Assembly: GCA_040751795.1 (NCBI GenBank) | Contig: JBFMHR010000005.1 | Coordinates: 32,001 to 96,000 of the forward strand | Origin: Thermoplasmatota archaeon | GTDB lineage: Archaea; Thermoplasmatota; Thermoplasmata; UBA10834 | Direction of reading: 5' to 3' | DNA: 64,000 nt | Part shown: positions 1 to 64,000 of the stretch, piece after piece | Position numbering within the stretch: the first letter of the stretch is position 1 | How the letters are laid out: every line of letters starts with the position of its first letter | The notes under the pieces: generated by a model | Database searches by the model: none | What the model saw: the letters and a program-made list of their open reading frames with translations, nothing else | What the model was told of the DNA's origin: nothing | Program-made: the position numbers and the translations under genes

Positions 1-2467
1 CAGATGCGTCGGAGCGGTCGGAGTCGATGAATATCCTGATGTAGTCCTCCGCGGTCTTCCTGACGGGCACGACCGTGCCGCCGCCCCCGCTCCCCGAGGG
101 GACCGCGCAGGCCTTGGGGATGTACACGCCGGCGCAGATCTCGTCGTAGACGCTGACGTAGAAGAACGCGTCGCCCCCGGTGCTGTTGGCCCCGACCTCG
201 TCGATGTCGACGTTGGGGTTCTCCACCAGGGAGCCGTCCTGGTCCTTCACCGTCTTGTTGGTCCAGTCGGCGAAGGCGCCGTCTATCGTTATGCCCGCCG
301 GCGGGCCGGCCACGTAGGCGCTCGCCGGTGCGCCCCTTATGATGACGTCCGTGAAGGTCGACGTGATGCCCTCCAGGACGACGCTGGCCGACACGAAGTC
401 CCCGGGCGCCAGCCCGGAGGTGTCCACCCGGACGTCAACCACATGCGCCTCGCCCACCTCGAGGGAGAAGGGCTGTATCTGGCCGGAGACGTCAGCGCCG
501 ACCGTCTCCGGCACGACGGCGCTGACCGTCCCGTCCTCGCCGTCGCATGTGAACCTGAGCCTGAGGAGGTCCGCGTCCGCCGACGCCGGGACTATGCCGT
601 CGTCCGAGACGCCCGGGGCCAGCTCCTGCTGGACCACGAGCAGCCCGCCCGCGAGGGAGACCGGGTAGCTCGCGCTCTTGACGGCCTCCTCGTCCTGGGA
701 GGTGAGCATCGCCTTGGCGGAGACGTTCAGGGCGCTGGGGAGGGACGCCTTCGCCTCGAGGCGGTCCCCGTCCAGGCCGCAGGGCACGTAGCCGGCGGTG
801 GCCCACGAGTTCCAGTCGGCCTGGTCGTCGCCGTCGGGGTCGTACGCCGAGAGCATCGACGACTGGACGGAGTCGTTCCAGCCGAACACCTCGACCATGT
901 AGTCCGCCCCCACGCCGCCGAGCAGATAGCCCGTCTCGGGCGAGGAGTCCTGGTCGATGAACCACACGAACCTCTGGGCGTCCGTCCCGGACATCAGGTC
1001 GCCCGTCCCGTGGACGTAGAAGTAGACGTCGTGCGAGTAGGTAGCGAAGGACCACTCCACCACGTCCGCAGCTACGCCGGTGGTGGTGCTCGTGACGCTG
1101 AACATGGACGCCTCCTCCCAGTCGGCGAAGTCCCCGTCGACCGAGTAGGGCCCGTCGTCGCCCATGTCCGAGATGTGGAGGTAGCTGGGGACGATGATCG
1201 CCACCGCTATGAGGACCGCGATGAACTGCCAGCGCATGTATATCGGGAGCCTGCGCCTCGCGCCCCTGCCGCGGCGCCTGGCGCCGAGGCCGTTGGACGC
1301 GCCCGTGCCGTTCACGAGGTCCTTGCCGTTGACGGCCCCGATCCCGTTGACGAAGTGGACGCCGTTGGTCTGGCCCATGCCGTTGATGGCGCCGCGGCCG
1401 TTGATCGCCCCCCTCCCGTTTATCGCGCCGCGCCCGTTGATGGCCCCTCTCCCGTTTATGGCGCCCCTGCCGTTTATGGCACCCCTTCCGTTGATGGCGC
1501 CTCTGCCGTTGACGGCGCCCCTGGTGCCCGACGGGCCGAGGCCGTTGACCATGTGCACGCCGTTGGTCTGCCCGCGTCCGTTGACCTGCCCCCTGCCGTT
1601 GATGGCGCCGGCTCCGTTGGTCATGCTGACGCCGTTGGACCTCCCGGCGCGGACGGTCGCCGCCCCTGCGGGCATCTGGGTGACCAGGCCGCGCTCGCCC
1701 TCGGCGACGACGGGCTCGGGCGGCTTAGGCGCCCTGAGCGGCTCGCGGGAGGGGAGGGCCTCCTCTTCCTCGGGCTCCTCGTCCTCGAAGGCGACGCCGC
1801 AGAAGGGGCAGTTGGACGCGTCGAACGTCACGACCGCGCCGCAGATGGGGCACGCCGCCTTCTCGGCGTCGTACTCCTCCTCGGCCTCCCCCTCCGCGGG
1901 GGCGAGCTCGGGCTCGGGGGCCGGCGCCTCGGGCTCGGGCGCAGGTGCCTCCTCCTCCGGCTCCTCGGCCTCGAACTCCGCGCCGCAGCCCGGGCACGCG
2001 GTGTCGTAGATCGAGACCACGTGCTGGCACACGGGGCAGAGCGCCTCCTCATCGCCTTCTGCCTGAGGCTCCGGGGGGGCCTCCGGGGGAGGCTGCCGCT
2101 CACCCTCGACGGGCTCGGCGGGTACGTCTCTGGGGGCCGCCGTCTGGGCGGTGATTGGTGCAGAATCAGGCTCCGATGGACGTTTCTTGACCTGCCCGTC
2201 CGTCTTCAGGTCCTCGATCTCCTCGACGATCTTGTCGAGGGCCTTCTGCCACAGCTGCTCCTCGGCGTTCTCCACGAAGTTGTCGAAGCCGATCTGGCAG
2301 GAGGGACAGGCCTCAAGGAAGGGGGAGACGGGGGTGCTGCAGAAGGGGCACTCGAGCTTGATGTCCGGCCCGAACTTGAGCTTGCATCTAGGGCATTCGC
2401 TCTCCAACCCTGAAACCCTGAGGCTGCAGCCTGGGCAAGAGAATATCCTGGGCCTTATGCGGTTCAT
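1..2467 (-). CDS. Large membrane-anchored protein (3' end runs off the window): N-terminal zinc ribbons, acidic/Pro linker, NG hexapeptide repeats, one TM helix, extracellular CBM9/DOMON-like repeats
   Basis: Translated by hand; not in the ORF track because it has no stop in the window. ATG at 2467 follows a GGAG SD. MNRIRPRIFSCPGC...CPRC...CPFC...CPSC, then further CPVC/CPGC/CPIC/CPFC pairs, (GAINGR)n, RRRLPIYMRWQFIAVLIAVAIIVPSYL, and two DGxFADW...FIDxD units. Frame stays open to base 2. Confidence 0.85.
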   Translation of the reverse strand, partial: MNRIRPRIFSCPGCSLRVSGLESECPRCKLKFGPDIKLECPFCSTPVSPFLEACPSCQIGFDNFVENAEEQLWQKALDKIVEEIEDLKTDGQVKKRPSEPDSAPITAQTAAPRDVPAEPVEGERQPPPEAPPEPQAEGDEEALCPVCQHVVSIYDTACPGCGAEFEAEEPEEEAPAPEPEAPAPEPELAPAEGEAEEEYDAEKAACPICGAVVTFDASNCPFCGVAFEDEEPEEEEALPSREPLRAPKPPEPVVAEGERGLVTQMPAGAATVRAGRSNGVSMTNGAGAINGRGQVNGRGQTNGVHMVNGLGPSGTRGAVNGRGAINGRGAINGRGAINGRGAINGRGAINGRGAINGRGAINGMGQTNGVHFVNGIGAVNGKDLVNGTGASNGLGARRRGRGARRRLPIYMRWQFIAVLIAVAIIVPSYLHISDMGDDGPYSVDGDFADWEEASMFSVTSTTTGVAADVVEWSFATYSHDVYFYVHGTGDLMSGTDAQRFVWFIDQDSSPETGYLLGGVGADYMVEVFGWNDSVQSSMLSAYDPDGDDQADWNSWATAGYVPCGLDGDRLEAKASLPSALNVSAKAMLTSQDEEAVKSASYPVSLAGGLLVVQQELAPGVSDDGIVPASADADLLRLRFTCDGEDGTVSAVVPETVGADVSGQIQPFSLEVGEAHVVDVRVDTSGLAPGDFVSASVVLEGITSTFTDVIIRGAPASAYVAGPPAGITIDGAFADWTNKTVKDQDGSLVENPNVDIDEVGANSTGGDAFFYVSVYDEICAGVYIPKACAVPSGSGGGGTVVPVRKTAEDYIRIFIDSDRSDAS
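1288..1640 (-). repeat. 18-nt-period coding tandem repeat (xxNGxx hexapeptide, core GAINGR)
   Basis: ccgtt (Asn-Gly on the minus strand) recurs every 18 nt from 1290 to 1632, at 19 of 20 positions. Synonymous codons vary between units. Confidence 0.9.
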
Positions 2468-2628
2468 CGTCTCCTGCGTCCGTGGTTATCTCTGGGGTGA
2501 GCGCGTGTGCTCACTTGGGGGGATACTGGTCAGTAGTGTCTCCTTTGTCCCATCCGTATGCTAAACGGCGCAAAGGGTATTATTCCTTTGCCGTTGTTCT
2601 CGCCCATGATAACGAAACTGGGGATAAA

Positions 2629-2736
2629 ATGGCTGGCTTCTACATCGGCGACCCGCTCGGATACCTCGGGCTCGCGATAGTCCTCTTCCTGATAGTGTAC
2701 CTCCTGCTGAGGATCCTGACGCACAGGCACGGATGA
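2629..2736 (+). CDS. Small 35-aa single-TM membrane peptide
   Basis: MAGFYIGDPLGYLGLAIVLFLIVYLLLRILTHRHG; host-like codon usage; hydrophobic helix followed by a basic tail; AT-rich upstream region. Confidence 0.6.
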   Translation: MAGFYIGDPLGYLGLAIVLFLIVYLLLRILTHRHG

Positions 2737-2780
2737 GCCCGCTCACCTCCAGGAGGTCATCTCCTCCGCCCCGCCAAAGG

Positions 2781-2788
2781 ATATTATA
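2781..2788 (+). promoter_or_regulatory. TATA box of the tRNA-Arg gene
   Basis: ATATTATA preceded by purine-rich CCAAAGG, about 25 nt upstream of the tRNA 5' end. Confidence 0.6.
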
Positions 2789-2811
2789 CGCCAGCCCAAT
2801 CCCTGTACAAC

Positions 2812-2888
2812 GGGCCCGTGGGGTAGCTAGGATATCCTTCTGGCCTTCGAAGCCGGAAACGTGGGTTCAAATCCCACCGGGCCCGCCA
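2812..2888 (+). tRNA. tRNA-Arg (anticodon TCG), intron-less, CCA encoded
   Basis: Acceptor stem GGGCCCG/CGGGCCC; anticodon arm CTGGC-CTTCGAA-GCCGG; T arm GTGGG-TTCAAAT-CCCAC; discriminator G followed by CCA. Confidence 0.95.
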
Positions 2889-2955
2889 TCCGTCCGCTCC
2901 TCACCATACACAAGCTAGATGAACCACCCTCGGCATCCGGCCTTCGGAGCTGCAC

Positions 2956-3489
2956 ATGCTGAAGGGCCGCAATGTCAACCTGGAGATCGCCGAGAAGGGC
3001 GACCTCGCGACGCTCAAGGAGTGGATGAACGACGTCGAGTTCATGGGCGACTTCGAGTCCTTCGACCAGTCCTCCCTCGGGGACATGGAGAAGCAGTACG
3101 AACAGAAGGGCGACTCGCAGTGGTTCTTCGTCCAGAAGAAGGACGGCACCAGGATCGGGTACATAGCCCACTTCAGGTCCAAGGGCTGCATCGCGATAGG
3201 ATACCTGTTCGTCAAGGGCGAGAGGGGCAAGGGGTACGGCACGGAGGCCGTCCAGGTCATGGTGGACTACCTCTTCCTCCACAAGGACACGGTCCGGGTG
3301 CAGGCGGAGATCCACCCTGACAACGTCGCGTCGCGGCGCGTCCTCGAGAAGGCGGGGTTCCAGTTCGAGGGGCGCATCCGGAAGTCGTTCTTCAGCCGCG
3401 GCGTCTACAGGGACACGGCCTTGTACAGCATCCTGCGCGAGGAGTGGAAGGCGCCCAAGGTGCTCCCCCTGGGGCACGTCGGCACCTGA
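2956..3489 (+). CDS. GNAT N-acetyltransferase, RimJ/RimL family
   Basis: RGKGYGTEA acetyl-CoA motif; NVASRRVLEKAGFQFEG; YSILREEW C-terminus. Confidence 0.9.
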   Translation: MLKGRNVNLEIAEKGDLATLKEWMNDVEFMGDFESFDQSSLGDMEKQYEQKGDSQWFFVQKKDGTRIGYIAHFRSKGCIAIGYLFVKGERGKGYGTEAVQVMVDYLFLHKDTVRVQAEIHPDNVASRRVLEKAGFQFEGRIRKSFFSRGVYRDTALYSILREEWKAPKVLPLGHVGT

Positions 3490-3553
3490 ACGCCTGAGAT
3501 GTCACCGTGGCCTTTATGAAGCGACGGGATGGTTCATAACCCGGAATTGGCTG

Positions 3554-4654
3554 GTGGATTCATTGGATTATGCCTACTGGATAGTCCTGTCGTCCGTGCC
3601 CATGGTAGCATGGCTCGTGCTGTATGCGCTCGTCTCCGTCCGTTCGAGGAAGGGGGACATCGAGATGCGCGTGAACCGGTTCGCCATCACCGGCGCCTTC
3701 CTCGCGCTGGTCTCGTTCGCCACCGGATGGTCCGCGATCGAGTCCGGCTATGACTGGTCGGCGACGACCCAGATGGTGTTCTTCCTGCTCCTCACCTATC
3801 CTGTCGCGATCATCACCCCGTTGGCCGGGGTGGGGCAGGCGGGCGTCCTGCTGTGGGTGCTCGCATGGGTGCAGGAGCAGGACGCGGCCATCGGGATGTG
3901 GCCAGGATACGTGCTGGCGTGGATCTCAACGGCGTTCATGGTCGCGGGGATGGTCTGGCCATCCGGGATGTCCAGGGAGCGCGCAAGGCAGGACCTGAGC
4001 GACCGGCTCCTCACCATGACTGTCAGGAGGCCGTCCGGGCAGTGGATGCCCGGGAACCGCGCCCTGGCCTATGTGCTGTCGGTGGTGATCATCGCCGCTG
4101 CCGGCCTCTCACTCGTCTTCGGACGCGGCCTCGACGCCCCCCTCCTTCTGGTCGTCTGCCTTGCCTTCGTGCTGTACCTCCTCAGGGTGAACCCTCTCGC
4201 TGGGGTCCTTGCAGGGAGCCTACCCCGCGTCGCATCCGCGCCGCCACGTACCACGGGAGGGTCGCCCATGGCGTGGGTGGCCTTCCTGGGGGCTTCCTTC
4301 GCGGCCGCGGTCGTCGTCATCGGCGTCGCAGCCTCCTCGTTCGGCTCGTCCGGCCTGTCCGGAGAGGAGAGGACGTCGGTGCTCGTCTGGGGCGGGGCGC
4401 TGCTCGCCATCCTGGCGCCCTCGGCGGTCATCGCGTACCGCCGGGCCGCCGAGCCGTCGCTGCCAAGGAGCGCGGTGACCGCCACCGTGGTCATCTTCTC
4501 CGTCCTCATGCTCATGTCTGCGGTCTCACTCTACAGCTCCCTTGTCCTATTCATGTCCGCGACGGAGCTGCTGTTCCTGGCAGGCCTGGTGCTGGTGGGC
4601 ATACCGGTGCTGTTCCTCCAGGGGACCGGTGCCCGGGGAGAGGCGGCCGGCTGA
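3554..4654 (+). CDS. Polytopic membrane protein, unknown function
   Basis: 366-aa ORF with roughly 10-11 hydrophobic segments; no recognisable motif. Confidence 0.7.
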   Translation: MDSLDYAYWIVLSSVPMVAWLVLYALVSVRSRKGDIEMRVNRFAITGAFLALVSFATGWSAIESGYDWSATTQMVFFLLLTYPVAIITPLAGVGQAGVLLWVLAWVQEQDAAIGMWPGYVLAWISTAFMVAGMVWPSGMSRERARQDLSDRLLTMTVRRPSGQWMPGNRALAYVLSVVIIAAAGLSLVFGRGLDAPLLLVVCLAFVLYLLRVNPLAGVLAGSLPRVASAPPRTTGGSPMAWVAFLGASFAAAVVVIGVAASSFGSSGLSGEERTSVLVWGGALLAILAPSAVIAYRRAAEPSLPRSAVTATVVIFSVLMLMSAVSLYSSLVLFMSATELLFLAGLVLVGIPVLFLQGTGARGEAAG

Positions 4655-4755
4655 GGCCCAGGCCCCCGGTGGGAGAGCGCGGGCCATCCGCCCGCGGCGA
4701 GATGATAGAAAGAGTGCAGGGGAGGGCGGCCCCTCCCCCTGTCGGGTTTCGCGCC

Positions 4756-5928
4756 TTAGTTGTAGTCCGCGAGGAAGTCGTACCAGCCGGTGTCGACGGC
4801 GAAGTCGAGGCCCGCGTAGACGTAGGACCACGACGACCAGTCCCAGTCCGAGCCCCACCAGATGGAGATGCCCCCGCACATGGTGGTGCTCCCGGCGTTG
4901 TCGAGGCAGATCACCATGCCGTCGACCGCCGCGATCACCGCCTGGCACAGCGCCCTGAGCTCGGGGTCGGTTATCTTGGAGCTCGCCAGCAGCTTGCTGC
5001 AGAGGTCGGACATGTCCACCTGGGACTTCGTGTAGAACACCGAGTAGGTGTCCCTCACCGCGGCCTTGTAGGCCCTGTAGTACGCGCCGAGGTTGGCGTG
5101 TATCTCGTCGCACCACGCGTCTATCGTCGCCATGGACTGGGACAGGGTCCCGAGCTTGATGGCGCTTAGCGTCGCGTAGTAGTATTCGGTCCTCGGGTCG
5201 TAGTACTGGGCCCACCCGGCTATCATGTCGTTCGCGACCTGGTCCGGAGTCCTCGCCGGGTCCAAGGCGACGGGCGTGAACATGAAGTCGTACGGGAAGC
5301 CGTCGCCCGCGACGGTCTCCACCGAGGCGACCAGGATGTCCACGAGCCCGGTCTCGGACACCGCGTACGCCGTCTCGACGCTCGCCATCGAGCACGCGTC
5401 GCACGAGAGGATGTCGATGTACGCGCCGGCGCCGACTATGGCCGCCTTCAGCTCGTCCAGGTACATCCAGTCGTCCGAGGTGTCGTCCCCGCAGAAGCCG
5501 TTCCAGGCGCTCCCGTGGTCCCAGAGGTCCACGAGCAGGTTCTCTGACGGGTACCGCAAGGTCGTCTGCTCGATCACCCACTGCAGCGTCGCCCCGTCCC
5601 CGAAGTTCATCTCAGGGAAGGTCTCGACGATCTGCGCGTCGCCCCCTTCGACAACCCACAGCTCCGTCCCCGGGTACTCCAGCCGGTCGACGAAGGCGAC
5701 TATGTTCACCCCGGCGCTCGCCGGGATGTTCTGCAGGTAGAGGAGGCTGAGCCCCTCCCAGTATGTGTCGAAGTTGTTGTCCGCGTCTATGTACAGGCTG
5801 ATTGTCCAGGGGGCGACACCCTCCGCCGAGGCCCTCCCTGTCAGCCCTCCCGCCATGAAGACGGCGGGGAGGACGAGACAGAGGGAGACGACGGCGCAGG
5901 CTGATGCCCCGCGTAGTCCCCTATTCAT
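4756..5928 (-). CDS. Secreted clostripain-family (C11) cysteine peptidase
   Basis: Signal peptide; WTISLYIDADNN; EMNFGD; catalytic DHG (WDHGSAW) and DAC (SCDACSMA). Confidence 0.9.
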   Translation of the reverse strand: MNRGLRGASACAVVSLCLVLPAVFMAGGLTGRASAEGVAPWTISLYIDADNNFDTYWEGLSLLYLQNIPASAGVNIVAFVDRLEYPGTELWVVEGGDAQIVETFPEMNFGDGATLQWVIEQTTLRYPSENLLVDLWDHGSAWNGFCGDDTSDDWMYLDELKAAIVGAGAYIDILSCDACSMASVETAYAVSETGLVDILVASVETVAGDGFPYDFMFTPVALDPARTPDQVANDMIAGWAQYYDPRTEYYYATLSAIKLGTLSQSMATIDAWCDEIHANLGAYYRAYKAAVRDTYSVFYTKSQVDMSDLCSKLLASSKITDPELRALCQAVIAAVDGMVICLDNAGSTTMCGGISIWWGSDWDWSSWSYVYAGLDFAVDTGWYDFLADYN

Positions 5929-6017
5929 GTAGTTCCCCCACTCTGCACGGCCGAAGCGGCCGTGCCAGGCGCCGCATGCCCGTCCGACGTCTTAAATGAA
6001 TCCATCCGTGCGGGCGG

Positions 6018-6776
6018 TCAGGCCAGCTCCGTCTCCCGGAAGAGGTACGCCCCGAGAAGGACGAAGCACGCCGCGAGGGCCAGAAGCACGAGCGCCGACG
6101 CCCCGGGGTCCGTCGCCTCGGCGAAGGCGCCCATGGAGCCGTAGTCCGCCCAGCCCGAGCCGACGCTCCTCAGGTAGTGCTTCACGGAGACCTTCTGGAT
6201 CGCCCCGGGGAGGGAGCCGATGAACCCCTCCCATATGAACGCGTAGAAGAGGCCGAAGTACACGGGCCTCTTGATCAGCACGCTCACCGCCAGGAACAGG
6301 GCGGAGTAGACGAACGAGCCCACGACGACCAGGGCGGTGAACTCCCCCCAGGCCTCGAGCGCCTCCCCGCCGAGGTCGACCTGGGCGAAGTAGGCGAGGA
6401 AGCCCGCCGCGTTGACGGCGACCATCGAGATAGAGACTGTGAGCGCGAGGGGGATGTAGTACCCGACGTACGAGAACGCCCTGTCCAGGGGCGCGGTCGC
6501 GACGTGTGTGATGCTCCTGTCGTCGATCTCGTCCCGGATGAGCGAGGTCCCGTAGATCATCGCCATCACGGGCATGAAGAAGAAGAGTATGAGCACGTCC
6601 AGGAGGTCCGTGCCGTCCGCAATGGCCGCGCCTTCCTGCGAGCCGGCGTACCCCATGACCGCGGCCACGAAGGCCGCCACGAGGATGCTGATCAGGACCT
6701 TCCTGCTGAGCACCAGCTTCTTCATGAAGTGCCGGGTGATGGCCACGATGCCAGTGAGAGCGTCCCTGAGGTCCAT
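6018..6776 (-). CDS. ABC-2 type transporter permease
   Basis: C-terminal part of track ORF 6018..7673 from MDLRDALT; about 6 TM; IRDEIDDRSI motif; coupled to the upstream ATPase. Confidence 0.85.
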   Translation of the reverse strand: MDLRDALTGIVAITRHFMKKLVLSRKVLISILVAAFVAAVMGYAGSQEGAAIADGTDLLDVLILFFFMPVMAMIYGTSLIRDEIDDRSITHVATAPLDRAFSYVGYYIPLALTVSISMVAVNAAGFLAYFAQVDLGGEALEAWGEFTALVVVGSFVYSALFLAVSVLIKRPVYFGLFYAFIWEGFIGSLPGAIQKVSVKHYLRSVGSGWADYGSMGAFAEATDPGASALVLLALAACFVLLGAYLFRETELA

Positions 6777-6778
6777 GT

Positions 6779-7696
6779 TCACCGCCCCACCAGGTACCTG
6801 AATATGGCCTCCAGGTTGTCGTCCAGGCTGTACATCTTGGTCACCGAGCACCCCGTCCCCTCGACCAGCGCGGGCAGCCTCGTGAAGAAGTCGTCCGGCC
6901 TGGAGACCTGCACCGTTATGCCCCTGCGGTCCTGGTTGTACGCCACGGAGACGGTGAACCCCTCGTCCAGGAGCGCCTTGGCGAGCGCGTCCACCCCGTC
7001 GCCCTCGATGACAATGTTGTGCGGGTGCTTGTCTATCAGGTCCCTTATCTCCGATATGTCGCCGGTCGCCACCGCCCTGCCCTTGTAGATGAGCACCACG
7101 TTGTGGGTCATCCTCTCGATCTCGAAGAGGACGTGCGACGAGACGATGACGTCGTGCCCGCTCTCCCTGTGGAGCCTCCCGACCAGGTCTATGAGCTCCC
7201 TGCGGACGAGCGGGTCGGTCCCGCTCAGGGGCTCGTCCAGGATCAGCAGGTCCGGGTCGTGGAGGAGCGCCCCGGCGATCTTCATCCTCTGCTTCATGCC
7301 CTTGCTGTAGCCGCCGATCCTCCGGTCCATGGCCTTCTCCATCTCGACGAGGCGGGCGACCTCGGAGATGCGGGCGGAGAGCCTGTCGCCGTTGATTGCA
7401 TGGAGCCCGCCGAGGAGCGAGAGGTACTCGCGCCCGGTGGCCTCGTCCGGGAGGCTCTCGTAGTCCGGGCAGAAGCCGATCGACCGGTGCAGCCCGGGGT
7501 TCTTCCAGGGCGTCTGTCCCAGCACCCTTATCTTCCCGGTGCTCGGCGTGATGAGGCCGAGGGCGAGCTTGAACAGGGTGCTCTTCCCGGCCCCGTTGGG
7601 GCCGACTATCCCGGTGATGCCCTTCCGCACCTCCAGGGTGAAGTTGTTGAGGCCGATGACCTCCCCGTACCACTTGCTGAGGCCGTACGCCTCCAT
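6779..7696 (-). CDS. ABC transporter ATP-binding protein
   Basis: Walker A GPNGAGKST; signature YSKGMKQR; Walker B LLILDEP; SSH switch. Start is uncertain. Confidence 0.92.
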   Translation of the reverse strand: MEAYGLSKWYGEVIGLNNFTLEVRKGITGIVGPNGAGKSTLFKLALGLITPSTGKIRVLGQTPWKNPGLHRSIGFCPDYESLPDEATGREYLSLLGGLHAINGDRLSARISEVARLVEMEKAMDRRIGGYSKGMKQRMKIAGALLHDPDLLILDEPLSGTDPLVRRELIDLVGRLHRESGHDVIVSSHVLFEIERMTHNVVLIYKGRAVATGDISEIRDLIDKHPHNIVIEGDGVDALAKALLDEGFTVSVAYNQDRRGITVQVSRPDDFFTRLPALVEGTGCSVTKMYSLDDNLEAIFRYLVGR

Positions 7697-7725
7697 CACG
7701 AGGCCGGATCCGCCGGGTGCCGCCT

Positions 7726-8559
7726 CTATCCTCCCACCACCTGTCTCTTGAGCTTGAGGTAGACCACGACCGCAGGGACGCACACGAACGCCGTCATGAA
7801 GACCGCGAGGGCCGGCCAGTCCACGTAGTCAGGGGTCTCGACGCCGAAGATCCAGCCCGAGGCGAACGAGAGGGCGTCGGCGGGGCTGATGACCCTCCAT
7901 GCGGGGTCGAACTCTGCGAATATCTCCGCGACTATCAGCAGCACGAAGAACGACATGAAGGTCCCCACGGCGGCGTAGCTCTTCCTCTTGGTGAATGAGG
8001 ACATCATCAGCCCGTAGGGCACGAAGAAGACCGTCATGACCGCGCCCGCGGCGACCGTCCTGGCGAGCACGCCCGCGCTGCCAGCGTAGTCGTCCCCGGA
8101 CTGGGTGGCGACCGCTGCGACGGCGACGGCCACTGGAGGGAGGAGGCACATGATGCTCATCACCAGCAGCGACGCGGCCCCCTTCCCGACGAGGTAGTCC
8201 CTGACCTTGACCGCCCTGGAGAAGTAGAGCACGAACGAGCGGCCGGCGAGGTCCTCGGATATCAGGTCGGAGGTGACCACGGCCGCGAGCAGTATCGCGA
8301 ATATCGAGAGCGTGTTGCCCGAGCCCATGTAGTCGAACATGGTCTGGGCATCGAGCCCCTCGTGCGGGGCGATGACGGTGAATATGAGCTGGAACGCGTG
8401 CAGGAAGAGGAACCCGAGGGCCAGTATCACCAGGACGCCGATGGCCTTCATCTTGTGCCGGAAGACGCTCCTCGCGATGACGTACATCCTCCTGTCCTGG
8501 GCGCTCCTCTCGCCCTTCCAGGCGCTGTACTCGATGGGGTTAATCCCCACTCGGCCCAC
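7726..8559 (-). CDS. ABC-2 type transporter permease
   Basis: About 6 TM; ISEDL...LYFSRAV...YLVGK motif; lies between two ABC ATPases. Confidence 0.85.
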   Translation of the reverse strand: MGRVGINPIEYSAWKGERSAQDRRMYVIARSVFRHKMKAIGVLVILALGFLFLHAFQLIFTVIAPHEGLDAQTMFDYMGSGNTLSIFAILLAAVVTSDLISEDLAGRSFVLYFSRAVKVRDYLVGKGAASLLVMSIMCLLPPVAVAVAAVATQSGDDYAGSAGVLARTVAAGAVMTVFFVPYGLMMSSFTKRKSYAAVGTFMSFFVLLIVAEIFAEFDPAWRVISPADALSFASGWIFGVETPDYVDWPALAVFMTAFVCVPAVVVYLKLKRQVVGG

Positions 8560-9526
8560 CCCCTTGGAACGCCTGCAGGAAGACGTCCTCCAGGCTCATG
8601 CGGTCAGGGGTGTAGCTCCTGACCTGCACCCCGTGCTCCCTCGCGAGGCCGAAGATGCCCCTGCCGTCCCCGCAGCCGCGCACCGAGAAGGAAGCCTGGC
8701 CGACGCCCTCATCCGCCTTCTTGACGACCGTGCAGGCGGCGCCCAGGGCGCGCGCGAAAAGCTCAAGCGCCTTTGCATCGCCCCTGACGGTGAGGTTCTG
8801 GAGCCCCTCCTCGCCGGCCATGAGCGCCCCCATCCGTCCGTCCCTGACGAGGCGGCCATCGCTGATGATGATCGCGTGGCCGCAGACCCTCTCGACCTCC
8901 TGGAGGATGTGCGATGAGACTATGATGGTCTTCCCGGTCGCGCCGATCCTCCTCACGAGGTCGAGCATCTCCTCGCGCCCGTTGGGGTCCATCCCGCTCG
9001 TCGGCTCGTCCAGGAACAGGAGCGCGGGGTCGTGCACTATGGCCTGCGCGAGCTTGACCTTCTGCTTCATTCCGGTCGAGTACGATTTGACCAGCCGGTA
9101 CCTCTCCTCGCCGATGCCGACGAAGTCGAGGACCTCGTGGCACCTCTGCATCGCGTCGCGCTGCCCCATCCCGGATATCTGCCCCATGTACGAGACGAGC
9201 TCCACGGAGCTCATGGACGGTATGAGGCAGTCGTGCTCGGGCATGTAGCCGATGTCGTCCCTGATGCGGAGGCTCTCGGTCTGCGAGTCGAGGCCGCCGA
9301 CGGAGATGCTCCCCCTCTCGAGGGGCACGAGGCCGAGCGAGGCCTTGATGAACGTGCTCTTGCCAGCGCCGTTCGGGCCGAGCAGGCCGATGACCCCCTC
9401 GGGGATGTCGGCCGTGAAGCCGTTCAGCGCGACGACCTGCCCGAACCGGACGGTGACGTCCTTCGCGGAGAGCCGGTGGGCCCCTGCCGTCCCGTCCGCT
9501 GCGGCGCCATCGCCCGCCGTGGTCAT
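8540..9526 (-). CDS. ABC transporter ATP-binding protein
   Basis: GPNGAGKST; YSTGMKQK; LFLDEP; SSH. Confidence 0.92.
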   Translation of the reverse strand: MTTAGDGAAADGTAGAHRLSAKDVTVRFGQVVALNGFTADIPEGVIGLLGPNGAGKSTFIKASLGLVPLERGSISVGGLDSQTESLRIRDDIGYMPEHDCLIPSMSSVELVSYMGQISGMGQRDAMQRCHEVLDFVGIGEERYRLVKSYSTGMKQKVKLAQAIVHDPALLFLDEPTSGMDPNGREEMLDLVRRIGATGKTIIVSSHILQEVERVCGHAIIISDGRLVRDGRMGALMAGEEGLQNLTVRGDAKALELFARALGAACTVVKKADEGVGQASFSVRGCGDGRGIFGLAREHGVQVRSYTPDRMSLEDVFLQAFQGGGPSGD

Positions 9527-9579
9527 CCGTGGGGCATCGGCATCGCCGATATATCAGTTGAGGGCGGAATCCCGCCGGC

Positions 9580-10545
9580 TCATTCCAGGAGGGCCGTCCC
9601 GACCACCCTGAGCTTCCCGCCCTCGAGGTACGCGAGGACCGCCTTCGAGCCTGGCGGGAAGGCGAGCGGCTTCTGAAGGGAGAGGGACAGGCGCGGCCTC
9701 CTCCGGTCCCCCGTGTCTGAGACGCCCGCGACCCTGGCGGGCACGAACTGCATCCAGTGCCCGACATGGAGGACCATCCCCTCGGCGATCGGGTTGAGCC
9801 AGTACTTGACGACCTCCGCGACGCAGGTCAGCTCGTTCCTCGCGACCAGCGCGGGGTCCGTGGTGAGGACGGCGCCCCTGTCCAGCTCCTGGGCGGTGAT
9901 GCCCTTGAGCGCCAGGCCCACCCTGTCCCCCTTGACGGCCCAGTCGAAGTCGTCGTCGTGCTTCTGTATGGACCTTATGTCAGCCCTCTTGTCGTCCGGC
10001 AGGACCCTGAGCGAATCGTGCTTCCTGATGTGCCCGTCCGCGACGCGCCCGAGGACGACCGTGCCGACCCCCTTCACGTCGAAGTGGTGGTCCACCGGAA
10101 CGGAGCCGCGCGACGGCCCCTCCGGCTCCTGGCCCCCGGCCTTCTCCGCCTCCGCGAGGAGCATCTCCCGGAGGGCGGTGTGGTCGTCCTGGACCACCTC
10201 GTACGCCTCCAGGGCAGTGCCCCTCACGAACGGGGCGAGCTGGTCCACGGTGATGTAGTTCCTCAGGACCATCCAGCCCCTGCGCACGCCGACGCAGTCC
10301 AGCATGACGATGGTCTCGCCGAGGACGGGGCTGATCTGGTCGACGACGACGAGCGCCGCGTCGGCCATGGATGCGCAGTGGAAGAGCGTGGAGAGCCTCT
10401 CGGGGTACTTCGTCGGCTCGACGAACGTGACGGTGGCCTCCCCCCTCTTGATGTCGAAGAAGGTCATGTCCGAGGCGGTCGACCTCTTCCCCAGGTCCCT
10501 GGCGTAGTCCGGGGCGCCGACGACCACCACTGTGAGGTTCGCCAT
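9580..10545 (-). CDS. Archaeal SelB-like (aSelBL) EF-Tu/SelB-family protein with degenerate G domain
   Basis: LGKRSTASDMT N-terminus; domain II VDHHFDVKGVGTVVLG and IRSIQKHD...GDRVGLALK; no canonical GxxxxGKS/T. Confidence 0.8.
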   Translation of the reverse strand: MANLTVVVVGAPDYARDLGKRSTASDMTFFDIKRGEATVTFVEPTKYPERLSTLFHCASMADAALVVVDQISPVLGETIVMLDCVGVRRGWMVLRNYITVDQLAPFVRGTALEAYEVVQDDHTALREMLLAEAEKAGGQEPEGPSRGSVPVDHHFDVKGVGTVVLGRVADGHIRKHDSLRVLPDDKRADIRSIQKHDDDFDWAVKGDRVGLALKGITAQELDRGAVLTTDPALVARNELTCVAEVVKYWLNPIAEGMVLHVGHWMQFVPARVAGVSDTGDRRRPRLSLSLQKPLAFPPGSKAVLAYLEGGKLRVVGTALLE

Positions 10546-10613
10546 GCGGTCAGGGGTAGGCGGGGTCCCTAATTATCCTTTATCAAGCGACGCTGCGCAG
10601 AACGATGCTCCGC

Positions 10614-10931
10614 TCACCTGAGCTTCGAGTGCTGGTCCAGGACCATGCATATCTCGCTGCTGACGTCGTGGCTGACGACGCCGGTCTTCTCCTGGTCCCT
10701 GACGTAGTCCCTGGCCGAGGCTATGGAGATGCGGGACGCCTTGGCTATGACGCTGGCGATGATCGTGCGGGCGACGGCCTCGTCCACCTCGTAGTGGGCC
10801 ATGATCTCCCTGAGGCCGTACTTCACCGAGTTCAACCTCCCCACGTTGAGCATCGTGGTCTTCTCGTTCTCGCGCGGGGCGTACCTCCTCGGCTCGTTCC
10901 TTCTCTTGCCCCTGTAACCAGTGCGCCGCAT
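10614..10931 (-). CDS. Conserved hypothetical protein, basic N-terminus
   Basis: C-terminal 105 aa of track ORF 10614..11831 (MRRTGYRGKRR...) with host-like codon usage. Start is uncertain (10931 or 10976). Confidence 0.65.
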   Translation of the reverse strand: MRRTGYRGKRRNEPRRYAPRENEKTTMLNVGRLNSVKYGLREIMAHYEVDEAVARTIIASVIAKASRISIASARDYVRDQEKTGVVSHDVSSEICMVLDQHSKLR

Positions 10932-11014
10932 CGCCAACGGTATCTCTCCGGATGGGTATCCAAACGGGCCAGTCATACTTAAATCTTCACTGAAATCCGT
11001 GCCAGTGGGTGGAA

Positions 11015-11719
11015 TCAGGCATCCTTCCTCTGGTCGGTGTGTATGGTCGGCTCGTCCCACTTGAACGCCCGCTGGCAGGTGTCGGGCCCCAGCTTGACGT
11101 CGAAGAGGCCGGCCCTCTTGCCGTACACGAGGGCCAGCATCAGGCCGACGACGGCCACCAGGGCCAGGGCGGTGGCGATCCCGGGCTGGAGGACGAAGCT
11201 CTCTGTGATCTCGACCCTCAGGAGGTCCCAGACCGGGTCCATGAGGCTCTCCCCCTTCGTCAGGTGCGCCCCTATGGAGCCGGTGGCGCCCGTCACGCCC
11301 ATCGCCGCCGCGGCCACCAGCACGTAGACCGCCGCCATCGCGGGGCATGTCCAGAGCCCTCTGCCGAACCTGAACCTGATGAAAACCACCATGGACCAGA
11401 GCGCCATGGAGAAGACCGTCAGCGTGATCTTGTTGCGCACGTCCTCCGGGACTATCAGGTCCTCGAGGGGCCACGCGTACATTCCCGTGTATGTCGAGAG
11501 GAACATGCCTATGAGGCCGCCGACGGCCGCGACGTACCCGGTCGCCTCGGCATACCCCCTGACCTTCATGGCGAGGTCGACCAGGGACTTGGGGAACCTG
11601 TTCCTGTAGCGGACGACGACCTGCGACGCGGCGACAGCGACGATGCACACGAAGGCCAGCGTGAGCATGCCCCCGTGTATCTCGGCCGTGAGGGAGTGCA
11701 GCGACGACATGCTGACCAT
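11015..11719 (-). CDS. DUF2231-like multi-TM membrane protein, possible heme-b binding
   Basis: About 5 TM; LHSLTAEIHGG at the N-terminus and TGSIGAHL; ATG directly follows the stop of the upstream gene. Confidence 0.7.
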   Translation of the reverse strand: MVSMSSLHSLTAEIHGGMLTLAFVCIVAVAASQVVVRYRNRFPKSLVDLAMKVRGYAEATGYVAAVGGLIGMFLSTYTGMYAWPLEDLIVPEDVRNKITLTVFSMALWSMVVFIRFRFGRGLWTCPAMAAVYVLVAAAAMGVTGATGSIGAHLTKGESLMDPVWDLLRVEITESFVLQPGIATALALVAVVGLMLALVYGKRAGLFDVKLGPDTCQRAFKWDEPTIHTDQRKDA

Positions 11720-12682
11720 CTATCTCGACCTCCTCTCGACGACGCGCTTCCTGATGAACAGGGCCATGACGACCATGATCCCCACGACGCAGACGATGAT
11801 CACCGCGCCGGCGCCGATGGTGACCACCCACTCCAGCATCGATACCAGCTCCGACTCGTTGTCGACGAACACCGCGATCTCCTTGCTCACCGAGTCGCCG
11901 GTCGAGTCGACCACCGTGACTATTATCACATGGCCGCCCTCGGTCATGTTGGTCGTGTCAACGGTCCAGCTGAACGGGGCGGAGGCGAGCTCGCTCACGA
12001 CGGTCCCATCGATCTTCAGTGTGGCGGACTCGATCTCGTCCACGCTGACGATGTTGGCGTTTATCGTGAGGTTGCCCGACACCGTTGCGGAGTTCGAGGG
12101 CGAGGTTATGACGACCGTGGGGATGTTGGCGACGGGGTCGCCGTCGCCCCCGTCGTCGCCGCCGGAGTAGTCGGTGACGGTGAAGACGAGGCCGGCCGAG
12201 TAGTCGTTCGCGTAGGTCCCGGGGCCTCCGTGCATCTCCCTCGCGAAGAGGACGTGCACGCCGAGGCTGGACGGCGCAGTGAGGTCCCACGACATGGACA
12301 CGGAGCCCTGGTAGTCGGAGACCTCGTAGTAGTTGTAGGTCGTCGACCCGCTGGGGTCGGCGACGATGGCCCATCCGTCGGCGGAGGGCTGGCTGTTCGT
12401 GTAGGTGGTGGAAGACACGATCATTACTCCGAGCGGCGAGTCGTCCGCCTCCCCGCCGGAGACACCGACGGTCAGGGTCAGCGCCCCGCCCGGCGCGGGG
12501 GTCACGTTGGTGGCGCTCATGGTCATGACCGACGTGCTGGTGGCGTCGTGGCAGGAGCCGCCGCAGTCGTACTCGAGGTCGTCGCTGTCGACTCCTCCTG
12601 GGTTGGCGTATATGCCAGGAGACATGACTATCGCGGCCAGGACCACTCCCATGACGAGAACGAGCAGGTTGCCCTTCCTCAG
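11720..12682 (-). CDS. Membrane-anchored Reeler/choice-of-anchor-V-like protein with CX3CH motif and Ig-like domain; putative c-type cytochrome
   Basis: Probable CTG start after a G/A-rich SD-like stretch; signal peptide ...IYA|NPGG; DCGGSCH; WDLTAP...REMHGG; Ig-like PTVVITSPSNSATVSG; C-terminal TM + RKR. Confidence 0.75.
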   Translation of the reverse strand: MRKGNLLVLVMGVVLAAIVMSPGIYANPGGVDSDDLEYDCGGSCHDATSTSVMTMSATNVTPAPGGALTLTVGVSGGEADDSPLGVMIVSSTTYTNSQPSADGWAIVADPSGSTTYNYYEVSDYQGSVSMSWDLTAPSSLGVHVLFAREMHGGPGTYANDYSAGLVFTVTDYSGGDDGGDGDPVANIPTVVITSPSNSATVSGNLTINANIVSVDEIESATLKIDGTVVSELASAPFSWTVDTTNMTEGGHVIIVTVVDSTGDSVSKEIAVFVDNESELVSMLEWVVTIGAGAVIIVCVVGIMVVMALFIRKRVVERRSR

Positions 12683-12833
12683 ACTCTCTCCCCCTCGGCC
12701 CTTGAGCTCCCGGGCCCTCCGCCCGATAACGGGGTTATCGTTAATAATCGTTTTGAGTTCGTCGCGCCCTCGCCTCCGACCGCCACTGATTAAATATGGC
12801 GAACCTGTTCCTGAGACACTGGGGGCGAGTTCC

Positions 12834-14870
12834 GTGGCTCCGGGGAACATCCTTCTTGCGATGAGCGTGATATTCTCAGTCGCCTCGGCTCTGCTGTCCG
12901 TACCTCGGATCGCAATGATGGTTCCCGCAAGAAGGTTGGTGGCCGAGTGGCTTATGGTCCTCTCGTTCCTCTCCATCACAGGGGCCCTCGCCCTCATCGT
13001 GCACGCCTTCACATCGTTGGACTTCTCGGTCCTATACGTCTGGGAGCACTCGTCCTCGGACCTGGACCCGCTGTACAGGCTCTCGGCAGTCTGGGCCGGA
13101 GGCGGTGGCTCCCTCCTGCTGTGCACGTGGTTCATCTCCTTGTCATGGCTCATCTCCTCAGCCATGATCTATCAGGGGAACGTCAGCGCAGGGAAACAGA
13201 GGCCTGGGGCAAGGTTCGCATCAGTGTCCTCGGCAATCATGTCCGTCTTGGTCGCCTTTTTCGCATTCACTGTCCTCATGTCCGGCGTCTTCGACAAGAC
13301 CCCCGCCGCGTCCCTCGCTGCAAACCCTGATGGCCTGGGCCTGGATACACTCCTTCAGTCTCCGGAGATGGTCCTCCACGCGCCCCTGATACTCGGCGCA
13401 TATGCCGCGCTCTGCTCGGTGTTCGCGTCGTCGGCCGCACATCTCGTCACGGGTGATCGTCACTGGCACAGGGTCTCTCTCCCGTGGGGAAGGTTCGCCT
13501 GGGTGACGCTGACCGCCGGAATCGGCCTAGGGGCCGTGTGGGCGTACTATGTCATCGGCTGGGGAGGCTACTGGTCCTGGGATCCGGTGGAAACCGCCTC
13601 GCTCGTCCCGTGGCTCATGGTGACGGCCTTCCTGCACACACAGCAGAGGCAACTCCAGAAGGAGGAGTACCCGGTCGCGTCTCCGATGTTCGGAATGCTC
13701 TCGCTCGTGGGGGTCGTGTTCGTCTCCTTCGTCGTGCGCGCGGGAGGGCTGTGGAGCTCCTCGGTGCATGACTACGGCGCCTCGTCGGAGTCATCGGCCG
13801 TGGCCAGGCTCGCCTTGCTGCTGTCGAAGGATCCGTCAGTCGCGGGCGTCCTCGTCTTCATGCTCGCCCTGCTGGCCGCATCGCTCATCCTGTCGTTCCG
13901 CGCGAGCAGGAGGCTCGGCCCGTCCCAGCCAGTGGGCGCGCCGCCGAGGCTGAGCGGGTACGTCACGGACCGCAACAACATGTTCGCGGCAGTGGTCCTC
14001 ATCGCCCTGTCCGCGTCGGTGGCCGTCGCGCTGATGCTCAAGACCGTCGGGTCGGACGCGGCCGCGACCTACGCGGAGCTCGACCAGAAGATGACCGCGC
14101 TCTTCGTCGCGCTCATGGTCGCCCTCGCCCTCTGCATGGCCTGGAGGCTCGTGGGGAGGGAGCGCGCCCTCCCGATGGTCCTGGCCCTGGTCGTGGCCTC
14201 GGCCGTGCTCGCGGCCGTGGCGGCGTGGACCGGCGCCGTCGACGGCGCGGTGGCCTTCGCGCTGCCGTCGTGCTGCCTGGTGATAGTCGCCTCTTCTGTG
14301 AGGCTGGCACAGACTCTGTCGAAGGGGCCCGGCAGGAGCAGGGCCTACAGGGCCGGGGCGCAGGTCGCGCACATCGGGGTCGCCCTTCTCATCGCGGCGT
14401 TCGTGGTCTCGTCCAACATGCAGTCGTACCCTGCCCAGGGCCCAGAGGTGGCGCTGGGGGTCGGGGGCCAGGTGTCGGTCGGTGACTACGTGGTCGAGTT
14501 CGTCCGCATGGACTTCAGCTACGATGTCGATGGACGCCCCGCCGGCGTGACGATGGTCAGGACGGCCTACGTGGACATCTACGAGGGCGAGAGGCTCGTC
14601 CAGGTCGATGTCCCCCTGGAGGTGCTGTACGGCGGGAACGAGGCCGCGGGTTACTACGAGCTAGAGAGGGTGGCCTTCGTCGACTCCTCCATCTCCGGGG
14701 ACCTCTACCTGAGCTACGCGGTCATGTCCTACGATGTCATCCTGCTGCACGCGAAGGTGGTCCCTGCGATGTGGGCGCTATGGGCCGGCGCGCTCCTCCT
14801 GATCTCCGGGATGGCCGTCCGCATGTGGGCCTTCGGCCCGACCGAGGCGGCCTCCCGCGAGGACGCCTAG
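12834..14870 (+). CDS. ccmF: Cytochrome c biogenesis heme lyase CcmF
   Basis: WWD motif WGGYWSWDPVETASLVPWL; His motifs LHAP, FLH, SVH and AHIG; many TM helices. Start is probably GTG 12834. Confidence 0.9.
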   Translation: MAPGNILLAMSVIFSVASALLSVPRIAMMVPARRLVAEWLMVLSFLSITGALALIVHAFTSLDFSVLYVWEHSSSDLDPLYRLSAVWAGGGGSLLLCTWFISLSWLISSAMIYQGNVSAGKQRPGARFASVSSAIMSVLVAFFAFTVLMSGVFDKTPAASLAANPDGLGLDTLLQSPEMVLHAPLILGAYAALCSVFASSAAHLVTGDRHWHRVSLPWGRFAWVTLTAGIGLGAVWAYYVIGWGGYWSWDPVETASLVPWLMVTAFLHTQQRQLQKEEYPVASPMFGMLSLVGVVFVSFVVRAGGLWSSSVHDYGASSESSAVARLALLLSKDPSVAGVLVFMLALLAASLILSFRASRRLGPSQPVGAPPRLSGYVTDRNNMFAAVVLIALSASVAVALMLKTVGSDAAATYAELDQKMTALFVALMVALALCMAWRLVGRERALPMVLALVVASAVLAAVAAWTGAVDGAVAFALPSCCLVIVASSVRLAQTLSKGPGRSRAYRAGAQVAHIGVALLIAAFVVSSNMQSYPAQGPEVALGVGGQVSVGDYVVEFVRMDFSYDVDGRPAGVTMVRTAYVDIYEGERLVQVDVPLEVLYGGNEAAGYYELERVAFVDSSISGDLYLSYAVMSYDVILLHAKVVPAMWALWAGALLLISGMAVRMWAFGPTEAASREDA

Positions 14871-15112
14871 TCGCCGCTGCCTCCCCTTCCCCTTTTCGGC
14901 GAGAGCTTCTCCTCCTCCGCCTCCTCGACAGGGTAGAGCCTCGCCCCGCACTTCCTGCACAGCCTCTCGCTGGCCGGGTTCGCAGCGTCGCACTCGGGGC
15001 ACCTGGTGACCCCGGAAGCTATCCTCCTCAGTTGCCTGAGCCTGTCCGGGTCCATCCTGTACATGGTCGCCAGGAGCGCGTCCCTCTCCTTCTCCGTCCG
15101 CTGGGCCGCCAT
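14867..15112 (-). CDS. Small zinc-ribbon protein
   Basis: CPECDAANPASERLCRKCG; GGAGG SD upstream. Confidence 0.7.
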   Translation of the reverse strand: MAAQRTEKERDALLATMYRMDPDRLRQLRRIASGVTRCPECDAANPASERLCRKCGARLYPVEEAEEEKLSPKRGRGGSGD

Positions 15113-15148
15113 GGTCCTCCCGGACGTGGGATCGCGTGCAGGGACGAT

Positions 15149-15196
15149 AAAAAAATGGGTTCTCGGGCCCCGCAGCGGCGGGGCCCTTCGGGTTTG
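15149..15196 (-). terminator. Probable terminator of the aminotransferase gene
   Basis: Minus strand: AAACCCGA, hairpin GGGCCCCGC-cgct-GCGGGGCCC, then a T-run. Confidence 0.55.
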
Positions 15197-15206
15197 TAGG
15201 GTGCGC

Positions 15207-16550
15207 TCAGTCCGCGCGGTCCTTGTCGACCTTCTTGATGCACTCCTCGAGTATGTCCATGCCCGTCCAGAGCTGCTCCTCGGGTATGTTGAGGGGCGGG
15301 ATGTACCTCGTGACGGACTTGCCGCAGGGCAGGAGCATCAGGCCCTTCTTGAAGGCGAGCTCCGTGATCCGGTCCCGGCTCTTGGCCGCGTGCTTCTTGG
15401 TCTTCCTGTCCTGGACGAACTCGTGGGCCAGCATCATGCCGACGCCCCTCGTGTCGCCGATGATGTCGTACTTGTCCTGCATCTCGACGAGCCTCTTCTT
15501 GGCCTCCTTGCCGAGCTTGGTCGCGCGGTCCAGGAGCTTCTCCTCCTCGAGGACGTTCAGTGTGGCAATCCCTGCCGCGTGGGACAGCGACGCCCCGCCG
15601 AAGGTGTTGGAGTGCCTGCCGTACCTGTCGAAGTTGAGCTTCGCGTCGACGATGGTCGCGCCGAGCGGCAGCCCGCCGCCGAGCGACTTGGCGCTGCAGA
15701 TGATGTCGGGCGCGACGTCGAAGTGCTCGCAGGCCCACATCTTCCCGGTCCTGCCCATGCCGGACTGGACCTCGTCGTCGATGAAGAGGCACTTGTACTT
15801 CCTCGTCAGGTTGAAGACGCCCTGCACGAACTCCTTCGGGGGCACGACGTACCCGCCCTCGCCCTGGATGACCTCCATGCTTATCGCGGCGAGGTCGTTC
15901 GGCGGGATCTGGTTCTCGAAGTAGACGTCCTCGATCGCGCTGACGCAGCGCATCCCGCAGGACGGGTACTCGAGGTTGTACAGGCACCTGTAGCAGTACG
16001 CGTACGGGACGTGGAAGACGCCGGGCATCAGGGTGGCGGTGTAGCCCTCCCTCTGGACCCACTTGCTGGCCGTCAGCGACATCGCGCCGGCCGTCCTGCC
16101 GTGGAAAGCGCCCATGAAGTCCATCAGGACCTGCTTCCCCGTGGCCCTCTTGGCGATCTTGATCGCCGACTCGACCGACTCTGCGCCGGTGTTGGAGAAG
16201 AAGACCATCTTCTTGTTCTTCCCGGGGGCGGACTTGGCCAGCCTCTCGGCCATCTCGTTCTGCAGCTTGCAGTAGAAGTCCGTGCCCGCGACGTGCGTAT
16301 ACTTGTCGACCTGGTCCTTTATGGCGGCGACGACCTTCGGGTGCCTCGCCCCGACGTTCAGGACGCCCACGCCGGCGTAGAAGTCGATGTACTTGTTGCC
16401 GTCGATGTCCTCTATGACCGAGCCCTCGGCCTTCTTGAAGACGAGCGGCCAGGACTTGGTGGCCTTCACTATCCACTCGTCGTCCTTGGCTACGGCCTTC
16501 TTGGCCTCCGGTCCCGGCGGCTCCACTTTGATGTCTGGCACTTTGACCAT
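15207..16550 (-). CDS. Class III PLP aminotransferase (4-aminobutyrate/acetylornithine type)
   Basis: NTGAESVE; AFHGRT; EVIQGEGG; DEVQSGMGRTG; AKSLGGG; HSNTFGG. Confidence 0.92.
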   Translation of the reverse strand: MVKVPDIKVEPPGPEAKKAVAKDDEWIVKATKSWPLVFKKAEGSVIEDIDGNKYIDFYAGVGVLNVGARHPKVVAAIKDQVDKYTHVAGTDFYCKLQNEMAERLAKSAPGKNKKMVFFSNTGAESVESAIKIAKRATGKQVLMDFMGAFHGRTAGAMSLTASKWVQREGYTATLMPGVFHVPYAYCYRCLYNLEYPSCGMRCVSAIEDVYFENQIPPNDLAAISMEVIQGEGGYVVPPKEFVQGVFNLTRKYKCLFIDDEVQSGMGRTGKMWACEHFDVAPDIICSAKSLGGGLPLGATIVDAKLNFDRYGRHSNTFGGASLSHAAGIATLNVLEEEKLLDRATKLGKEAKKRLVEMQDKYDIIGDTRGVGMMLAHEFVQDRKTKKHAAKSRDRITELAFKKGLMLLPCGKSVTRYIPPLNIPEEQLWTGMDILEECIKKVDKDRAD

Positions 16551-16774
16551 CGTAGAACACTCCCTTGTGATGCCGTAAGCGAATGACTGATAAATCGATT
16601 ATGGTAATACACGAATCCCCGGCCCGAAAATAATCCGATTTCGAACATCTGGATACGATAACCGGAAGGTTCTCGGAGCCCGAGGCCCTCGTGCGCGCAC
16701 GGGAGGGCGGGGAGGAGGACTGGGCCGCGCCGTTCAGGCCGTCCCCACCACCAAGGCCGTCGCTCCCCCAAACG

Positions 16775-16782
16775 TATATAAA
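16775..16782 (+). promoter_or_regulatory. TATA box of the rpoK-rps2 operon
   Basis: TATATAAA preceded by CCAAACG, about 40 nt before the rpoK start. Confidence 0.65.
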
Positions 16783-16823
16783 GGGGTCACATTTTAGGGG
16801 TTAACTCCGCCGAGGATGACTCC

Positions 16824-17000
16824 TTGAGGTACACTAGGTTTGAGAGGGCCAGGATTGTAGGCGCCCGAGCGCTCCAGATAAGCATGGGCTCGCCGGTCCT
16901 CATCGAGCTCAAGGACGAGGGCATCGTAGACCCCATAGAGATCGCGATACGCGAGTACGACATGGGCGTCATCCCGATGACGGTCAAGCGCGAGACATGA
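16824..17000 (+). CDS. rpoK: DNA-directed RNA polymerase subunit K (Rpo6)
   Basis: Translated by hand from TTG: [26 protein letters not shown]...[23 protein letters not shown] (58 aa, below the track cutoff). Confidence 0.95.
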
Positions 17001-17012
17001 CGAGGTATCACG

Positions 17013-17651
17013 ATGGATGATGAGGCCGTAGAGACGCAGCCACAGGAGGAGCAGACGAGCCAGCTGCTCATACCGGAGGAGGTCTACCTCACATCCGGAG
17101 TCCACATCGGCACCCAGCAGAAGAGCGCCGACATGAAGGAGTTCATCTTCAAGGTAAGGACCGACGGCCTGTACGTCCTCGACGTCAAGAAGACCGACGA
17201 CAGGATAAGGGTCGCGGCCAGCTTCCTCGCGAGGTACGACCCGGCGAAGATACTGGTCGTCTCGGCGAGGCAGTACGGGCAGAAGCCCGCCAAGGTCTTC
17301 GCGAAGACCCTGGGCGCGGCCGTGGTCGCGGGCAGGTTCGTCCCCGGCTCGCTCACCAACCCGATCCTCCCGCACTTCATCGAACCGGAGGTCATATTCG
17401 TCACCGACCCGGCGGCGGACGAGCAGGCCCTGAGGGAGGCCCTGAGCGTCGGCATACCGATCGTGGGCATCTGCGACGCCAACAACGAGACGAGGCACGT
17501 GGACCTCGTCGTGCCGTCGAACAACAAGGGCAGGCGCGCCCTCGCGACGGTCTACTGGCTCCTGACCAGGGAGATCCTGAAGGCCAGGGGCACGGTCAAG
17601 ACGGACGACGACTTCAAGATGACCGTCGACGACTTCGAGGCCTCGCTCTGA
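17013..17651 (+). CDS. rpsB: 30S ribosomal protein S2 (uS2)
   Basis: [13 protein letters not shown]; [11 protein letters not shown]; [10 protein letters not shown]. Confidence 0.97.
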
Positions 17652-17836
17652 GGCGTGTCGGGCCTGGCATTCTCCCGTTATCCGGGGAATCAATCATGAA
17701 CCACGCTGAAGGCTCACGGATGTGTTCTCCGCCAGCAAGGGATACGCACACGCATCACGGGTGAGCGTGATTCTCGCGCATGCTGCGACATTGCCCAAGG
17801 TCTGCGACAGCCCACGCAGCTGCGATCGGACCGCAG

Positions 17837-17891
17837 TTTTGTGGCAATAGTGATAAAATATATATGAATGGACTAACAATTATTGCACAGA
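17837..17891 (+). promoter_or_regulatory. AT-rich promoter with an imperfect inverted repeat flanking the TATA box
   Basis: TTTTGTGGCAATAG ... AATATATAT ... TTATTGCACAGAA directly before ATG 17892. Confidence 0.5.
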
Positions 17892-18812
17892 ATGTACGCC
17901 CTGAACAAGAACGAGCTGCGCGTGTTCCGGCTCGTATGCGACGGCCATGGCTCGGTGACGGAGCTCAGTGAGGCCACCGGCTTATCGGTCATCTCCATCT
18001 ACAGGATAGTCCAATCGCTGTCATCGAAGAAGCTGGCGACGAGCCAGAGGCGCGGCAAGACCAAAGTGGTGTCCAGAAGCCTGCACGGCCACTCGAGGGC
18101 TCTGGCCACGTACCTCGAGGGGAACCTCCGGCCGATCGAACCGCTGATTGGCACGCGGCTCCTCGTGATGCTCTCCGCCTCAAGGAATGCGAAGGCGATG
18201 GAGAGGATCGCGAAGGAGACACGGCTCGCCGAGGAATCCGTGCGCAGGATCGTCTGGACGTTGAAGGGGTTCGGGGCGGTGAACCAGGAGGGCGACAGGG
18301 TCTCGGTACCTCCATCGGACATCGCCCTTACGCGGTTCCTGAGGGACTTCTCTGAGGGGGCCTGCGCCGCGTTCCTGGAGGACATAGCCTCGTCTGGAAC
18401 GATAATGTGGAGCGAGGGACTGCAGTTCATATTCGCCACCCGCGAGCCGTTCGATGCGCCGGGGGTGCGCGAGACGGCGATAACAGCGATGTCGCGGCAC
18501 GGACTCCAGTTCCTGTCGGACACCAGGTACGGGTACTACGCATACTGGAGGCCCAGCCTCGGGCCGGAGGACATTGCTCTGCACAATGTCCTGATAGACA
18601 CCAACAGCTCAAGGGGCATCGCGTACAGTCTGCTCTTCCTGCAGAAGATGGGCTACAGGGAAGGCTACCTGCGCAGGCAAGGGGACGCGGTGGGCGCGGG
18701 CGAGCTCACCGAGCAGATGGACCGGTACCTCGGCGGAGGGAATGTCGGGAACCCGTTCTTCCCGACGAGGGCCGACATGCGGGAGTTGCGCGAGCAATAC
18801 GGGGTGAGGTGA
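17892..18812 (+). CDS. Winged-HTH protein (two HTH units plus C-terminal domain); putative antitoxin/regulator
   Basis: SVTELSEATGLSVISIYRIVQSL and MERIAKETRLAEESVRRIVWTL; atypical codon usage; 3 nt from the NTase gene. Confidence 0.7.
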   Translation: MYALNKNELRVFRLVCDGHGSVTELSEATGLSVISIYRIVQSLSSKKLATSQRRGKTKVVSRSLHGHSRALATYLEGNLRPIEPLIGTRLLVMLSASRNAKAMERIAKETRLAEESVRRIVWTLKGFGAVNQEGDRVSVPPSDIALTRFLRDFSEGACAAFLEDIASSGTIMWSEGLQFIFATREPFDAPGVRETAITAMSRHGLQFLSDTRYGYYAYWRPSLGPEDIALHNVLIDTNSSRGIAYSLLFLQKMGYREGYLRRQGDAVGAGELTEQMDRYLGGGNVGNPFFPTRADMRELREQYGVR

Positions 18813-18815
18813 ACG

Positions 18816-19643
18816 ATGCCTGCCCAGCTCGGGAGCGCCGAGGTCCTCTCAATCATGGAGAAGGCCGGGGCCATCTGCAGGAACGAGGTCCGGGCCTATA
18901 TGGTCGGAGGAGGGGCGATGGCCCTCAGGGGCGAGAAGGACGCCACGAAGGATGTGGACCTCATAGTGCGGTCTCCGGCCGAGGCGGAGGATCTCAAGAG
19001 GGCCTTCGAGTCCATGGGGTTCGCTGTCAACGCCAGAAAGCCCGAGGAGTGTCACGCGCTCGTCGACGCAACGATATTATCCGCCCCGACAGGGCTGCGC
19101 GCGGACATCTTCGTCGGGAAGGTATGCAACAGGCTCAGGCTCTCCGATGGCATGATTCGGAGAGCGGAGCTGGTGGACAGATGGGGAGGGATCACCCTGT
19201 ACATCTGCTCGAGAGAGGACATCTTCCTCCTCAAGAGCGTGACTGAGAGGTCGAGAGACCTCGACGACATGATCACGCTGTTCAGGAAGGGGCTGGACCG
19301 GGGCATAATCCTCGAGGAGTGCGAGGATCAGGCGGACCCCGCCGGTCTTGGCAATAGCAGCATCTGGGAGGCGTTCCTCCTGACCAAGGTAGAGGAGATG
19401 GAGAAGAGGCACGGAGTGAGCGTGCCCTGGAAGAGGGGCCTGAGGGCGAGGGCCGAGATGAAGCTGGGCGCTCAGCACCTGCTCAGGCTCGTCGGAGGAG
19501 GTGCGAGTACGATCAGGGACCTCGCGGCTGAGATGGGCGAGACGCCGGAGTTCGTCAGCAGATGCCTCCGCTACCTCGAGGAGACCGGCGAGATAGAGAT
19601 CGATAGGGGTGCCAGGCCTCACCGGGTCAGAGCGTCAGAGTAG
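18816..19643 (+). CDS. DUF6036/AbiEii-like nucleotidyltransferase with C-terminal HTH
   Basis: YMVGGGAM...ATKDVDLIV nucleotidyltransferase motif; EDIFLLKS..R.RDLDD; C-terminal TIRDLAAEMGETPEFVSRCLRYLEE. Confidence 0.75.
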   Translation: MPAQLGSAEVLSIMEKAGAICRNEVRAYMVGGGAMALRGEKDATKDVDLIVRSPAEAEDLKRAFESMGFAVNARKPEECHALVDATILSAPTGLRADIFVGKVCNRLRLSDGMIRRAELVDRWGGITLYICSREDIFLLKSVTERSRDLDDMITLFRKGLDRGIILEECEDQADPAGLGNSSIWEAFLLTKVEEMEKRHGVSVPWKRGLRARAEMKLGAQHLLRLVGGGASTIRDLAAEMGETPEFVSRCLRYLEETGEIEIDRGARPHRVRASE

Positions 19644-19781
19644 AAGCCCCCTCGGAGGCGACCTCCGGTCATGGCGGAATCGACCATTTCCCGTTCATCG
19701 AGATACGCGACGGCCCGTTCCCGCTCCTCCAGAAAGCTATTATCCGGCCGCGGCTCTTATCGCCGTGGGGATGATGTCGTC

Positions 19782-20597
19782 ATGAGGCGTCCAGCAGTGG
19801 CCGGCCAGTTCTACGAGGGCGACGAGCGCTCGCTGAGGAAGCAGATAGACGCCTGCTACCTGGGACCGCTGGGCCCCGGGAGGCTGCCCGAGCTGAGGGC
19901 GGGCCCGAGGAAGGTCCTCGGGGGCGTCGCGCCCCACGCAGGCTACATGTTCTCGGGCATGGTCGCCGCGCACCTTTACTCCCGGATTGCCGAGGACGGC
20001 TTCGCCAAGACATTCGTGATCATAGGGCCGAACCACACGGGCCGCGGCTCGGGGATGGCGATGTCCCTCGACGACTTCGAGACCCCGTTCGGCGTCGCCA
20101 AGGTCGACCAGGTGCTCGCGCGCGCGATGAGGAGGGACCTGGTCGATGTGGACCCCGAAGCGCACCACTTCGAGCACTCCATAGAAGTGCAGATACCTTT
20201 TCTGCAACACATATCCAAGGACTTCAAGATCGTCCCCCTCTGCATGGGCTTCCAGGACTTCGAAGCATCCAGGGCGGTCGGCGAGGTCATACGCGACGCC
20301 GTCAAGGGGAGGGACGCGGTCGTCATCGCCTCCACGGACATGTCGCACTACGTGTCCCCCGGGACCGCTAAGGCCAAGGACGGCAAGGCGCTCAAGAAGG
20401 TCGAGGCCATGGACCCGAAGGGGCTCAGCGAGGTCGTGGGCGACGAGAACATCTCCATGTGCGGCTACGGGCCCGTGATGGCGACGATGGTCGCGTGCGG
20501 CGGCGGGAAGGCCAGGGTGCTGAAGTACGCGACGTCCGGGGACGTGCGCCCGATGGCGGACGTCGTCGGCTACGCGTCCGTGGTCATTGAGAAGTGA
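19782..20597 (+). CDS. amrB: MEMO1-family protein (AmmeMemoRadiSam system protein B)
   Basis: RRPAVAGQFY; PHAGYMFSG; GPNHTG; EHSIEVQIPFLQ; STDMSHY; SMCGYGP; VVGYAS. Confidence 0.93.
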   Translation: MRRPAVAGQFYEGDERSLRKQIDACYLGPLGPGRLPELRAGPRKVLGGVAPHAGYMFSGMVAAHLYSRIAEDGFAKTFVIIGPNHTGRGSGMAMSLDDFETPFGVAKVDQVLARAMRRDLVDVDPEAHHFEHSIEVQIPFLQHISKDFKIVPLCMGFQDFEASRAVGEVIRDAVKGRDAVVIASTDMSHYVSPGTAKAKDGKALKKVEAMDPKGLSEVVGDENISMCGYGPVMATMVACGGGKARVLKYATSGDVRPMADVVGYASVVIEK

Positions 20598-21175
20598 GGG
20601 GGGTCCTGACCATCAGACTGCCGTTCAAGCTGCCCCGGGTGACATCCGGGGCCGTGCTCCTGATGTTCGCCCTGACCGCGGTCTGGGCGGCGCTGGTCGT
20701 CCTCGCCCCGCTCATGGTCCCGGCGGGGACGCTGACCGACCTCTCTGGACGGGTGGGGTTCCACGACAACGACCTCCTCCTCGACGAGCTGTCTCCGCTG
20801 CCCCACGCGATCTACTGGATCGGCGACGCGGAGTGCCACCAGCTCGCCAACAGGAGCTTCTTCCTCAACGACAACCAGATGCCCTTCTGCGCGCGCGACG
20901 TCGGCCTCTTCGTGGGCCTCGCCCTCGCCTCGGGGGTCGTGACGTTCATAAGGTACAAGGTGAACCCGCTGCTGGTGCTCGCGGGCCTCGTCCCCATAGG
21001 CCTGGACGGGGGGATCCAGCTCGTGACGGAGTACGAGTCCAACAACCTGCTGAGGGTCGCCACGGGCCTGCTGGCCGGCGCGGCCCTGGCCCTGCTCATG
21101 GCCCACTTCGTGTTCGCCCTCCAGGAGGACAGGCCGCGGGACCGGACCGAGGGGAAGGACCCGCCGTGCCAGTAA
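20594..21175 (+). CDS. DUF2085 membrane protein (copy 1)
   Basis: CHQLANRSF...QMPFCARDVG; DGGIQ...ESNNLLRVATG; GTGA overlap with MEMO1. Confidence 0.85.
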   Translation: MRGVLTIRLPFKLPRVTSGAVLLMFALTAVWAALVVLAPLMVPAGTLTDLSGRVGFHDNDLLLDELSPLPHAIYWIGDAECHQLANRSFFLNDNQMPFCARDVGLFVGLALASGVVTFIRYKVNPLLVLAGLVPIGLDGGIQLVTEYESNNLLRVATGLLAGAALALLMAHFVFALQEDRPRDRTEGKDPPCQ

Positions 21176-21263
21176 TCATGGATACCATTTAATAATTTTA
21201 AAACCCTCCAGGACTGGGACGGTGGGATATACCCACCGTCCCGGAGAATGGTGAGGTGGAGAG

Positions 21264-21596
21264 ATGACATCGGAACCGGGGGCCGCACCGACGAGGAACT
21301 GCGTATCCTGCGGCAGGGCGATCTCGTGGGACGCGAACGTATGTCCGTACTGCGGGCACGACTTCAGGGCCGCGCCGAGCTATGCACCGAAGGAGTCGAT
21401 CAGCGACGGCATGAAGATACTGCTGTACATACTGTCGTTCCTGTTCTTCATAATCGGGATCATAGTCGGCATAATCTACTACACGAAGCCGGAGCCCGAG
21501 CTGAAGGAGTTCGGCAAGATGTGCATAATACTCGCCGTGGTGGGTGCACTCATCGGGGGCCTGTGCTACTGCATAGGCTTCGCCGCGGTGCTCTGA
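21264..21596 (+). CDS. Zinc-ribbon + 2-TM membrane protein (copy 1)
   Basis: TRNCVSCGRAISWDANVCPYCGHDFR followed by two hydrophobic helices; GAGGTG SD. Confidence 0.85.
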   Translation: MTSEPGAAPTRNCVSCGRAISWDANVCPYCGHDFRAAPSYAPKESISDGMKILLYILSFLFFIIGIIVGIIYYTKPEPELKEFGKMCIILAVVGALIGGLCYCIGFAAVL

Positions 21597-21690
21597 GGTG
21601 CGGCGGCGCCAAACCTCTTCCGCAAACCCCTCTTGCGTTTAACCCCCCTCTGCGAACTGTTAACTCCGGGCCGGGCCATCCAGGTCCCGG

Positions 21691-22362
21691 ATGGAAGCGT
21701 TCTTCGACCTCCTGACGTTCCTGGGCTCCTCCGTCTGCCACCAGATCGCCGAGCGCTCCTACACCTTCGGGGACCACCAGATGCCCCTCTGCGCCAGGTG
21801 CATGGGCATCCACGTCGGCTTCCTGGTCTCGGCGGCGCTCCTCTGGGCGGGTGCACTCCGGCACGCCTCGGGCCTGCCACGGATGCGCGACCTGGTCCTG
21901 CTCTGCGCCGTCATGTCCGTGGCCGTCGCCGACGCCCTTCTCTCCTATTCGGGCATCTCCCCCTCTGACAACCTGCGCAGGACGCTCAGCGGCCTATGCC
22001 TTGGCGTGGCTCTGCCGTTCATCCTCTTCCCGATCATGAACACGGTCCTCTCCCCGGGGCGCGACCCGCGCGGCCCGATATCGCGGCCCATCGACTGGCT
22101 CAGGCCCGCGGCAGCCTACGCGATAGGGGCGTCGGCCATCCTCGGGGCGCCGTCGGCCCTCGCCCTCTTCGCGGCCGTGTCGGCCGCCGGCGTCGTCGGC
22201 CTGTTCCTCACCTTCTCCTGCGGCATCATGACCATACTGTCGCTCGCCCTGGAGCGCAGGCGCATCGCCCCGAAGTGGCTCGCGCTCATGTCCATTGCCG
22301 TCGCGGCGTCGGCCCTGACGGCGTCTGCGCTGTTCCACAACACCTTCCTGCCCGACGTATGA
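21691..22362 (+). CDS. DUF2085 membrane protein (copy 2)
   Basis: CHQIAERSY...QMPLCARCMG; SDNLRRTLSG; several TM helices. Confidence 0.85.
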   Translation: MEAFFDLLTFLGSSVCHQIAERSYTFGDHQMPLCARCMGIHVGFLVSAALLWAGALRHASGLPRMRDLVLLCAVMSVAVADALLSYSGISPSDNLRRTLSGLCLGVALPFILFPIMNTVLSPGRDPRGPISRPIDWLRPAAAYAIGASAILGAPSALALFAAVSAAGVVGLFLTFSCGIMTILSLALERRRIAPKWLALMSIAVAASALTASALFHNTFLPDV

Positions 22363-22474
22363 GGAGGGCGCCAGAGGCGGCGCGGGGTGGCACACCAGGG
22401 CAAGTGTTTTAAGGCACGGAAGGCGCTCTCAAACCAGCCGCGGCGGCACGGCCGCGGCGGAAAAGGTGGCATGA

Positions 22475-22921
22475 ATGACATCGACGCCTGCACAGGCCCC
22501 GACGAGGAACTGCGTCTCCTGCGGGAGGTCCATATCTTGGGATGCGAACGTTTGCCCGTACTGCGGGCACGACTACCGCGTGGTCATGGCGGGCGCCCCC
22601 CCGCAGAAGAAGGAGAGCGCCATGCCCGTGATTGGCGGGATACTGATACTGATCGTCGGCATCGCCTACCTGGGCATCGGCGGGCTGATCGCGGCCGCCG
22701 GCGGCTCCGTCCTCTGGATGGACATGGAGGGCTCCGAGTTCGCCGTCGCGTGCGGCGCGATCGTGCTGCTGCTCGGGGTCCTGGTGCTGCTGGGCGGGAT
22801 ATTCGCCATACAGAGGAGGCACTTCGGCCTGGCCCTGGTCGCGGGCATATTCGCCCTGCCCAGCGTCCTGGGGATCATAGGCCTGATCCTCATCATCGTC
22901 TCGAGGGAAGAGTTCCGTTGA
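22475..22921 (+). CDS. Zinc-ribbon + 3-TM membrane protein (copy 2)
   Basis: TRNCVSCGRSISWDANVCPYCGHDYR followed by three hydrophobic helices and an SREEF terminus. Confidence 0.85.
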   Translation: MTSTPAQAPTRNCVSCGRSISWDANVCPYCGHDYRVVMAGAPPQKKESAMPVIGGILILIVGIAYLGIGGLIAAAGGSVLWMDMEGSEFAVACGAIVLLLGVLVLLGGIFAIQRRHFGLALVAGIFALPSVLGIIGLILIIVSREEFR

Positions 22922-22974
22922 GGCGGGCGTAGGCCCGAAACCCGACCGCACCTGGGCGCCCCGCGGCGCCCGGG

Positions 22975-23898
22975 TCAGATCCTCTTCATCATCCCGAGCT
23001 CCGGCTCGTAGACGTCCCCCTTGTCAAGGAGGCTCGCCACGACCTCCTCGAGCCTGACCTTGTCGATCTTCTTGGCCTTGGCCGCCTCGACGACCCTGTC
23101 CCAGGGGGCGCCCTTGCCCCCGGCGTCCAGCTTCTCGATGATCGCCAGGACGGTGCCCTCCTCGTCCGCGCCGACGCCGACCTCGGTCATCTCCCCCTCG
23201 GCCTCCTGCGCCTTCGGCGCGGCGGGGGCCGGGGCCTTCGCCTGCACGCGCGTGGCCGGCCTCTCCTCGCCGGACCACTTGCCCGGAAGGACGGACGAGA
23301 GCGCGTCGCGGACCGAGTCCCTGAACCTGTCGAGGTCGATGTCCTTGTAGTACTCGAGGGCGCGGACCACGCCGTCCGCCAGGTTCTCCGGGTATCCCAG
23401 CTTCATGAGCTCCCCCACGCTCGGCTGCGCCATCTGCATCGCGTCCTTCATGGCCGATATCCTCACCAGGGTGCTCTTCGCGGTCTCGAGTATCCAGTAG
23501 TCCCTCGCGGCCGCGTCCACCTCGACCACGCGCTCGGGCCTGATGCTCAGGTACTTGACGCCCTCCTCGGGGGTGTAGGCCCTGCTCTTCCCGACGATGG
23601 CCGCGAACGCGGGCGGGGACATCTTGGAGAGCGATGCCGCGGCGGCGGGCTGGTACTCGCCCGCAGATACGTAGAACGTTCCGGTGGGGTCCGCGATCCG
23701 GGCCCGGTACCTGGGCTTCCCCTCCTCGCCTATGCTCTCTATGTCCGTGGCGACGCCCACGACCAGCATGCGGTTGACCTTGGCCCCAAGCGGGGTGATG
23801 ACGTACGAGGTGGGCTTCTCCCCCTCGCCCGTGTACTCGAGCGTCGAGGAGTTGTACTCCTCGGAGAAGAGGCGCCACGCGACCTCGCGGGCGTTCAT
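22975..23898 (-). CDS. RPA-associated protein (RPA32-like OB fold + C-terminal wHTH)
   Basis: REVAWRLF; TPLGAKVNR; DPTGTFYVSAGEYQP; LLDKGDVYEP; ATGA overlap with rpa. Confidence 0.85.
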   Translation of the reverse strand: MNAREVAWRLFSEEYNSSTLEYTGEGEKPTSYVITPLGAKVNRMLVVGVATDIESIGEEGKPRYRARIADPTGTFYVSAGEYQPAAAASLSKMSPPAFAAIVGKSRAYTPEEGVKYLSIRPERVVEVDAAARDYWILETAKSTLVRISAMKDAMQMAQPSVGELMKLGYPENLADGVVRALEYYKDIDLDRFRDSVRDALSSVLPGKWSGEERPATRVQAKAPAPAAPKAQEAEGEMTEVGVGADEEGTVLAIIEKLDAGGKGAPWDRVVEAAKAKKIDKVRLEEVVASLLDKGDVYEPELGMMKRI

Positions 23899-25214
23899 CG
23901 GCTCTCCTCCATCTCCACGAGGAGGCGCTCGACCTCGGCCCGCACGTCCTCCGTGCCGGCCGCGGCCTCGTTCACGATCATGGACAGGCCGTACTCGTCG
24001 GACGTGACGTTCCCGGTGAGGGTGAGGACCCTGAGCAGGAGCGCGTCCTCGACCATGTCCCTGACGACGTCGAGGTTCATGGACTTCTTGGCGGCCTCCA
24101 TGCACTCGTCCAGGGTGCGCCCTATGAGCCTCTCCGTGAGCTCCCGCCCCACGACCGCGCTCACCGCGCCGCTGCCGTCGTCGACGATGGTCTTGACCCT
24201 CAGGTCCGGGGTGCCGTCGACCCGGCCGTGGACCTTGCACGAGCCCTTCTGGAGTGCGCGCCTGCAGTCCGGGCACCTCATGATGAGGCCGGAGCCGTCC
24301 CTGACCTCTATCACCGCGCCCTTCACCGTCGCGTCGGCCGCGCCGCCCCTCGAGGCGACCTCGGATATCATCGACACCGCGCTCTTCTGGAGCTCCTCCG
24401 CCGACGGGAACTTCTCCTTGACCTTGAGGACCTCCGCCCGCTCGTCGAAGTTGAGCTGGGGTATGCCCCTCCAGCCCTTGACGGTGGCCTTGGAGATCCT
24501 GAGGATGTCCCCCTCCTTGACCTTGAAGTCGGACCAGGCGGTGAACTGGACCTTGCCGCTCTCGTCCGCGATGACGCCGGAGAAGATCCTCTTCTGCTCG
24601 CCCTTGACGGTCACGTCCCTCCCCTCCACGGAGAGGACGCGGCCCTTGACCTGGACGTAGCCCATGCCCTCCCTGAGCTCCGCCACAGTGGCGACCTTGG
24701 GAGGCCCGTCCGCCACCTGGACGTCCTTGATGGTCTCAGGGTCCTCCTTCCTGATGGTGACCCTGGTGCCGAAGTTGACCTGGACCCTCCCCTGGTACTC
24801 GCGGGTGTAGGCCCCCTTGACCGAGATGACCTCGCCCTTGGAGAGCTCCAGCCCCTCCGTCTCCCAGGCGGTGTAGGGCAGCGTCGTGGAGTCGTCCCCG
24901 ACGAAGCCGTAGATGATCCTCTTCTTCTCGCCCTTGGAGGTGATCTCCTTGCCGTTCGCGGACAGCACCTTGGCGACGAAGTCCACGTTGGGCTCGTTCG
25001 GCCTCAGCTCGGCGAGCTTCCTCTGGAACCCGACCGAGAAGGACTCCGGGTCCCCGCCGTGCTTCTTCACGATGGTCTTCTTGGCCATCGGGATGCTGAG
25101 CCTGTACACGTCGACGTACTTCCTCAGCTCCTCTTCGATCTCCTCTTCAGTCAGCTTGTCCCCGAGCGCCCTGGCGACTTCTTGTACGTAGGGCGCTAGA
25201 TTCTGTATCTCCAT
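23895..25214 (-). CDS. rpa: Replication protein A large subunit (multiple OB folds, zinc finger)
   Basis: Repeated GDDS/DESG...FTAW OB motifs; CPDCRR...CKVH zinc finger; DLRVKTIVDDGSG. Confidence 0.9.
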   Translation of the reverse strand: MEIQNLAPYVQEVARALGDKLTEEEIEEELRKYVDVYRLSIPMAKKTIVKKHGGDPESFSVGFQRKLAELRPNEPNVDFVAKVLSANGKEITSKGEKKRIIYGFVGDDSTTLPYTAWETEGLELSKGEVISVKGAYTREYQGRVQVNFGTRVTIRKEDPETIKDVQVADGPPKVATVAELREGMGYVQVKGRVLSVEGRDVTVKGEQKRIFSGVIADESGKVQFTAWSDFKVKEGDILRISKATVKGWRGIPQLNFDERAEVLKVKEKFPSAEELQKSAVSMISEVASRGGAADATVKGAVIEVRDGSGLIMRCPDCRRALQKGSCKVHGRVDGTPDLRVKTIVDDGSGAVSAVVGRELTERLIGRTLDECMEAAKKSMNLDVVRDMVEDALLLRVLTLTGNVTSDEYGLSMIVNEAAAGTEDVRAEVERLLVEMEESR

Positions 25215-25321
25215 GATACGTCCCCCAATGTTCAGGAGCAGCCGTTCGTCCCTGTGCTGCTCGCCTCATGACTGAGGCCCGGCGATATAAATGGATGCAC
25301 TGCGGGCAGGCGAAAGTACCT

Positions 25322-26080
25322 TCACGCCGGAGGGCGGCCGATGTTCCTGATCCTGTCCGCGCTCCAGACCATCAGGGAGATCTCCTCCCTGCTGAGTATG
25401 GAGTCGATCCCCTCGTACCTCTCCTTCAGTATCTGGACCGCGCCGGAGTGGACCTCGTCCGGGACCTCCCACTGCTCGGAGAACGTCCTCGCCTCGTAGT
25501 TGTGCAGGAGCGCGCCCACGTCGACCGCCTTCTCCTGGACGGTTATGACCGAGACGGAGTCGGGCTGGATGAGGTCCACGAGCTCCCTCTCCATGGGGCC
25601 CGCGTGCTTCACCTCGAAGCCGAGGTCCTTGCACGTCCCGGCGTACATCCTCCTGATCTCCTCGGCCTCCGACCTCCCCTTGTCCGATACGACGGACAGG
25701 AGGGAGGTCCTCGTCACCCTCCCGACCTCCCTCAGCGCGGAGCGCCAGGCCGGTATGAGGTGGATGAGGTGCACGCTGAGGGCGTAGTCGAAGGAGGCGT
25801 CCCTGAACGGGAGGGCGCACGCGTCGCCCCTCACCAGGCCGGCGACGCCCTTGGACGCCGCCTTCTGGAGCATCAGCCTGGCGACGTCTATCCCCACGAC
25901 CTCGAACCCCCTCCTCTGGAGGGGCATGGCGAACCTGCCGGTGCCGACGCCGTCGTCGAGGACGCTGGCGCAGGGCGCCATCGCCTTCTCGACCGCGTCC
26001 ACGATCTTGGACATGATTGCGTCCGGATAGGAGCGCGTCTCGTCGAACTTGTCCGCGATCCGGTCGAAGGACTTCGCCAT
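25322..26080 (-). CDS. Class I SAM-dependent methyltransferase
   Basis: FDRIA..FDETR; VLDDGVGTGR; GDACALPFRDASFD. Confidence 0.9.
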   Translation of the reverse strand: MAKSFDRIADKFDETRSYPDAIMSKIVDAVEKAMAPCASVLDDGVGTGRFAMPLQRRGFEVVGIDVARLMLQKAASKGVAGLVRGDACALPFRDASFDYALSVHLIHLIPAWRSALREVGRVTRTSLLSVVSDKGRSEAEEIRRMYAGTCKDLGFEVKHAGPMERELVDLIQPDSVSVITVQEKAVDVGALLHNYEARTFSEQWEVPDEVHSGAVQILKERYEGIDSILSREEISLMVWSADRIRNIGRPPA

Positions 26081-26342
26081 CCTGCCTGCCTTCCCGGGTA
26101 CGTCATCCCCCTCCCGGGTAGTTCAATGAATCGCTCAAGGCCGCGGGGGGCGGCGCCTAGCACGTCCGCCGGATTGAAGCGCGTTCGACTGCGCATGGCT
26201 GGCATGCTATTCATCTTCACGGGGCCCAGGACGAGTTCTGGAGATTGCGACGTCCGTCCGTGACGAATAGCCGAAAGTCAACCACACACGATAAATACAT
26301 ATCAGCGCAATATGGGCCAGCAACAGCGACTGGGGGGTTTTC

Positions 26343-26747
26343 ATGGCTACTGAGTTCGAGATTTCTGTCTCGGGTCCGACGAAGAATCTGCTGGACGCGA
26401 TAGGCGTCCTGTCGAGCCAGCTGGTCAACCTGGAGACCGTGGCCACGGCCAAGGTCGAGGACAGGTACGTCGTCCGGTTCCTCACCGGCAACGACGACGA
26501 GTGCAGGGGCGCCTTCATGAAGGCGGACCTGCCCTTCAAGGAGAGGAAGGTCCTCGTGCTGGACGTCTTCAACAGGCCCGGGCAGTGGCTCAGGGCCGCG
26601 AGGTGCCTCACGGACGGCGGCGTGGAGCTCGAGGGGAGCTACCTGCTCGGCCAGAAGAACGACCGGCTCAGGTTCGTCTTCGGCGTCAGCGACTACGAGA
26701 AGGCCAAGAAGATCGTCGGCCAGATCACCGACTGCTCCCTGGACTGA
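26343..26747 (+). CDS. Tandem ACT-domain protein
   Basis: 134 aa; VFNRPGQW ACT signature; two beta-alpha-beta repeats. Confidence 0.75.
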   Translation: MATEFEISVSGPTKNLLDAIGVLSSQLVNLETVATAKVEDRYVVRFLTGNDDECRGAFMKADLPFKERKVLVLDVFNRPGQWLRAARCLTDGGVELEGSYLLGQKNDRLRFVFGVSDYEKAKKIVGQITDCSLD

Positions 26748-26765
26748 GGCCAGGGGGAGCCGCGC

Positions 26766-26963
26766 GTGTGCGAGTCGTCGGTCTACCTCCTCAGGGGCGG
26801 GGAGAAGGTCCTGGTAATGAAGGAGGCCGGGAGGCTGCAGGTCTCCGGCGATGGCATCGTCTGCGTGAGCGCCATGGGCGAGAGGGTCGAGGTCCCGGGC
26901 GCGGAGATCGCAGACGCGAACCTGATCAGGCACGAGATAGTCCTCAGGCCGAGGGGTGAGTGA
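26766..26963 (+). CDS. cooT: CooT-family nickel-binding protein
   Basis: N-terminal MCES; C-terminal NLIRHEIVL; directly upstream of cooC. Confidence 0.85.
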   Translation: MCESSVYLLRGGEKVLVMKEAGRLQVSGDGIVCVSAMGERVEVPGAEIADANLIRHEIVLRPRGE

Positions 26964-27771
26964 GGGCCTGTCCCTGAAGGTGGCCGTCGCCGGGAAGGGG
27001 GGCGTGGGAAAGACCACCGTGGCCGGCTCGCTGGCGAGGGTCTGGGCGGCGGAGGGGCGGAGGGTCCTCGCCGTTGACGCGGACCCGGCCGCGCACCTGC
27101 ACTCGGTGCTGGGCATACCCAGGTCCGCGATGCCGAAGCCGATCTCCGAGGAGCTGGACCTCATCGAGGAGAGGACCGGGGCGCGCCCCGGGGCGGCGCT
27201 CGGCCCGTTCTTCAAGCTCAACCCGCGGGTGGACGACATCCCGGACAGGTACTCGGCGACGGGCCCGGACGGGGTCCGCCTCATCGTCCTCGGGACGATA
27301 AGGGCCGCCGGGTCGGGATGCTTCTGCCCCGAGAACGCCCTGCTCAGGGGCCTCCTGGAGCACATCGTGCTGGAGAGGGACGACGCGGTCGTGGTCGACA
27401 TGGAGGCCGGGCTGGAGCAGTTCGGCCGCTCGACCTGCAGGGGCGTGGACCTCCTGCTCATAGTTGTCGAGCCAGGGAGCAGGTCCGTGGACACGGCGGC
27501 CCGGATGGCCGCGCTCGCAAGTGAGATGGGCGTCCCGAGGACCGCCGTCGTGGGGAACAGGGTGGGACCGGGGGAGGAGGCCGCGCTCAGGGGGCTCCTG
27601 GACGCGCGCTCCCTGGAGCTGGCCTTCTCCTTCCCACGCTCGGAGGCCGTGGCGAGGGCGGACCTCGAGTGCCGCTCCCCGTTCGACCCCCCCGAGGGGG
27701 ACGCCTGGGCCGCGGACGTCGGACGCCTATCGAACGTGGTTTCAAGGTTGGCGGGTGAGGGCGGCGGTTGA
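26956..27771 (+). CDS. cooC: CODH nickel-insertion ATPase CooC
   Basis: GKGGVGKTT; DADP; GSGCFCPEN; DMEAGLEQFGR. Confidence 0.92.
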   Translation: MSEGLSLKVAVAGKGGVGKTTVAGSLARVWAAEGRRVLAVDADPAAHLHSVLGIPRSAMPKPISEELDLIEERTGARPGAALGPFFKLNPRVDDIPDRYSATGPDGVRLIVLGTIRAAGSGCFCPENALLRGLLEHIVLERDDAVVVDMEAGLEQFGRSTCRGVDLLLIVVEPGSRSVDTAARMAALASEMGVPRTAVVGNRVGPGEEAALRGLLDARSLELAFSFPRSEAVARADLECRSPFDPPEGDAWAADVGRLSNVVSRLAGEGGG

Positions 27772-27811
27772 AGGGACGTCCCCTCGGTCGGCAGGAGCCG
27801 TACACGCCCGG

Positions 27812-27831
27812 CAAAGAAAACGTATTAGTAG
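27812..27831 (+). promoter_or_regulatory. Putative BRE/TATA of the cooS-acsB operon
   Basis: CAAAGAAAACG-TATTAGTAG, the only AT-rich patch between cooC and the CODH/ACS start. Confidence 0.45.
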
Positions 27832-28096
27832 CAACATCTGCATTCGTCGGATGCCGACAGGAAAGCGGCGACAGACAGCGAGCCAGACATGGATGTGCGT
27901 GGGGTGGAAGGAGACAGGACGGGCATTGGGTGCCCCGGCCGGCCCGAATCGGGCGGAAGGGGCGCCACGGGCGACTCGGGGACGGCGTTCCGCGCTCGCG
28001 GACGCCATCGCAAACCGTGCGAATGACACTGAGTTACTGACAGCCTGACGCGTCCTCGCATCCTTAGGACCCCGCGACTGCAGGAGGGAGGTCCCG

Positions 28097-31000
28097 GTGG
28101 GAGCTGAAACGGAGGACAAGGCCGCCAGGCCCGGGGAAGGGGCCAAGGCGGGCGGGAAGTGGGTCTGCGAGTGCTGGGACCAGAGCTGCCAGAGCATGTT
28201 CACGGAGGTGCACGAGGGCGGCATCGCCACCGTCATGGACCGGGCGCCCGACCAGGGGGCCCAGTGCAGGTTCGGCTCCCTCGGCCTCTGCTGCAGGATA
28301 TGCCTCCAGGGGCCATGCAGGATCAACCCCATGGGCAAGGCGCCCACGACGGGCATCTGCGGCGCCCGGGACTACACCATTGTCGCGAGGTACATAGACC
28401 GAATGATAGCCGGCGGGACGGCGTCCCACTCCGCCCACGGCAAGGAGATCGCCCACGTGCTGATGGGCGTGGCCGAGGGCAGGGTCAGGGACTACAGGGT
28501 CACGGACCAGGCGAAGCTCGAGGCGGTCGCGAAGAAGCTCGGGCTCCAGGCGCAGGGCAAGTCCGCCTCGGCCCTCGCCCTCGAGGTCGCGCGCGTCGCC
28601 ATGGAGGACTACTCCAGGTACGAGGAGCACCCCCTCAGGTTCCTCGCCTCCAGCGTCACCAAGGGGAGGATGCGCACATGGGACTTCAACGCCGTCCTCC
28701 CGTCGAACATCGAGACGGCCATCACCAACGTCCTGCACAGGACCGCCATGGGGGTCGACGCGGACCCTGTCCCGATACTCTTCGGCGGCATCGAGTGCGC
28801 CCTCGCCGACTACACGGGCGCGCAGATCTCGTCAGACCTGAGCGACGCCCTCTTCGGCACCCCCAAGCTGGTGCTGAGCGAGGTCAACCTCGCCGTGCTG
28901 GACAAGGGGAGCATCAACGTCGCGGTCCACGGGCACAACCCCCTCCTCAGCGACCTCATGGTCGACGTAGCGCGTGAGATGGCCGACGTCGCGAAGAAGG
29001 CCGGGGCCGAGCGGTTCAACATCGTGGGCGTCTGCTGCACGGGCAACGAGATACTCATGCGCAAGGGCGTCCCCATCGCGTCGAACGTACTGGCCCAGGA
29101 GCTCGTGCTCCTGAGCGGGCTCCTGGACGCGATGGTCCTGGACTACCAGTGCTTCCTGCCGTCCCTCGCGTCGCTGGCGAAGTGCGTCCACACCAGGATG
29201 ATCACCACCGAGGAGGTCGCGAGGCTCGTCGGCGACACGCACATAGAGGTCGTGCCCGAGAGGGCCAAGGAGGCGGCGAGGGAGATCCTCAGCATGGCCG
29301 CCGAGGCGTTCAAGCGCCGCGGGAAGGTCCAGAGGCTCCCGGACATCAGGCCCAGGAGGACCGTCGCGGGCTTCAGCCTCGAGCAGATGAGGCACCTCTT
29401 CGCGGCCAAGAAGCCGGACGACCCGTTCCAGCACCTGGTGGACAACATACAGAGCGGGAACGTGCGCGGCCTCGTCCTCTTCGCGGGGTGCAAGAGCATG
29501 CGCGCCAAGGACAACGAGGACGTGATCACCATCGCCAGGGAGCTCCTGAAGAAGGACGTCCTCGTCCTCACGACCGGGTGCAACGCCATCGAGCTGGCCC
29601 GGGCGGGCTTCATGGACCCCGCGATGGTCAAGGAGCTCGCGGGCGAGGGGCTGCAGTCGTTCCTGAGCGACCTGGCCAAGGCAGCGAGCGTCAAGGACGG
29701 CCTGCCCTGCGTGTGGCACATAGGCTCCTGCGTCGACAACCCGAGGTACGCGAACCTCGCGACCGAGGTGTCCAACAGGCTCGGGGCCGACATAGACAAG
29801 ATCCCCTTCGTCGCGGCCGCGCCCGAGGCGATGCACGAGAAGGCAGTGTCGATAGGCACGTGGGCCGTCGCCATGGGCTTCCCGGTGCATGTCGGCACGA
29901 TCAACTACCTCTACGGCAGCTCCCTGGTCACCGAGGTCCTCGAGAACACCGCCAGGGACGTCTACGGGGGCTACTTCATATTCGAGACCGACCCCCTTGA
30001 GGCCGCGAAGAGGCTCTACTCCGCCATAGAGTACAGGCGGTGGCGGCTCGACCTCACCGACCCGGAGATGGAGCGCGCGTCGCACTACGACGGCCCCCCG
30101 CAGAAGGTGACCAAGGAGAGGCTCTTCAAGATGGCCGTCGAGGGCTCGATCATCGCCACTGGCTACGCCGACGTCCTCCTCAGCCACGCGCTCAGGAGGC
30201 ACGGCCCGGACAAGAAGGTCGAGTTCCCAGAGACCGGGTACCAGCTCCCGAGCCTCTTCGCCTGGCTGGGCAGGGACTGCACCCGCCTCGGGGACCTCCC
30301 CGCGCTCCTGGGCGAGGCCCGCTCCAAGATAGTCGAGGAGCCGACCTTCGAGGCGGCCGTCGCCTCGGGCGAGGCGACCATGATCGCCGCGGAGATAGTC
30401 GAGGCGCTGAAGTACATCGACAACCCGGCGCCGTACGAGGGCACCATGTACTGCGGCTTCGTGCCCGACAGGGTGCTCCGCCAGCTGGGCATAGCCTTCG
30501 TCGACGACACCATCCCGGGTGCGGCCGTGTTCGTCGGCAGGGCGAGCGACACCAAGAAGCTCGCCGCGATGATCCGCGACTGCCAGAACAAGGGCATGCT
30601 CATCATCGCCACATACGACATCATCAAGCAGCTCAAGGACGAGAACGTCGCCATGGGCCTGGACAGGATGCTCTACCCCGTGGGGGAGTTCACCCAGGCC
30701 ATCCACGGCCTGAACTTCGCCATCAGGGCGGCCCTCTCGTTCGGCGGCGTCCAGAAGGGCGACAGGCAGGGGCTCATCAACTACCTCTCGAAGAGGCCCA
30801 AGGTGTTCGTCCTCCAGCTCGGCCCGCTCGACCACATCAAGGTCGCAGCGGAGTTCGCGGTGATGTTCAACGGCTCCCCGACCATAACCGACCAGGACGT
30901 CGAGGCCATCCCCGACAAGTACGTCGTGCAGAAGAACATGGAGGAGATGATCTCCACCGCGATAGAGGTCAGGGGATGCAGGATCAAGCTCGGGGCGGTC

Positions 31001-32239
31001 GACCTGCCCGTCGCGTACGGGCCGGCGTTCGAGGGCGAGACCATCCGCCGGCCGGACATGCACGTCGAGGCGGGCGGCCCGTCGAAGACCATCGCCTTCG
31101 AGCTCCTGAGGATGAGGCCGGCCGAGGAGGTCCAGGACGGCAAGGTCAACTTCATAGGCAAGGACGTGGACGAGCTCCCCGAGGGCTCGTCGACGCACCT
31201 CGGCATCCTGGTGAAGGTGTACGGCAAGAACATGCAGAAGGACTTCGAGTCGGTCCTGGAGCGCAGGATACACCAGTTCGCCAACTTCGCCGAGGGCTTC
31301 TGGCACACAGGCCAGAGGAACCTCCTCTGGGTCCGCCTGAGCAAGAGCTCCGTGAAGGCGGGGCTGAGGCTGAGGCACATAGGCGACATCCTGATCACCA
31401 AGATGAAGCAGGAGTTCGGGGCGATAGTGACCAAGATCGAGGTCACGGTGGTCACGGACGAGGCGGAGCTGAGGAAGCACCTGGACGAGGCGAGGGAGGC
31501 CTACGCCGAGAGGGACGCGAGGATAGCGGACCTCACGGACGAGAAGGTCGACACCTTCTACACCTGCACCCTGTGCCAGACCTTCGCCCCCGGCCACGTG
31601 TGCATAGTGACGCCCGAGCGCCTGGGCCTCTGCGGCGCCATCAACTGGCTCGACGCGAAGGCGTCCTTCCAGATCGCCCCGACGGGCCCGAACAACCCCG
31701 TGCAGAAGAGGGAGACGATCGACGAGGTCAAGGGGCAGTGGGCGGGGGTGAACGAGGCCGTGGCGGCCAAGACCCAGGGGAGGTTGCAGAAGTTCAGCGC
31801 CTACACGATGGTCGAGGACCCGATGACCTCGTGCGGCTGCTTCGAGTGCATCGTTGCCGTGTCGCCTGACCTGCAGGGCGTGGTCGTGGTCAACAGGGAG
31901 TACGCGGGCATGACGCCCCTGGGGATGACCTTCTCGACGCTCGCCGGCTCGGTCGGCGGCGGCATCCAGACGCCCGGGTTCATAGGCGTCGGGAGGAGGT
32001 ACCTGTCGAGCAGGAAGTTCATCTCGGCCGACGGCGGGTTCCTGAGGATCGTGTGGATGCCGAAGGACCTCAAGGAGGCCATGAGGGAGGAGCTCACGAA
32101 GAGGGCGACCGAGGTCGGGGCCCCGGACTTCGTCGACAAGATCGCCGACGAGACCGTGGCCAGGACGCCGGAGGAGCTCTCGAGCTGGATGGTGGAGGTC
32201 AACCACCCGGCTATGAGCATGGAGCCTATGATCAAGTGA
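28097..32239 (+). CDS. cooS-acsB: Fused bacterial-type CO dehydrogenase / acetyl-CoA synthase (CooS/AcsA + AcsB)
   Basis: CooS half: CRFGSLGLCCRICLQGPC, HGHNP, CCTGNE, DYQC, FAGC, TGC, GSCVDN, HEKA. AcsB half: N-terminal domain FPETGYQLP, CTLCQTF...LGLCGA, TSCGCFEC. One uninterrupted 1380-aa frame. Confidence 0.95.
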   Translation: MGAETEDKAARPGEGAKAGGKWVCECWDQSCQSMFTEVHEGGIATVMDRAPDQGAQCRFGSLGLCCRICLQGPCRINPMGKAPTTGICGARDYTIVARYIDRMIAGGTASHSAHGKEIAHVLMGVAEGRVRDYRVTDQAKLEAVAKKLGLQAQGKSASALALEVARVAMEDYSRYEEHPLRFLASSVTKGRMRTWDFNAVLPSNIETAITNVLHRTAMGVDADPVPILFGGIECALADYTGAQISSDLSDALFGTPKLVLSEVNLAVLDKGSINVAVHGHNPLLSDLMVDVAREMADVAKKAGAERFNIVGVCCTGNEILMRKGVPIASNVLAQELVLLSGLLDAMVLDYQCFLPSLASLAKCVHTRMITTEEVARLVGDTHIEVVPERAKEAAREILSMAAEAFKRRGKVQRLPDIRPRRTVAGFSLEQMRHLFAAKKPDDPFQHLVDNIQSGNVRGLVLFAGCKSMRAKDNEDVITIARELLKKDVLVLTTGCNAIELARAGFMDPAMVKELAGEGLQSFLSDLAKAASVKDGLPCVWHIGSCVDNPRYANLATEVSNRLGADIDKIPFVAAAPEAMHEKAVSIGTWAVAMGFPVHVGTINYLYGSSLVTEVLENTARDVYGGYFIFETDPLEAAKRLYSAIEYRRWRLDLTDPEMERASHYDGPPQKVTKERLFKMAVEGSIIATGYADVLLSHALRRHGPDKKVEFPETGYQLPSLFAWLGRDCTRLGDLPALLGEARSKIVEEPTFEAAVASGEATMIAAEIVEALKYIDNPAPYEGTMYCGFVPDRVLRQLGIAFVDDTIPGAAVFVGRASDTKKLAAMIRDCQNKGMLIIATYDIIKQLKDENVAMGLDRMLYPVGEFTQAIHGLNFAIRAALSFGGVQKGDRQGLINYLSKRPKVFVLQLGPLDHIKVAAEFAVMFNGSPTITDQDVEAIPDKYVVQKNMEEMISTAIEVRGCRIKLGAVDLPVAYGPAFEGETIRRPDMHVEAGGPSKTIAFELLRMRPAEEVQDGKVNFIGKDVDELPEGSSTHLGILVKVYGKNMQKDFESVLERRIHQFANFAEGFWHTGQRNLLWVRLSKSSVKAGLRLRHIGDILITKMKQEFGAIVTKIEVTVVTDEAELRKHLDEAREAYAERDARIADLTDEKVDTFYTCTLCQTFAPGHVCIVTPERLGLCGAINWLDAKASFQIAPTGPNNPVQKRETIDEVKGQWAGVNEAVAAKTQGRLQKFSAYTMVEDPMTSCGCFECIVAVSPDLQGVVVVNREYAGMTPLGMTFSTLAGSVGGGIQTPGFIGVGRRYLSSRKFISADGGFLRIVWMPKDLKEAMREELTKRATEVGAPDFVDKIADETVARTPEELSSWMVEVNHPAMSMEPMIK

Positions 32240-32254
32240 CGAGAGAGTGGGGAT

Positions 32255-33205
32255 ATGGGTTTCGACGGAGCGAAGGAGTCCTTCCCGGGAAGGATCAAGG
32301 AGGTCGCTGTGGGCGCGGCCGCGGAGCAGGGCGGCACGAGGGGGAAGAGGGTCGTGGTAGGGGGCTCTAACGGCCTGCCGTTCCACAGGTGGGAGGGCGA
32401 GGCCCCCAACGGGCCCGCCGTCGCGATGGACGTCGTCGACACGGAGCGCATGGTCCCGGACGTCCTGCGCGGGACCCTCGGCGCCCTGTCCAAGGAGCCG
32501 GTCGAGTGGGCCAAGGCCTGCGAGAAGTGGGGCGCCGACATGCTGGTGCTTAAGCTGGCGTCCGCCAACCCCGAGGAGGAGAACAGGCCCGTGGAGCAGT
32601 GCGAGGCCCTCGTCAAGGAGGTCCTGAAGTCGGTGAGGCTCCCGCTGCTCGTCTACGGCTGCGGCTCGGAGGAGAAGGACGCGAAGCTCATGGAGGCCGT
32701 CTCCAACTCGGGCAGGGGGGAGAGGCTCTTCCTCGGCCTCGCGGAGGAGAAGGCCTACAAGTCCCTCGCCGCCGCGGCGATGGCCAACGGCCACGGAGTG
32801 GTCGCGTTCTCCAACCTGGACATCAACCTCGCGAAGCAGATCAACATCCTCCTGATGGACTTCGGGATGAAGCCCGAGAACATCCTGATGGACCCGCTCA
32901 TGGCCCCGCTGGGCATGGGCCTGGAGTACTCCTACTCCGTCATAGAGAGGCTGAGGACCGGGGCCCTGGTCGGGGACCCGGTGCTGCAGGTGCCCATCAT
33001 ATGCGACTGCTCGTGCGCGTGGACCGTGCCCGAGGTCCTGGAGGAGGCCCCGCAGAAGGGCCCGCAGCTCCCGAGGGGGGTCCACTGGGAGTCCATCACG
33101 GCGGAGGCGGCCCTCGTGGCCGGCGCGGACGTGGTCATACTGAGGCACCCCGACACGGTCGCCAGGGTCAAGGCAGCCGTCGCGGAGCTGAGGGGGGGTG
33201 CCTGA
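32255..33205 (+). CDS. acsD: Corrinoid Fe-S protein small subunit (delta)
   Basis: LPFHRWEG; DINLAKQINI; LGMGLEYSYSVIERLR; LRHP. Confidence 0.93.
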   Translation: MGFDGAKESFPGRIKEVAVGAAAEQGGTRGKRVVVGGSNGLPFHRWEGEAPNGPAVAMDVVDTERMVPDVLRGTLGALSKEPVEWAKACEKWGADMLVLKLASANPEEENRPVEQCEALVKEVLKSVRLPLLVYGCGSEEKDAKLMEAVSNSGRGERLFLGLAEEKAYKSLAAAAMANGHGVVAFSNLDINLAKQINILLMDFGMKPENILMDPLMAPLGMGLEYSYSVIERLRTGALVGDPVLQVPIICDCSCAWTVPEVLEEAPQKGPQLPRGVHWESITAEAALVAGADVVILRHPDTVARVKAAVAELRGGA

Positions 33206-34532
33206 GGTGCCGACCGCGATGGAGATATACAAGCTCCTCCCGAAGAAGAACTGCGGGGAGTGCAAGTTCCCGACCTGCCTCGCGTTCGCGATGCAGCTGG
33301 CCAACCAGAAGGCCGCCCTCGAGGCGTGCCCGTACGTGAGCCCCGAGGCGAAGGCCGCGCTCGAGGAGAGCGGCGCGCCCCCGATCAGGCTCGTCTCCTT
33401 CGGCTCCGGCGAGAGGGCCGTCAGGACGGGCGACGAGACCCAGCTCTTCAGGCACGACAAGACCTTCTACCACGCGACCGTCCTCGGCCTGGTGGTCGAC
33501 TGCTCGCAGGGGCTCGACAAGGTGAGGGCGGCGCTGGACGGGGTGAAGGCGCTGGAGTTCGAGCGGGTCGGCCAGATGGTCAGGGTCGACGCTGTGGCGC
33601 TGAGGCAGTCCGGCGCCTCGCCCGAGGCGTTCGCGGAGGCGGCGGAGGCCGCGTGCGCGCAGCCGCTGCCCGTGGTCCTCATGTCCGATGACCCGAAGGC
33701 GATGGAGGCCGCCGCCGGGAGGTGCAAGACAAGGCCGCTCCTCCACAGGGCGACCCCGGCCAACCTGGACGCGATGGCCGCGGTGGCGAAGGCCTCCGGC
33801 TGCCCGCTGGTCGTCGGTGGCGCAGCCAGCCTCGACGAGCTGGGCCAGCTCGCCGACAGGGCCAAGAAGGCGGGGGTGCAGGACCTGGTCCTCGAGCCCG
33901 CCTCCGGGACGGCCCAGGAGATGCTCGCCTCGATGACCACCGTCAGGCGCGCCGCCGTCAGGAAGAAGCACAGGCCCCTCGGCTACCCGACGATCGCGGT
34001 CCTCGGGAGGGCGCAGCCAGACCAGCTGAAGGCCGCTGTGGGCGTGATGAAGTACTCGTCGATAGTGCTCATGGAGGAGCTGCCCAGGGAGTTCGTCTAC
34101 CCGCTCATGGCGCTCAGGCAGAACATATTCACGGACCCGCAGGTGCCCATACAGGTGAAGGCGGGCCTGTACACCGTGGGCGAGCCGAACGAGAGGTCGC
34201 CGGTGATGTTCACCACGAACTTCTCCCTCACCTACTTCACCGTCCGCGCGGACATAGAGAAGAGCAAGATACCCGCGTGGCTCCTGGTGGTCGACACGGA
34301 GGGGCAGTCGGTCATGACCGCCTTCGCGGCGGGGAAGCTGACGCCCGAGTCGGTGGCCAAGGCCATCGAGGCGGAGAAGGTCAAGGAGAAGAGCAAGAGG
34401 GGCGAGATCGTCATCCCTGGGATGGTGAGCAGGATGAGCGGGAAGCTCAACGAGCTCACCGAGATGAAGGTCGTCGTGGGCTCGAGGGAGTCGTCCGGCA
34501 TCCCGAAGATGATGAGGTCGCTGTCGCAGTGA
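33198..34532 (+). CDS. acsC: Corrinoid Fe-S protein large subunit (gamma)
   Basis: LPKKNCGECKFPTCLAFA...CPY; FRHDKTF; NIFTDPQ; TTNFSLTYF. Confidence 0.95.
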   Translation: MPEVPTAMEIYKLLPKKNCGECKFPTCLAFAMQLANQKAALEACPYVSPEAKAALEESGAPPIRLVSFGSGERAVRTGDETQLFRHDKTFYHATVLGLVVDCSQGLDKVRAALDGVKALEFERVGQMVRVDAVALRQSGASPEAFAEAAEAACAQPLPVVLMSDDPKAMEAAAGRCKTRPLLHRATPANLDAMAAVAKASGCPLVVGGAASLDELGQLADRAKKAGVQDLVLEPASGTAQEMLASMTTVRRAAVRKKHRPLGYPTIAVLGRAQPDQLKAAVGVMKYSSIVLMEELPREFVYPLMALRQNIFTDPQVPIQVKAGLYTVGEPNERSPVMFTTNFSLTYFTVRADIEKSKIPAWLLVVDTEGQSVMTAFAAGKLTPESVAKAIEAEKVKEKSKRGEIVIPGMVSRMSGKLNELTEMKVVVGSRESSGIPKMMRSLSQ

Positions 34533-35285
34533 TCAGGCGACGCGCCGGACGGAGTCCACCGCCCTCCCCACGTCTGCGAACGCCGGGTCGGTGACAGGAA
34601 GCTCCATAAGCGACTCCGAGCGCTCCGAGTCGGACCTCACCCTGGCCGACCTCCTGACCGCGTGGACCGAGTCGAACCCCTCGGCGGGCCCGGGGTCCGT
34701 CCCTCCGGACGGGTCCGCCATGTTCATCACGAGCGCCTTGTTCCCGACGACGAAGCCCATCTCGTCCGCGAGGGCCGAGATCCTCGCCGCGGCGTCCATG
34801 GACGCCTTCGAGCCGTCCGTCACTATGAACAGCGCGTCCGTCGCCCTCGTGGTCCTCCGGCTCAGGTGCTCCATTCCCGCCTCGTTGTCTATGACGACGT
34901 AGGCGTACTTCGCCGAGAGGGAGTCGACCACGTTCCTGAGGAGGTTGTTGACGAAGCAGTAGCACCCTGGCCCCTCCTGTCTGCCCATGGTGATGAGGTC
35001 GAAGCCCCTGCCCTCCCTGAGCGCCAGCCTGACCTGGTAGTCCAGGTGCTCCGGCTTTGACATCCCCGCGGCCTTCTCCTCGCCGAGGGAGAACATCTCC
35101 TCGCGGATGCTGCCCAGGGTACGGCCGGGCTCGGTGCCCAGCTTCGCCCCGAGGTTCGAGTTCGGGTCGGCGTCGACCGCGAGGACCACCTCCCCCGTCC
35201 TCCCCGCCAGGTGCCTCACGGCGAGCGCGGCGAAGGTGCTCTTGCCGACGCCGCCCTTCCCCGCGACGGCGATGGTGAAGGTCAT
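34533..35285 (-). CDS. cooC: Second CooC-family ATPase (AcsF-like, ACS maturation)
   Basis: From MTFTIAVAGKGGVGKST; MGRQEGPGCYCFVN; DNEAGMEHLSR. Confidence 0.9.
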   Translation of the reverse strand: MTFTIAVAGKGGVGKSTFAALAVRHLAGRTGEVVLAVDADPNSNLGAKLGTEPGRTLGSIREEMFSLGEEKAAGMSKPEHLDYQVRLALREGRGFDLITMGRQEGPGCYCFVNNLLRNVVDSLSAKYAYVVIDNEAGMEHLSRRTTRATDALFIVTDGSKASMDAAARISALADEMGFVVGNKALVMNMADPSGGTDPGPAEGFDSVHAVRRSARVRSDSERSESLMELPVTDPAFADVGRAVDSVRRVA

Positions 35286-37186
35286 CTGGCACCCCCGTGG
35301 GGCCCGTGCGCCTCGGCCGTCGGGAACCTGCCGGTGTCGGTGTGCGGGATGAAGAGGGACGAGGAGTACTCCTCGTAGAACTCGTTGTCCACGCTCAGCT
35401 CGAGGTAGGTCATCTTGCGGACGACCGAGCGCATCTCCCTCCTCGAGCGCTCCGAGAGCAGCGCGAGCCTGGCCCCGGCGAGGGAGCCGTTGCCTATGAA
35501 CCTGTACTTCCTCCTGTCCACGTCGGGGAACATGCCGAGGGAGACGGCCCTCTCGATGTCCAGGTGGTACCCGAACCCCCCGGCTATGATTATCCCCTCG
35601 AGGTCCTCGGGGCGGTGGTCCGTCTTGCGCAGGAGGACCGAGCACGCGCCGTAGATGGCCGCCTTTGTGTGCAGGATGTTCTCCAGGTCGGCGTCGGTGA
35701 TCACGAGGTCCGAGGCCGAGCCAGGCACGAGGTTGTCGCGCGTCTCCACGACGTACTCCATGCCCTCCTCCGCGCTCCTCACCCTCGGGCCCCCGAGGTC
35801 CTGTATCCTCGCCTTGCGGTCGATGACCCCGTGCGAGTACATCTCCGCGAGGAGGTCAATCAGCCCCGAACCGCATATCCCGGAGGGCCTCCCGCCCCCG
35901 ATCACGTGGTAGGATGTGGAGAGGTCGTCGTTCAGCCTCAGCCTGTCCATCGCGCCGTCCATGGCGCACATCCCCGCCGAGACCTCGCCCCCCTCGAAGG
36001 CGGGGCCGGCCGAGCACGAGCAGGTGACCATCCAGTCCTTCCCTCCCAGGACCATCTCGCCGTTCGTCCCGACGTCTATCAGCAGCTGGGGCCCCTTGGC
36101 CCTGTGCATGCCGCTCGCGAGCACGTCCGCGACCACGTCCCCGCCGACGTACCCCGCGCGGCACGGGAACATGAGCGCTGCCCCGGCCGGGTTCATCAGG
36201 AGCCCGGCCTCCCTGCCGGTGACGGTGGGGAAGTCGTGCGCCACGGGCACGTACGGTTCCAGCCTCACGTGGTCCGTGCTGACTCCCAGGAACAGCTGGG
36301 TCATGACGGTGTTGCCCGCGAGGGAGGCGGCTGACACGTCCATCTCCGTCAGCCTCCTCCCCTCGGTGCTCGCCTTCCTGAGGAGCGTGTCGACGCACGC
36401 GTTGATCGTGTCCCTCGCGAGCCGTGTGAGCTCGCCCATCCCGTGCTCCTCGGCGTGCATCATGCGGGCGATGACGTCCTCGCCCAGCTCGACCTGCCTG
36501 TTGTAGTCCGAGGCGGTCCCCAGGACCTCCCCAGTGCGCAGGTCCAGCAGGCTCACCACTATGGTGGTCGTGCCGATGTCCACAGCGATGCCGAGCAGTC
36601 TCCCCTGGGTGTCCCCGGGTTCGACCCTGACGAGCGTGGAAGCCCCGCCCATCGTCGATATGGTGGCGGTGACCTTCCAGCCGCCTGCCCTGACGGTCCC
36701 CGGCAGCCCCCTCAGCGTCTCCAGCGGGACCTCGTAGCCCTTCCAGCCAATGCCCTTCAGCACCCGCTCCAGGTCCGCGGTGTTGTCCGAGAGGGTGGGC
36801 GGGCTGAGCACCGCGTACCTCTTCCTCGTCCACGGGCTCGTCCTCCTTGGAGGCCTCTCGACCGACTCGGTCACGATCTGGTGCCTCCCCAGGAGCGACC
36901 TGGGGAGCAGCTCGACCTCGACGTCGCCGTCGACGAAGGTCCTGCACGCCAGCAGGATGCCCGCGCGCCTCTCCTCCTCGGACAGGGCGGTCGACTCCTC
37001 AGAGCGGTGCGGCCCCGAGACGCGGACCTTGCACCTCCCGCACTTCCCCTCGCCGTCGCAGACGGCGTCCACGTGCAGCCCGGCGGCCCTAGCGGCCTCC
37101 AGCACGGTCGTGCCGGGCTCCACCACTGCGGACCTGCCGTCCGGCCTGAAAGCTACCCTAGCCTTTCCCCGTTCCTCCATGGGCAT
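35282..37186 (-). CDS. acsV: Corrinoid activation/regeneration protein AcsV (RACo; 2Fe-2S + ASKHA domain)
   Basis: CDGEGKCGRC...LAC; VDIGTTT; DVGTNGE; SAGPAFEGG; GICGSG. Confidence 0.92.
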   Translation of the reverse strand: MPMEERGKARVAFRPDGRSAVVEPGTTVLEAARAAGLHVDAVCDGEGKCGRCKVRVSGPHRSEESTALSEEERRAGILLACRTFVDGDVEVELLPRSLLGRHQIVTESVERPPRRTSPWTRKRYAVLSPPTLSDNTADLERVLKGIGWKGYEVPLETLRGLPGTVRAGGWKVTATISTMGGASTLVRVEPGDTQGRLLGIAVDIGTTTIVVSLLDLRTGEVLGTASDYNRQVELGEDVIARMMHAEEHGMGELTRLARDTINACVDTLLRKASTEGRRLTEMDVSAASLAGNTVMTQLFLGVSTDHVRLEPYVPVAHDFPTVTGREAGLLMNPAGAALMFPCRAGYVGGDVVADVLASGMHRAKGPQLLIDVGTNGEMVLGGKDWMVTCSCSAGPAFEGGEVSAGMCAMDGAMDRLRLNDDLSTSYHVIGGGRPSGICGSGLIDLLAEMYSHGVIDRKARIQDLGGPRVRSAEEGMEYVVETRDNLVPGSASDLVITDADLENILHTKAAIYGACSVLLRKTDHRPEDLEGIIIAGGFGYHLDIERAVSLGMFPDVDRRKYRFIGNGSLAGARLALLSERSRREMRSVVRKMTYLELSVDNEFYEEYSSSLFIPHTDTGRFPTAEAHGPHGGAR

Positions 37187-37314
37187 CTGGCCTGGCGGGG
37201 GGATGAACCGCGTGCGCGGGTATTAACCTTGGCTCCGCCGCGGCGTGACAACCGGTGCCGTGCGAACATTTGATATGCGCATACGCTCTACTCTCCCGCA
37301 GTGGGGGTTGAGCC

Positions 37315-38091
37315 TTGATAATCGTCGGAGAGAGGATCAACGGACAGTTCCCTCAGGTGTCTAAGGCCATCGACGCCAGGGACGCGAAGTTCATACAGGA
37401 CATGGCTACGCAGCAGATCGACGCGGGGGCGGACATCCTCGACGTGAACACGGGGCCCGGGAGGGACGACGGCCCCGAGGCGATGGCGTGGCTGGTGCGC
37501 ACGATCCAGGACGCCCACGACGTGCGCCTAGCGATAGACTCCCCCGGCCTCAAGACGCAGGAGGCCGGCCTGAGCGCCTGCAAGAGGACGCCCCTCATCA
37601 ACTCCACGACGGCGGAGGAGAAGAGGATGGAGAAGTTCTTCCCAATGGCCGTCCAGCACGACGCGGAGATGGTCTGCCTCACGATCAACGAGAAGGGCAT
37701 CCCCAACTCTGTCGAGGGCAGGACCGAGGTGGCGATGGTGCTCCTCGCTACGGCAATGGACAAGGGGCTCGACCCGGGGAAGATCTACCTGGACCCGGTG
37801 GTGCTGCCGATAGGCGCGGCCCAGGACCAGTGCCCGGTCGTGTGCGAGGCCGTGTCGGCCTTCAGGTGCCTCAACACGCCGCCACCGAAGACGCTCGTCG
37901 GCCTGAGCAATGTGTCCAGCGGCGCCGAGGAGAGGAGCCTCCTCAACAGCACCTACCTCACGATGCTCCTCGGTCGCGGGCTGGACGCCGCCATAGTCGA
38001 CCCGCTCGACGAGCAGCTCATGAGGTCCGTCAAGGCCTCGGACATCCTGCTCAACAAGAAGCTCTACGCGCACTCCTTCCTGCGCGCCTGA
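37315..38091 (+). CDS. acsE: Methyltetrahydrofolate:corrinoid Fe-S protein methyltransferase
   Basis: TTG start; IIVGERING; LDVNTG; INSTT; YLDP; GLSNVS; LDAAIVDP; pterin-binding TIM barrel. Confidence 0.93.
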   Translation: MIIVGERINGQFPQVSKAIDARDAKFIQDMATQQIDAGADILDVNTGPGRDDGPEAMAWLVRTIQDAHDVRLAIDSPGLKTQEAGLSACKRTPLINSTTAEEKRMEKFFPMAVQHDAEMVCLTINEKGIPNSVEGRTEVAMVLLATAMDKGLDPGKIYLDPVVLPIGAAQDQCPVVCEAVSAFRCLNTPPPKTLVGLSNVSSGAEERSLLNSTYLTMLLGRGLDAAIVDPLDEQLMRSVKASDILLNKKLYAHSFLRA

Positions 38092-38104
38092 GCGAGGGTG
38101 CGGC

Positions 38105-38722
38105 ATGCCTGAGCAGCTCGCCGGGGACAGGGAGGCGCTCAGGCTCGCCTGGGACGCCGCGTCCGCCAGGGACCTCGTCGCCCTCGCCGGGGAGTCGCTC
38201 TCGCGGCCCTCGGGCGAGGGCATGCTCCTGCTCAGGCTGATGGACCGCGAGTGCGCGGTCGACGTGCGGTCGAGAGACATCGCCTTCACCGACGACGGCT
38301 CTCCCCTGAAGCCCCACGTGCAGGTCCTGGTCCTCCACTACATGCTCGGAGCGGGGAGGGGGGAGCCGACCGGCGAGATGGTCACGTTCAGGGAGTTCCC
38401 CGGGGGCGCCCTCTACTTCCCGGCGTACAAGAAGCGCACCCTGGACCTCCTCGTCTCGAGGTTCGGGGCCGACCCGGGGGCGCTGAGGCGCGCCGGCGAG
38501 CGCATGGGCGCATCGCCCATGGACAAGGCGACCGTCGCCTTCCGCACCAGGTTCCTACCCAAGCTCGACGTGGACGTCCTCATGTGGGCCGGGGACGACG
38601 AGGTCCCGTCGTCTGCGAACATCCTCTTCGACTCGTGCGCGGGGAGGATGCTCTCGACGGAGGACGTGACGGTCGTCGCGGGGGTCCTCTGCTCCCGCTT
38701 GGCGGCCCTGTCGAGGGGCTGA
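38105..38722 (+). CDS. DUF3786 domain protein
   Basis: LVLHYM; FREFPGGALY; WAGDDEVPSSANILFD; TEDV. The family is commonly found in acs clusters. Confidence 0.85.
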   Translation: MPEQLAGDREALRLAWDAASARDLVALAGESLSRPSGEGMLLLRLMDRECAVDVRSRDIAFTDDGSPLKPHVQVLVLHYMLGAGRGEPTGEMVTFREFPGGALYFPAYKKRTLDLLVSRFGADPGALRRAGERMGASPMDKATVAFRTRFLPKLDVDVLMWAGDDEVPSSANILFDSCAGRMLSTEDVTVVAGVLCSRLAALSRG

Positions 38723-38834
38723 GCGGGGCCGTCCCCGAGGCGGAGGAGGGCGTACTGACTCCCTCCCTCATGGAGGCAAGTGTTATAGCGGGGCTGGGCA
38801 ATCAACGTCAGGTCTTAGCAAGGGGGGTCGGGGA

Positions 38835-40127
38835 ATGAGCCTGAAACACTGGAGACTCATGTTCTGCGCAGCGGTAGTGATCGCATTCGCGCTCCCGAGC
38901 GCGTCCGTCGCCGTGCCCGAGGCCGACGACGGGCCCGTCCTGACGGACGACGGCAAGGAGTGGACGCTCCTGATGTACTGGGACGCGGACAACAACCTCG
39001 AGTTCTGCACCGAGTTCGCCATGGACGCGTGGACGAGCGCGCTCACCGACGACTCGGAGGTCAACCTGGTGGCCTACGTCGACATCCTCTCGGAGAACGG
39101 GACCTGGGTGTACGACATCCACGACGGCACCTACGAGGCCGTCCAGGAGTGGGAGGAGCTGAACTCCTCCGACCCGGCGACCCTCGGGCGCTTCCTCGAC
39201 TACGGCCTCGAGAACTACCCCGCCGAGAAGACGCTGCTCGTGATCCAGGACCACGGCTACTCGTGGCGCGGCGTCTGCCTCGACGAGACGGACGGCGGCG
39301 GCATAATGCTCATCGACGGGATGGCCCAGGCGATCAGGGACGCCCGCGACGCCAACGGAGGCGTGGGGGTCGACGTCCTGGCCCTCGACGCCTGCAGCGT
39401 CGCGACGGTGGAGATCGCCTACGAGCTCAGGGACACGGTCGACTGGTTCGTGGCCTCGCAGCTCGTGGTACCGTACGACGGCCTCCCGTACCAGATGATG
39501 GTCGAGGCCCTCGTCGCGGAGCCGGACGTGTCGCCCTGCGACTTCTCGAGCGACATGGTCGACATGTACCTCGAGTACTACAGCTCGAAGACGCTATACG
39601 AGCACATCTACCCGTACGACCAGGACTTCATCGCCCTCTCGGCCTTCGACATGTCCATGATGGACGCGTTCGGCGAGGCCTTCATCGGGATGACCGAGGT
39701 GCTCGAGCCCCTGGTGGCCGACAACCGGGCCGCGGTCAAGGACGCCTGGGACTACGCCCTCATGGGCAACTGGGCCAACATAGGCGGCTGGGAGTACCTC
39801 CCCGACGCCTACTCGCTCTTCGGCTGCATGATGGGCATGGACCCTGCCCTGGACGGGGCGATCATCGCCTTCCAGGAGGCCTTCGACGCGGCCCTGCTGA
39901 ACGAGGGCAACAGCGACAGGTTCGGCGAGCTGCCGCACGGGCTCAACATACACTTCCCGCCGAGCCTCGCCCTGTACGACGGTGAGTCGTGGAAGTGGCT
40001 GATGAACTTCGTCTACCACGACATAGGGCTGGACCTCGTGGACTCGTCGCGGTGGGTGCAGTGCCTCATGGAGTACTACTTCTCCGCACCCGGCCTCCAG
40101 CAGTGCGTGAACCACGTCATAGGGTGA
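38835..40127 (+). CDS. Secreted clostripain-family (C11) cysteine peptidase, second copy
   Basis: Signal peptide; WTLLMYWDADNNLE; QDHGYSW; LDACSVA. Confidence 0.9.
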   Translation: MSLKHWRLMFCAAVVIAFALPSASVAVPEADDGPVLTDDGKEWTLLMYWDADNNLEFCTEFAMDAWTSALTDDSEVNLVAYVDILSENGTWVYDIHDGTYEAVQEWEELNSSDPATLGRFLDYGLENYPAEKTLLVIQDHGYSWRGVCLDETDGGGIMLIDGMAQAIRDARDANGGVGVDVLALDACSVATVEIAYELRDTVDWFVASQLVVPYDGLPYQMMVEALVAEPDVSPCDFSSDMVDMYLEYYSSKTLYEHIYPYDQDFIALSAFDMSMMDAFGEAFIGMTEVLEPLVADNRAAVKDAWDYALMGNWANIGGWEYLPDAYSLFGCMMGMDPALDGAIIAFQEAFDAALLNEGNSDRFGELPHGLNIHFPPSLALYDGESWKWLMNFVYHDIGLDLVDSSRWVQCLMEYYFSAPGLQQCVNHVIG

Positions 40128-40164
40128 GGCCCGGGAAGAGTCCACAGGGCGGGGGACGAGGCCT

Positions 40165-40770
40165 CTACTGCGTGAAGGTCTCGCCCTTCTCGTACTTCTC
40201 CCTGAGGTGCTTCAGGACGATCTCCCTGTCGCGCCTGAGGTGGCTCTCGTACCAGACCTTCACGACGTCGGCGAGGACCTCGTGGTACTTCTTCTCGTCG
40301 AACTTGGTGACCGGCGTGTCGATCAGGATGTAGTTGCTGAATATCCTCTTCCAGCCCGCGTACTTGTAGTAGTGCTCCCCCTCGCAGAACTCGAAGGCGA
40401 GCCTGAAGTGGGTCTGGCTGTCGACGCTGTAGAACCACGCCTTGAGGGAGTCGCCCACGCGACCCTGGGTCCTGTCGGTGAGGGAGGCGTTGTCGACCCC
40501 GTCGAACCTGAAGTCGGTCTTCATGTCCCACTGCTCCGGGTAGACCACGAAGTGGGCGAAGGTCTGCGGGTCGGGCAGCATGGTGAAGTGGACGTTGATC
40601 TTGTTGAACCTGGTCCATATCCTGAAGAGGTCGCTCAGCAGGTTCCTGTTGATCTCGGTCTTCTGAGTGCTCTGCTCGACGAGGTTGTCGGTAATCTGGA
40701 GCGTCTTCTTCTCGAGTTCCTCGTCCAGCTGTGTGAACCAGTCGGCGTCCTTCTCATCGGCCTTGGCCAT
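40165..40770 (-). CDS. Conserved hypothetical soluble protein
   Basis: About 200 aa; strong host codon bias; FCEGEHYYKYAGWKR; own TATA upstream. Confidence 0.75.
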   Translation of the reverse strand: MAKADEKDADWFTQLDEELEKKTLQITDNLVEQSTQKTEINRNLLSDLFRIWTRFNKINVHFTMLPDPQTFAHFVVYPEQWDMKTDFRFDGVDNASLTDRTQGRVGDSLKAWFYSVDSQTHFRLAFEFCEGEHYYKYAGWKRIFSNYILIDTPVTKFDEKKYHEVLADVVKVWYESHLRRDREIVLKHLREKYEKGETFTQ

Positions 40771-40922
40771 GCGCATCCCCTTTCAATGGGCATTAGATTA
40801 CATGAATATAAGGCTTTGGTATTTATTCGAACCGACGATTATTTTTCTGGCTCCCCCCTTTTCGGCCCGCAGGGAGGGGGCCCCTCCGGAGGGCCCTCCA
40901 AGGCAACCTAGATGTACGGGAA

Positions 40923-41462
40923 ATGGCTACCGAGGGCGAGGATCAGATGGGGTTCTGGGACCAGCTGACGGAGTTGCTATCGCAGCACCAGGCGGACCCC
41001 CTCGTCTACCTGCTCATATTCTTCGCGTTCTGCGTCGTCGCGGCCATAGCCCTGCCGATACCGATCGAGGTGATGCTCGTCGTGAACCCGACGGTATCGT
41101 TCCCCCTCAAGGCGCTGGTCATGGGCCTGGGCAAGGGCGCCGGCGCGCTCGCGGTCTTCTACATAGGCGCCAAGGTGGGGGACGTCCTCAGGTTCTCGCA
41201 CTGGGGCTGGTTCAGGTGGATCCTCGCCAAGAGCGAGGTCTTCGTCAGGAGATTCGGCACCATCGCGCTGTACGTCATCATGTCCATACCGTTCATGCTC
41301 GACAGCGTCCCCCTGTACCTCTTCTCCATACTCAACAAGGAGGGGCACTTCATGACCCTCAGGGACTTCGTGTTCGCGAACTTCCTGGCCGGGATCAACA
41401 GGGCCATCTTGGTCTACATGCTGTTCTACGAGCTGGGTTTCGACGAATGGTTCACCCTGTAG
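40923..41462 (+). CDS. Membrane protein, DedA/VTT-like
   Basis: LPIPIE; GKGAGA...FYIG; IPFMLD pattern; about 4 hydrophobic segments. Confidence 0.65.
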   Translation: MATEGEDQMGFWDQLTELLSQHQADPLVYLLIFFAFCVVAAIALPIPIEVMLVVNPTVSFPLKALVMGLGKGAGALAVFYIGAKVGDVLRFSHWGWFRWILAKSEVFVRRFGTIALYVIMSIPFMLDSVPLYLFSILNKEGHFMTLRDFVFANFLAGINRAILVYMLFYELGFDEWFTL

Positions 41463-41474
41463 GGCTCCCCGACT

Positions 41475-42227
41475 CTACACGATCCTCTGCGTGGTCTTGA
41501 GGACGACGTGGCTGTCCTCCATGTCCAGGTCGATGACCTTCTCAGGGACCGTGGTCATGCGCATCTTCGGGATGCTCATGTAGTGCCTCACCCGGTCCCC
41601 GGACCTGTCCGCGCCTATCTCCAGTATGCCGTCGAAGTCGTGGGCCATCAGGCTGAAGAGCTCCTCCCTGACGCCCGTCGGGAAGGTGTGGAACGCCACC
41701 GCCTCGAACGCCCTGAGGTCGGCGAAGGCCCTCCTCCCCCAGCGCATGACCTCTATCGCCCCCTTCCCCGTCAGGGTGCCGGGGACGCTCTCGCAGACCG
41801 CCCTGACACCCTTCAGGTTCGCCATCCGCTCGACCGCGGCCGCGAGCCCGTCCTGGAGGACCCTCTCGTCGTCCACCTCCGGGACCGAGATGATCTTCTT
41901 CTGGATCTGCTGCTCGACGCCCATGCCGGACGTGCGCTTCTGCATCGAGTAGCAGTCGATTATGACCAGCTGGTCGTTGGCGACCGGTTCCAGCACGTCG
42001 TACCCCTGCTGCTTCATGCTGCTGATCAGGTGGGCAACGGGCCGCGAGAGGCAGCAGTAGATCGCGGGCGCCCCGTGCTTCAGCCCCTCGGCCACGAACT
42101 GCTGGACTATGCACTCCGTGAAGTTGGACGGCTCCGCCCTGAGGGCGATAGTGGAGTTGGTCGGGATGCCTCCCTGGAGGACGCCGTCCAGGCCGGGTAT
42201 GCCCGAGGGCACCCTAGCGACTATCAT
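41475..42227 (-). CDS. KaiC/RAD55-family RecA-fold protein with degenerate Walker motifs
   Basis: RVPSGIPGLDGVLQGGIP; IIDCYS; DGILE; IPKMR. The Walker A position reads AEPSNFTE. Confidence 0.8.
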   Translation of the reverse strand: MIVARVPSGIPGLDGVLQGGIPTNSTIALRAEPSNFTECIVQQFVAEGLKHGAPAIYCCLSRPVAHLISSMKQQGYDVLEPVANDQLVIIDCYSMQKRTSGMGVEQQIQKKIISVPEVDDERVLQDGLAAAVERMANLKGVRAVCESVPGTLTGKGAIEVMRWGRRAFADLRAFEAVAFHTFPTGVREELFSLMAHDFDGILEIGADRSGDRVRHYMSIPKMRMTTVPEKVIDLDMEDSHVVLKTTQRIV

Positions 42228-42279
42228 GGGGGACCGTGGAGGGATTGGCCTGGAGCCTATTTCCGCTTTGCTGCCGCCC

Positions 42280-43200
42280 TCACCTGGTCGGGGGCGCCTC
42301 GACTATGGGCTCCTCGTCCTCCTTCTGCGTGAACCTGAGGACGAACACCGCCGCGATGACCAGCACTATACCCACGCTCTGCAGGAGGTCGACCGTCTCC
42401 GAGATCAGCAGGACCGCCAGTATCACGCCCGACACCGGCTCTATCCCCGCGATCATGCTCGCCCTGCTCGCCTCGATGTGCCTCAGGGCGAACATCGCGA
42501 CCACGAACCCGAGCGTGCCGGGCAGGAGCCCCACGAGGAACATGTAGAGCCACGCGTCGGCCGAGAGGGGCGAGTCCAGGACGTCGAACGGGTTGACCGC
42601 AATCAGGAGCCCCGGGATCATGAGGAGCGTCATGTAGAGCGCCAGGGTGCTCGACGAGTACACCACAAGGAGCTTCTTGGCCCAGACGTAGTAGACCGTC
42701 GCCGCGACGGCGGTGAACATCCCGAGGCCGACGCCGACGATGTTGAGCCTCACCGCCTCCAGGTCGTAGGCCTCCGCGACGAGGACGCACCCCACGAAGG
42801 TCAGCGGGAGCGCGACCGCCTTCGAGGCGGTCATCCTCTCGCCGAGGAGGAAGATGGAGGCGATGGTGACCATGCTGGGGTACGAGTAGAGGAGTATGAG
42901 GGCGGTGGAGACGGAGGTCATGTCCACGGCGTTGTACCACGCCAGCGAGAAGAGTGTGCCGGTGATGACTGCGAATACCGTCAGAGCGGGGAGGTCCTTC
43001 ACCTTTATCCTGAACGCCTTCCTGTCGAACACCGCGAGGAGCCCGACGAGTATCACGGCCGACATCAGCGTCCCGAAGAGGGCGACCTGGTTCGCGGTTG
43101 CCCCCGCCTCTATCGCGAGGACGGTGAATGTCCCGGACGTGCCCCACATGACGGCCGCGAAGGCCATCATGCCGTACGCCAGGTTCTTCGAGATGTGCAT
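42280..43200 (-). CDS. EamA/DMT family transporter
   Basis: 10 TM in two halves; WGTSG; LGER; EPV. Confidence 0.9.
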   Translation of the reverse strand: MHISKNLAYGMMAFAAVMWGTSGTFTVLAIEAGATANQVALFGTLMSAVILVGLLAVFDRKAFRIKVKDLPALTVFAVITGTLFSLAWYNAVDMTSVSTALILLYSYPSMVTIASIFLLGERMTASKAVALPLTFVGCVLVAEAYDLEAVRLNIVGVGLGMFTAVAATVYYVWAKKLLVVYSSSTLALYMTLLMIPGLLIAVNPFDVLDSPLSADAWLYMFLVGLLPGTLGFVVAMFALRHIEASRASMIAGIEPVSGVILAVLLISETVDLLQSVGIVLVIAAVFVLRFTQKEDEEPIVEAPPTR

Positions 43201-43245
43201 GGGTGCGCCCTCCCGGCCCGGTGTATGCGGATGTCCCTGATGAAC

Positions 43246-44445
43246 CTATGCCGGGCGGCGCCTTCCCGTGGCGACCAGCAGCACCGACGCCGCCACGGCC
43301 GTGCACGCCCCGAAGGCGAAGGTGGCCCACGGCCCCACCGAGTCCCAGAGGAGCCCTGCCACTATCCCGCCGGGGAGCATGACGAGCCCGACCGACGTGT
43401 GGAAGGCCCCCAGGGCCGTCCCCCTCAGGTCCTTGGGTATCACGTCGACCACGTACGCCTTGAGCACCCCCTCGGAGGTGCCCTTGTACAGGCCGAACAG
43501 GGCGAAGCCGGCCATGAGGAGCACAAGCCCGTCGGCCACGGCCATGGTCGCGCACGTGACGACGAACATGGAGAACGAGAACAGCACCACGGGCACCCGC
43601 CCGAGCCTGTCCGAGAGGCTCCCGGAGGGGATCGCCACCAGGACGAAGACGACGTTGTACAGTAGGTACAGGGCTATGATGGTCGTATCGGAGAGGCCGG
43701 CGTCCTGCCCCTTCAGCAGGAAGAAGGCGTAGCTGATCTCGCCCACGTAGAAGGTGACCACGACCGCCATGAGCGCCCAGAACTCCCTCCCCAGCTTCGA
43801 CATGTCCCGCAGGAAGGCCCCCCTCGCGGTCCGGGGCGCCCCCCTCCTCTCCCTCACGAACAGGGATATCACGGCCACTGCCGCGAAAGCCGGGACGACC
43901 GCGACCATGAACACGAGCCTGTACCTCTCGAGCTCCTCCATCGACGCCGCGAGGGCGAGCACGGCCAGCGCCGCGACGACGCCCGCGACCGCTCCCGCGG
44001 AGTCCATGGCCTTGTGGAACCCGAACGCCTTGCCCATCGACTCCGGGGCGGTCGAGTCGGCCACCAGGGCGTCCCTCGGGGCGCTCCTGACCCCCTTGCC
44101 GACCCTCTCGGTCACGCGTATGCCCAGGACGTGCCACGGGGACGTGGCGAGGATCAGGAGGGGCTTGACGGCCGCGCTGGAGCCGTAGCCGCCCAGCAGG
44201 AACGGCTTGCGCCTGTTGTACCTGTCCGAGAGCCATCCCGAGGCGACCTTGAGGAGCGACGCGGTCGTCTCGGCCGCCCCCTCGATCATCCCTATGAGCA
44301 GGCCGCCGGCGCCGATGCTCACCAGGAAGAGCGGGAGCACCGCGTAGATCATGTCGCTGCTCAGGTCCGTGAGGAAGCTGACCACTCCGAGGACGAGGAC
44401 GTTCGCGCTCACCCCCCGGAGCAGCCTCCTGCGGGTCTCCGACAT
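43246..44445 (-). CDS. MFS transporter
   Basis: GWLSDRYNRRK and LSDRLGR motif-A loops; GKGVRSAPRDAL; 12 TM. Confidence 0.9.
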   Translation of the reverse strand: MSETRRRLLRGVSANVLVLGVVSFLTDLSSDMIYAVLPLFLVSIGAGGLLIGMIEGAAETTASLLKVASGWLSDRYNRRKPFLLGGYGSSAAVKPLLILATSPWHVLGIRVTERVGKGVRSAPRDALVADSTAPESMGKAFGFHKAMDSAGAVAGVVAALAVLALAASMEELERYRLVFMVAVVPAFAAVAVISLFVRERRGAPRTARGAFLRDMSKLGREFWALMAVVVTFYVGEISYAFFLLKGQDAGLSDTTIIALYLLYNVVFVLVAIPSGSLSDRLGRVPVVLFSFSMFVVTCATMAVADGLVLLMAGFALFGLYKGTSEGVLKAYVVDVIPKDLRGTALGAFHTSVGLVMLPGGIVAGLLWDSVGPWATFAFGACTAVAASVLLVATGRRRPA

Positions 44446-44543
44446 CGGCCGTCCCCAGCCTTTGTCGGGATTTAACCTTTGCACCTCCGACCCGCCGCGC
44501 CGCCGGTGAAGCTTATCGAGTACCTAGTGGATTACGTGGCCGC

Positions 44544-45308
44544 ATGAAAGCGAAGGAAGTGCCCGTGGACCTGCGCTCCAGGCTGAAGGACGCCGCGACC
44601 AGGAGGGGGGCGGTCGTGTTCGGCGTGGCGTCGGTCGAGGCCGCCGACTCCCTCCCCAGGGTCAAGGTCGGCTACACGATCAACAGGTGGACCGAGCCGA
44701 TCAGGAAGGGCATGCCCCAGGCGAGGAGCGCCGTGGTGTACGGCATACAGTCGGCCGACGACTCCGACGAGCTCGAGGTGAGGAGGCCGGACGGGCGGCT
44801 CGCCTACCCGGGGTACATGCCCATCAGCGTGATAGCCCGCGACCTGATCGCGATACTGAAGAACGAGGGCTGGAGGGCGTCCTTCGGGCACGAGCTCATA
44901 CACCACAAGAGCCTCGCGATGCTGGCCGGCGTCGGCTCGTACGGGAAGAACTCGCTCATCATCTCCCCGAAGCACGGGCCGTGGCTCAGGTTCGGCGTGG
45001 TCATCACCGACGCCCCCCTGGAGGCGGACGAGCCCCTCGGCAAGGACCTCTGCGGCAAGTGCACGAGGTGCATGAGGGCGTGCCCGGCCGGCGCGCTGGA
45101 GAAGGCCTTCACGGTGGACGCGGACAGGTGCCTCGTGGGCGCGGGGGAGCTCGAGGACCCCCCGAAGGCGCTCAGGCCCCTCCTCGCGAAGCACGAGCCG
45201 AAGCTCACCCCGCGGACGAGGGTGATGTGCACGGTGTGTCAGATGGCCTGCCCCTACACCCCAGCCGAGAGGAGGCGGAACACCTTCTCCCTCGGCAGGT
45301 CCCGGTAG
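44544..45308 (+). CDS. QueG-like 4Fe-4S (probably cobalamin-binding) oxidoreductase
   Basis: HK..A..AGVGSYGKNSLII...GPWLRFG...TD; CGKCTRCMRACP; C...CTVCQMACP. Confidence 0.85.
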   Translation: MKAKEVPVDLRSRLKDAATRRGAVVFGVASVEAADSLPRVKVGYTINRWTEPIRKGMPQARSAVVYGIQSADDSDELEVRRPDGRLAYPGYMPISVIARDLIAILKNEGWRASFGHELIHHKSLAMLAGVGSYGKNSLIISPKHGPWLRFGVVITDAPLEADEPLGKDLCGKCTRCMRACPAGALEKAFTVDADRCLVGAGELEDPPKALRPLLAKHEPKLTPRTRVMCTVCQMACPYTPAERRRNTFSLGRSR

Positions 45309-45404
45309 TCGCCGCAGCCGCCCCCGACGGCGGTACTGGCGCCCTTGGATTGGCCGGCTCGTGACACAAGAAGTTTTAAATGGGGTAACCGGATATTGCC
45401 GGCA

Positions 45405-46475
45405 ATGGTTCCAAGGGAACGCATAGCCAAGATGGTCGAGGGCTACGACCGCGACAAGCTCACCATAGCGACCGTGTGCTCCCACACCTCGCTGCAGATC
45501 TTCGACGGCGCCCGCAAGGAGGGGCTGAGGACCCTCGGCATCACGGTCGGGCAGCACATCAAGTTCTACGACGCCTTCCCGAGGGGCAAGCCCGACGAGT
45601 TCCTCAAGGTCGGCTCCTACATGGACCTGCTCGACATGTCGGACGAGCTCGCCGCTCGGAACGTCATACTCGTCCCGCACGGCTCCTTCGTCGAGTACAT
45701 GACCCCGAAGATGTTCGAGGAGATCGAGGCCCCGACATTCGGCAACAGGCGCGTCCTCGAGTGGGAGAGCAACAGGACGATGGAGAGGGAGTGGCTCGTC
45801 TCGGCGGGCGCGGAGATGCCCAACATCATCGAGGACCCGAAGATGATCGACCGGCCGGTGCTGGTCAAGTACGACGGCGCCAAGGGCGGCCGCGGGTTCT
45901 TCATCGCCAAGGACTACCCCGACTTCAAGCTCGGGATAGACAGCTCCCAGAGATTCACGATCCAGGAGTACGTCCTCGGCACGAGGTACTACGTCCACTT
46001 CTTCTACTCGCCCATCAGGACCGAGGGGTACAGGCTGAAGAAGGGCGTGCTCGAGCTCCTGAGCATGGACAGGAGGGACGAGTCCAACGTCGACGAGATG
46101 TACAAGCTCGGCGCGCAGGAGGAGCTGAAGAAGCTCGGCTTCTTCCCGTCGTTCGTGGTCACGGGCAACATCCCCGTGGTCGCGAGGGAGTCGCTCCTCC
46201 CCAAGATGCTGGACCTGGGGGAGAAGGTCGTCGAGCGCTCCATAGAGCTCTTCGGCGGCATGATTGGCCCCTTCTGCCTCGAGAGCATAGTCACGGACGA
46301 CCTCAGGATCAAGGTCTTCGAGATCTCCTCGAGGATCGTCGCGGGCACCAACCCGTTCATATCCGGCTCGCCCTACTCTGACCTCCTGGAGCCCAACGTG
46401 TCCACGGGCCGCAGGATAGCGCAGGAGGTAAGGTACGCGGCCGAGAAGGGCCTCCTCCCGGAGGTGGTCTCGTGA
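45405..46475 (+). CDS. purP: FAICAR synthetase (formate-dependent ATP-grasp)
   Basis: CSHTSLQI; PHGSFVEY; GAKGGRG; VTGN.P...RES; FEISSRIVAGTN; STGRRIA. Confidence 0.93.
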   Translation: MVPRERIAKMVEGYDRDKLTIATVCSHTSLQIFDGARKEGLRTLGITVGQHIKFYDAFPRGKPDEFLKVGSYMDLLDMSDELAARNVILVPHGSFVEYMTPKMFEEIEAPTFGNRRVLEWESNRTMEREWLVSAGAEMPNIIEDPKMIDRPVLVKYDGAKGGRGFFIAKDYPDFKLGIDSSQRFTIQEYVLGTRYYVHFFYSPIRTEGYRLKKGVLELLSMDRRDESNVDEMYKLGAQEELKKLGFFPSFVVTGNIPVVARESLLPKMLDLGEKVVERSIELFGGMIGPFCLESIVTDDLRIKVFEISSRIVAGTNPFISGSPYSDLLEPNVSTGRRIAQEVRYAAEKGLLPEVVS

Positions 46476-47260
46476 GGCAGTTCTTCTTCATACTCGCCGA
46501 CGCGGAGCTGGAGCTCATCCCCCCGGAGATACTGGGGGAGAGGTGCATCCAGAACAACGCCCGCGCCAGGGGCAAGGCCCCGGAGAAGATCCTCCTCGAC
46601 GCGTCGCACCACCACCCGGCGTTCGGGAAGCTCAGGGACTCCGACAGGCGCGGCAGGCCGGACATAACCCACTTCTTCCTCATGCTCTGCCTCGACTCCG
46701 ACCTCTCCTTCGAGAAGAGGCTCAGGGCCTTCGTGCACACCCGCAACGACGACGTCATCGCCGTGAACCCGGAGACGCGGCTCCCGCCGAACTACCCGCG
46801 CTTCGTCGGCCTCATCGAGACGCTCTACGAGAAGCAGGTCGTCCCGTCCGCCGAGAACGCCCTCCTCGAGCTGAGGCACGGCGTCCCGCTGGAGACGCTG
46901 GTCGCGGCCCTAAAGCCCGACGAGATAGTCGTCCTGGACTCGACGGGCGAGAAGACCGACGTCCTCCCCCGGAGGATGGCCGAGCTCGAGGGCGAGAGGG
47001 TCGTCGTGATCATAGGCGGGTTCTCGAAGGGGTGCTTCCGCACCGACCTCAAGAAGCTGAAGCCGGCGCCAAGGTGCTACTCGCTCGGCGAGCGCATGAT
47101 GAAGGTCTGGACGGTGACGGCGAAGGTCCTCTGCTCGATAGACATGTCGGAGAGGATGGCCGTGCCGGCCGAGGCCCCCGGGCCGGCCGACGCGCCCAAG
47201 CCGAAGAAGGTCAGAGCACCTTCAAAACCTCGTCCCGCTCGGAAGAAGAAAGCGGAGTAG
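46472..47260 (+). CDS. nep1: 16S rRNA pseudouridine N1-methyltransferase Nep1
   Basis: ADAELE; LDASHH; RGRPDI.H; RLPPNYPRFVGL; IGGF. Confidence 0.9.
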   Translation: MRQFFFILADAELELIPPEILGERCIQNNARARGKAPEKILLDASHHHPAFGKLRDSDRRGRPDITHFFLMLCLDSDLSFEKRLRAFVHTRNDDVIAVNPETRLPPNYPRFVGLIETLYEKQVVPSAENALLELRHGVPLETLVAALKPDEIVVLDSTGEKTDVLPRRMAELEGERVVVIIGGFSKGCFRTDLKKLKPAPRCYSLGERMMKVWTVTAKVLCSIDMSERMAVPAEAPGPADAPKPKKVRAPSKPRPARKKKAE

Positions 47261-48209
47261 ACCTTCCCCCGCTCACCAGCGTGGACGCGCCCTTCCTGCC
47301 GCCGACCTTGCCGATTATCCTGGCGGGGACGCCCCTGGCCTGGAGGGCGGAGACGTACTTCTCCGCGTCGTGCTGCTTGAACGTGGCCAGCAGGGCCCCG
47401 GAGCCGAGGAGGCCCAGCGGGTCGATGCCGTAGTGGCCGCATATCGCGCGCGTCTCAGGCCCGACGATGACCTCGTCGGCCCAGAGCTCGATGGACTTCC
47501 CTGACGCCTCGGCCAGCTCGCGGACGCCCATGGCGACGCCGCCCTCCGTGGGGTCGTGCATCGAGTGGACGCCGAACTCCAGCGCCGCCCTCGCCTCGGG
47601 CAGCACCGAGAGGCCAGGCCTCAGCAGGTACCTCGCGGCGCGGTCGACCGTGCGCTTCCCGAGCGCCCTGACCAGCTCGCCCCGTTTCTCCCTGGCGATG
47701 AGCGCGGTCCCCTCTATGCCCGCTCCCTTCGTCAGGACGACCGCGTCCCTCGCCTCCGCCGCGCAGGTCATGACCGGGCTGCCGCCGACGAGGACGCCGT
47801 GCATGTCGCCGACCACGATGGGCCTGTCTATCCCGGGGGTGACCTCGGTGTGGCCGCCCGTGACGGCGATGCCGAGCGACTTGGCCGCCTTGGAGATCTG
47901 CCTGAATATGTCCTCGACGAGCGCCTCGCCCGAGCCCTCGGGGAGGAGCACCGTCGCCTGGAACCAGGCGGGCTCAGCGCCCCTCGTCGCCACGTCGTTG
48001 GCGTTGACGTGGACCGCGTACCAGCCGATCATGTCGGCCGCGTACGTGACCGGGTCGGTCTTGAGGACGATGGTGTAGGGCCCGAGCTTGACCAGGGCCG
48101 CGTCCTCGCCCAGTTTCGGCCCCAGCAGCACCCTCCTATCGGGGGCGCCGCCGTGCCTGAGCATCCTCCTCAGGAGCTCCGGGGGCAGCTTCCCCGTCCT
48201 CAGCGCCAT
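47211..48209 (-). CDS. AIR synthase-related (PurM/HypE-like) protein
   Basis: From MALRTGKLPPELL; GEDAA; TDP; NANDVATRG; GGHTEVT; MHDPTEGG. Confidence 0.88.
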   Translation of the reverse strand: MALRTGKLPPELLRRMLRHGGAPDRRVLLGPKLGEDAALVKLGPYTIVLKTDPVTYAADMIGWYAVHVNANDVATRGAEPAWFQATVLLPEGSGEALVEDIFRQISKAAKSLGIAVTGGHTEVTPGIDRPIVVGDMHGVLVGGSPVMTCAAEARDAVVLTKGAGIEGTALIAREKRGELVRALGKRTVDRAARYLLRPGLSVLPEARAALEFGVHSMHDPTEGGVAMGVRELAEASGKSIELWADEVIVGPETRAICGHYGIDPLGLLGSGALLATFKQHDAEKYVSALQARGVPARIIGKVGGRKGASTLVSGGRSTPLSSSERDEVLKVL

Positions 48210-48332
48210 CGGCGGTTCGAAGGCCTTCGACGGATAATAGCCTATGCGTCCCGGGTGGCACGCTCCCGCCGCGATGACCAAAGCCGGACAACAATGCTTT
48301 ATATTGCGGCTCCTCCTGACCCCTTCCGGGCG

Positions 48333-49490
48333 ATGCACATGATCGCAGACCGCATCAAGAACGTGAAAGAGTCGGGCACGATGAAGATGAAGGAGCTGGC
48401 CGGCCAGAAGAAGGCCGAGGGCAAGAAGATCATCTCCTTCACCGTCGGGGAGCCGGACTTCGACACGCCGAAGCACATAGTGGAGGCCGCGAAGAAGGCG
48501 CTGGACGAGGGCAAGACCAGGTACCTGGACGGGCCCGGGCTGCCGGCGCTCAGGGAGGCCATAGCCAAGAGGTCCAAGGCGGACAACGGCGTCCCGTGCG
48601 AGGCGTCCAACGTCATGGTCACGCCCACCAAGCAGGCCATATTCATGACCATCATGGCGACCGTGAACCCGGGCGAGGAGGTCATCATGCCCGACCCCGC
48701 GTGGGTCACCTACGAGCCCTGCGTCGCCCTCGCCGGGGGGAGGGCGGTCCCGGCCATCACGAAGGAGGAGTCCCAGTTCAGGGTCCTCCCGGAGACGGTC
48801 GCGGAGCTCATCACCCCCAAGACGAAGATGATACTCCTCAACTCGCCCTCGAACCCGTGCGGGTCCGTGGCGACGAAGGGGGACGTCAAGGGCATCGCCG
48901 ACCTCGCCAAGGACCACGGCCTGGTCGTGCTCTCGGACGAGGTCTACGAGAAGATCATATTCGACGGCCTGAAGCACTACTCCATCGCCGCCGAGCCGGG
49001 GATGTTCGACAGGACCGTGACGATAAGCGGGTTCTCGAAGACCTACGCCATGACCGGCTGGAGGATGGGGTGGCTGGTCGCGCCGAAGCCCCTGTTCAAG
49101 GCCATCAGCAAGATCCAGCAGCACTCGATAACCCACGCCACGACCTTCGCCCAGTACGGCGGCCTCGCGGCGCTGACGGAGCCGCAGGACTGCGTCGAGG
49201 AGATGGTCAAGGAGTTCAACGAGCGCAGGGACCTCATCATGAGGCTGATGAAGGAGATACCCCAGTTCCACTGCGACACCCCGAAGGGCGCGTTCTACGT
49301 CTTCCCCAGGTACGAGGGCAGGATGGGCTCCGAGGAGATGGCCCTCCACCTGATGGACAAGGCGGAGGTCGCGCTCACGGGAGGCTCGTCGTTCGGCGGC
49401 GCGGGCGAGAAGCACCTGCGCATTTCCTACGCGACGGGCAAGAAGAACATCGAGGAGGGCATGGCCAGGCTGAAGAAGGCGATGGCCTAG
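48333..49490 (+). CDS. Class I/II PLP aminotransferase (aspartate aminotransferase-like)
   Basis: GEPDFDTP; NSPSNPCG; SDEVYE; GFSKTYAMTGWRMG; GAFY; LRISYA. Confidence 0.93.
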   Translation: MHMIADRIKNVKESGTMKMKELAGQKKAEGKKIISFTVGEPDFDTPKHIVEAAKKALDEGKTRYLDGPGLPALREAIAKRSKADNGVPCEASNVMVTPTKQAIFMTIMATVNPGEEVIMPDPAWVTYEPCVALAGGRAVPAITKEESQFRVLPETVAELITPKTKMILLNSPSNPCGSVATKGDVKGIADLAKDHGLVVLSDEVYEKIIFDGLKHYSIAAEPGMFDRTVTISGFSKTYAMTGWRMGWLVAPKPLFKAISKIQQHSITHATTFAQYGGLAALTEPQDCVEEMVKEFNERRDLIMRLMKEIPQFHCDTPKGAFYVFPRYEGRMGSEEMALHLMDKAEVALTGGSSFGGAGEKHLRISYATGKKNIEEGMARLKKAMA

Positions 49491-50059
49491 GCCGCCTTCC
49501 TCCTCAAACCGCTCAACCTCTTCTTCTTCACTACCTTCTTCCTGACGACCTTCGGCTCCTCGGAGAGCATCTTCGTCGCGGGGAACTTGTCCAGCTCGAG
49601 GCGCTTCATCATCATGTGCGGCTTGAAGCCGAGCTGCCCCCACGCCGCCCTCGCCTCGAGGTTGGCCGCCGCCACGTTGAGCTGGACGGTCGCCACCCTG
49701 TTCTTCTTGAACCACCTGAGGGCGACCTTCAGCATCTCCCTGGCGACGCCCCTCTTGCGGAGCTCGGGGGCGACGTAGACGTCCGAGACGACGCCCAGGG
49801 TCCTCTCCTTGAACACGGGGGCGTTGGGGCTCAGGAGGCAGAGCATGAAGCCGACGAGCCGGCCGTCCTGGGTGGCGACCAACAGCTTGGTGCTCCTCTC
49901 CGAGTACTTGCTGGCCAGGTACTTCGAGAACCTGCGCACGCCGTCCCTGGAGAGGGTGAAGTGGTGGGAGAGCCTGGTGTGGTGCTCGATCATCTGCTCC
50001 CAGAGCCCGACGACGCCGGGGAGGTCCTCCGGGCGCGCCTCGCGCACCTCTATCCTCAC
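49487..50059 (-). CDS. GNAT N-acetyltransferase
   Basis: VYVAPELRKRGVA; N..A...W..LGF; Lys/Arg-rich tail. Confidence 0.88.
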   Translation of the reverse strand: MRIEVREARPEDLPGVVGLWEQMIEHHTRLSHHFTLSRDGVRRFSKYLASKYSERSTKLLVATQDGRLVGFMLCLLSPNAPVFKERTLGVVSDVYVAPELRKRGVAREMLKVALRWFKKNRVATVQLNVAAANLEARAAWGQLGFKPHMMMKRLELDKFPATKMLSEEPKVVRKKVVKKKRLSGLRRKAA

Positions 50060-50116
50060 GGTGTCGATCCAATCACCCTGCCCACATGGACGGGGGAATG
50101 ATTGCCCGGACAGGCC

Positions 50117-51694
50117 TTAAAGCCTGACGTAGGTCGCGGACCTCAGGTCGGGTATGGCCCGGACCTTCTCCATGACCTCGGGGGGTATCCGGTCGTCGAT
50201 CTCGAGTATCATCACCGCGGGGCCGCGGGTCTGCCTCCTCGCGACCTCCATGCTGGCGATGTTGACGTCGTTGTCGCCGAGAACGGTGCCGACCTTCCCT
50301 ATCATGCCGGGCTTGTCCATGTGCGATATGAGCAGGAGGTCGCCCTCAGGGACGATGTCGACCATGTTGCCGTCTATCTCCACCAGCCTCGCGCCCTTGT
50401 CGGGCATGAGCGAGCCGGCGACGGAAGCGGCTATGCCGTCCGTGTGCATCGTCACCCTGATGAGGTTCTTGTACGGTCCGGCGTCCTCGGAGGTGGACGA
50501 CACTATCTCTATCCCCCTGGCCTTCGCGAAGGCGAGGGCGTTGATGTAGTTCACGGTCGTCTCGTCGGATATGGGCTTCAGGAGGCCCGTGACGACCGAC
50601 GCCGATATGATCCGCACGTCCTTCTGGGCCAGCTCGCCCCTGCACGACACCTCGACCCTTCCGGTCCCGGGCTTGCCCACCTGGCATATGAAGGTTCCGA
50701 GCTTCTCCGCGAGGGGCATGTACGGGATGATCTCCGGGTCGAGCTTGGCCGGGAGGTTCAGGGCGTTCCTGATGATGTTGTCCTTGATGTAGGCGATGAC
50801 CTGCTCCGCGATCTCCGAGCCGACGTCCTCCTGCGCCTCCTTCGTCGTGGCGCCCAGGTGGGGCGTGAGGACGACGCTGTCGAGGGTCAGCAGCCTCGAA
50901 CCCTTCGGCGGCTCCTCCGTGAACACGTCCAGGGCGGCGCCGGCGAGCCTCCCCTCGGCCAGCGCGTCGTAGAGGGCGTCCTCGTTGACGACCCCTCCCC
51001 TGGCGCAGTTGACTATCATGGCGCTCTTCTTCATCCTCGCCAGTTCGGGCCTGCCGAGCATGTCCTTCGTCTGCGGCGTCAGGGGCGTGTGCACCGTGAC
51101 GAAGTCCGCCTCCTCCAGGAGCCTGTCGAGCGTGACGAGCCTGACGTGGAGCCTCACGCCCACCTCCGGCGACACGAGCGGGTCGAAGGCTATGACCTTC
51201 ATGCCGAGGGCGGCCGCGCGCTTCGAGACCTCCGCGCCGACCCTGCCCAGGCCGACTATGCCCAGGGTCTTCCCGGCTATCTGGAGCCCCTTGAGCTCCT
51301 TCCTCTTCCACTCGCCCCTCTTGGTGGAGGCGTCCGCCTGCGGGATCCTCCGGGCGAGGGCGAACAGCAGCCCTATGGTTAGCTCCGCCGTGGAGACGAC
51401 GTTGCCGGACGGGGCGTTCATGACGAGTATGCCCCTCTCGGTGGCCGCGGCCAGGTCGATGTTGTCCACCCCTATCCCGGCCCTGCCTATGACCTTCAGC
51501 CTCGAGGCCTGTATGACCTTCCTCGTGGCCTTGGTGGCGCTCCTCACTATCAGGACGTCGTAGTCGCCGATGGCCTTGACCAGCTCGTCCTCCTTGAGCC
51601 CGAGCTTCACGTCGACCTTGTAGCCCTGGGCCTTCAGCATCTCGACGCCGCCCTTCGATATCTCGTCCGCGACGAGGACCTTCATCCGTCTCAC
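50117..51694 (-). CDS. serA: D-3-phosphoglycerate dehydrogenase (with ASB and ACT domains)
   Basis: RAGIGVDNID; GLGRVG; NCARGG; TPHLGATT.EAQ; DKPGMIG ACT domain. Confidence 0.95.
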   Translation of the reverse strand: MRRMKVLVADEISKGGVEMLKAQGYKVDVKLGLKEDELVKAIGDYDVLIVRSATKATRKVIQASRLKVIGRAGIGVDNIDLAAATERGILVMNAPSGNVVSTAELTIGLLFALARRIPQADASTKRGEWKRKELKGLQIAGKTLGIVGLGRVGAEVSKRAAALGMKVIAFDPLVSPEVGVRLHVRLVTLDRLLEEADFVTVHTPLTPQTKDMLGRPELARMKKSAMIVNCARGGVVNEDALYDALAEGRLAGAALDVFTEEPPKGSRLLTLDSVVLTPHLGATTKEAQEDVGSEIAEQVIAYIKDNIIRNALNLPAKLDPEIIPYMPLAEKLGTFICQVGKPGTGRVEVSCRGELAQKDVRIISASVVTGLLKPISDETTVNYINALAFAKARGIEIVSSTSEDAGPYKNLIRVTMHTDGIAASVAGSLMPDKGARLVEIDGNMVDIVPEGDLLLISHMDKPGMIGKVGTVLGDNDVNIASMEVARRQTRGPAVMILEIDDRIPPEVMEKVRAIPDLRSATYVRL

Positions 51695-51854
51695 CAGCCC
51701 GCGCAGGCCGCGCGGCCCATCTGGAACAGGGGCACCCCGATATCAATCTGTTGCACGGGGCCAGGCAGGGAACGTTGCTTTGTGTACCTCGCCGGGGCCC
51801 GCGCCGGGGAGGCAATACCCCTATATACCTTCCCCGCGCCTCCATTGGGAGACG

Positions 51855-52313
51855 ATGGTCGCGATCAAGCGGACGGCCACGATCGCCTCCCCCCAGGAGG
51901 ACGCCTTCGAGTACGTGGCGGACTGGAGGAACTTCCCGAACTACGTGCCCATGTTCACCGACATGAGCGTGTCGAGCCTGGTCCAGTACGGGCCGGGGAC
52001 ATCCGTCGACCTGACCATGCTCTTCGGGGACAAGGTGGAGATGAGGGTCGCCCTGGACATAGTCGACTTCCTGAAGAACCAGAGGGTGGTGTTCAAGTCC
52101 AGCAGGGGGCTCAGGACGAGGATCGCCTGGACCTTCAAGGAGTCGGGCGACAAGACCCTGGTGACCCTGGACTTCGACTTCGAGATGCCCCCGACCATGA
52201 ACCTCCGCGAGGCCGAGAAGCTGGCGCTCGCGCAGACGATGGAGGAGGCCTGGGGCAAGAGCCTCGACATGCTCAAGTGGATACTCGAGTCGATGCCGAA
52301 GCGGGCGGAGTGA
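51855..52313 (+). CDS. SRPBCC/polyketide-cyclase fold protein
   Basis: AFEYVADWRNFPNY; W.F....T.VT; C-terminal helix. Confidence 0.75.
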   Translation: MVAIKRTATIASPQEDAFEYVADWRNFPNYVPMFTDMSVSSLVQYGPGTSVDLTMLFGDKVEMRVALDIVDFLKNQRVVFKSSRGLRTRIAWTFKESGDKTLVTLDFDFEMPPTMNLREAEKLALAQTMEEAWGKSLDMLKWILESMPKRAE

Positions 52314-52493
52314 TCACTTCTCGGGCGGGAGCATGTTCGGTATGCCGTCCTCTATGGGGTAGTCGACGGCGCACTTCGGGCACCTTATCGTCCCGGACAG
52401 GACCTCCCTGTCGTCCTCCTTCGCGACTTTGAGCTCGAGGGGGTGGTGCTTGCACACCGGGCACGCCAGTATGTCCATGAGCTTCTTCTTCAT
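52314..52493 (-). CDS. trm112: Trm112 methyltransferase activator
   Basis: Translated by hand: MKKKLMDILACPVCKHHPLEL...CPKCAVDYPIEDGIPNMLPPEK (59 aa). Confidence 0.92.
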   Translation of the reverse strand: MKKKLMDILACPVCKHHPLELKVAKEDDREVLSGTIRCPKCAVDYPIEDGIPNMLPPEK

Positions 52494-52618
52494 GCCAAAC
52501 GACCTAGGCAGGTATCGCCAGGGGGTGATAAGGCTTTGACGGATGTCCCCCGGTTCGCCGGCGCCTGATGGCCACGTTGCAGCGGAGGTGGGTCCGTCAA
52601 CGGGTGGATGGGCAGGCC

Positions 52619-52903
52619 TCAGGACAGCCGTATCACAGGGTCCCTGAACACGAACTCGACGGCGATGAACGAGATGTCGGTGATCCCCGCCTTTCTCAGG
52701 TTCGCGAAGACCTCGTCGGACGTGTCCCCCTCGGCCAGGACCTTCCCCCTGTCGATCGCCACGTACTTGTCCGCGTGCCTGAGGCGCAGCGTGTCCATGT
52801 TCTCCAGGGCATAGAGCTTGTTCTTCGCCGACCGCACCATCCTGCGCATGTCGTCCTTTGAGATCGCGGCCGAAGCTGCCTCGCCGGCGGTCATTCCTGC
52901 CAT
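52619..52903 (-). CDS. DUF5678-like small protein
   Basis: L...HADKYVAIDRGKVLAEGD...V pattern; GGAGG SD before ATG 52903. Confidence 0.6.
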   Translation of the reverse strand: MAGMTAGEAASAAISKDDMRRMVRSAKNKLYALENMDTLRLRHADKYVAIDRGKVLAEGDTSDEVFANLRKAGITDISFIAVEFVFRDPVIRLS

Positions 52904-53031
52904 CCTGGCCCCTCCATTCGGCCCGGGACTACTTGATCCCGCGTCACAGGTGTAGCAGTAGGAGGTGTAGCGGGTAGGGGGGCCCATCACCCCCCGAAGG
53001 GTTATTTAGCAGCAAGGGGGATTCCGCACCC

Positions 53032-54009
53032 ATGCGCGTGGGCGTGATAGGCGTGGGGTCGATGGGCCAGAACCACGCGAGGATATTGTCCGACATGGGC
53101 ATCCTCGCCGGCGTCTCCGACATCTCCGCGGAGGCGGCGAAGAAGGTCGCGGGCAGGTACCATGTGGGCTCGTGGACCGACCACCGGGACCTCCTCAAGC
53201 AGGACCTCGACGCCGTCGTCATAGTCACGCCGACGACCACTCACAAGAAGGTCGCCGCCGACGCCCTGAACTCCGGGAGGCACGTGCTCCTCGAGAAGCC
53301 CATGACGGGCAGCTCGGCCGACCTATCGGAGCTGGTCTCGCTCGCATCCAAGAAACGCCTCGTCCTCGCCGGCGGCTTCGTCGAGAGGCACAACCCGGTC
53401 GTCGCGTTCGCCAAGAACGGCCTGATGAGCGGGGAGTACGGCGACCTCATAACCGCGGCCAGCAGGCGCGTCTCCTCCCTCCCTTCCAGGATCAAGGACG
53501 TCGGCGTCGTCATGGACCTCGGCATCCACGACATCGACGTGATACAGCACGTCGTCGGCCACGACGCCAAGTCCGTGTACGCGCTCGGCGGACGCGGCAA
53601 GGGCATGGCCTTCGAGGACCACGCCAACATCCTCATCGACTTCGAGAAGGGCGCCACGGGCTTCATCGAGGTGAACTGGCTCACGCCCATGAAGGTCCGG
53701 AAGATCGCCCTCACCTGCAGCAAGAACTTCGTGGAGCTGGACTACATGGAGCAGAGGGCCCAGGTCTGCTCGTCCACGTTCAAGCCCTTCGAGGCGGGGA
53801 ACCTCTTCAACGTCCCGCTCGAGTTCGACCTCAGGCGCATCGCGCTGAGGAAGGAGGAGCCCCTCAGGAGGGAGCTCCTCGACTTCGTCGCCGCGGTCGA
53901 GAAGGGCTCGAAGCCCCTGGTCCCGGGGGAGAGCGCCGTGAAGACGCTCAAGATCGCCGAGGCGGCGCTGAGGTCCGTGAAGTCCGGCGGCAAGGAGCCG
54001 GTCAAGTGA
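53032..54009 (+). CDS. Gfo/Idh/MocA oxidoreductase (nucleotide-sugar 3-dehydrogenase-like)
   Basis: GVGSMGQNH; EKP; ERHNP; DLGIHDID; WLTP.KVR; EPL..EL. Confidence 0.9.
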   Translation: MRVGVIGVGSMGQNHARILSDMGILAGVSDISAEAAKKVAGRYHVGSWTDHRDLLKQDLDAVVIVTPTTTHKKVAADALNSGRHVLLEKPMTGSSADLSELVSLASKKRLVLAGGFVERHNPVVAFAKNGLMSGEYGDLITAASRRVSSLPSRIKDVGVVMDLGIHDIDVIQHVVGHDAKSVYALGGRGKGMAFEDHANILIDFEKGATGFIEVNWLTPMKVRKIALTCSKNFVELDYMEQRAQVCSSTFKPFEAGNLFNVPLEFDLRRIALRKEEPLRRELLDFVAAVEKGSKPLVPGESAVKTLKIAEAALRSVKSGGKEPVK

Positions 54010-54028
54010 GCCTCGAGGAGGTGTCGCC

Positions 54029-54922
54029 TTGAAGGTGCTTGTCACGGGCTCTTCCGGGCAGCTGGGTTCGTACGTATGCGAGGCGATGGCCGGCGCGCAC
54101 GAGGTCTCGGGCATGGACATCGTCCCCTCCGGGCACCCGTCCACGCGCGAGCTGACGGTCCGTGGGGACATAAGGTCGCCCGCGGACGCCGACAGGGCCG
54201 TGAAGGGGGCCGAGGCCGTGGTGCACTGCGCCGCCCAGGTCAGCGTCGAGCGGTCCACGGAGGACCCCCTGTCGGACGCGGAGACCAACGTGCTCGGCAC
54301 GGTCAACATGCTCAGGGCCGCGTCACGCTCTGGCGTCCGCAGGTTCGTGTACGTCAGCAGCGCGGCGGTGTACGGCGACCCGGTCAGGGTCCCGATCGCG
54401 GAGGACCACCCGACGGAGCCCCTGAGCAACTACGGGGCCAGCAAGCTCTCGGGGGAGAGGTTCGCCCTCTCCTTCGGGCGCACCGCGGGGATGGAGGTCG
54501 CCGTCGTGAGGCCCTTCAACTTCTACTCGCCCAGGGCGGACCCGAAGAGCCCCTACTCGGGCGTGATCACCAAGTTCGTCGCGAGGGTCAGGGACGGGAG
54601 GCCGCCCGTCATAGAGGGGGACGGCCTCCAGACCAGGGACTTCATACACGCGAGGGACGTGGCCGCGATGGTCGTCCTCCTGCTCGGAGCGGACGGGGTC
54701 CGGGGGAAGGTCTACAACTGCGGCTCCGGCGTCCCGACGAGCATACTGGACCTGGCGAGGGCGACGGTGTCCGCCTCCGGGCGGAGGTTGGAGCCGGAGT
54801 TCACCGCGCCGAGGAAGGGCGACATAAGGCACAGCCTCGCCGACATGGCGAGGGCGAGGGAGGAGCTCGGCTTCTCCGCGAAGGTGTCGCTCGCTGACGG
54901 CCTTGCGGAACTCGTCAGATGA
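54029..54922 (+). CDS. NAD-dependent epimerase/dehydratase (GalE-like)
   Basis: TGSSGQLG; SSAAVYG; YGASK; GDGLQTRDF. Confidence 0.92.
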   Translation: MKVLVTGSSGQLGSYVCEAMAGAHEVSGMDIVPSGHPSTRELTVRGDIRSPADADRAVKGAEAVVHCAAQVSVERSTEDPLSDAETNVLGTVNMLRAASRSGVRRFVYVSSAAVYGDPVRVPIAEDHPTEPLSNYGASKLSGERFALSFGRTAGMEVAVVRPFNFYSPRADPKSPYSGVITKFVARVRDGRPPVIEGDGLQTRDFIHARDVAAMVVLLLGADGVRGKVYNCGSGVPTSILDLARATVSASGRRLEPEFTAPRKGDIRHSLADMARAREELGFSAKVSLADGLAELVR

Positions 54923-56216
54923 GCCGCTTGCCCACGCCGGCGTACTGGACTCCCGCCTTGCGCATCTTGTCGGCGGAGAAGAGGTCCCGCCCGTCTACGA
55001 CCATGGGCGTGCGCATCAGCGCCTTGAGCTTGTTCGCCGACAGGCGCGAGTACTGCCTGTGGGCGACCATGAATATGGCCATGTCCGCGTCCTCGAGCGC
55101 GGCCGCGGCGTCCCTGGTGACGTCGACCCCGTCCAGCTGCGTCACGTAGGGGTCGTGGACCGTGAGCCTCGCGCTCCTCGCGAAGGCGTGTATCACCGGC
55201 AGCGAGGGGGAGTTGCGTATGTCGCCGCTCTCCTCGAGGAAGGACGCGCCCATCACCGCGACGTTGGCCTTCCTGCGCTCTATGCCCGCCCTCTCCAGCA
55301 TCGCGCAGGCGAGCTCCACCATGTGCAGGGGCATCGAGTCGTTGACGGCCCTGGCGGTCGGGATGAGCCTGGGCTTGGCCCCCTTCCCGCCGTGGACGAG
55401 CAGCCACGGGTCCTTCGGGAGGCAGTGCCCGCCCACGCCCGCCCCGGGTATGTGCATGTCCCTGAAGGGGCAGGTGTTCACGAGCCTCCTGACCTCGAAG
55501 GCGTCCGCCCCCAGCTCCTCGCTGATGAGCGCCACCTCGTTGGCGAAGGCGATCTGCACGTCCCTGTAGGCGTTCTCGGCGGTCTTGACTATCTCCGCCG
55601 TGGTGAGGTCTGTCGGGTGCAGCCGCCCCTTCATGAACCTGGAGTAGATGGCCTTGGCGCGGGAGGCGCTCTGCCGGTCGTAGCCGCCCAGGACCCGGTC
55701 GTATGTCCTGAGGTTCTGCAGGAGCCTCCCCGGCATAACCCTCTCGGGGCAGAAGGCGACCTTGAAGTCCTTGCCCGCGGACATCCTGGAGGCGCGCTCC
55801 AGGGCGGGCACGAAGGCGCTCAGCATCGTCCCCGGGGCCACGGTCGACTCCACGACCACCAGGGCGCCCTTGCGCATGTGCTCGCCTATGCCGGCCGCCG
55901 CTGCGAGCAGCCGGGAGTTGTTGGGCCGGTGCTCCTCGTCTATGGGGGTGTCGACGCACACGAACACCGCGTCCCTGTCCGAGCACGCGGAGAAGTCGGT
56001 CGAGGCCCTCAGCCTCCCCTTCCCGACCACGTCCCTGAGCAGGTCCGCGAGGCCGGGCTCGTCGCCCTTGAGCGGCAGGACGCCCTCGTTGATCTTGAGG
56101 GCCCTCTCCGCCACCACGTCCACGCCGACGACGTCGCACCCGCTGTCCGCCAGGAGCACCGACAGCGGTATCCCGACGTAGCCTAGGCCGACGACCGCCA
56201 CCTTGGACGAGGGCAT
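54915..56216 (-). CDS. Nucleotide-sugar 6-dehydrogenase (UDP-ManNAc/GlcNAc dehydrogenase, WecC-like)
   Basis: GLGYVG; ESTVAPG; CPER; ENAYRDVQIAFANE; GGHCLPKDP. Confidence 0.92.
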   Translation of the reverse strand: MPSSKVAVVGLGYVGIPLSVLLADSGCDVVGVDVVAERALKINEGVLPLKGDEPGLADLLRDVVGKGRLRASTDFSACSDRDAVFVCVDTPIDEEHRPNNSRLLAAAAGIGEHMRKGALVVVESTVAPGTMLSAFVPALERASRMSAGKDFKVAFCPERVMPGRLLQNLRTYDRVLGGYDRQSASRAKAIYSRFMKGRLHPTDLTTAEIVKTAENAYRDVQIAFANEVALISEELGADAFEVRRLVNTCPFRDMHIPGAGVGGHCLPKDPWLLVHGGKGAKPRLIPTARAVNDSMPLHMVELACAMLERAGIERRKANVAVMGASFLEESGDIRNSPSLPVIHAFARSARLTVHDPYVTQLDGVDVTRDAAAALEDADMAIFMVAHRQYSRLSANKLKALMRTPMVVDGRDLFSADKMRKAGVQYAGVGKRLI

Positions 56217-56336
56217 AGCGTGCGCATACGGCGGCCGGTGTATAATCCTTTCCTCGGGGCGGGCGGCCAGCGCACGCCCTGGGAGCGGAGAAATGGAAAA
56301 TCGGGTTTGGAAAGGGTTTGACGCTGTGCGTCCCCC

Positions 56337-58736
56337 TCACTGGGTCGGCGGCGCCGGCGGCTCGGCCGGCGGGGCCGGCTCGGACTTCGTCAGGCCCGGT
56401 CCCCTCGTCTTCAGGAAGGGCACGACGATGAGCAGGAGGATCATCACTATGATGAGCACGAGCATCACGAAGTCTATCGCGCTCATCCCTATGACCTCCT
56501 TGTCCCAGCCGCTCTGGTCCGCCATGACCACGAAGTCGACGCCGTCGCTCGAGAGCCACGTGTTCTCGACGCCGTCGTACAGGGTCACCCATATGCCGTA
56601 GTAGCCGTCAGGGGTGTCCTCGGGCACCGTCACCGTGAGGGTGCCGGACGTGTCGTTGGTCAGGACGTACATGTCGATGTAGTCGGCGTACGAGTAGTAC
56701 CTGATCTTGTAGACCGACATGTGCGGCGCGCCGTTGGTCGTGATCTCGTAGCCGAACTCTATCTCCGCGCCGGGCTCGAACGCCCTGGACACGTACCCGG
56801 AGTCGCTGACGAGCCAGACGGAGATGGTGTACTCCTCCTCGAGCCAGACGCTCGACTCGGCCTCGACGTTGTTGCCCAGGCCGTCCTTGAGGGTCAGGGT
56901 CACAGTGTACTCGGTCGACGGGTCGCTGCCCGGCACCGTGAAGCTGATCATGCCGGAGGTCGCGAAGTCCATCGAAGAGGACGCGACCGGCTCGCCGCCG
57001 GCGTCCACGACCTCGTAGGAGAGCATGCCCGACGTCATCTCCGTCAGGATCTCGAACTCCCACTGGACCGTGTCGCCGCCGGAGTAGATCTCCGCTACCG
57101 GCGCTATGGCGATGTAGGCCTTCTGGACCCACGCGTCGTCCCAGGCGTCGAGGTAGTAGCCGTTCACTATGGTCACGGCCTCGATGTCGATCCAGCCGAC
57201 GTAGTCGTCGGGGACCGCGAAGCTGGCCTCGCCGGAGCTCGTGTTGCCGACCGCGACGTTGCCCAGGGAGCTGTACACGATGTAGAAGACCGAGTTGTTC
57301 TCGACCTCCTCCACGCCCCATACGGTCGTGAAGGTCACCGTGGCCGTCTCGCCGCTGTAGTACTGGTCCTTGTCCAGCTCAGCGTCGAGGTCGTACTCCA
57401 GGTCGATGTCGAACGTGGTCATCCTCACCACGGTGTAGCCGACCTTCGACATCGTCGCAGTGACGACGTAGGTCCCCGGGTCCGCGTCGGAGGCGAGCTG
57501 GAACTCGTGCTCCACGACGCCGTTGACGCCGGTCGTCAGGTCGGACGCGCCGTACGCGGCTATCGCGGCGCCGTCCTTCTCGACGACTATGTCCACGTCC
57601 GCCTCGGGCAGCGAGTACCAGTTGACCGTCGCCTGGGCGCTGACCACGACGACCTCGCCCGCGAGGTATGTGTCGTCCTCGGTCCAGACGTCGCCCATCA
57701 TGTCACCGGTGTAGAACGTTATCCAGGTCTCCATGCTCCTGTCGGCGGTGTCGTTCGCCCAGAAGTAGACGTCGTAGTCCGAGGTCAGGTTGATCTCGGC
57801 CGGGATCGTGAAGATCTCGGTGCCGAAGTAGCCTGGGACCAGCTCGCCTGTGTCGACCTGCAGGACGTTGGTCTCGTTGTACCACTCCGCGTTCCACTCG
57901 ACTGTCACATCGGAGTAGAGCGAGAGGGTGGCCATGTCGACCACCATGTACTCGACCTCGACGTTCTCGCCGGGCAGGACGTAGTACCTGTCCGTGTCGA
58001 GCATCAGGGCGTACTTGGCGACCCAGAACAGCTCGTCGAACCAGAGGGCGTCGGAGGTCTCGGCCCTCACCTCGATGAGGTACTCGCCGTCCTTGGCGTC
58101 CTCGGGTATGGTGAAGGTCTCGCTCCAGACGCCGTCCTCATCGACGGTCTGGTAGGTCCACGGCGGGACCATGTCGTCGTCCGTCTCGTTCAGGATCTGG
58201 ACGTAGAAGGCGTCGGTGTCCCCGGTCGTGACCGTTATGGTCACGTCCTGGCCGGGGTAGTAGTACCAGTCGTTCGGCGGGTCGAGGCTGAGCCCGGTCT
58301 CCTTCAGCACGATCTGCTCCCTGTCGACCTCGGTCCACCACCAGTAGTCCTCGACATAGAGGACTATGTCGCAGACGGTCATGTCCCCGCTTATGGGGAC
58401 CCCGTTGGTGTTCAGGGAGTCTATGGGGATCGCGGCCGAGCTGTTGTAGTACCCATCAACCGGGTCGTCAGTGGTAGTGTAGATGCTGTCCCTGACGTTC
58501 CCGTTCTCATCCACGAGCTCCACCAGTATGTCCGCGTCCACGAGCACGTTCTCGTAGTACAGCGTGACGTTCACATAGACGTGGTCTCCTCTGAAGAACA
58601 CGTCCATGGGCAGGCCCGCATCGTCTGTCGTCTGCACAGTGCCCGTGTAGTACACAGCACCCTTCGTCGGAAGGGCGGTGAACACGACGGCAATCATGCA
58701 CAGAGCCAGCGCTAAGCTCAAAATCTTGCCTTTCAT
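56337..58736 (-). CDS. Large acidic cell-surface protein with Ig-like repeats and C-terminal TM anchor (S-layer candidate)
   Basis: Signal peptide; repeated D...Y.PG(E/D).V beta-sandwich starts; about nine NxS/T sequons; C-terminal TM and Pro-rich tail. Confidence 0.8.
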   Translation of the reverse strand: MKGKILSLALALCMIAVVFTALPTKGAVYYTGTVQTTDDAGLPMDVFFRGDHVYVNVTLYYENVLVDADILVELVDENGNVRDSIYTTTDDPVDGYYNSSAAIPIDSLNTNGVPISGDMTVCDIVLYVEDYWWWTEVDREQIVLKETGLSLDPPNDWYYYPGQDVTITVTTGDTDAFYVQILNETDDDMVPPWTYQTVDEDGVWSETFTIPEDAKDGEYLIEVRAETSDALWFDELFWVAKYALMLDTDRYYVLPGENVEVEYMVVDMATLSLYSDVTVEWNAEWYNETNVLQVDTGELVPGYFGTEIFTIPAEINLTSDYDVYFWANDTADRSMETWITFYTGDMMGDVWTEDDTYLAGEVVVVSAQATVNWYSLPEADVDIVVEKDGAAIAAYGASDLTTGVNGVVEHEFQLASDADPGTYVVTATMSKVGYTVVRMTTFDIDLEYDLDAELDKDQYYSGETATVTFTTVWGVEEVENNSVFYIVYSSLGNVAVGNTSSGEASFAVPDDYVGWIDIEAVTIVNGYYLDAWDDAWVQKAYIAIAPVAEIYSGGDTVQWEFEILTEMTSGMLSYEVVDAGGEPVASSSMDFATSGMISFTVPGSDPSTEYTVTLTLKDGLGNNVEAESSVWLEEEYTISVWLVSDSGYVSRAFEPGAEIEFGYEITTNGAPHMSVYKIRYYSYADYIDMYVLTNDTSGTLTVTVPEDTPDGYYGIWVTLYDGVENTWLSSDGVDFVVMADQSGWDKEVIGMSAIDFVMLVLIIVMILLLIVVPFLKTRGPGLTKSEPAPPAEPPAPPTQ

Positions 58737-58770
58737 GGGCTATCCCATCCTCGGTCATTATTTGTTGGTC

Positions 58771-58811
58771 TATATATATAAGTTTGCCGTATTTTGTACT
58801 GACTATATATA
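58771..58811 (-). promoter_or_regulatory. Strong (double) TATA promoter of the surface protein gene
   Basis: TTATATATATA at 58771-58781 and a second TATATATA at 58804-58811. Confidence 0.6.
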
Positions 58812-58896
58812 GCGGCCCTCATCGCCGTATAGGGGGTAAGGCGATTGCTGTAGTCGCGGACGCGGGCCGCGCCACCCCCGCGCGCGCGCCCGGGGC

Positions 58897-60138
58897 TCAG
58901 CGCTCGCAGTGGTCGTGGTCGTCCCTGTGCCCCGCTGTCGAGCGCATCTCCTCGATGTTCCCCCTGCTGAACGGGGACATCGCCCTGAGCTTGGAGATCA
59001 CCCCGGGCATGACCTCGAGGACGCGGTCCACCTCCGCCTCCGTGTTCCACCTGCCGAGGGTGAACTGCACCGCGCTCTGCGCCTCCTCGGTCGGTATGCC
59101 GCACGCTAGGAGAACGTGCGACGGGAGGAGGCTCTTGGAGGTGCACGGCGAGCTGGACGACACCGACACGCCCATCATGTCGAGGTTGAGGAGCATCGCC
59201 TCCCCCTCGACGAACTTGAACCGGAAGTTGGCGTTGTTGGGCAGGCGCCTCGTCGGGTGCCCGTTGAGGGCGGAGTCCTCGACGCGCTCGAGCATCCCCT
59301 TGACCAAGCGGTCCCTGAGGGCCGCGATCCTGTCGGCCTCGGAGGCCATCTCGCTCCTCGCTATCTCCGCGGCCGCGCCGAACCCGACGATGCCCGGTAC
59401 GTTCTCGGAGCCGGACCTGAGCCCGCGCTCCTGCCCCCCGCCCTGCTCGACGGCCTCGATCCTCGTGCCGTCCCGGACGTAGAGGGCGCCGACGCCCTTC
59501 GGCCCGTACATGTCGTTGGAGGAGAGGGACATGAGGTCTATGCCGAGCGCCTGCACGTCGACGGGGACCTTGCCCGCCGCGGGTGCGGCGTCGACGTGGA
59601 AGTAGACGTCCTTCTCCTGGAGGAGCTTCCCCACCTCTGCTATCGGCTGCAGGGTGCCGATCTCGTTGTTCGCGAACATGAGCGACACGAGCACCGTGTC
59701 CTTCCGGACCGCCCTCTCCAGCTCGGCGACGTCCACGGACCCGTCCCCCGTCGGGGGGACGAAGGTGACCTCGAAGCCCTGCTTCTGCAGGTACTTCATG
59801 ATGTTGAGGACGGAGATGTGCTCGATGGCGGAGGTGACTACGTGGTTCCCCTCCCCCTTCATGCGCATCGCGACCCCCTTGATGCCGAGGTTGCTCGACT
59901 CGGTCGCCCCGGCGGTGAACACGACCTCCTCCCTGCGCTTCGCGTTGACGAGCCTCGCGACGCTCGTCCTCGCGTCCTCGAGGGCCCTCTTCGGCTCCCT
60001 GCCCGCGCCGTGCAGGGAGGCGGGGTTCCCGTACCTCTCGGTGAAGTAGGGCATCATCCTCTCGAGCACCCTCGGGTCCACGGGCGCGGCGGCCGCGTGG
60101 TCCATGTAGATCCTCTTGGCTCCGGCAGCCTCGGTCAT
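58897..60138 (-). CDS. iscS: Cysteine desulfurase (IscS/NifS group I)
   Basis: YMDHAA; GNPASLH; GATES; IEH; ANNEIGT; YGPKGVGAL; RSGSEN; Cys loop SSSSPCTS. Confidence 0.88.
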   Translation of the reverse strand: MTEAAGAKRIYMDHAAAAPVDPRVLERMMPYFTERYGNPASLHGAGREPKRALEDARTSVARLVNAKRREEVVFTAGATESSNLGIKGVAMRMKGEGNHVVTSAIEHISVLNIMKYLQKQGFEVTFVPPTGDGSVDVAELERAVRKDTVLVSLMFANNEIGTLQPIAEVGKLLQEKDVYFHVDAAPAAGKVPVDVQALGIDLMSLSSNDMYGPKGVGALYVRDGTRIEAVEQGGGQERGLRSGSENVPGIVGFGAAAEIARSEMASEADRIAALRDRLVKGMLERVEDSALNGHPTRRLPNNANFRFKFVEGEAMLLNLDMMGVSVSSSSPCTSKSLLPSHVLLACGIPTEEAQSAVQFTLGRWNTEAEVDRVLEVMPGVISKLRAMSPFSRGNIEEMRSTAGHRDDHDHCER

Positions 60139-60177
60139 GTCTCCTCCCTCCCTATTCCGCTTCACGGATGTAATGTC

Positions 60178-60552
60178 TCAGAAGGTCAAAACGGCATCGT
60201 ACTCGAGCACGAGGTCGTTCAGGGTCGCGGCGCCCACGACCTTCACGGGCGGCTCGAACTCCTCGGGCGAGGCCTTGGTCCCCCAGAGCTGCGCGCTCTG
60301 GGCGCAGGCGAACATCTCGACGCCCGCGGCCGCGGCCTGGTCCATGACCTCCTTGAGGCTGGGGAAGTCGCCCATCCTGACCTTCGCGGGCTCGCCCCTC
60401 CTCACGCCGAGGATCCCCTTCGCGAGGAAGTAGACCGCGGCGTCGACGCCCATGGCCTTCGCCGTGGACGCCAGTATGAACGGGGAGTAGAGCCTCTCGG
60501 GCGTGTCCGGTCCTGATGTCTGCACATAGAGTATCTTCTTCGCCAATTCCAT
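60178..60552 (-). CDS. DsrE-family protein
   Basis: QTSG...PF..A...AMG; FACAQS; GAAT. Confidence 0.82.
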   Translation of the reverse strand: MELAKKILYVQTSGPDTPERLYSPFILASTAKAMGVDAAVYFLAKGILGVRRGEPAKVRMGDFPSLKEVMDQAAAAGVEMFACAQSAQLWGTKASPEEFEPPVKVVGAATLNDLVLEYDAVLTF

Positions 60553-60574
60553 CTCCTCCCTGAATGGTGCGGGC

Positions 60575-60829
60575 TCAGGTCGTCCGTCTGATCAGAAACC
60601 GGAACCCGCCGTCCCTCCTCTCGACGGAGAGGAGCTCGTGGCCCGCGTGCTTGGCCCAGCTCCTTATGTCGGAGTCGGAGGCTGGGTCGTCTGCCAGGAC
60701 TTCCAGGACCTGTCCAACCTGGACCATCGAGATTTCCTCTCTGGTCCTGAACACCGGTTCCGGACAGTAGAGACCGATGCAGTCGAGGGTCTTGGTGGGT
60801 CGGGGGAATCCTTCGCCTCTATCAGGCAT
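60575..60829 (-). CDS. tusA: TusA/SirA sulfur carrier
   Basis: LDCIGLYCPEP; LEVLADDP...DI..W....GH. Confidence 0.92.
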   Translation of the reverse strand: MPDRGEGFPRPTKTLDCIGLYCPEPVFRTREEISMVQVGQVLEVLADDPASDSDIRSWAKHAGHELLSVERRDGGFRFLIRRTT

Positions 60830-60947
60830 GACTTCTCCTGGCCGATCTGACAGACGACCTTACTACTAATAACAGCGTTACTAATAATCCTTTCCGTTGA
60901 TATCAGTTACGCCTTGCCGTCGCGGGGGCATATCACAGCGTATAGCG

Positions 60948-61673
60948 TCAAGAAATGGTCATCGCGACCCTTCCCAACCTGCCCGCGAACCTCTTCGTGC
61001 CGAAGCCGACGCTCCTCTTCCTGAACGGGGCGGGGAGGTCGTCCGAGTGCCCCGTGGCGATCACCCTCAGCGCGGCGAGCCCGGTCGGCGTCGCCCTCTC
61101 CCCGGGGTGGTCCCCGGGCGTGTGCGCGAGCCCCCTCAGCAGGAAGGCGGCGGCGGGCGCGGGCACCCTGAAGGTGCCGTGGGACGTGGCCGTGACGCCG
61201 CGCCCGGTGGTGACGGTCGTGCACAGGACCTGCTCCCCCGGAGGGGCGACCATCGGCGCGACGAGCCCTATCCCCGCGATGTTCAGAAGCGCCTGAGGCC
61301 TCCCTATCTCGTGCAGGTGGACCTGCTCCGGCGGGAGGCCGTGCGCGTCCGACTCGGCCTCGAAGATCCGGTCGAGTATCCTCACGGCCACCTTGCCGTC
61401 CGAGCCCAGGAGCCGCGACATCGAAGAGACGGCCGAGTAGGCGTCGGCGTGGGACAGCGTCGGCGCGTGGTCCCCCCCCGCGACGTAGGAGACCGCGAGG
61501 CCTCTCTCTCCTTCCTCCTCGATCTCCGAGCAGTGGAACCCGACCCCGTGGGCGTCGGCGGCGCGTGACATCCTGCGGACGACGTCCTCCGACCGCTCGG
61601 GCTCAAGCAGCCCTATCGATGCGGCTAGGAGCATGTCGGCGGAGAGCCCCTCGCGGGCGTCGATGTGCAGCAC
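60948..61673 (-). CDS. Stand-alone LarC N-terminal domain (nickel-insertion family)
   Basis: GLSADML; AES.AHG...VHLHEIG; HG..RVPAPA; ERATPTG; GFG. No LarC C-terminal domain. Confidence 0.75.
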   Translation of the reverse strand: MLHIDAREGLSADMLLAASIGLLEPERSEDVVRRMSRAADAHGVGFHCSEIEEEGERGLAVSYVAGGDHAPTLSHADAYSAVSSMSRLLGSDGKVAVRILDRIFEAESDAHGLPPEQVHLHEIGRPQALLNIAGIGLVAPMVAPPGEQVLCTTVTTGRGVTATSHGTFRVPAPAAAFLLRGLAHTPGDHPGERATPTGLAALRVIATGHSDDLPAPFRKRSVGFGTKRFAGRLGRVAMTIS

Positions 61674-61725
61674 GGCTCCGAGAACATGGGCGCGGGAGAT
61701 AACCGTTGCGGGAGGCGCCCGCCCC

Positions 61726-62568
61726 TCACTGCTTGGCCTTGACCTTCCTGGTCTTGAGCTTCTTCTGCCTCAGCGCCGGTGCCGGCGACGGCACAGGTGA
61801 GGCCGCGGGCGGCGGGGCCGGCTCCCTCGCCTCGGCCGGCTCCTCCGCCGCCTCCTGCGGGACGGCCTCCTCGGGGGCGGGGGTGGGCTGCGGCTCGGGG
61901 ACGGGCTCGGGCTGGGGCGCAGGCTCCTGGACGGGCGCCTCGACGACGGGCTCGGGCACCGGCTCCGGCCTCGGCTCCTCGGCGGGCTGCACCGGCTCGG
62001 GCTGCGGCTGCGCCACGGGCTCCGGCTCCGCCTCGGGGACCCAGGGCTCCTGCCGCGGGGCCTCGGCCCGGGGCTCCTCCTTCGCCGGGGCGGCGGGCTG
62101 CTCCTCGGTCACGATGAACAGGGTGCCGCACTCCTCGCACCTGGCGGCGTCGGGCCTGACCAGGGCGGCGCACACGGGGCACTGGTAGCTGACGTCGTCG
62201 AGGAACCCGGCCCCGCACTTGGGGCACGTCTCCTCGGTCCCGTCGAGCATCCACGAGCACCGCGGGCAGCTCAGGCGCTTGTCCTCCTGCTTGACCTGGG
62301 CCGCCTCGAAGCTGATGATCTCCGTCAGGAGCATGTCTATGCTCTCCTCGGAGTGGGCGCGCTCCGTCCTCCGGCTGAACTCGGCGTATGAGACCCTGCA
62401 CGCCGGGCACCTCGGCGAAGTGGCGGGCACGAGCTCCCCGCAGAACGGGCACTCGAACCTGGTGTCGGGCCCGAACTTGGAGCCGCACCTCGGGCACGCC
62501 TCCTCCGAGCCGGAGACCCTGAACCCGCAGACCGGGCAGCCGAACAGTTGCTTCCTCTGGGTGGTCAT
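61726..62568 (-). CDS. Multi-zinc-ribbon protein with Pro/Glu-rich tail
   Basis: Eight CxxC motifs, (PE/PV)-rich low-complexity region, basic C-terminus. Confidence 0.82.
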   Translation of the reverse strand: MTTQRKQLFGCPVCGFRVSGSEEACPRCGSKFGPDTRFECPFCGELVPATSPRCPACRVSYAEFSRRTERAHSEESIDMLLTEIISFEAAQVKQEDKRLSCPRCSWMLDGTEETCPKCGAGFLDDVSYQCPVCAALVRPDAARCEECGTLFIVTEEQPAAPAKEEPRAEAPRQEPWVPEAEPEPVAQPQPEPVQPAEEPRPEPVPEPVVEAPVQEPAPQPEPVPEPQPTPAPEEAVPQEAAEEPAEAREPAPPPAASPVPSPAPALRQKKLKTRKVKAKQ

Positions 62569-62771
62569 CGCAGACTGCCAATCCTTCCGATACGCTTCCC
62601 GACTTAAACACTTTCGGTATATGATGCTACCCCCTCACCCAGCGGCCCTGGCGGGGCCAGAGTTCGAAAGGGATATATCGGCGCTAAGGCATCACACACC
62701 CTGGCACGGGCATGCGCGGACCGCCCACAGCGGCGGCGCACGTCCCGGCCGGGCGTCATCGAGGTGAACGA

Positions 62772-63485
62772 TTGGGTCCAGTGTCGAAGGTGATCAGTGC
62801 AGCGCTCGTCATCGCCTCGCTCTCCTCGGTCCTGCTCGCATCAGGATGCGGCGATGGGGGGGGCCCTGCGCCTGCCAAGTCGATGGACGCGACCACGGAC
62901 CCGGTCGCGGTCATATCGCCGCTCCCTGAGACGATCTCCAACGGGACCCGCTACGAGCTGAACGCGACGGACTCATACGACTACAACGGGACGCTCGTGG
63001 GGTACGTCTGGGAGATAGTGCACGGGGACGACACCTGGTACCTGTACGGCAGCATCGACTACTTCTGGTTCCGAGACGAGGGCCTGTACAGGATCACCCT
63101 GACGGTCGAGGACCTCTGGGGCAACACGGACGACGCCTTCACGGCCGTCATCTCCGTGGACGACTCCGACTTCGACGGGATGCCGGACTGGTGGGAGATG
63201 GCCTACTTCGACACGCTCGGGGAGGAGCCCGCGGACGACTACGAGGGGGACGGCTACTCCAACCTCCGCGAGTACGCCGACGGGACCGACCCGACGGTAG
63301 TGGACCCGCCGGAGACGGGATTCGAGCTCATCCAGGACAACTGGGTTTACATAGCGGCCATCGTGGCCGCGGCCGTCGCAGCCGCGGCGGCCCTCTACGT
63401 GCGCTCCAAGAGGAGGCAGAAGGAGCGCGAGGAGAAGAAGATCGAGATCGCCATCGAGCTGGAGAAGAGCCTCGACGAGGAGTGA
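62772..63485 (+). CDS. PKD-domain surface protein with Ca-binding-like DxDxDG motifs and C-terminal TM
   Basis: TTG after GAGGTGA; LLASGC; SYDYNG...YVW...G.Y.ITLTV PKD; DSDFDGMPDWWE / DGYSNLREY..GTDP; TM + KRR. Confidence 0.78.
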   Translation: MGPVSKVISAALVIASLSSVLLASGCGDGGGPAPAKSMDATTDPVAVISPLPETISNGTRYELNATDSYDYNGTLVGYVWEIVHGDDTWYLYGSIDYFWFRDEGLYRITLTVEDLWGNTDDAFTAVISVDDSDFDGMPDWWEMAYFDTLGEEPADDYEGDGYSNLREYADGTDPTVVDPPETGFELIQDNWVYIAAIVAAAVAAAAALYVRSKRRQKEREEKKIEIAIELEKSLDEE

Positions 63486-63487
63486 GC

Positions 63488-64000
63488 TCAGAGGGTCAGG
63501 AGAAGCACGGCCGCCCCGACCGCAGCGCAGTACACGCCGAACACCCATAGCTTCCTGGCCCGCACCGCCTTGAGCAGGTATCCTATCGCAGCGAAGCCGG
63601 TGACGAACGCCGCGGCGGCGCCGAGGACGAGGGAGAGCGCGTCGACGTCGTACCTTTCGAGGGTCGTGAGTCCGTAGGCGGACGCCCCGACCAGGGCCGG
63701 GACGGACAGGAGGAAGGCGAACGTCGCCGCGGCCTCCTTCTCGAGGCCCGAGAGCATCCCCCCCGACAATGTGGAGCCGCTCCTGGATATGCCAGGCACT
63801 ATGGACGCCGCCTGGAGCAGCCCCGCGGCGAGGGCGTCCCTCCCCTGCGCGGTCCCCCTCTTGGCGCCCCTCCCGAGCCTCTCCGAGACGAGGAGCACGG
63901 CAGCGTTGACGATGAGGGCGGCCCCGACCAGCGGCAGGGTGAATATCTCCTCAGCGCGGTCCGACAGTAGGAGGCCCACGACGGCGACAGGTATGGTGCC
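63488..64000 (-). CDS. uppP: Undecaprenyl-diphosphate phosphatase (5' end outside the window)
   Basis: Q..SIVPGISRSGST; A..FAFLLSVPA; F..YC. Confidence 0.9.
   Translation of the reverse strand, partial: GTIPVAVVGLLLSDRAEEIFTLPLVGAALIVNAAVLLVSERLGRGAKRGTAQGRDALAAGLLQAASIVPGISRSGSTLSGGMLSGLEKEAAATFAFLLSVPALVGASAYGLTTLERYDVDALSLVLGAAAAFVTGFAAIGYLLKAVRARKLWVFGVYCAAVGAAVLLLTL

Follow-up and report, generated by a model that had tools for sequence, protein, structure and literature searches.

An expanded Asn-Gly hexapeptide array beside the signal anchor of a large Thermoplasmatota surface protein

What is the tandem array of Asn-Gly (NG) hexapeptides that lies just N-terminal to the membrane helix of a large archaeal protein, and what might it do there? 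The initial annotation of the window (the whole stretch of DNA analysed, 64 000 nucleotides) had reported 19 in-register NG hexapeptides and suggested that they form an Asn-ladder beta-solenoid or an amyloid-like oligomerization module, with an isoAsp timer as a conceivable role. It is now largely shown that the array, with its 19 NG units, is a lengthened version of the module by which a protein family is defined, and that this module, the motif [R/T/K]-G-[A/L/M]-[V/I/T]-N-G in tandem, sits about 20 residues cytoplasmic of the signal-anchor helix in surface proteins of Thermoplasmatota that make up a large superfamily without a name. We tentatively suggest that it may serve as a flexible docking strip and argue against a solenoid that folds by itself.

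The host protein and its array

The host gene overruns the start of the window: the full CDS (G000:C45:30469-34467, minus strand) encodes 1332 aa and starts at window position 2467, and the part inside the window (2..2467, minus strand, like all features given below) covers aa 1–822, the gene continuing to G000:C45:30469. In order, the protein carries zinc ribbons, acidic linkers, the NG array, an Arg-rich stretch, a membrane helix, an ectodomain and a PEF-type tail. The first zinc-ribbon pair (aa 8–58; 2294..2446) has visible CxxC pairs and matches Pfam Zn_ribbon_15 at E 4.2e-5, below the cut-off of that family; a double zinc ribbon region (aa 144–228; 1784..2038) matches DZR at 28 bits (cut-off 27.3) and Zn_ribbon_3 at 26.9 bits, and an acidic Pro/Glu-rich linker, recognized by charge and composition (aa 229–273; 1649..1783), leads into the array. 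The array itself (aa 274–393; 1289..1648) comprises 20 hexapeptide units, 19 with a terminal NG, and bears a net charge of +11. It is followed by an Arg-rich juxtamembrane stretch (aa 394–412; 1232..1288), a signal-anchor helix that starts with WQF (aa 413–431; 1175..1231) and is indicated by both AlphaFold2 and conservation, and the start of the ectodomain (aa 432–822 of 432–1300; 2..1174), which contains beta-sandwich domains with a DGxFxDW motif and is modelled at pLDDT 87. Foldseek matches of the ectodomain are GH145, sialidase, PL42 and lectin propellers (E ~1e-8), the propeller lying outside the window. An 803-aa ORF on the plus strand over the same DNA was taken as a shadow frame of the GC-rich gene, because every homolog and domain match supports the minus strand.

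The minus-strand translation is identical with the peptide that had been claimed, and the span given for it (1288..1640) is off by only a few bases. The host protein holds 21 NG dipeptides, 19 of them within aa 278–393 and 2 in the other 1212 residues; 17 of the spacings within the array are of six residues and one is of 12, such that all 19 NG share one register modulo 6, which is kept, as had been noted, across the single interruption, the degenerate unit LGPSGT. Considering that only 2 of 21 NG fall outside the array, and that, by our own arithmetic, random placement would bring the remaining 18 NG into register with the first at a probability of about (1/6)^18, a chance origin is excluded. 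Tandem Repeats Finder reports, at 1373–1523, periods of 18 (8.4 copies, 78% matches) and 54 (2.7 copies, 81%). Within the array, seven consecutive and identical RGAING units form an expanded core (aa 322–363; 1379..1504), the submotif GQTNGVH(M/F)VNG does occur twice (aa 299–309 and 365–375), and the three membrane-proximal units (aa 376–393; 1289..1342) are the portion that can be aligned across the family.

The seven RGAING units differ at six variable nucleotide columns, none of which alters the peptide (at least nine synonymous and no non-synonymous changes), in line with the codon differences between units noted earlier; since these units were picked for their identical peptides, a synonymous-only test on them is biased, and the comparison with environmental contigs provides the independent check. 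Among the 40 of 171 differences listed against such contigs (from three studies), all 13 that fall in the array are synonymous, as against 19 synonymous and 8 non-synonymous differences outside it. One environmental contig is short by exactly one 18-nt unit, at position 1410, syntenic orthologs carry 7 to 19 NG units, and the array thus varies in length by whole units. The earlier claim of selection on the peptide rather than recent slippage is borne out by the synonymous-only changes in both comparisons, and at the sequence level the array is under purifying selection on its peptide. Among sequencing runs, none contained more than 0.17 of the sampled words, the single RNA run (X20) containing 0.05.

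In 167 arrays of the wider superfamily the composition is G 31%, N 17%, P 0.3%, E 0.8% and D 0.5%, against P 16%, E 13% and N 0.7% in the 100 aa upstream, a difference from the Pro/Glu-rich flank which argues that the array is no generic linker. Charge is distributed in a similar way along the relatives: the 120 aa N-terminal of the array have a net charge of −26 in the host protein and an excess of negative charge in 109 of 127 relatives; positive charge prevails within the array in 125 of 127 proteins, and the 20 aa that follow it carry +8 in the host protein (median +5 in the 127 relatives). In agreement with the first reading, we infer that the array lies on the cytoplasmic side, since helix 1 is preceded by an Arg-rich stretch, the C-terminal helix is followed by a basic tail, and the ectodomain includes a sialidase/GH145-like propeller. 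An N-glycosylation sequon (N-G-T) was considered and rejected, since Thr follows NG in just 28% of units (Arg in 27%) and the array would also be cytoplasmic.

The module in the family and the wider superfamily

Searches returned 129 homologs at E<=1e-3, and the 120 listed show full-length ectodomain homology at E 8e-130 to 2e-55. The array is present in all 120 of these listed matches, with 3–16 units each (only 3–4 units in 40 of them), and its spacing is six residues in 554 of 606 cases (91%); both the repeat and its period, for which a check of orthologs had been proposed, are therefore found in the family. Across the same 120 homologs, unit position 2 is G in 89% and position 4 is V, I or T in 96%, and of the 118 listed homologs with a helix-start Trp motif, 74 have their last NG 20 aa ahead of that Trp. 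In alignment A1 (76 rows), G123, N132, G133 and G135 are invariant and N126, G127 and G139 are conserved in at least 90% of rows (together corresponding to aa 377–393), as are the helix residues W159, L165 and A167. A search of genome contigs confirmed 294 of 395 candidate stretches, and family matches occur in 37 of 41 sampled relatives, at up to 21 per genome. Degenerate units in the listed homologs show no systematic drift from Asn to Asp.

Beyond the family, the array recurs in a superfamily cassette in which it is followed by a membrane helix within ~11–35 residues and then by the DGxFxDW domain (167 arrays among 260 proteins). Over these 167 arrays the spacing is 6 in 71%, 4 in 14%, 2 in 5% and 12 in 4% of cases (29% other than 6), arrays with 4-, 2- and 10-residue periods being found in the same cassette; copy number runs from 3 to 37, and V, I or T precedes the Asn in 90%. 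The cassette is joined to other domains in P0123 (KaiC), P0149 and P0213 (HhH, Zn and TPR), P0178 (17 FG-GAP repeats) and P0137 (subtilase). It is thus largely shown that the series of array, basic stretch, conserved helix and DGxFxDW beta-sandwich is constant, and that the parts on either side vary: zinc ribbons, HhH, TPR or a KaiC-like ATPase inside, and outside the sialidase-like propeller in the host protein and FG-GAP, subtilase or DUF11 elsewhere.

The C-terminal tail resembles PEF-CTERM/archaeosortase substrates in having P-E-F, a hydrophobic helix and a basic C-terminal tail (P861 and F863 invariant and E862 in at least 90% of 60 rows), a likeness of the host protein and not of the array; an N-terminal second anchor with an NG array falls outside the definition of that family. 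The curated PEFG-CTERM model (TIGR04296) reaches no more than E 0.35 and 10.6 bits on the relative P0020, short of its cut-off of 25. The host genome has an exosortase/archaeosortase family gene (PF09721, 49 bits, G000:C45:106170-106820), and 28 of the 37 family-positive relatives have an archaeosortase as well. In 78 loci no conserved co-directional neighbour was found, only two housekeeping synteny blocks; a KaiC-like neighbour (25 of 78 loci) was rejected as a partner, given that it lies within a housekeeping synteny block on the opposite strand.

No family in Pfam, NCBIfam or the PDB covers the array, which agrees with the earlier statement that it belongs to no named family, and a literature search returned nothing on the NG module or its protein family. 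An ESCRT paper (PMC11188069) was set aside as unrelated to the NG module, to judge from the part of its text available. A PDB sequence search with the array gave no similar solved structure, the best match being a dockerin at a chance-level E of 0.013. The Asp/Asn ligands of the EF-hand loop occupy positions 1, 3, 5 and 12, and a dockerin/EF-hand calcium loop was rejected because the aligned unit has no acidic residue at two ligand positions. ESM Atlas gave no usable match for the array slice; for P0014 residues 290–700 its leads all score below 0.9, including a CBM9-like cluster at 0.82.

Candidate roles of the array

With less than even confidence, we favour the array as a flexible, basic, multivalent strip of short motifs that would serve docking or clustering beneath the membrane. 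Such a strip would be proline-free, acid-free and positively charged, each unit offering a small turn-prone contact site made of an aliphatic residue, a beta-branched residue and Asn-Gly; among its possible uses, multivalent docking along the cytoplasmic face of the membrane, as a kind of ‘sticker’, seems the most likely. It could link surface proteins sideways with one another or with a common sub-membrane partner, or bind them to the anionic membrane surface and to the acidic linkers that they carry, with the number of units (3 to 37) setting valency and reach. Multivalent linear-motif arrays are recognized by just this combination of a constant motif core with loose spacing and number, and the mixed spacing of 6, 4 and 2 is easier to reconcile with a short linear motif than with a solenoid of fixed geometry. 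FG repeats of nucleoporins and NPF/DPW arrays of endocytic adaptors are multivalent linear motifs in disordered regions, and the NG array would work in a like manner, with a conserved motif of 3–5 residues, loose spacing, variable copy number and Gly/polar spacers; this is an analogy of working and not of homology, and no receptor or cohesive behaviour is known for the NG array. The lack of a conserved co-directional neighbour in the 78 loci speaks against docking to a partner, and two observations count against a flexible strip. In peptide chemistry an exposed Asn-Gly in a truly flexible chain deamidates within hours to days, and the strict conservation of Asn at 19 sites so prone to deamidation hints at protection by structure or binding; moreover, near-exclusive V/I/T before Asn-Gly and the absence of Pro are also what beta-strands and turns demand, and an ordered state may be reached on assembly.

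These same observations lead to the alternative, which we consider unlikely but hold in view, of a beta-solenoid or amyloid-like Asn ladder that depends on assembly, with units as short strands joined by Asn-Gly turns and stacked within an oligomer or between neighbours, so that a stiff rod would form beneath the membrane or signals would be relayed by templating. It would account for the beta-branched residue before Asn (90–96%), the lack of Pro and the Gly at fixed places, for a period of six that dominates in family (91%) and superfamily (71%), and for the strict conservation of Asn, which suggests shielding from deamidation. In the AlphaFold2 monomer (76-row alignment), however, the array has a pLDDT of 43–49 and no secondary structure, a result to be read with the caveat that the method may miss folds never seen and that a repeat of variable length aligns badly; the helix is predicted at slice residues 155–180, with 10-residue block-mean pLDDT of 76, 97 and 95 over slice residues 151–180. 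A homotrimer prediction with three copies of the array (residues 14–150, alignment A1), run without controls, scored 0.00 and speaks neither for nor against binding. Further, hmmscan of the whole protein against Pfam at E<=1 found zinc-ribbon families only and no Hexapep (PF00132) match, the PDB search went no further than the chance-level dockerin, the 40 listed homologs with 3–4 units have just 18–24 residues, and periods of 4, 2 and 10 in the same cassette are difficult for one rung geometry. We therefore do not retain the autonomous Asn-ladder solenoid of the initial annotation; units that stack between molecules, or once a ligand binds, are a conceivable variant.

Known repeats of similar look bear on the same question. 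In the hexapeptide left-handed beta-helix (PF00132, LpxA-like acyltransferases) eighteen residues make one turn, and the consensus resembles the array in its period of six and in a recurring aliphatic followed by a turn-prone Asn/Gly and a small residue; in contrast, the array lacks a profile match and a modelled beta-helix, lies next to the membrane and not in an enzyme domain, and, although its six-residue period is constant in the host protein, comes down to 3–4 units in a third of the listed homologs (40 of 120) and to other spacings in 29% of the superfamily. Curli CsgA and the fungal and bacterial amyloid signalling motifs form Asn/Gln-Gly ladders from repeats of 19–23 residues or longer, extracellular or terminal, with a partner bearing the same motif. 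Like the array they have short Asn-Gly repeats with hydrophobics between; they work by stacking, a trait that the array might share, and the array differs in having units of 4–6 residues, an internal position and no known partner motif. The PPE-MPTR (NxGxGNxG) and PE_PGRS proteins of mycobacteria also carry long tandem Asn/Gly-rich short repeats of variable copy number and are envelope-associated and exported, whereas the array differs in period and motif, is cytoplasmic and is archaeal. A published analogue that favours the ladder is the NG-rich cytoplasmic extension of Mycobacterium marinum MmpL12, a C-terminal extension which the available text of PMC12507525 presents as predicted to be beta-helical, proposed to aid trimerization and without sequence homologues, and where NG-rich repeats of curli are cited as beta-solenoids. 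Both are NG-rich repeats that a membrane protein carries apart from its folded core, and both might aid oligomerization, a likeness of description; the authors’ model, as far as that text goes, has beta-strand/beta-helix propensity and the array model has none, and the extension is C-terminal in a bacterial RND transporter whereas the array is N-terminal to the signal anchor of archaeal surface proteins.

It is about as doubtful that the array is a passive element, a Gly-rich spacer that adds positive charge by the signal anchor, keeps the N-terminus inside (the positive-inside rule) and holds the zinc-ribbon part off the membrane. Its place directly N-terminal to the Arg-rich stretch and helix, the net positive charge of nearly all arrays (125 of 127), the variable length and the lack of predicted structure would suit such a role, but a spacer needs neither an invariant Asn-Gly nor 96% V/I/T at one position nor synonymous-only variation, long Pro/Glu-rich linkers are already present in the same proteins, and topogenic charge is already supplied by the separate Arg-rich stretch. 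Less probable again is a sorting or insertion signal, a motif before the signal anchor that a factor specialized in targeting or insertion would recognize, as with extended signal-peptide regions of some bacterial proteins: the array goes with the same helix type and the same first ectodomain however the other domains vary, at a constrained distance from the helix and with up to 21 matches per genome, but the gene neighbourhoods yielded no candidate factor, a ten-fold variation in copy number is unusual for a targeting signal, and a Tat signal was rejected since most listed homologs have a single R or K, mostly Arg, before WQF in place of a twin-arginine motif. Finally, a chemical clock, in which Asn-Gly deamidates with time to Asp/isoAsp and the basic strip becomes acidic and kinked, marking old molecules for turnover or release, is very improbable: Asn-Gly is the fastest-deamidating dipeptide, 19 such sites lie in a stretch without predicted structure and the host genome has a gene for the PCMT repair methyltransferase, but PCMT is present in 14 of 14 control genomes and so says nothing specific, the conserved V/I/T, fixed Gly and fixed membrane distance are left unexplained, and the degenerate units of the listed homologs lack a systematic Asn-to-Asp drift.

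What the array may mean for the archaeal cell surface

Going further, we suggest as a long shot that NG arrays could be a new cohesive repeat, by which dozens of different surface proteins per cell, and their acidic linkers too, would be knit into a mesh or condensate below the membrane. It would connect the external machinery that binds sugars with the internal modules (zinc-ribbon, HhH, TPR and KaiC), as an inner skeleton of surface-protein tails that slow Asn-Gly deamidation would age and dissolve. Were the strip only a spacer, the outcome would be an annotation note for an unnamed family. Few predicted surface proteins of uncultivated Thermoplasmatota are as large or as numerous as those that carry it, and Pfam has names for their zinc ribbons only; the NG strip is the one inside element common to all of them, and it is the chemically most fragile sequence possible and yet is strictly conserved. 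Knowing what the strip binds, or how it assembles, would tell how these archaea organize and anchor their cell surface, and would add to biology a conserved multivalent short-motif array of prokaryotes.

An Asn-Gly array beside a membrane helix

The minus-strand translation reproduces, at every letter, the GAINGR-type repeat peptide recognized in the initial annotation, and we confirm that the Asn-Gly (NG) repeat is real and that a chance origin is ruled out. The host gene lies on the minus strand, starts at window position 2467 and extends past the window start; its complete coding sequence occupies C45:30469-34467 of genome G000, in which the window is C45:32001-96000, and specifies a 1332-aa protein in which 19 of 21 NG dipeptides fall within aa 278-393, spaced by 6 residues (n=17) or 12 (n=1) and all in one register. 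The array (aa 274-393; window 1289-1648, minus strand) comprises 20 hexapeptide units, one of them decayed (LGPSGT), and includes seven consecutive RGAING units and two copies of a GQTNGVH(M/F)VNG block; Tandem Repeats Finder reports periods of 18 (8.4 copies, 78% matches) and 54 (2.7 copies, 81%).

The protein begins with CxxC zinc ribbons (Pfam DZR, 28 bits; Zn_ribbon_3, 26.9 bits), beyond which a Pfam scan of the protein found no family and NCBIfam gave sub-threshold matches only. Acidic Pro/Glu-rich linkers then lead to the array, which is followed by an Arg-rich stretch and a membrane helix starting WQF (an AlphaFold2 helix at residues 155-180 of the modelled slice; 10-residue block-mean pLDDT of 76, 97 and 95 over slice residues 151-180). 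Next comes an ectodomain of ~870 aa with a confident fold (mean pLDDT 87), whose C-terminal part matches GH145, sialidase, PL42 lyase and lectin beta-propellers in Foldseek (E ~1e-8), and the C-terminus carries a P-E-F motif, then a helix and a basic tail. An exosortase/archaeosortase family gene is present in the same genome. Since the two basic clusters that flank the ectodomain each lie on the far side of its helix, we infer that the N-terminal part, including the array, is cytoplasmic.

Around the gene, no neighbour was found to be conserved in the same direction. An antisense open frame of 803 aa (window 2-2413, plus strand) spans the whole gene; since it has no evidence of its own, we regard it as a shadow frame in a gene with 65% GC. 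A tRNA-Arg (anticodon TCG; window 2812-2888, plus strand) lies ~350 bp upstream of the gene start on the opposite strand, and window 4756-5928 (minus strand) holds a 390-aa ORF with a hydrophobic N-terminal stretch, presumably, from its appearance by eye, resembling a secreted clostripain-type peptidase.

Family conservation and turnover of units

A search with aa 230-700 returned 129 proteins at E<=1e-3, and the best 120 of these (E 8e-130 to 2e-55) come from Thermoplasmata-type metagenome bins and are unnamed or annotated as 'zinc ribbon domain-containing'. All 120 carry an NG cluster immediately before the helix, with 3 units in 4 proteins, 4 in 36, 5 in 6, 6 in 38, 7 in 9, 8 in 13, 9 in 4, 10 in 6, 11 in 3 and 16 in one; within these arrays the spacing is 6 in 554 of 606 cases, and the units follow the consensus [T 47%, R 32%, K 6%]-G 89%-[A 31%, L 28%, M 18%]-[V 50%, I 31%, T 15%]-N-G. 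The final NG precedes the helix Trp by 20 residues in 74 of 118 homologues, and in a 76-row alignment the invariant columns fall in the three most membrane-proximal units. The array is a conserved, unnamed module that defines a family, on which we found no literature.

Genome G000, from which the window comes, encodes three full paralogues of the same architecture with 5-7 NG units, and one more distant relative whose array consists mainly of 4-residue units of the GLTNG type (family loci C1:458469-461861, plus strand; C1 around 112191-113243, minus strand; C45:170521-173601, plus strand; and L005, C45:225300-228700). In the syntenic orthogroup, in which leuD and leuC come after the NG-array gene on the opposite strand, unit counts are 7, 7, 7, 7, 7, 8, 10, 11, 11, 15 and 16, against 19 in the window array and in its 81%-identical orthologue; the window array has thus expanded, within its clade, from an ancestral form with ~7 units.

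Among the seven RGAING units, six nucleotide columns vary, requiring at least nine changes, none of which alters the peptide, where silent ones make up only 26% of the single changes that could occur; this comparison is biased because the units were chosen for their identical peptides. As an independent check we used public contigs of three environmental studies (X2, X3 and X4), each covering window 900-2100 entirely and differing from it by 76-82 letters. Among the 40 listed of 171 differences, the 13 inside the array are all synonymous third-position changes, and those outside comprise 19 synonymous and 8 non-synonymous ones, so that the initial claim of selection on the peptide rather than fresh slippage is supported. 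The X4 contig (93% identical) lacks exactly 18 nt, one unit, within the RGAING run (window 1410), and the X2 and X3 contigs have no indels in the array; the 18-nt loss together with the synonymous-only changes implies that array length shifts in whole-unit steps while the peptide is conserved. In two other contigs the acidic linkers have 3-nt insertions (1758 and 1947).

The wider cassette and its distribution

When the array by itself was used as a phmmer query against 1.84 billion representatives, 144 matches were obtained at E<=1e-3, and in about one third of the new ones the array is followed, after 11-35 residues, by the helix and a DGxFxDW domain. Proteins with this cassette order range from 167 to 3346 aa and have 0-12 zinc ribbons. 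Inside parts recognized by Pfam include a KaiC-type ATPase in P0123 (aa 499-733, fused upstream of the array) and HhH, zinc ribbons and TPR in P0149 and P0213; outside parts include 17 FG-GAP repeats (P0178), a subtilase (P0137) and DUF11 (P0213). At 25 of 78 loci (L015-L070), the RtcB-type orthogroup also has a small KaiC-like gene in its synteny block, on the other strand and non-adjacent, which may be a coincidence.

Across 167 arrays, the number of copies ranges from 3 to 37, spacings of 6 account for 71%, of 4 for 14%, of 2 for 5% and of 12 for 4%, and V, I or T precedes Asn in 90%. The arrays are rich in G (31%) and N (17%), with 0.3% P, 0.8% E and 0.5% D, and the 100 residues upstream contain 16% P, 13% E and 0.7% N; the array has a net positive charge in 125 of 127 proteins, and the linker before it a net negative one in 109 of 127. 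The phmmer matches P0185, P0209, P0211 and P0216 form an unrelated set, with 12-16 NGLxxx units of period 6 near the N-terminus and no subsequent membrane helix; ricin-type, F5/8 type C or CBM6 sugar-binding domains follow the array in P0185, P0211 and P0216 (Pfam). Their repeat is a further unnamed Asn-Gly array with a period of 6.

Of 41 sampled relatives, 37 have the cassette, and a single genome holds as many as 21 matches. The search did not find it in three genomes (G031, G033, G036) that are near-complete and represent other families of the class, nor in one further relative whose genome is 67% complete; G031, G033 and G036 also gave no archaeosortase match. At E<=1e-8 the short cassette occurs in 16 of 151 genomes of a phylum-wide sample (>=85% complete). 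The 78 loci from named records belong to Thermoplasmata, Thermoplasmatota or 'Methanobacteriota' bins, with two exceptions (L068, L073), family fragments on contigs of ~1.1-1.2 kb filed under a bacterial Paceibacterota bin, a label that is probably a binning error.

Readings of the array

The conserved core of 3-5 residues, the loose spacing and ten-fold copy variation, the gains and losses of whole units under strong purifying selection, and the fixed membrane-adjacent place with no predicted fold suggest that the array is a multivalent strip of short motifs rather than a solenoid of fixed geometry. The initial annotation had proposed an Asn-ladder beta-solenoid or amyloid-like module, to which the predictions lend no support: AlphaFold2 (76-row alignment) places the array at pLDDT 43-49 without secondary structure. 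No Hexapep match was obtained in the host protein at E<=1, and the only PDB sequence matches of the array were dockerins (E 0.013-0.064) and a beta-peptidyl aminopeptidase (E 0.12); we rejected the dockerin reading, as the aligned unit lacks two acidic ligand positions.

A beta stack of NG units that forms upon assembly is nonetheless conceivable, if unlikely, given that every Asn-Gly is preceded by a beta-branched residue, that Pro is lacking, and that exposed Asn-Gly is chemically fragile, which argues for some protection. That the array is a passive spacer and topogenic element seems similarly doubtful. A role as a sorting signal appears improbable. The deamidation clock raised by the initial annotation we consider very improbable.

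Repeat regions built of tandem short motifs or rich in NG are already known from membrane proteins. The closest printed analogue found is the NG-rich extension of the membrane protein MmpL12 of M. marinum, predicted to be beta-helical and proposed to aid trimerisation; the same paper names curli repeats as NG-rich solenoids (PMC12507525). For the multivalent strip of the present family, we tentatively favour, while holding it short of probable, a flexible and basic form lying at the inner face of the membrane, where it would serve in docking or clustering.

Follow-up and report, generated by a model that had tools for sequence, protein, structure and literature searches.

A predicted surface protein with a C-x3-C-H motif and its small membrane partner probably represent a hitherto undescribed surface electron-transfer family

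Within the 64-kb window (the whole stretch of DNA analysed), which comes from an uncultured Thermoplasmata archaeon, is a pair of genes on the minus strand, encoding a protein of the secreted type, P1, and a small membrane protein, P2. Diverging from them on the plus strand is ccmF. The features are listed below.

Positions 11015–11719, minus strand: open reading frame of P2, a 234-residue membrane protein with five helices.
Positions 11720–12652, minus strand: P1, 310 residues counted from the ATG at 12652, from the open reading frame and its translation.
Positions 11753–11857, minus strand: C-terminal transmembrane helix of P1 (approximately residues 266–300), the predicted P2 docking helix.
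Positions 12158–12604, minus strand: N-terminal β-sandwich domain of P1 (residues 17–165; N-domain), the family-defining module.
Positions 12224–12238, minus strand: EMHGG, residues 139–143, with H141-G142 as the proposed distal heme ligand site.
Positions 12548–12565, minus strand: CGGSCH, that is C30-x3-C34-H35, the putative covalent heme attachment site and proximal histidine.
Positions 12653–12860, no strand: spacer separating the divergent P1 and ccmF genes, read from the sequence.
Positions 12861–14870, plus strand: ccmF, encoding a System I heme lyase of 669 residues, apparently intact.

The P1 start codon is uncertain, the first ATG being at 12652 and a CTG at 12680–12682 being a possible true start. 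The ccmF gene opens with ATG 12861, an in-frame GTG at 12834 being also possible, and the two starts are separated by 152–208 nt depending on the codons chosen. The gap contains two AT-rich, TATA-like stretches recognized by eye (around 12738–12750 and 12789–12797), along with a run rich in G that immediately precedes the CTG at 12682.

From its N terminus, P1 is composed of a putative signal peptide, the β-sandwich carrying CGGSCH, a Big_7 immunoglobulin-like domain (residues 178–243, E = 1.7e-12, the sole Pfam match in the protein) and a transmembrane helix. Subject to the choice of start codon, the N terminus is hydrophobic with a likely cleavage site between IYA and NPGG, and homologs, of which 49 were recovered in all, open with MRKG and then a hydrophobic stretch in the aligned set. 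CGGSCH (residues 30–35) occupies the 14th to 19th positions past this cleavage site, and the description of P1 in the earlier note, as a secreted-type, membrane-anchored protein with the motif about 14 residues past the predicted cleavage, stands at the level of sequence. The AlphaFold2 (AF2) model (mean pLDDT 83.1) comprises two β domains and a helix spanning residues 266–309, followed by RKRVVERRSR; confidence near CGGSCH is just 66–72. Invariant in the C-terminal helix across 21 sequences are W275, G282, I286, A297, L298, R301 and R303.

Membership of the Reeler or choice-of-anchor-V families, also claimed for P1, was not upheld, as neither model passed: the Pfam scan gave no match to Reeler (PF02014) at E ≤ 0.1, and no NCBIfam family, choice-of-anchor included, was matched at that threshold. 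No cytochrome model of either database was matched, and a fold search returned only generic, adhesin-like tandem immunoglobulin and fn3 proteins.

The N-domain defines a wider family. A profile (A4) built from seven sequences recovered 161 representatives at E ≤ 0.001, the domain beginning approximately 25–45 residues from the N terminus in full-length matches. It matched no Pfam or NCBIfam model and had no sequence relative in the PDB at E ≤ 10. At E ≤ 1, none of 20 distant members tested matched the Reeler model, and the only pointers to Reeler are Atlas clusters carrying it, which surface as leads (feature score 0.89, TM 0.66).

Every one of the 36 aligned P1 homologs, at identities down to 22%, retains C30, C34 and H35, one of them having CGGSGTCH (CX5CH); C-x3-C-H is found in P1 of all six related loci. 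The conservation of the motif, on which the proposal of the earlier note depends, is thereby borne out. Among the 133 N-domains that cover the site, CX3CH is found in 68, CX2CH in 19, CX1CH in 10, CX5CH in 9 and CX4CH in 8, giving 114 with CX1–5CH. The Cys-His pair is retained in 120 of the 133 and the histidine in 130. Six domains have a lone xCH with a single cysteine; ten have a cysteine at least two residues ahead of the histidine and lack the Cys-His pair, bringing those with a single cysteine at the site to 16, and three lack the histidine. A fixed Cys-His pair, together with a first cysteine that moves or is missing, fits heme c sites.

This pattern bears on the reading of P1 as a structural surface protein or adhesin, with C30 and C34 closing a small disulfide loop and P2 serving as a mere anchor or being an unrelated co-transcribed gene. 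P1 is indeed made of immunoglobulin-like domains, its fold matches are adhesin-like tandem immunoglobulin and fn3 proteins, and relatives carry Big_7, CARDB, fn3, PKD and T9SS sorting tails. A disulfide would lose both cysteines together, so that loss of the first cysteine alone disfavours one; it leaves unexplained the single cysteine in 16 of 133 domains and the adjacent histidine in 130. As the adhesin reading also fails to account for the fusions and the ccm linkage described below, we regard it as highly improbable.

Fused to the N-domain in four relatives are membrane redox modules. One protein (P0130) has the order N-domain, Big_7, NrfD; two (P0140 and P0145) have N-domain, fn3, DOMON and cytochrome b561; and another (P0247) has N-domain, four Big_5 domains and cytochrome b. 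These fusions back the surface redox role put forward in the earlier note. T9SS sorting tails of the Bacteroidota type, found in four of 118 family members, suggest that the domain is used in bacteria too.

The second candidate ligand site is EMHGG, proposed to supply a distal methionine or histidine. The histidine half of that proposal is supported, with H141 and G142 invariant in the aligned P1 homologs; the methionine half is not, M140 being variable. Across the family, the H141 column has histidine in 95 of the 137 domains having it and tyrosine in 21. A CX1CH spacing is matured poorly in engineered cytochromes. The presence of the second histidine in only 95 of 137 domains and of CX1CH in 10 of 133 runs counter to a c-type reading, as do the ten domains without the Cys-His pair, the three without the histidine, and the lack of matches to cytochrome models and PDB sequences.

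Encoded immediately downstream of P1, with its ATG (11717–11719) abutting the P1 stop codon (11720–11722), is P2, which was correctly described as a five-helix membrane protein: its AF2 model (pLDDT 75.8) has five long helices. The homologs of P2 (n = 77) share 44–100% identity. Three histidines, H8, H15 and H152, are conserved (26 sequences) and lie on the outer face in the AF2 and complex models, and C125, C215 and a KWDEP tail are conserved on the cytoplasmic side, with sidedness inferred from charged loops and complex-model contacts. The label DUF2231 (PF09990) given to P2 could not be kept: the match covers profile positions 5–130 of 139 at 17.1 bits, below the 26.4-bit gathering cut-off, and at E ≤ 0.1 the model recognizes just 3 of 26 proteins of the P2 family, a distant relationship being possible. 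No significant match came from a fold search, the best being STEAP1 at E = 0.29, with STEAP, Dcytb and b561 proteins all at E ≥ 0.29. A b561-like pair of hemes across the membrane was considered for P2 and set aside, the only conserved histidines all being on the outer side.

P2 follows P1 in six of six related loci. The two form a fixed pair located next to cytochrome c maturation genes, which supports this part of the earlier note's interpretation. In the predicted complex, the C-terminal helix of P1 is docked into P2, with a confident interface at residues 268–309 and an ipSAE of 0.78 (median of three runs) against 0.00 for the best control. Of 157 solved complexes, 116 attain this value, compared with 2 of 215 mismatched pairs; these counts are approximate here owing to the custom alignments used and the two hemes in the model. 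The runs have at least 81% of contacts in common, with partner pLDDT of at least 79. The pair probably marks a family of proteins for electron transfer at the surface that has gone undescribed.

The product of ccmF has the assembly domain (PF01578, 91.8 bits, cut-off 29.9), the WWD motif and the four histidines of CcmF/NrfE heme lyases; it aligns with Thermus thermophilus CcmF (PDB 6ZMQ, E = 5e-20) over a region spanning the WWD motif, and H173, the WGGYWxWDPVET stretch, H259, H303 and H504 are invariant in five orthologs. Its score with TIGR00353 is 195.5 bits, under the 569-bit cut-off.

In the window, as in all five related loci for which there is upstream sequence, ccm genes lie on the opposite strand facing P1. 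The window and one relative (L001) have ccmF as the sole ccm gene beside P1; in L002, L005 and L006 a ccmA-B-C-E...F cluster ends with the orthologous ccmF, and L004 carries ccmA followed by the beginning of ccmB, where its contig stops. No locus showed more than one ccmF. Between the ccm cluster and P1 in L002, L004 and L006 is a cytochrome with 8–9 CXXCH motifs, and the relatives' CcmE ends in VGCASKY, of the archaeal CxxxY type. Judging from these genes, the relatives clearly make c-type cytochromes. The flanks vary, the multiheme cytochrome and a 598-residue protein each being present or absent, and the gene after P2 encodes an EF-Tu-domain-2 protein in some loci, with MenA-like and AhbD-like genes in L001. 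As all six loci come from Thermoplasmata relatives, some of the synteny may reflect shared descent.

The rest of the window, described previously as having no other ccm gene or CXXCH protein, agrees with that description by Pfam, tblastn and motif scans. Pfam found no ccm or cytochrome family in 48 further open reading frames, including no Rieske or cytochrome b gene beside P1–P2, and ccmA, B, C and E were absent by Pfam and by tblastn with the relatives' proteins. The tblastn searches, which also included the multiheme cytochrome, gave only generic ABC ATPase similarity (27–29% identity) and ccmF itself. CGGSCH is the sole C-x(2–5)-C-H motif among 51 likely genes, three others of which have CxxCK; a single CXXCH occurs in any stop-to-stop frame of at least 60 residues, in a frame that is not among the likely genes. 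The lack of ccmA, B, C and E weighs against a c-type reading, because CcmF requires holo-CcmE (according to the available text of PMC9084895). From the arrangement in the relatives, it looks as if ccmF was left beside P1 after the rest of the ccm block departed from this position.

The earlier note had regarded this ccmF as the module's own lyase, that is, a paralog dedicated to P1's CX3CH, as NrfE is to CXXCK and CcsA1 to CX15CH. The retention of ccmF alone beside P1 in the window and L001 would suit such a role, as would the TIGR00353 score far under the cut-off. L005 and L006, however, encode CcmF in full ccm operons (that of L006 beside a CXXCH multiheme cytochrome); the two proteins score equally low (198 and 205 bits) and are the best matches of the window protein. 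Identities of CcmF to the window protein (49, 40, 40 and 37%) rank in parallel with those of P1 (64, 45, 40 and 40%). With its orthologs closing general ccm clusters, the window CcmF looks like the general CcmF of its lineage. A drift in cysteine spacing from one to five also disfavours a tight lock between lyase and motif. Furthermore, ImcH, some CymA homologs and a branch of MtrA are reported to use CX3CH atypically for heme c, inside multiheme proteins otherwise built of CX2CH motifs, and the available text of these sources names no special lyase (PMC6295460; bioRxiv 10.1101/2025.05.29.656830). A dedicated lyase is accordingly unlikely.

The N-domain could also be redox-active or metal-handling without being c-type, its Cys/His site and H141 binding copper, iron or non-covalent heme b, and the ccmF neighbourhood being inherited gene order of no functional meaning. 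Copper proteins are usually built on a β-sandwich with ligands from Cys and His; 13 of the 133 domains are without the Cys-His pair but retain the fold; the window has no ccmABCE and no cytochrome model was matched; and the fusions would be compatible with a redox cofactor of any kind, as well as with a terminal domain that binds a substrate. A spread of spacings from CX1C to CX5C next to a fixed Cys-His pair would, however, be rare for a metal site, and the ccm linkage outlasts several rearrangements of the flanks. We consider this reading doubtful.

The reading we favour, with a probability of roughly 55%, is that P1 is a monoheme c-type cytochrome of an undescribed kind, built on a β-sandwich and working with a membrane partner to connect redox chemistry in the membrane with the cell surface. 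It is supported by conservation of the motif, the P1–P2 pairing, the ccm linkage, the fusions to membrane redox modules, an intact CcmF and the precedent of CX3CH as a heme c motif elsewhere; heme binding, the ligands, any cofactor in P2, the quinone link and the direction of electron flow are inferences. Following export, heme would be attached covalently to C30 and C34 near the mature N terminus by the lineage's ordinary archaeal System I, whose CcmF is encoded next door. H35 would serve as the proximal iron ligand, and H141, on the immunoglobulin-like β-sandwich, is the likely distal one. The Big_7 domain would act as a spacer and the C-terminal helix would dock into P2, whose three conserved histidines are predicted to point to the outside, where the heme domain would also lie. 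The resulting small module may exchange electrons with an extracellular acceptor or donor on one side and with redox chemistry in the membrane, most likely that of the quinone pool, on the other.

More tentatively, the N-domain as a whole might constitute an unrecognized class of c-type cytochrome: an Ig/Reeler-like β-sandwich with one covalent heme on a flexible N-terminal CXnCH (n = 1–5, sometimes with a single cysteine), forming the outermost electron-transfer domain in archaea, and also in bacteria, and plugging into P2, NrfD, cytochrome b or DOMON-b561.

Genome surveys restricted to CXXCH would overlook P1, and an archaeal survey (PMC4429474) seems, from its available text, to be of that type. 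If P1 binds heme c, the few non-helical c-type cytochromes would gain a single-heme β-sandwich family of variable spacing, c-type cytochromes would be under-counted in Thermoplasmata and other archaea, and uncultured, CODH/ACS-bearing anaerobes would have a small, modular electron route from membrane to surface. With motifs from CX1CH to CX5CH and single cysteines in one domain, the family would offer a natural test set for the tolerance of archaeal CcmF working without CcmH.

Among known systems, the streamlined System I of archaea comprises CcmABCEF with a CxxxY-type CcmE, and is necessary and sufficient in Methanosarcina (PMC9084895, available text). The relatives match it in having ccmA, B, C, E and F, with CASKY at the end of CcmE, whereas the window has only ccmF within 64 kb, its product sharing the WWD motif and four histidines; CcmF is one polypeptide here and is split into two in M. 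acetivorans (PMC9084895). ImcH, some CymA homologs and the MtrA branch share with P1 the C-x3-C-H motif, a histidine as proximal ligand and export to the outer face of the membrane, ligation and export being putative for P1; their CX3CH or CX4CH sites are in α-helical multiheme folds next to ordinary CX2CH sites (available text of PMC6295460 and bioRxiv 10.1101/2025.05.29.656830). P1, by contrast, has a single N-terminal site on an immunoglobulin-like β-sandwich, a family spacing of 1–5 and no match to a cytochrome model.

Cytochrome f is a mainly β-sheet c-type cytochrome with its heme motif approximately 20 residues from the mature N terminus, and a C-terminal transmembrane segment anchors it in a membrane complex containing cytochrome b. 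P1 resembles it in β fold, placement of the motif and C-terminal anchor. The motif of cytochrome f is CXXCH and its sixth ligand is the N-terminal amino group, whereas the candidate in P1 is the conserved H141, and the two proteins share no sequence or fold match. CbsA offers a further likeness, although it is a b-type cytochrome. Encoded in the cbsAB-soxLN cluster of Sulfolobales, it is an extracellular analog of cytochrome c1 beside an uncharacterized hydrophobic protein (PMC5461723, available text). By this description P1–P2 resemble CbsA/CbsB, as a surface cytochrome candidate with an adjacent membrane protein, but without a neighbouring Rieske or cytochrome b gene in the window.

The eukaryotic Reeler-DOMON-b561 reductases (FRRS1/SDR2 type), to which the earlier note had drawn a parallel, differ from the window in that its module is split into P1 and a non-b561 partner and PF02014 is unmatched. 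We know of no heme c in Reeler domains. The parallel in layout is nevertheless mirrored by P0140 and P0145, which have the same order of β-sandwich, spacer, DOMON and b561, and, should the N-domain be the class of cytochrome outlined above and its Reeler likeness prove to be true homology, this would be the first clue to what the Reeler domain does in these reductases.

P1 and P2, a surface-anchored protein and the five-helix membrane protein encoded directly after it, very probably form a conserved redox module at the cell surface, linked to the maturation of cytochrome c, for which, on sequence grounds, the putative cofactor is most likely a covalent heme on the CGGSCH motif of P1. Divergent from the pair is ccmF, the gene for the System I heme lyase.

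11015–11719, minus strand: P2, 234 aa, its ATG directly following the P1 stop codon
11720 to the ATG at 12652, minus strand: P1, 310 aa, by ORF translation
12861–14870, plus strand: ccmF, 669 aa, divergent from P1

The ORFs, their coordinates and their translations bear out the arrangement described in the earlier note, a CX3CH protein with an abutting P2 and a divergent ccmF. The P1–ccmF gap (~150–210 nt) contains two AT-rich TATA-like stretches. The window has ~65% G+C and archaeal gene content, including a CODH/ACS cluster, an EMG1/NEP1 methyltransferase and a TrmB-type regulator.

CODH and ACS beta parts are usually separate subunits. Here a single 1396-aa ORF (28049–32236, plus strand) fuses a CODH (Prismane) domain with ACS beta parts (CODH_A_N, CdhC, ACS_CODH_B_C), with two CdhD genes, a gene for a RACo reductive activator and one for a pterin-binding methyltransferase after it; together these indicate that the Thermoplasmata lineage of the window carries the carbonyl branch of the Wood–Ljungdahl pathway. 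Also present in the 64 kb are two clostripain-family (Peptidase_C11) genes (4759–5991, minus strand; 38670–40124, plus strand) and, at 20591–22918 (plus strand), two DUF2085 membrane proteins alternating with two small zinc-ribbon (UPF0547) proteins, an array that looks like a duplicated two-gene unit.

P1 is composed of a hydrophobic leader, the junction IYA/NPGG, CGGSCH at mature positions 14–19 (C30-x3-C34-H35), a beta-rich domain bearing EMHGG, a Big_7 Ig domain, which is its sole Pfam match (E 1.7e-12), and, at the C-terminus, a helix whose last residues are RKRVVERRSR. Most homologs begin with MRKG, ten codons upstream of the first ATG of the window (region 12650–12700, minus strand); the window reads CTG there (12680–12682), after a G-rich GAGGGGGAGAG stretch, and further upstream it reads AAG at the place of an ATG in the relative P0004. 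Initiation at CTG or another near-cognate codon would restore a normal charged n-region of the signal peptide.

Invariant in an alignment of P1 with 35 of its 49 homologs (the 14 omitted being redundant close relatives of 61–84% identity) are C30, C34, H35, H141 and G142 (36/36), and these residues also hold in a distant group with 22–27% identity and a different C-terminus; one homolog carries CGGSGTCH in place of CGGSCH. By this alignment the motif is conserved beyond chance. The Met of EMHGG, suggested earlier, along with its His, as a possible distal ligand, loses that role: M140 varies among the 36 sequences and H141 does not, making His, not Met, the candidate distal ligand.

The N-terminal β-sandwich of P1, which we refer to here as the N-domain, belongs to a much larger family. 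Searched against 1.84 billion cluster representatives, a seven-sequence profile of the domain (A4) retrieved 161 of them at E≤0.001, with 107 reaching E≤1e-10, and in full-length matches the domain begins ~25–45 residues from the N-terminus. Realignment of 150 listed proteins to A4 yielded 148 domain matches; 15 were fragments without the motif region, and the other 133 were scored.

Site patterns among the 133 scored N-domains
CX3CH: 68
CX2CH: 19
CX1CH: 10
CX5CH: 9
CX4CH: 8
Single xCH: 6
Upstream Cys, no Cys-His pair: 10
No His: 3

The Cys-His pair is thus retained in 120/133 N-domains, and the first Cys shifts or is lost; a fixed Cys-His with a movable or missing first Cys is as expected of a heme c site, unlike a disulfide. 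At the column of P1 H141 the residue is His in 95/137 N-domains and Tyr in 21.

Neither Pfam nor NCBIfam contains a model for the N-domain family, and no account of it was found among the literature matches listed, from papers outside subscription journals. P1 itself matched nothing in NCBIfam, and A4 gave 0 matches at E≤10 against PDB sequences. The Reeler label proposed earlier is not confirmed, the Pfam model matching neither P1 nor any of 20 distant members; sub-threshold cytochrome c matches in two CX2CH proteins among those 20 (E 0.04–0.09) were taken as motif-level noise. Compared with PDB structures by fold, the P1 model matched generic tandem Ig and fn3 proteins only (TM by query ≤0.28), a result that is uninformative on a cytochrome f or Reeler fold. 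No prokaryotic heme protein with a Reeler domain was found among the literature matches listed, and searches for DUF2231 and CGGSCH gave unrelated matches only.

Following the N-domain are mostly Ig-type spacers (Big_7 in 37, Big_13 in 15 and CARDB in 11 of 118 family members by Pfam). A crude hydropathy count places a hydrophobic segment within the last 50 residues of 76/150 N-domain proteins. T9SS sorting tails occur in 4/118 members, and we infer the taxonomic range of the family solely from these tails and the Atlas taxa. Four proteins carry a membrane redox module instead of a simple anchor.

P0130 (CGSSCH; E 3.8e-51 to the profile): N-domain, Big_7, NrfD
P0140 and P0145 (CX4CH): N-domain, fn3, DOMON, cytochrome b561
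P0247 (CX5CH): N-domain, four Big_5, cytochrome b

By Rosetta-stone arguments, these fusions point to the N-domain as the outermost component of an electron-transfer chain in the membrane.

The P2 family is narrow and well conserved (77 clusters, 44–100% identity). Across P2 and 25 of these clusters (26 sequences), H8 and H15 are nearly invariant, and H152 in GSxGAHLT, C125 in LWTCP, C215, R54, Y56, W108, R115, R120 and W123 are invariant; a KWDEP tail is also conserved. The previous DUF2231 assignment is not sustained, as P2 scores 17.1 bits against a Pfam cut-off of 26.4 and just 3/26 family members match at E≤0.1. The AF2 model comprises five long helices (mean pLDDT 75.8), and its fold search gave nothing at E≤0.001, the best matches being STEAP1, 2 and 4, Dcytb and b561 (E 0.29–3.5), a model-based likeness that is only a hint. 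No longer form of P2 with a fused domain turned up when looked for, in itself weak evidence.

Modelled as a complex, P1 and P2 gave ipSAE values of 0.78, 0.78 and 0.77 in three runs, the best control giving 0.00. A score at this level is reached by 116/157 solved complexes and 2/215 mismatched pairs, a calibration that serves only as a rough guide here owing to the custom alignments and the heme included in the model. At least 81% of contacts are shared between runs, and partner pLDDT is at least 79. The interface is formed by P1 helix 268–309 and P2 residues 89–135 and 174–219, and fits the invariant residues in the P1 helix. Model contacts and charged loops put H152 and the N-terminus of P2 on the outer side and its C125 and C215 on the inner side, so that all three conserved histidines face the side of the putative heme domain of P1. 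This sidedness argues against a b561-like trans-membrane heme pair; P2 may instead hold a single cofactor at its outer face, or else a site for quinol.

Related loci were located by scanning genome contigs with a pattern derived from 21 closer P1 sequences; of 21 pattern matches, six were confirmed (L001–L006), all in Thermoplasmata MAGs. A P2 homolog (55–71% identity) directly follows P1 in 6/6, and the pair also occurs on further contigs, including ones of 1.42 Mb and 41.6 kb.

Genes facing P1 on the other strand
Window: ccmF only
L001: ccmF only
L005: ccmA, ccmB, ccmC, ccmE, ccmF
L002 and L006: multiheme cytochrome, ccmA, ccmB, ccmC, ccmE, 598-aa protein, ccmF (L002 ccmC and ccmF located by tblastn only)
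L004: multiheme cytochrome, ccmA, start of ccmB, where the contig ends
L003: nothing visible, the contig starting inside P1

Synteny thus holds, with ccm genes facing P1 wherever upstream sequence is visible, and the persistence of this junction through gains and losses of the flanking genes strengthens the view of P1 as a Ccm client. The CcmE of the relatives has VGCASKY at its C-terminus and so is of the CxxxY type known from archaea. With the relatives' proteins as tblastn queries, no ccmA, B, C, E, multiheme cytochrome or 598-aa protein was found in the window or the available L001 sequence. The ABC genes of the window (6782–9553) were ruled out as ccmAB, having no CcmB model match and 27–29% identity to the relatives' ccmA.

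The window ccmF product passes PF01578, is alignable to the solved Thermus CcmF (6ZMQ), and has H173, a WWD stretch, H259, H303 and H504, all invariant across five orthologs. Its identity to the copies of L001, L002, L006 and L005 (49%, 40%, 40% and 37%) and that of P1 (64%, 45%, 40% and 40%) mark it as an ortholog of the general ccmF of the operon. Its low TIGR00353 score (195.5 bits) is shared by operon copies (205 and 198 bits). The gene beside P1 would accordingly seem, from sequence comparison, to be an ordinary lyase, not a private one. Of the earlier interpretation, the conserved P1–P2 surface redox module beside ccm genes very probably stands, and the private lyase, Met ligation and a b561-like P2 are not supported.

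Other genes of these loci vary. Between ccmE and ccmF lies the conserved 598-aa protein (L006 2871–4664, minus strand; L002 about 2906–4678, minus strand), with no Pfam or NCBIfam match, no CXXCH and only a short remnant-like match in L005; it may be a maturation factor that has so far escaped notice. Directly opposite P1 are the multiheme cytochromes (minus strand: L006 7924–9675, L002 7999–9792, L004 1016–2944), of 584–643 aa with 8–9 CXXCH (584 aa and 8 in L006; 9 in its L004 ortholog), matching MtrC/MtrF-like, c7/c3 and c552 models, and fn3 in L006 and L002, which suggests extracellular electron transfer in the L002, L004 and L006 lineages. After P2 in the window and 3/6 loci is an EF-Tu domain 2-only protein with weak SelB/EF-1-alpha likeness (window 9583–10572, minus strand; L002 11544–12659; L005 11651–12754; L006 11887–12957). 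L001 instead has a MenA-like prenyltransferase (6030–7016) and an AhbD/NirJ2-like radical SAM/SPASM protein (7020–8234), both matches below their cut-offs, a weak hint of a quinone and heme context.

In Methanosarcina, archaeal CcmABCEF is reported to be enough for maturation in the absence of CcmH, and the ccm genes are spread over four separate loci (PMC9084895), so a window ccmF apart from ccmABCE is not strange. As an atypical motif for heme c, CX3CH has been reported from ImcH, from some homologs of CymA and from one branch of MtrA (PMC6295460; bioRxiv 10.1101/2025.05.29.656830). A survey of archaeal cytochromes c, as far as its text is accessible, tallies CxxCH motifs and lists predicted Thermoplasmatales cytochromes c from single-cell genome data only (two proteins; PMC4429474). 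Likeness of the N-domain to Reeler comes only from Atlas leads (feature score 0.89, TM 0.66) and the shared Reeler–DOMON–b561 layout. By layout, the nearest analogs of P1–P2 would be cytochrome f and the CbsA/CbsB pair of Sulfolobales, the latter as described in PMC5461723.
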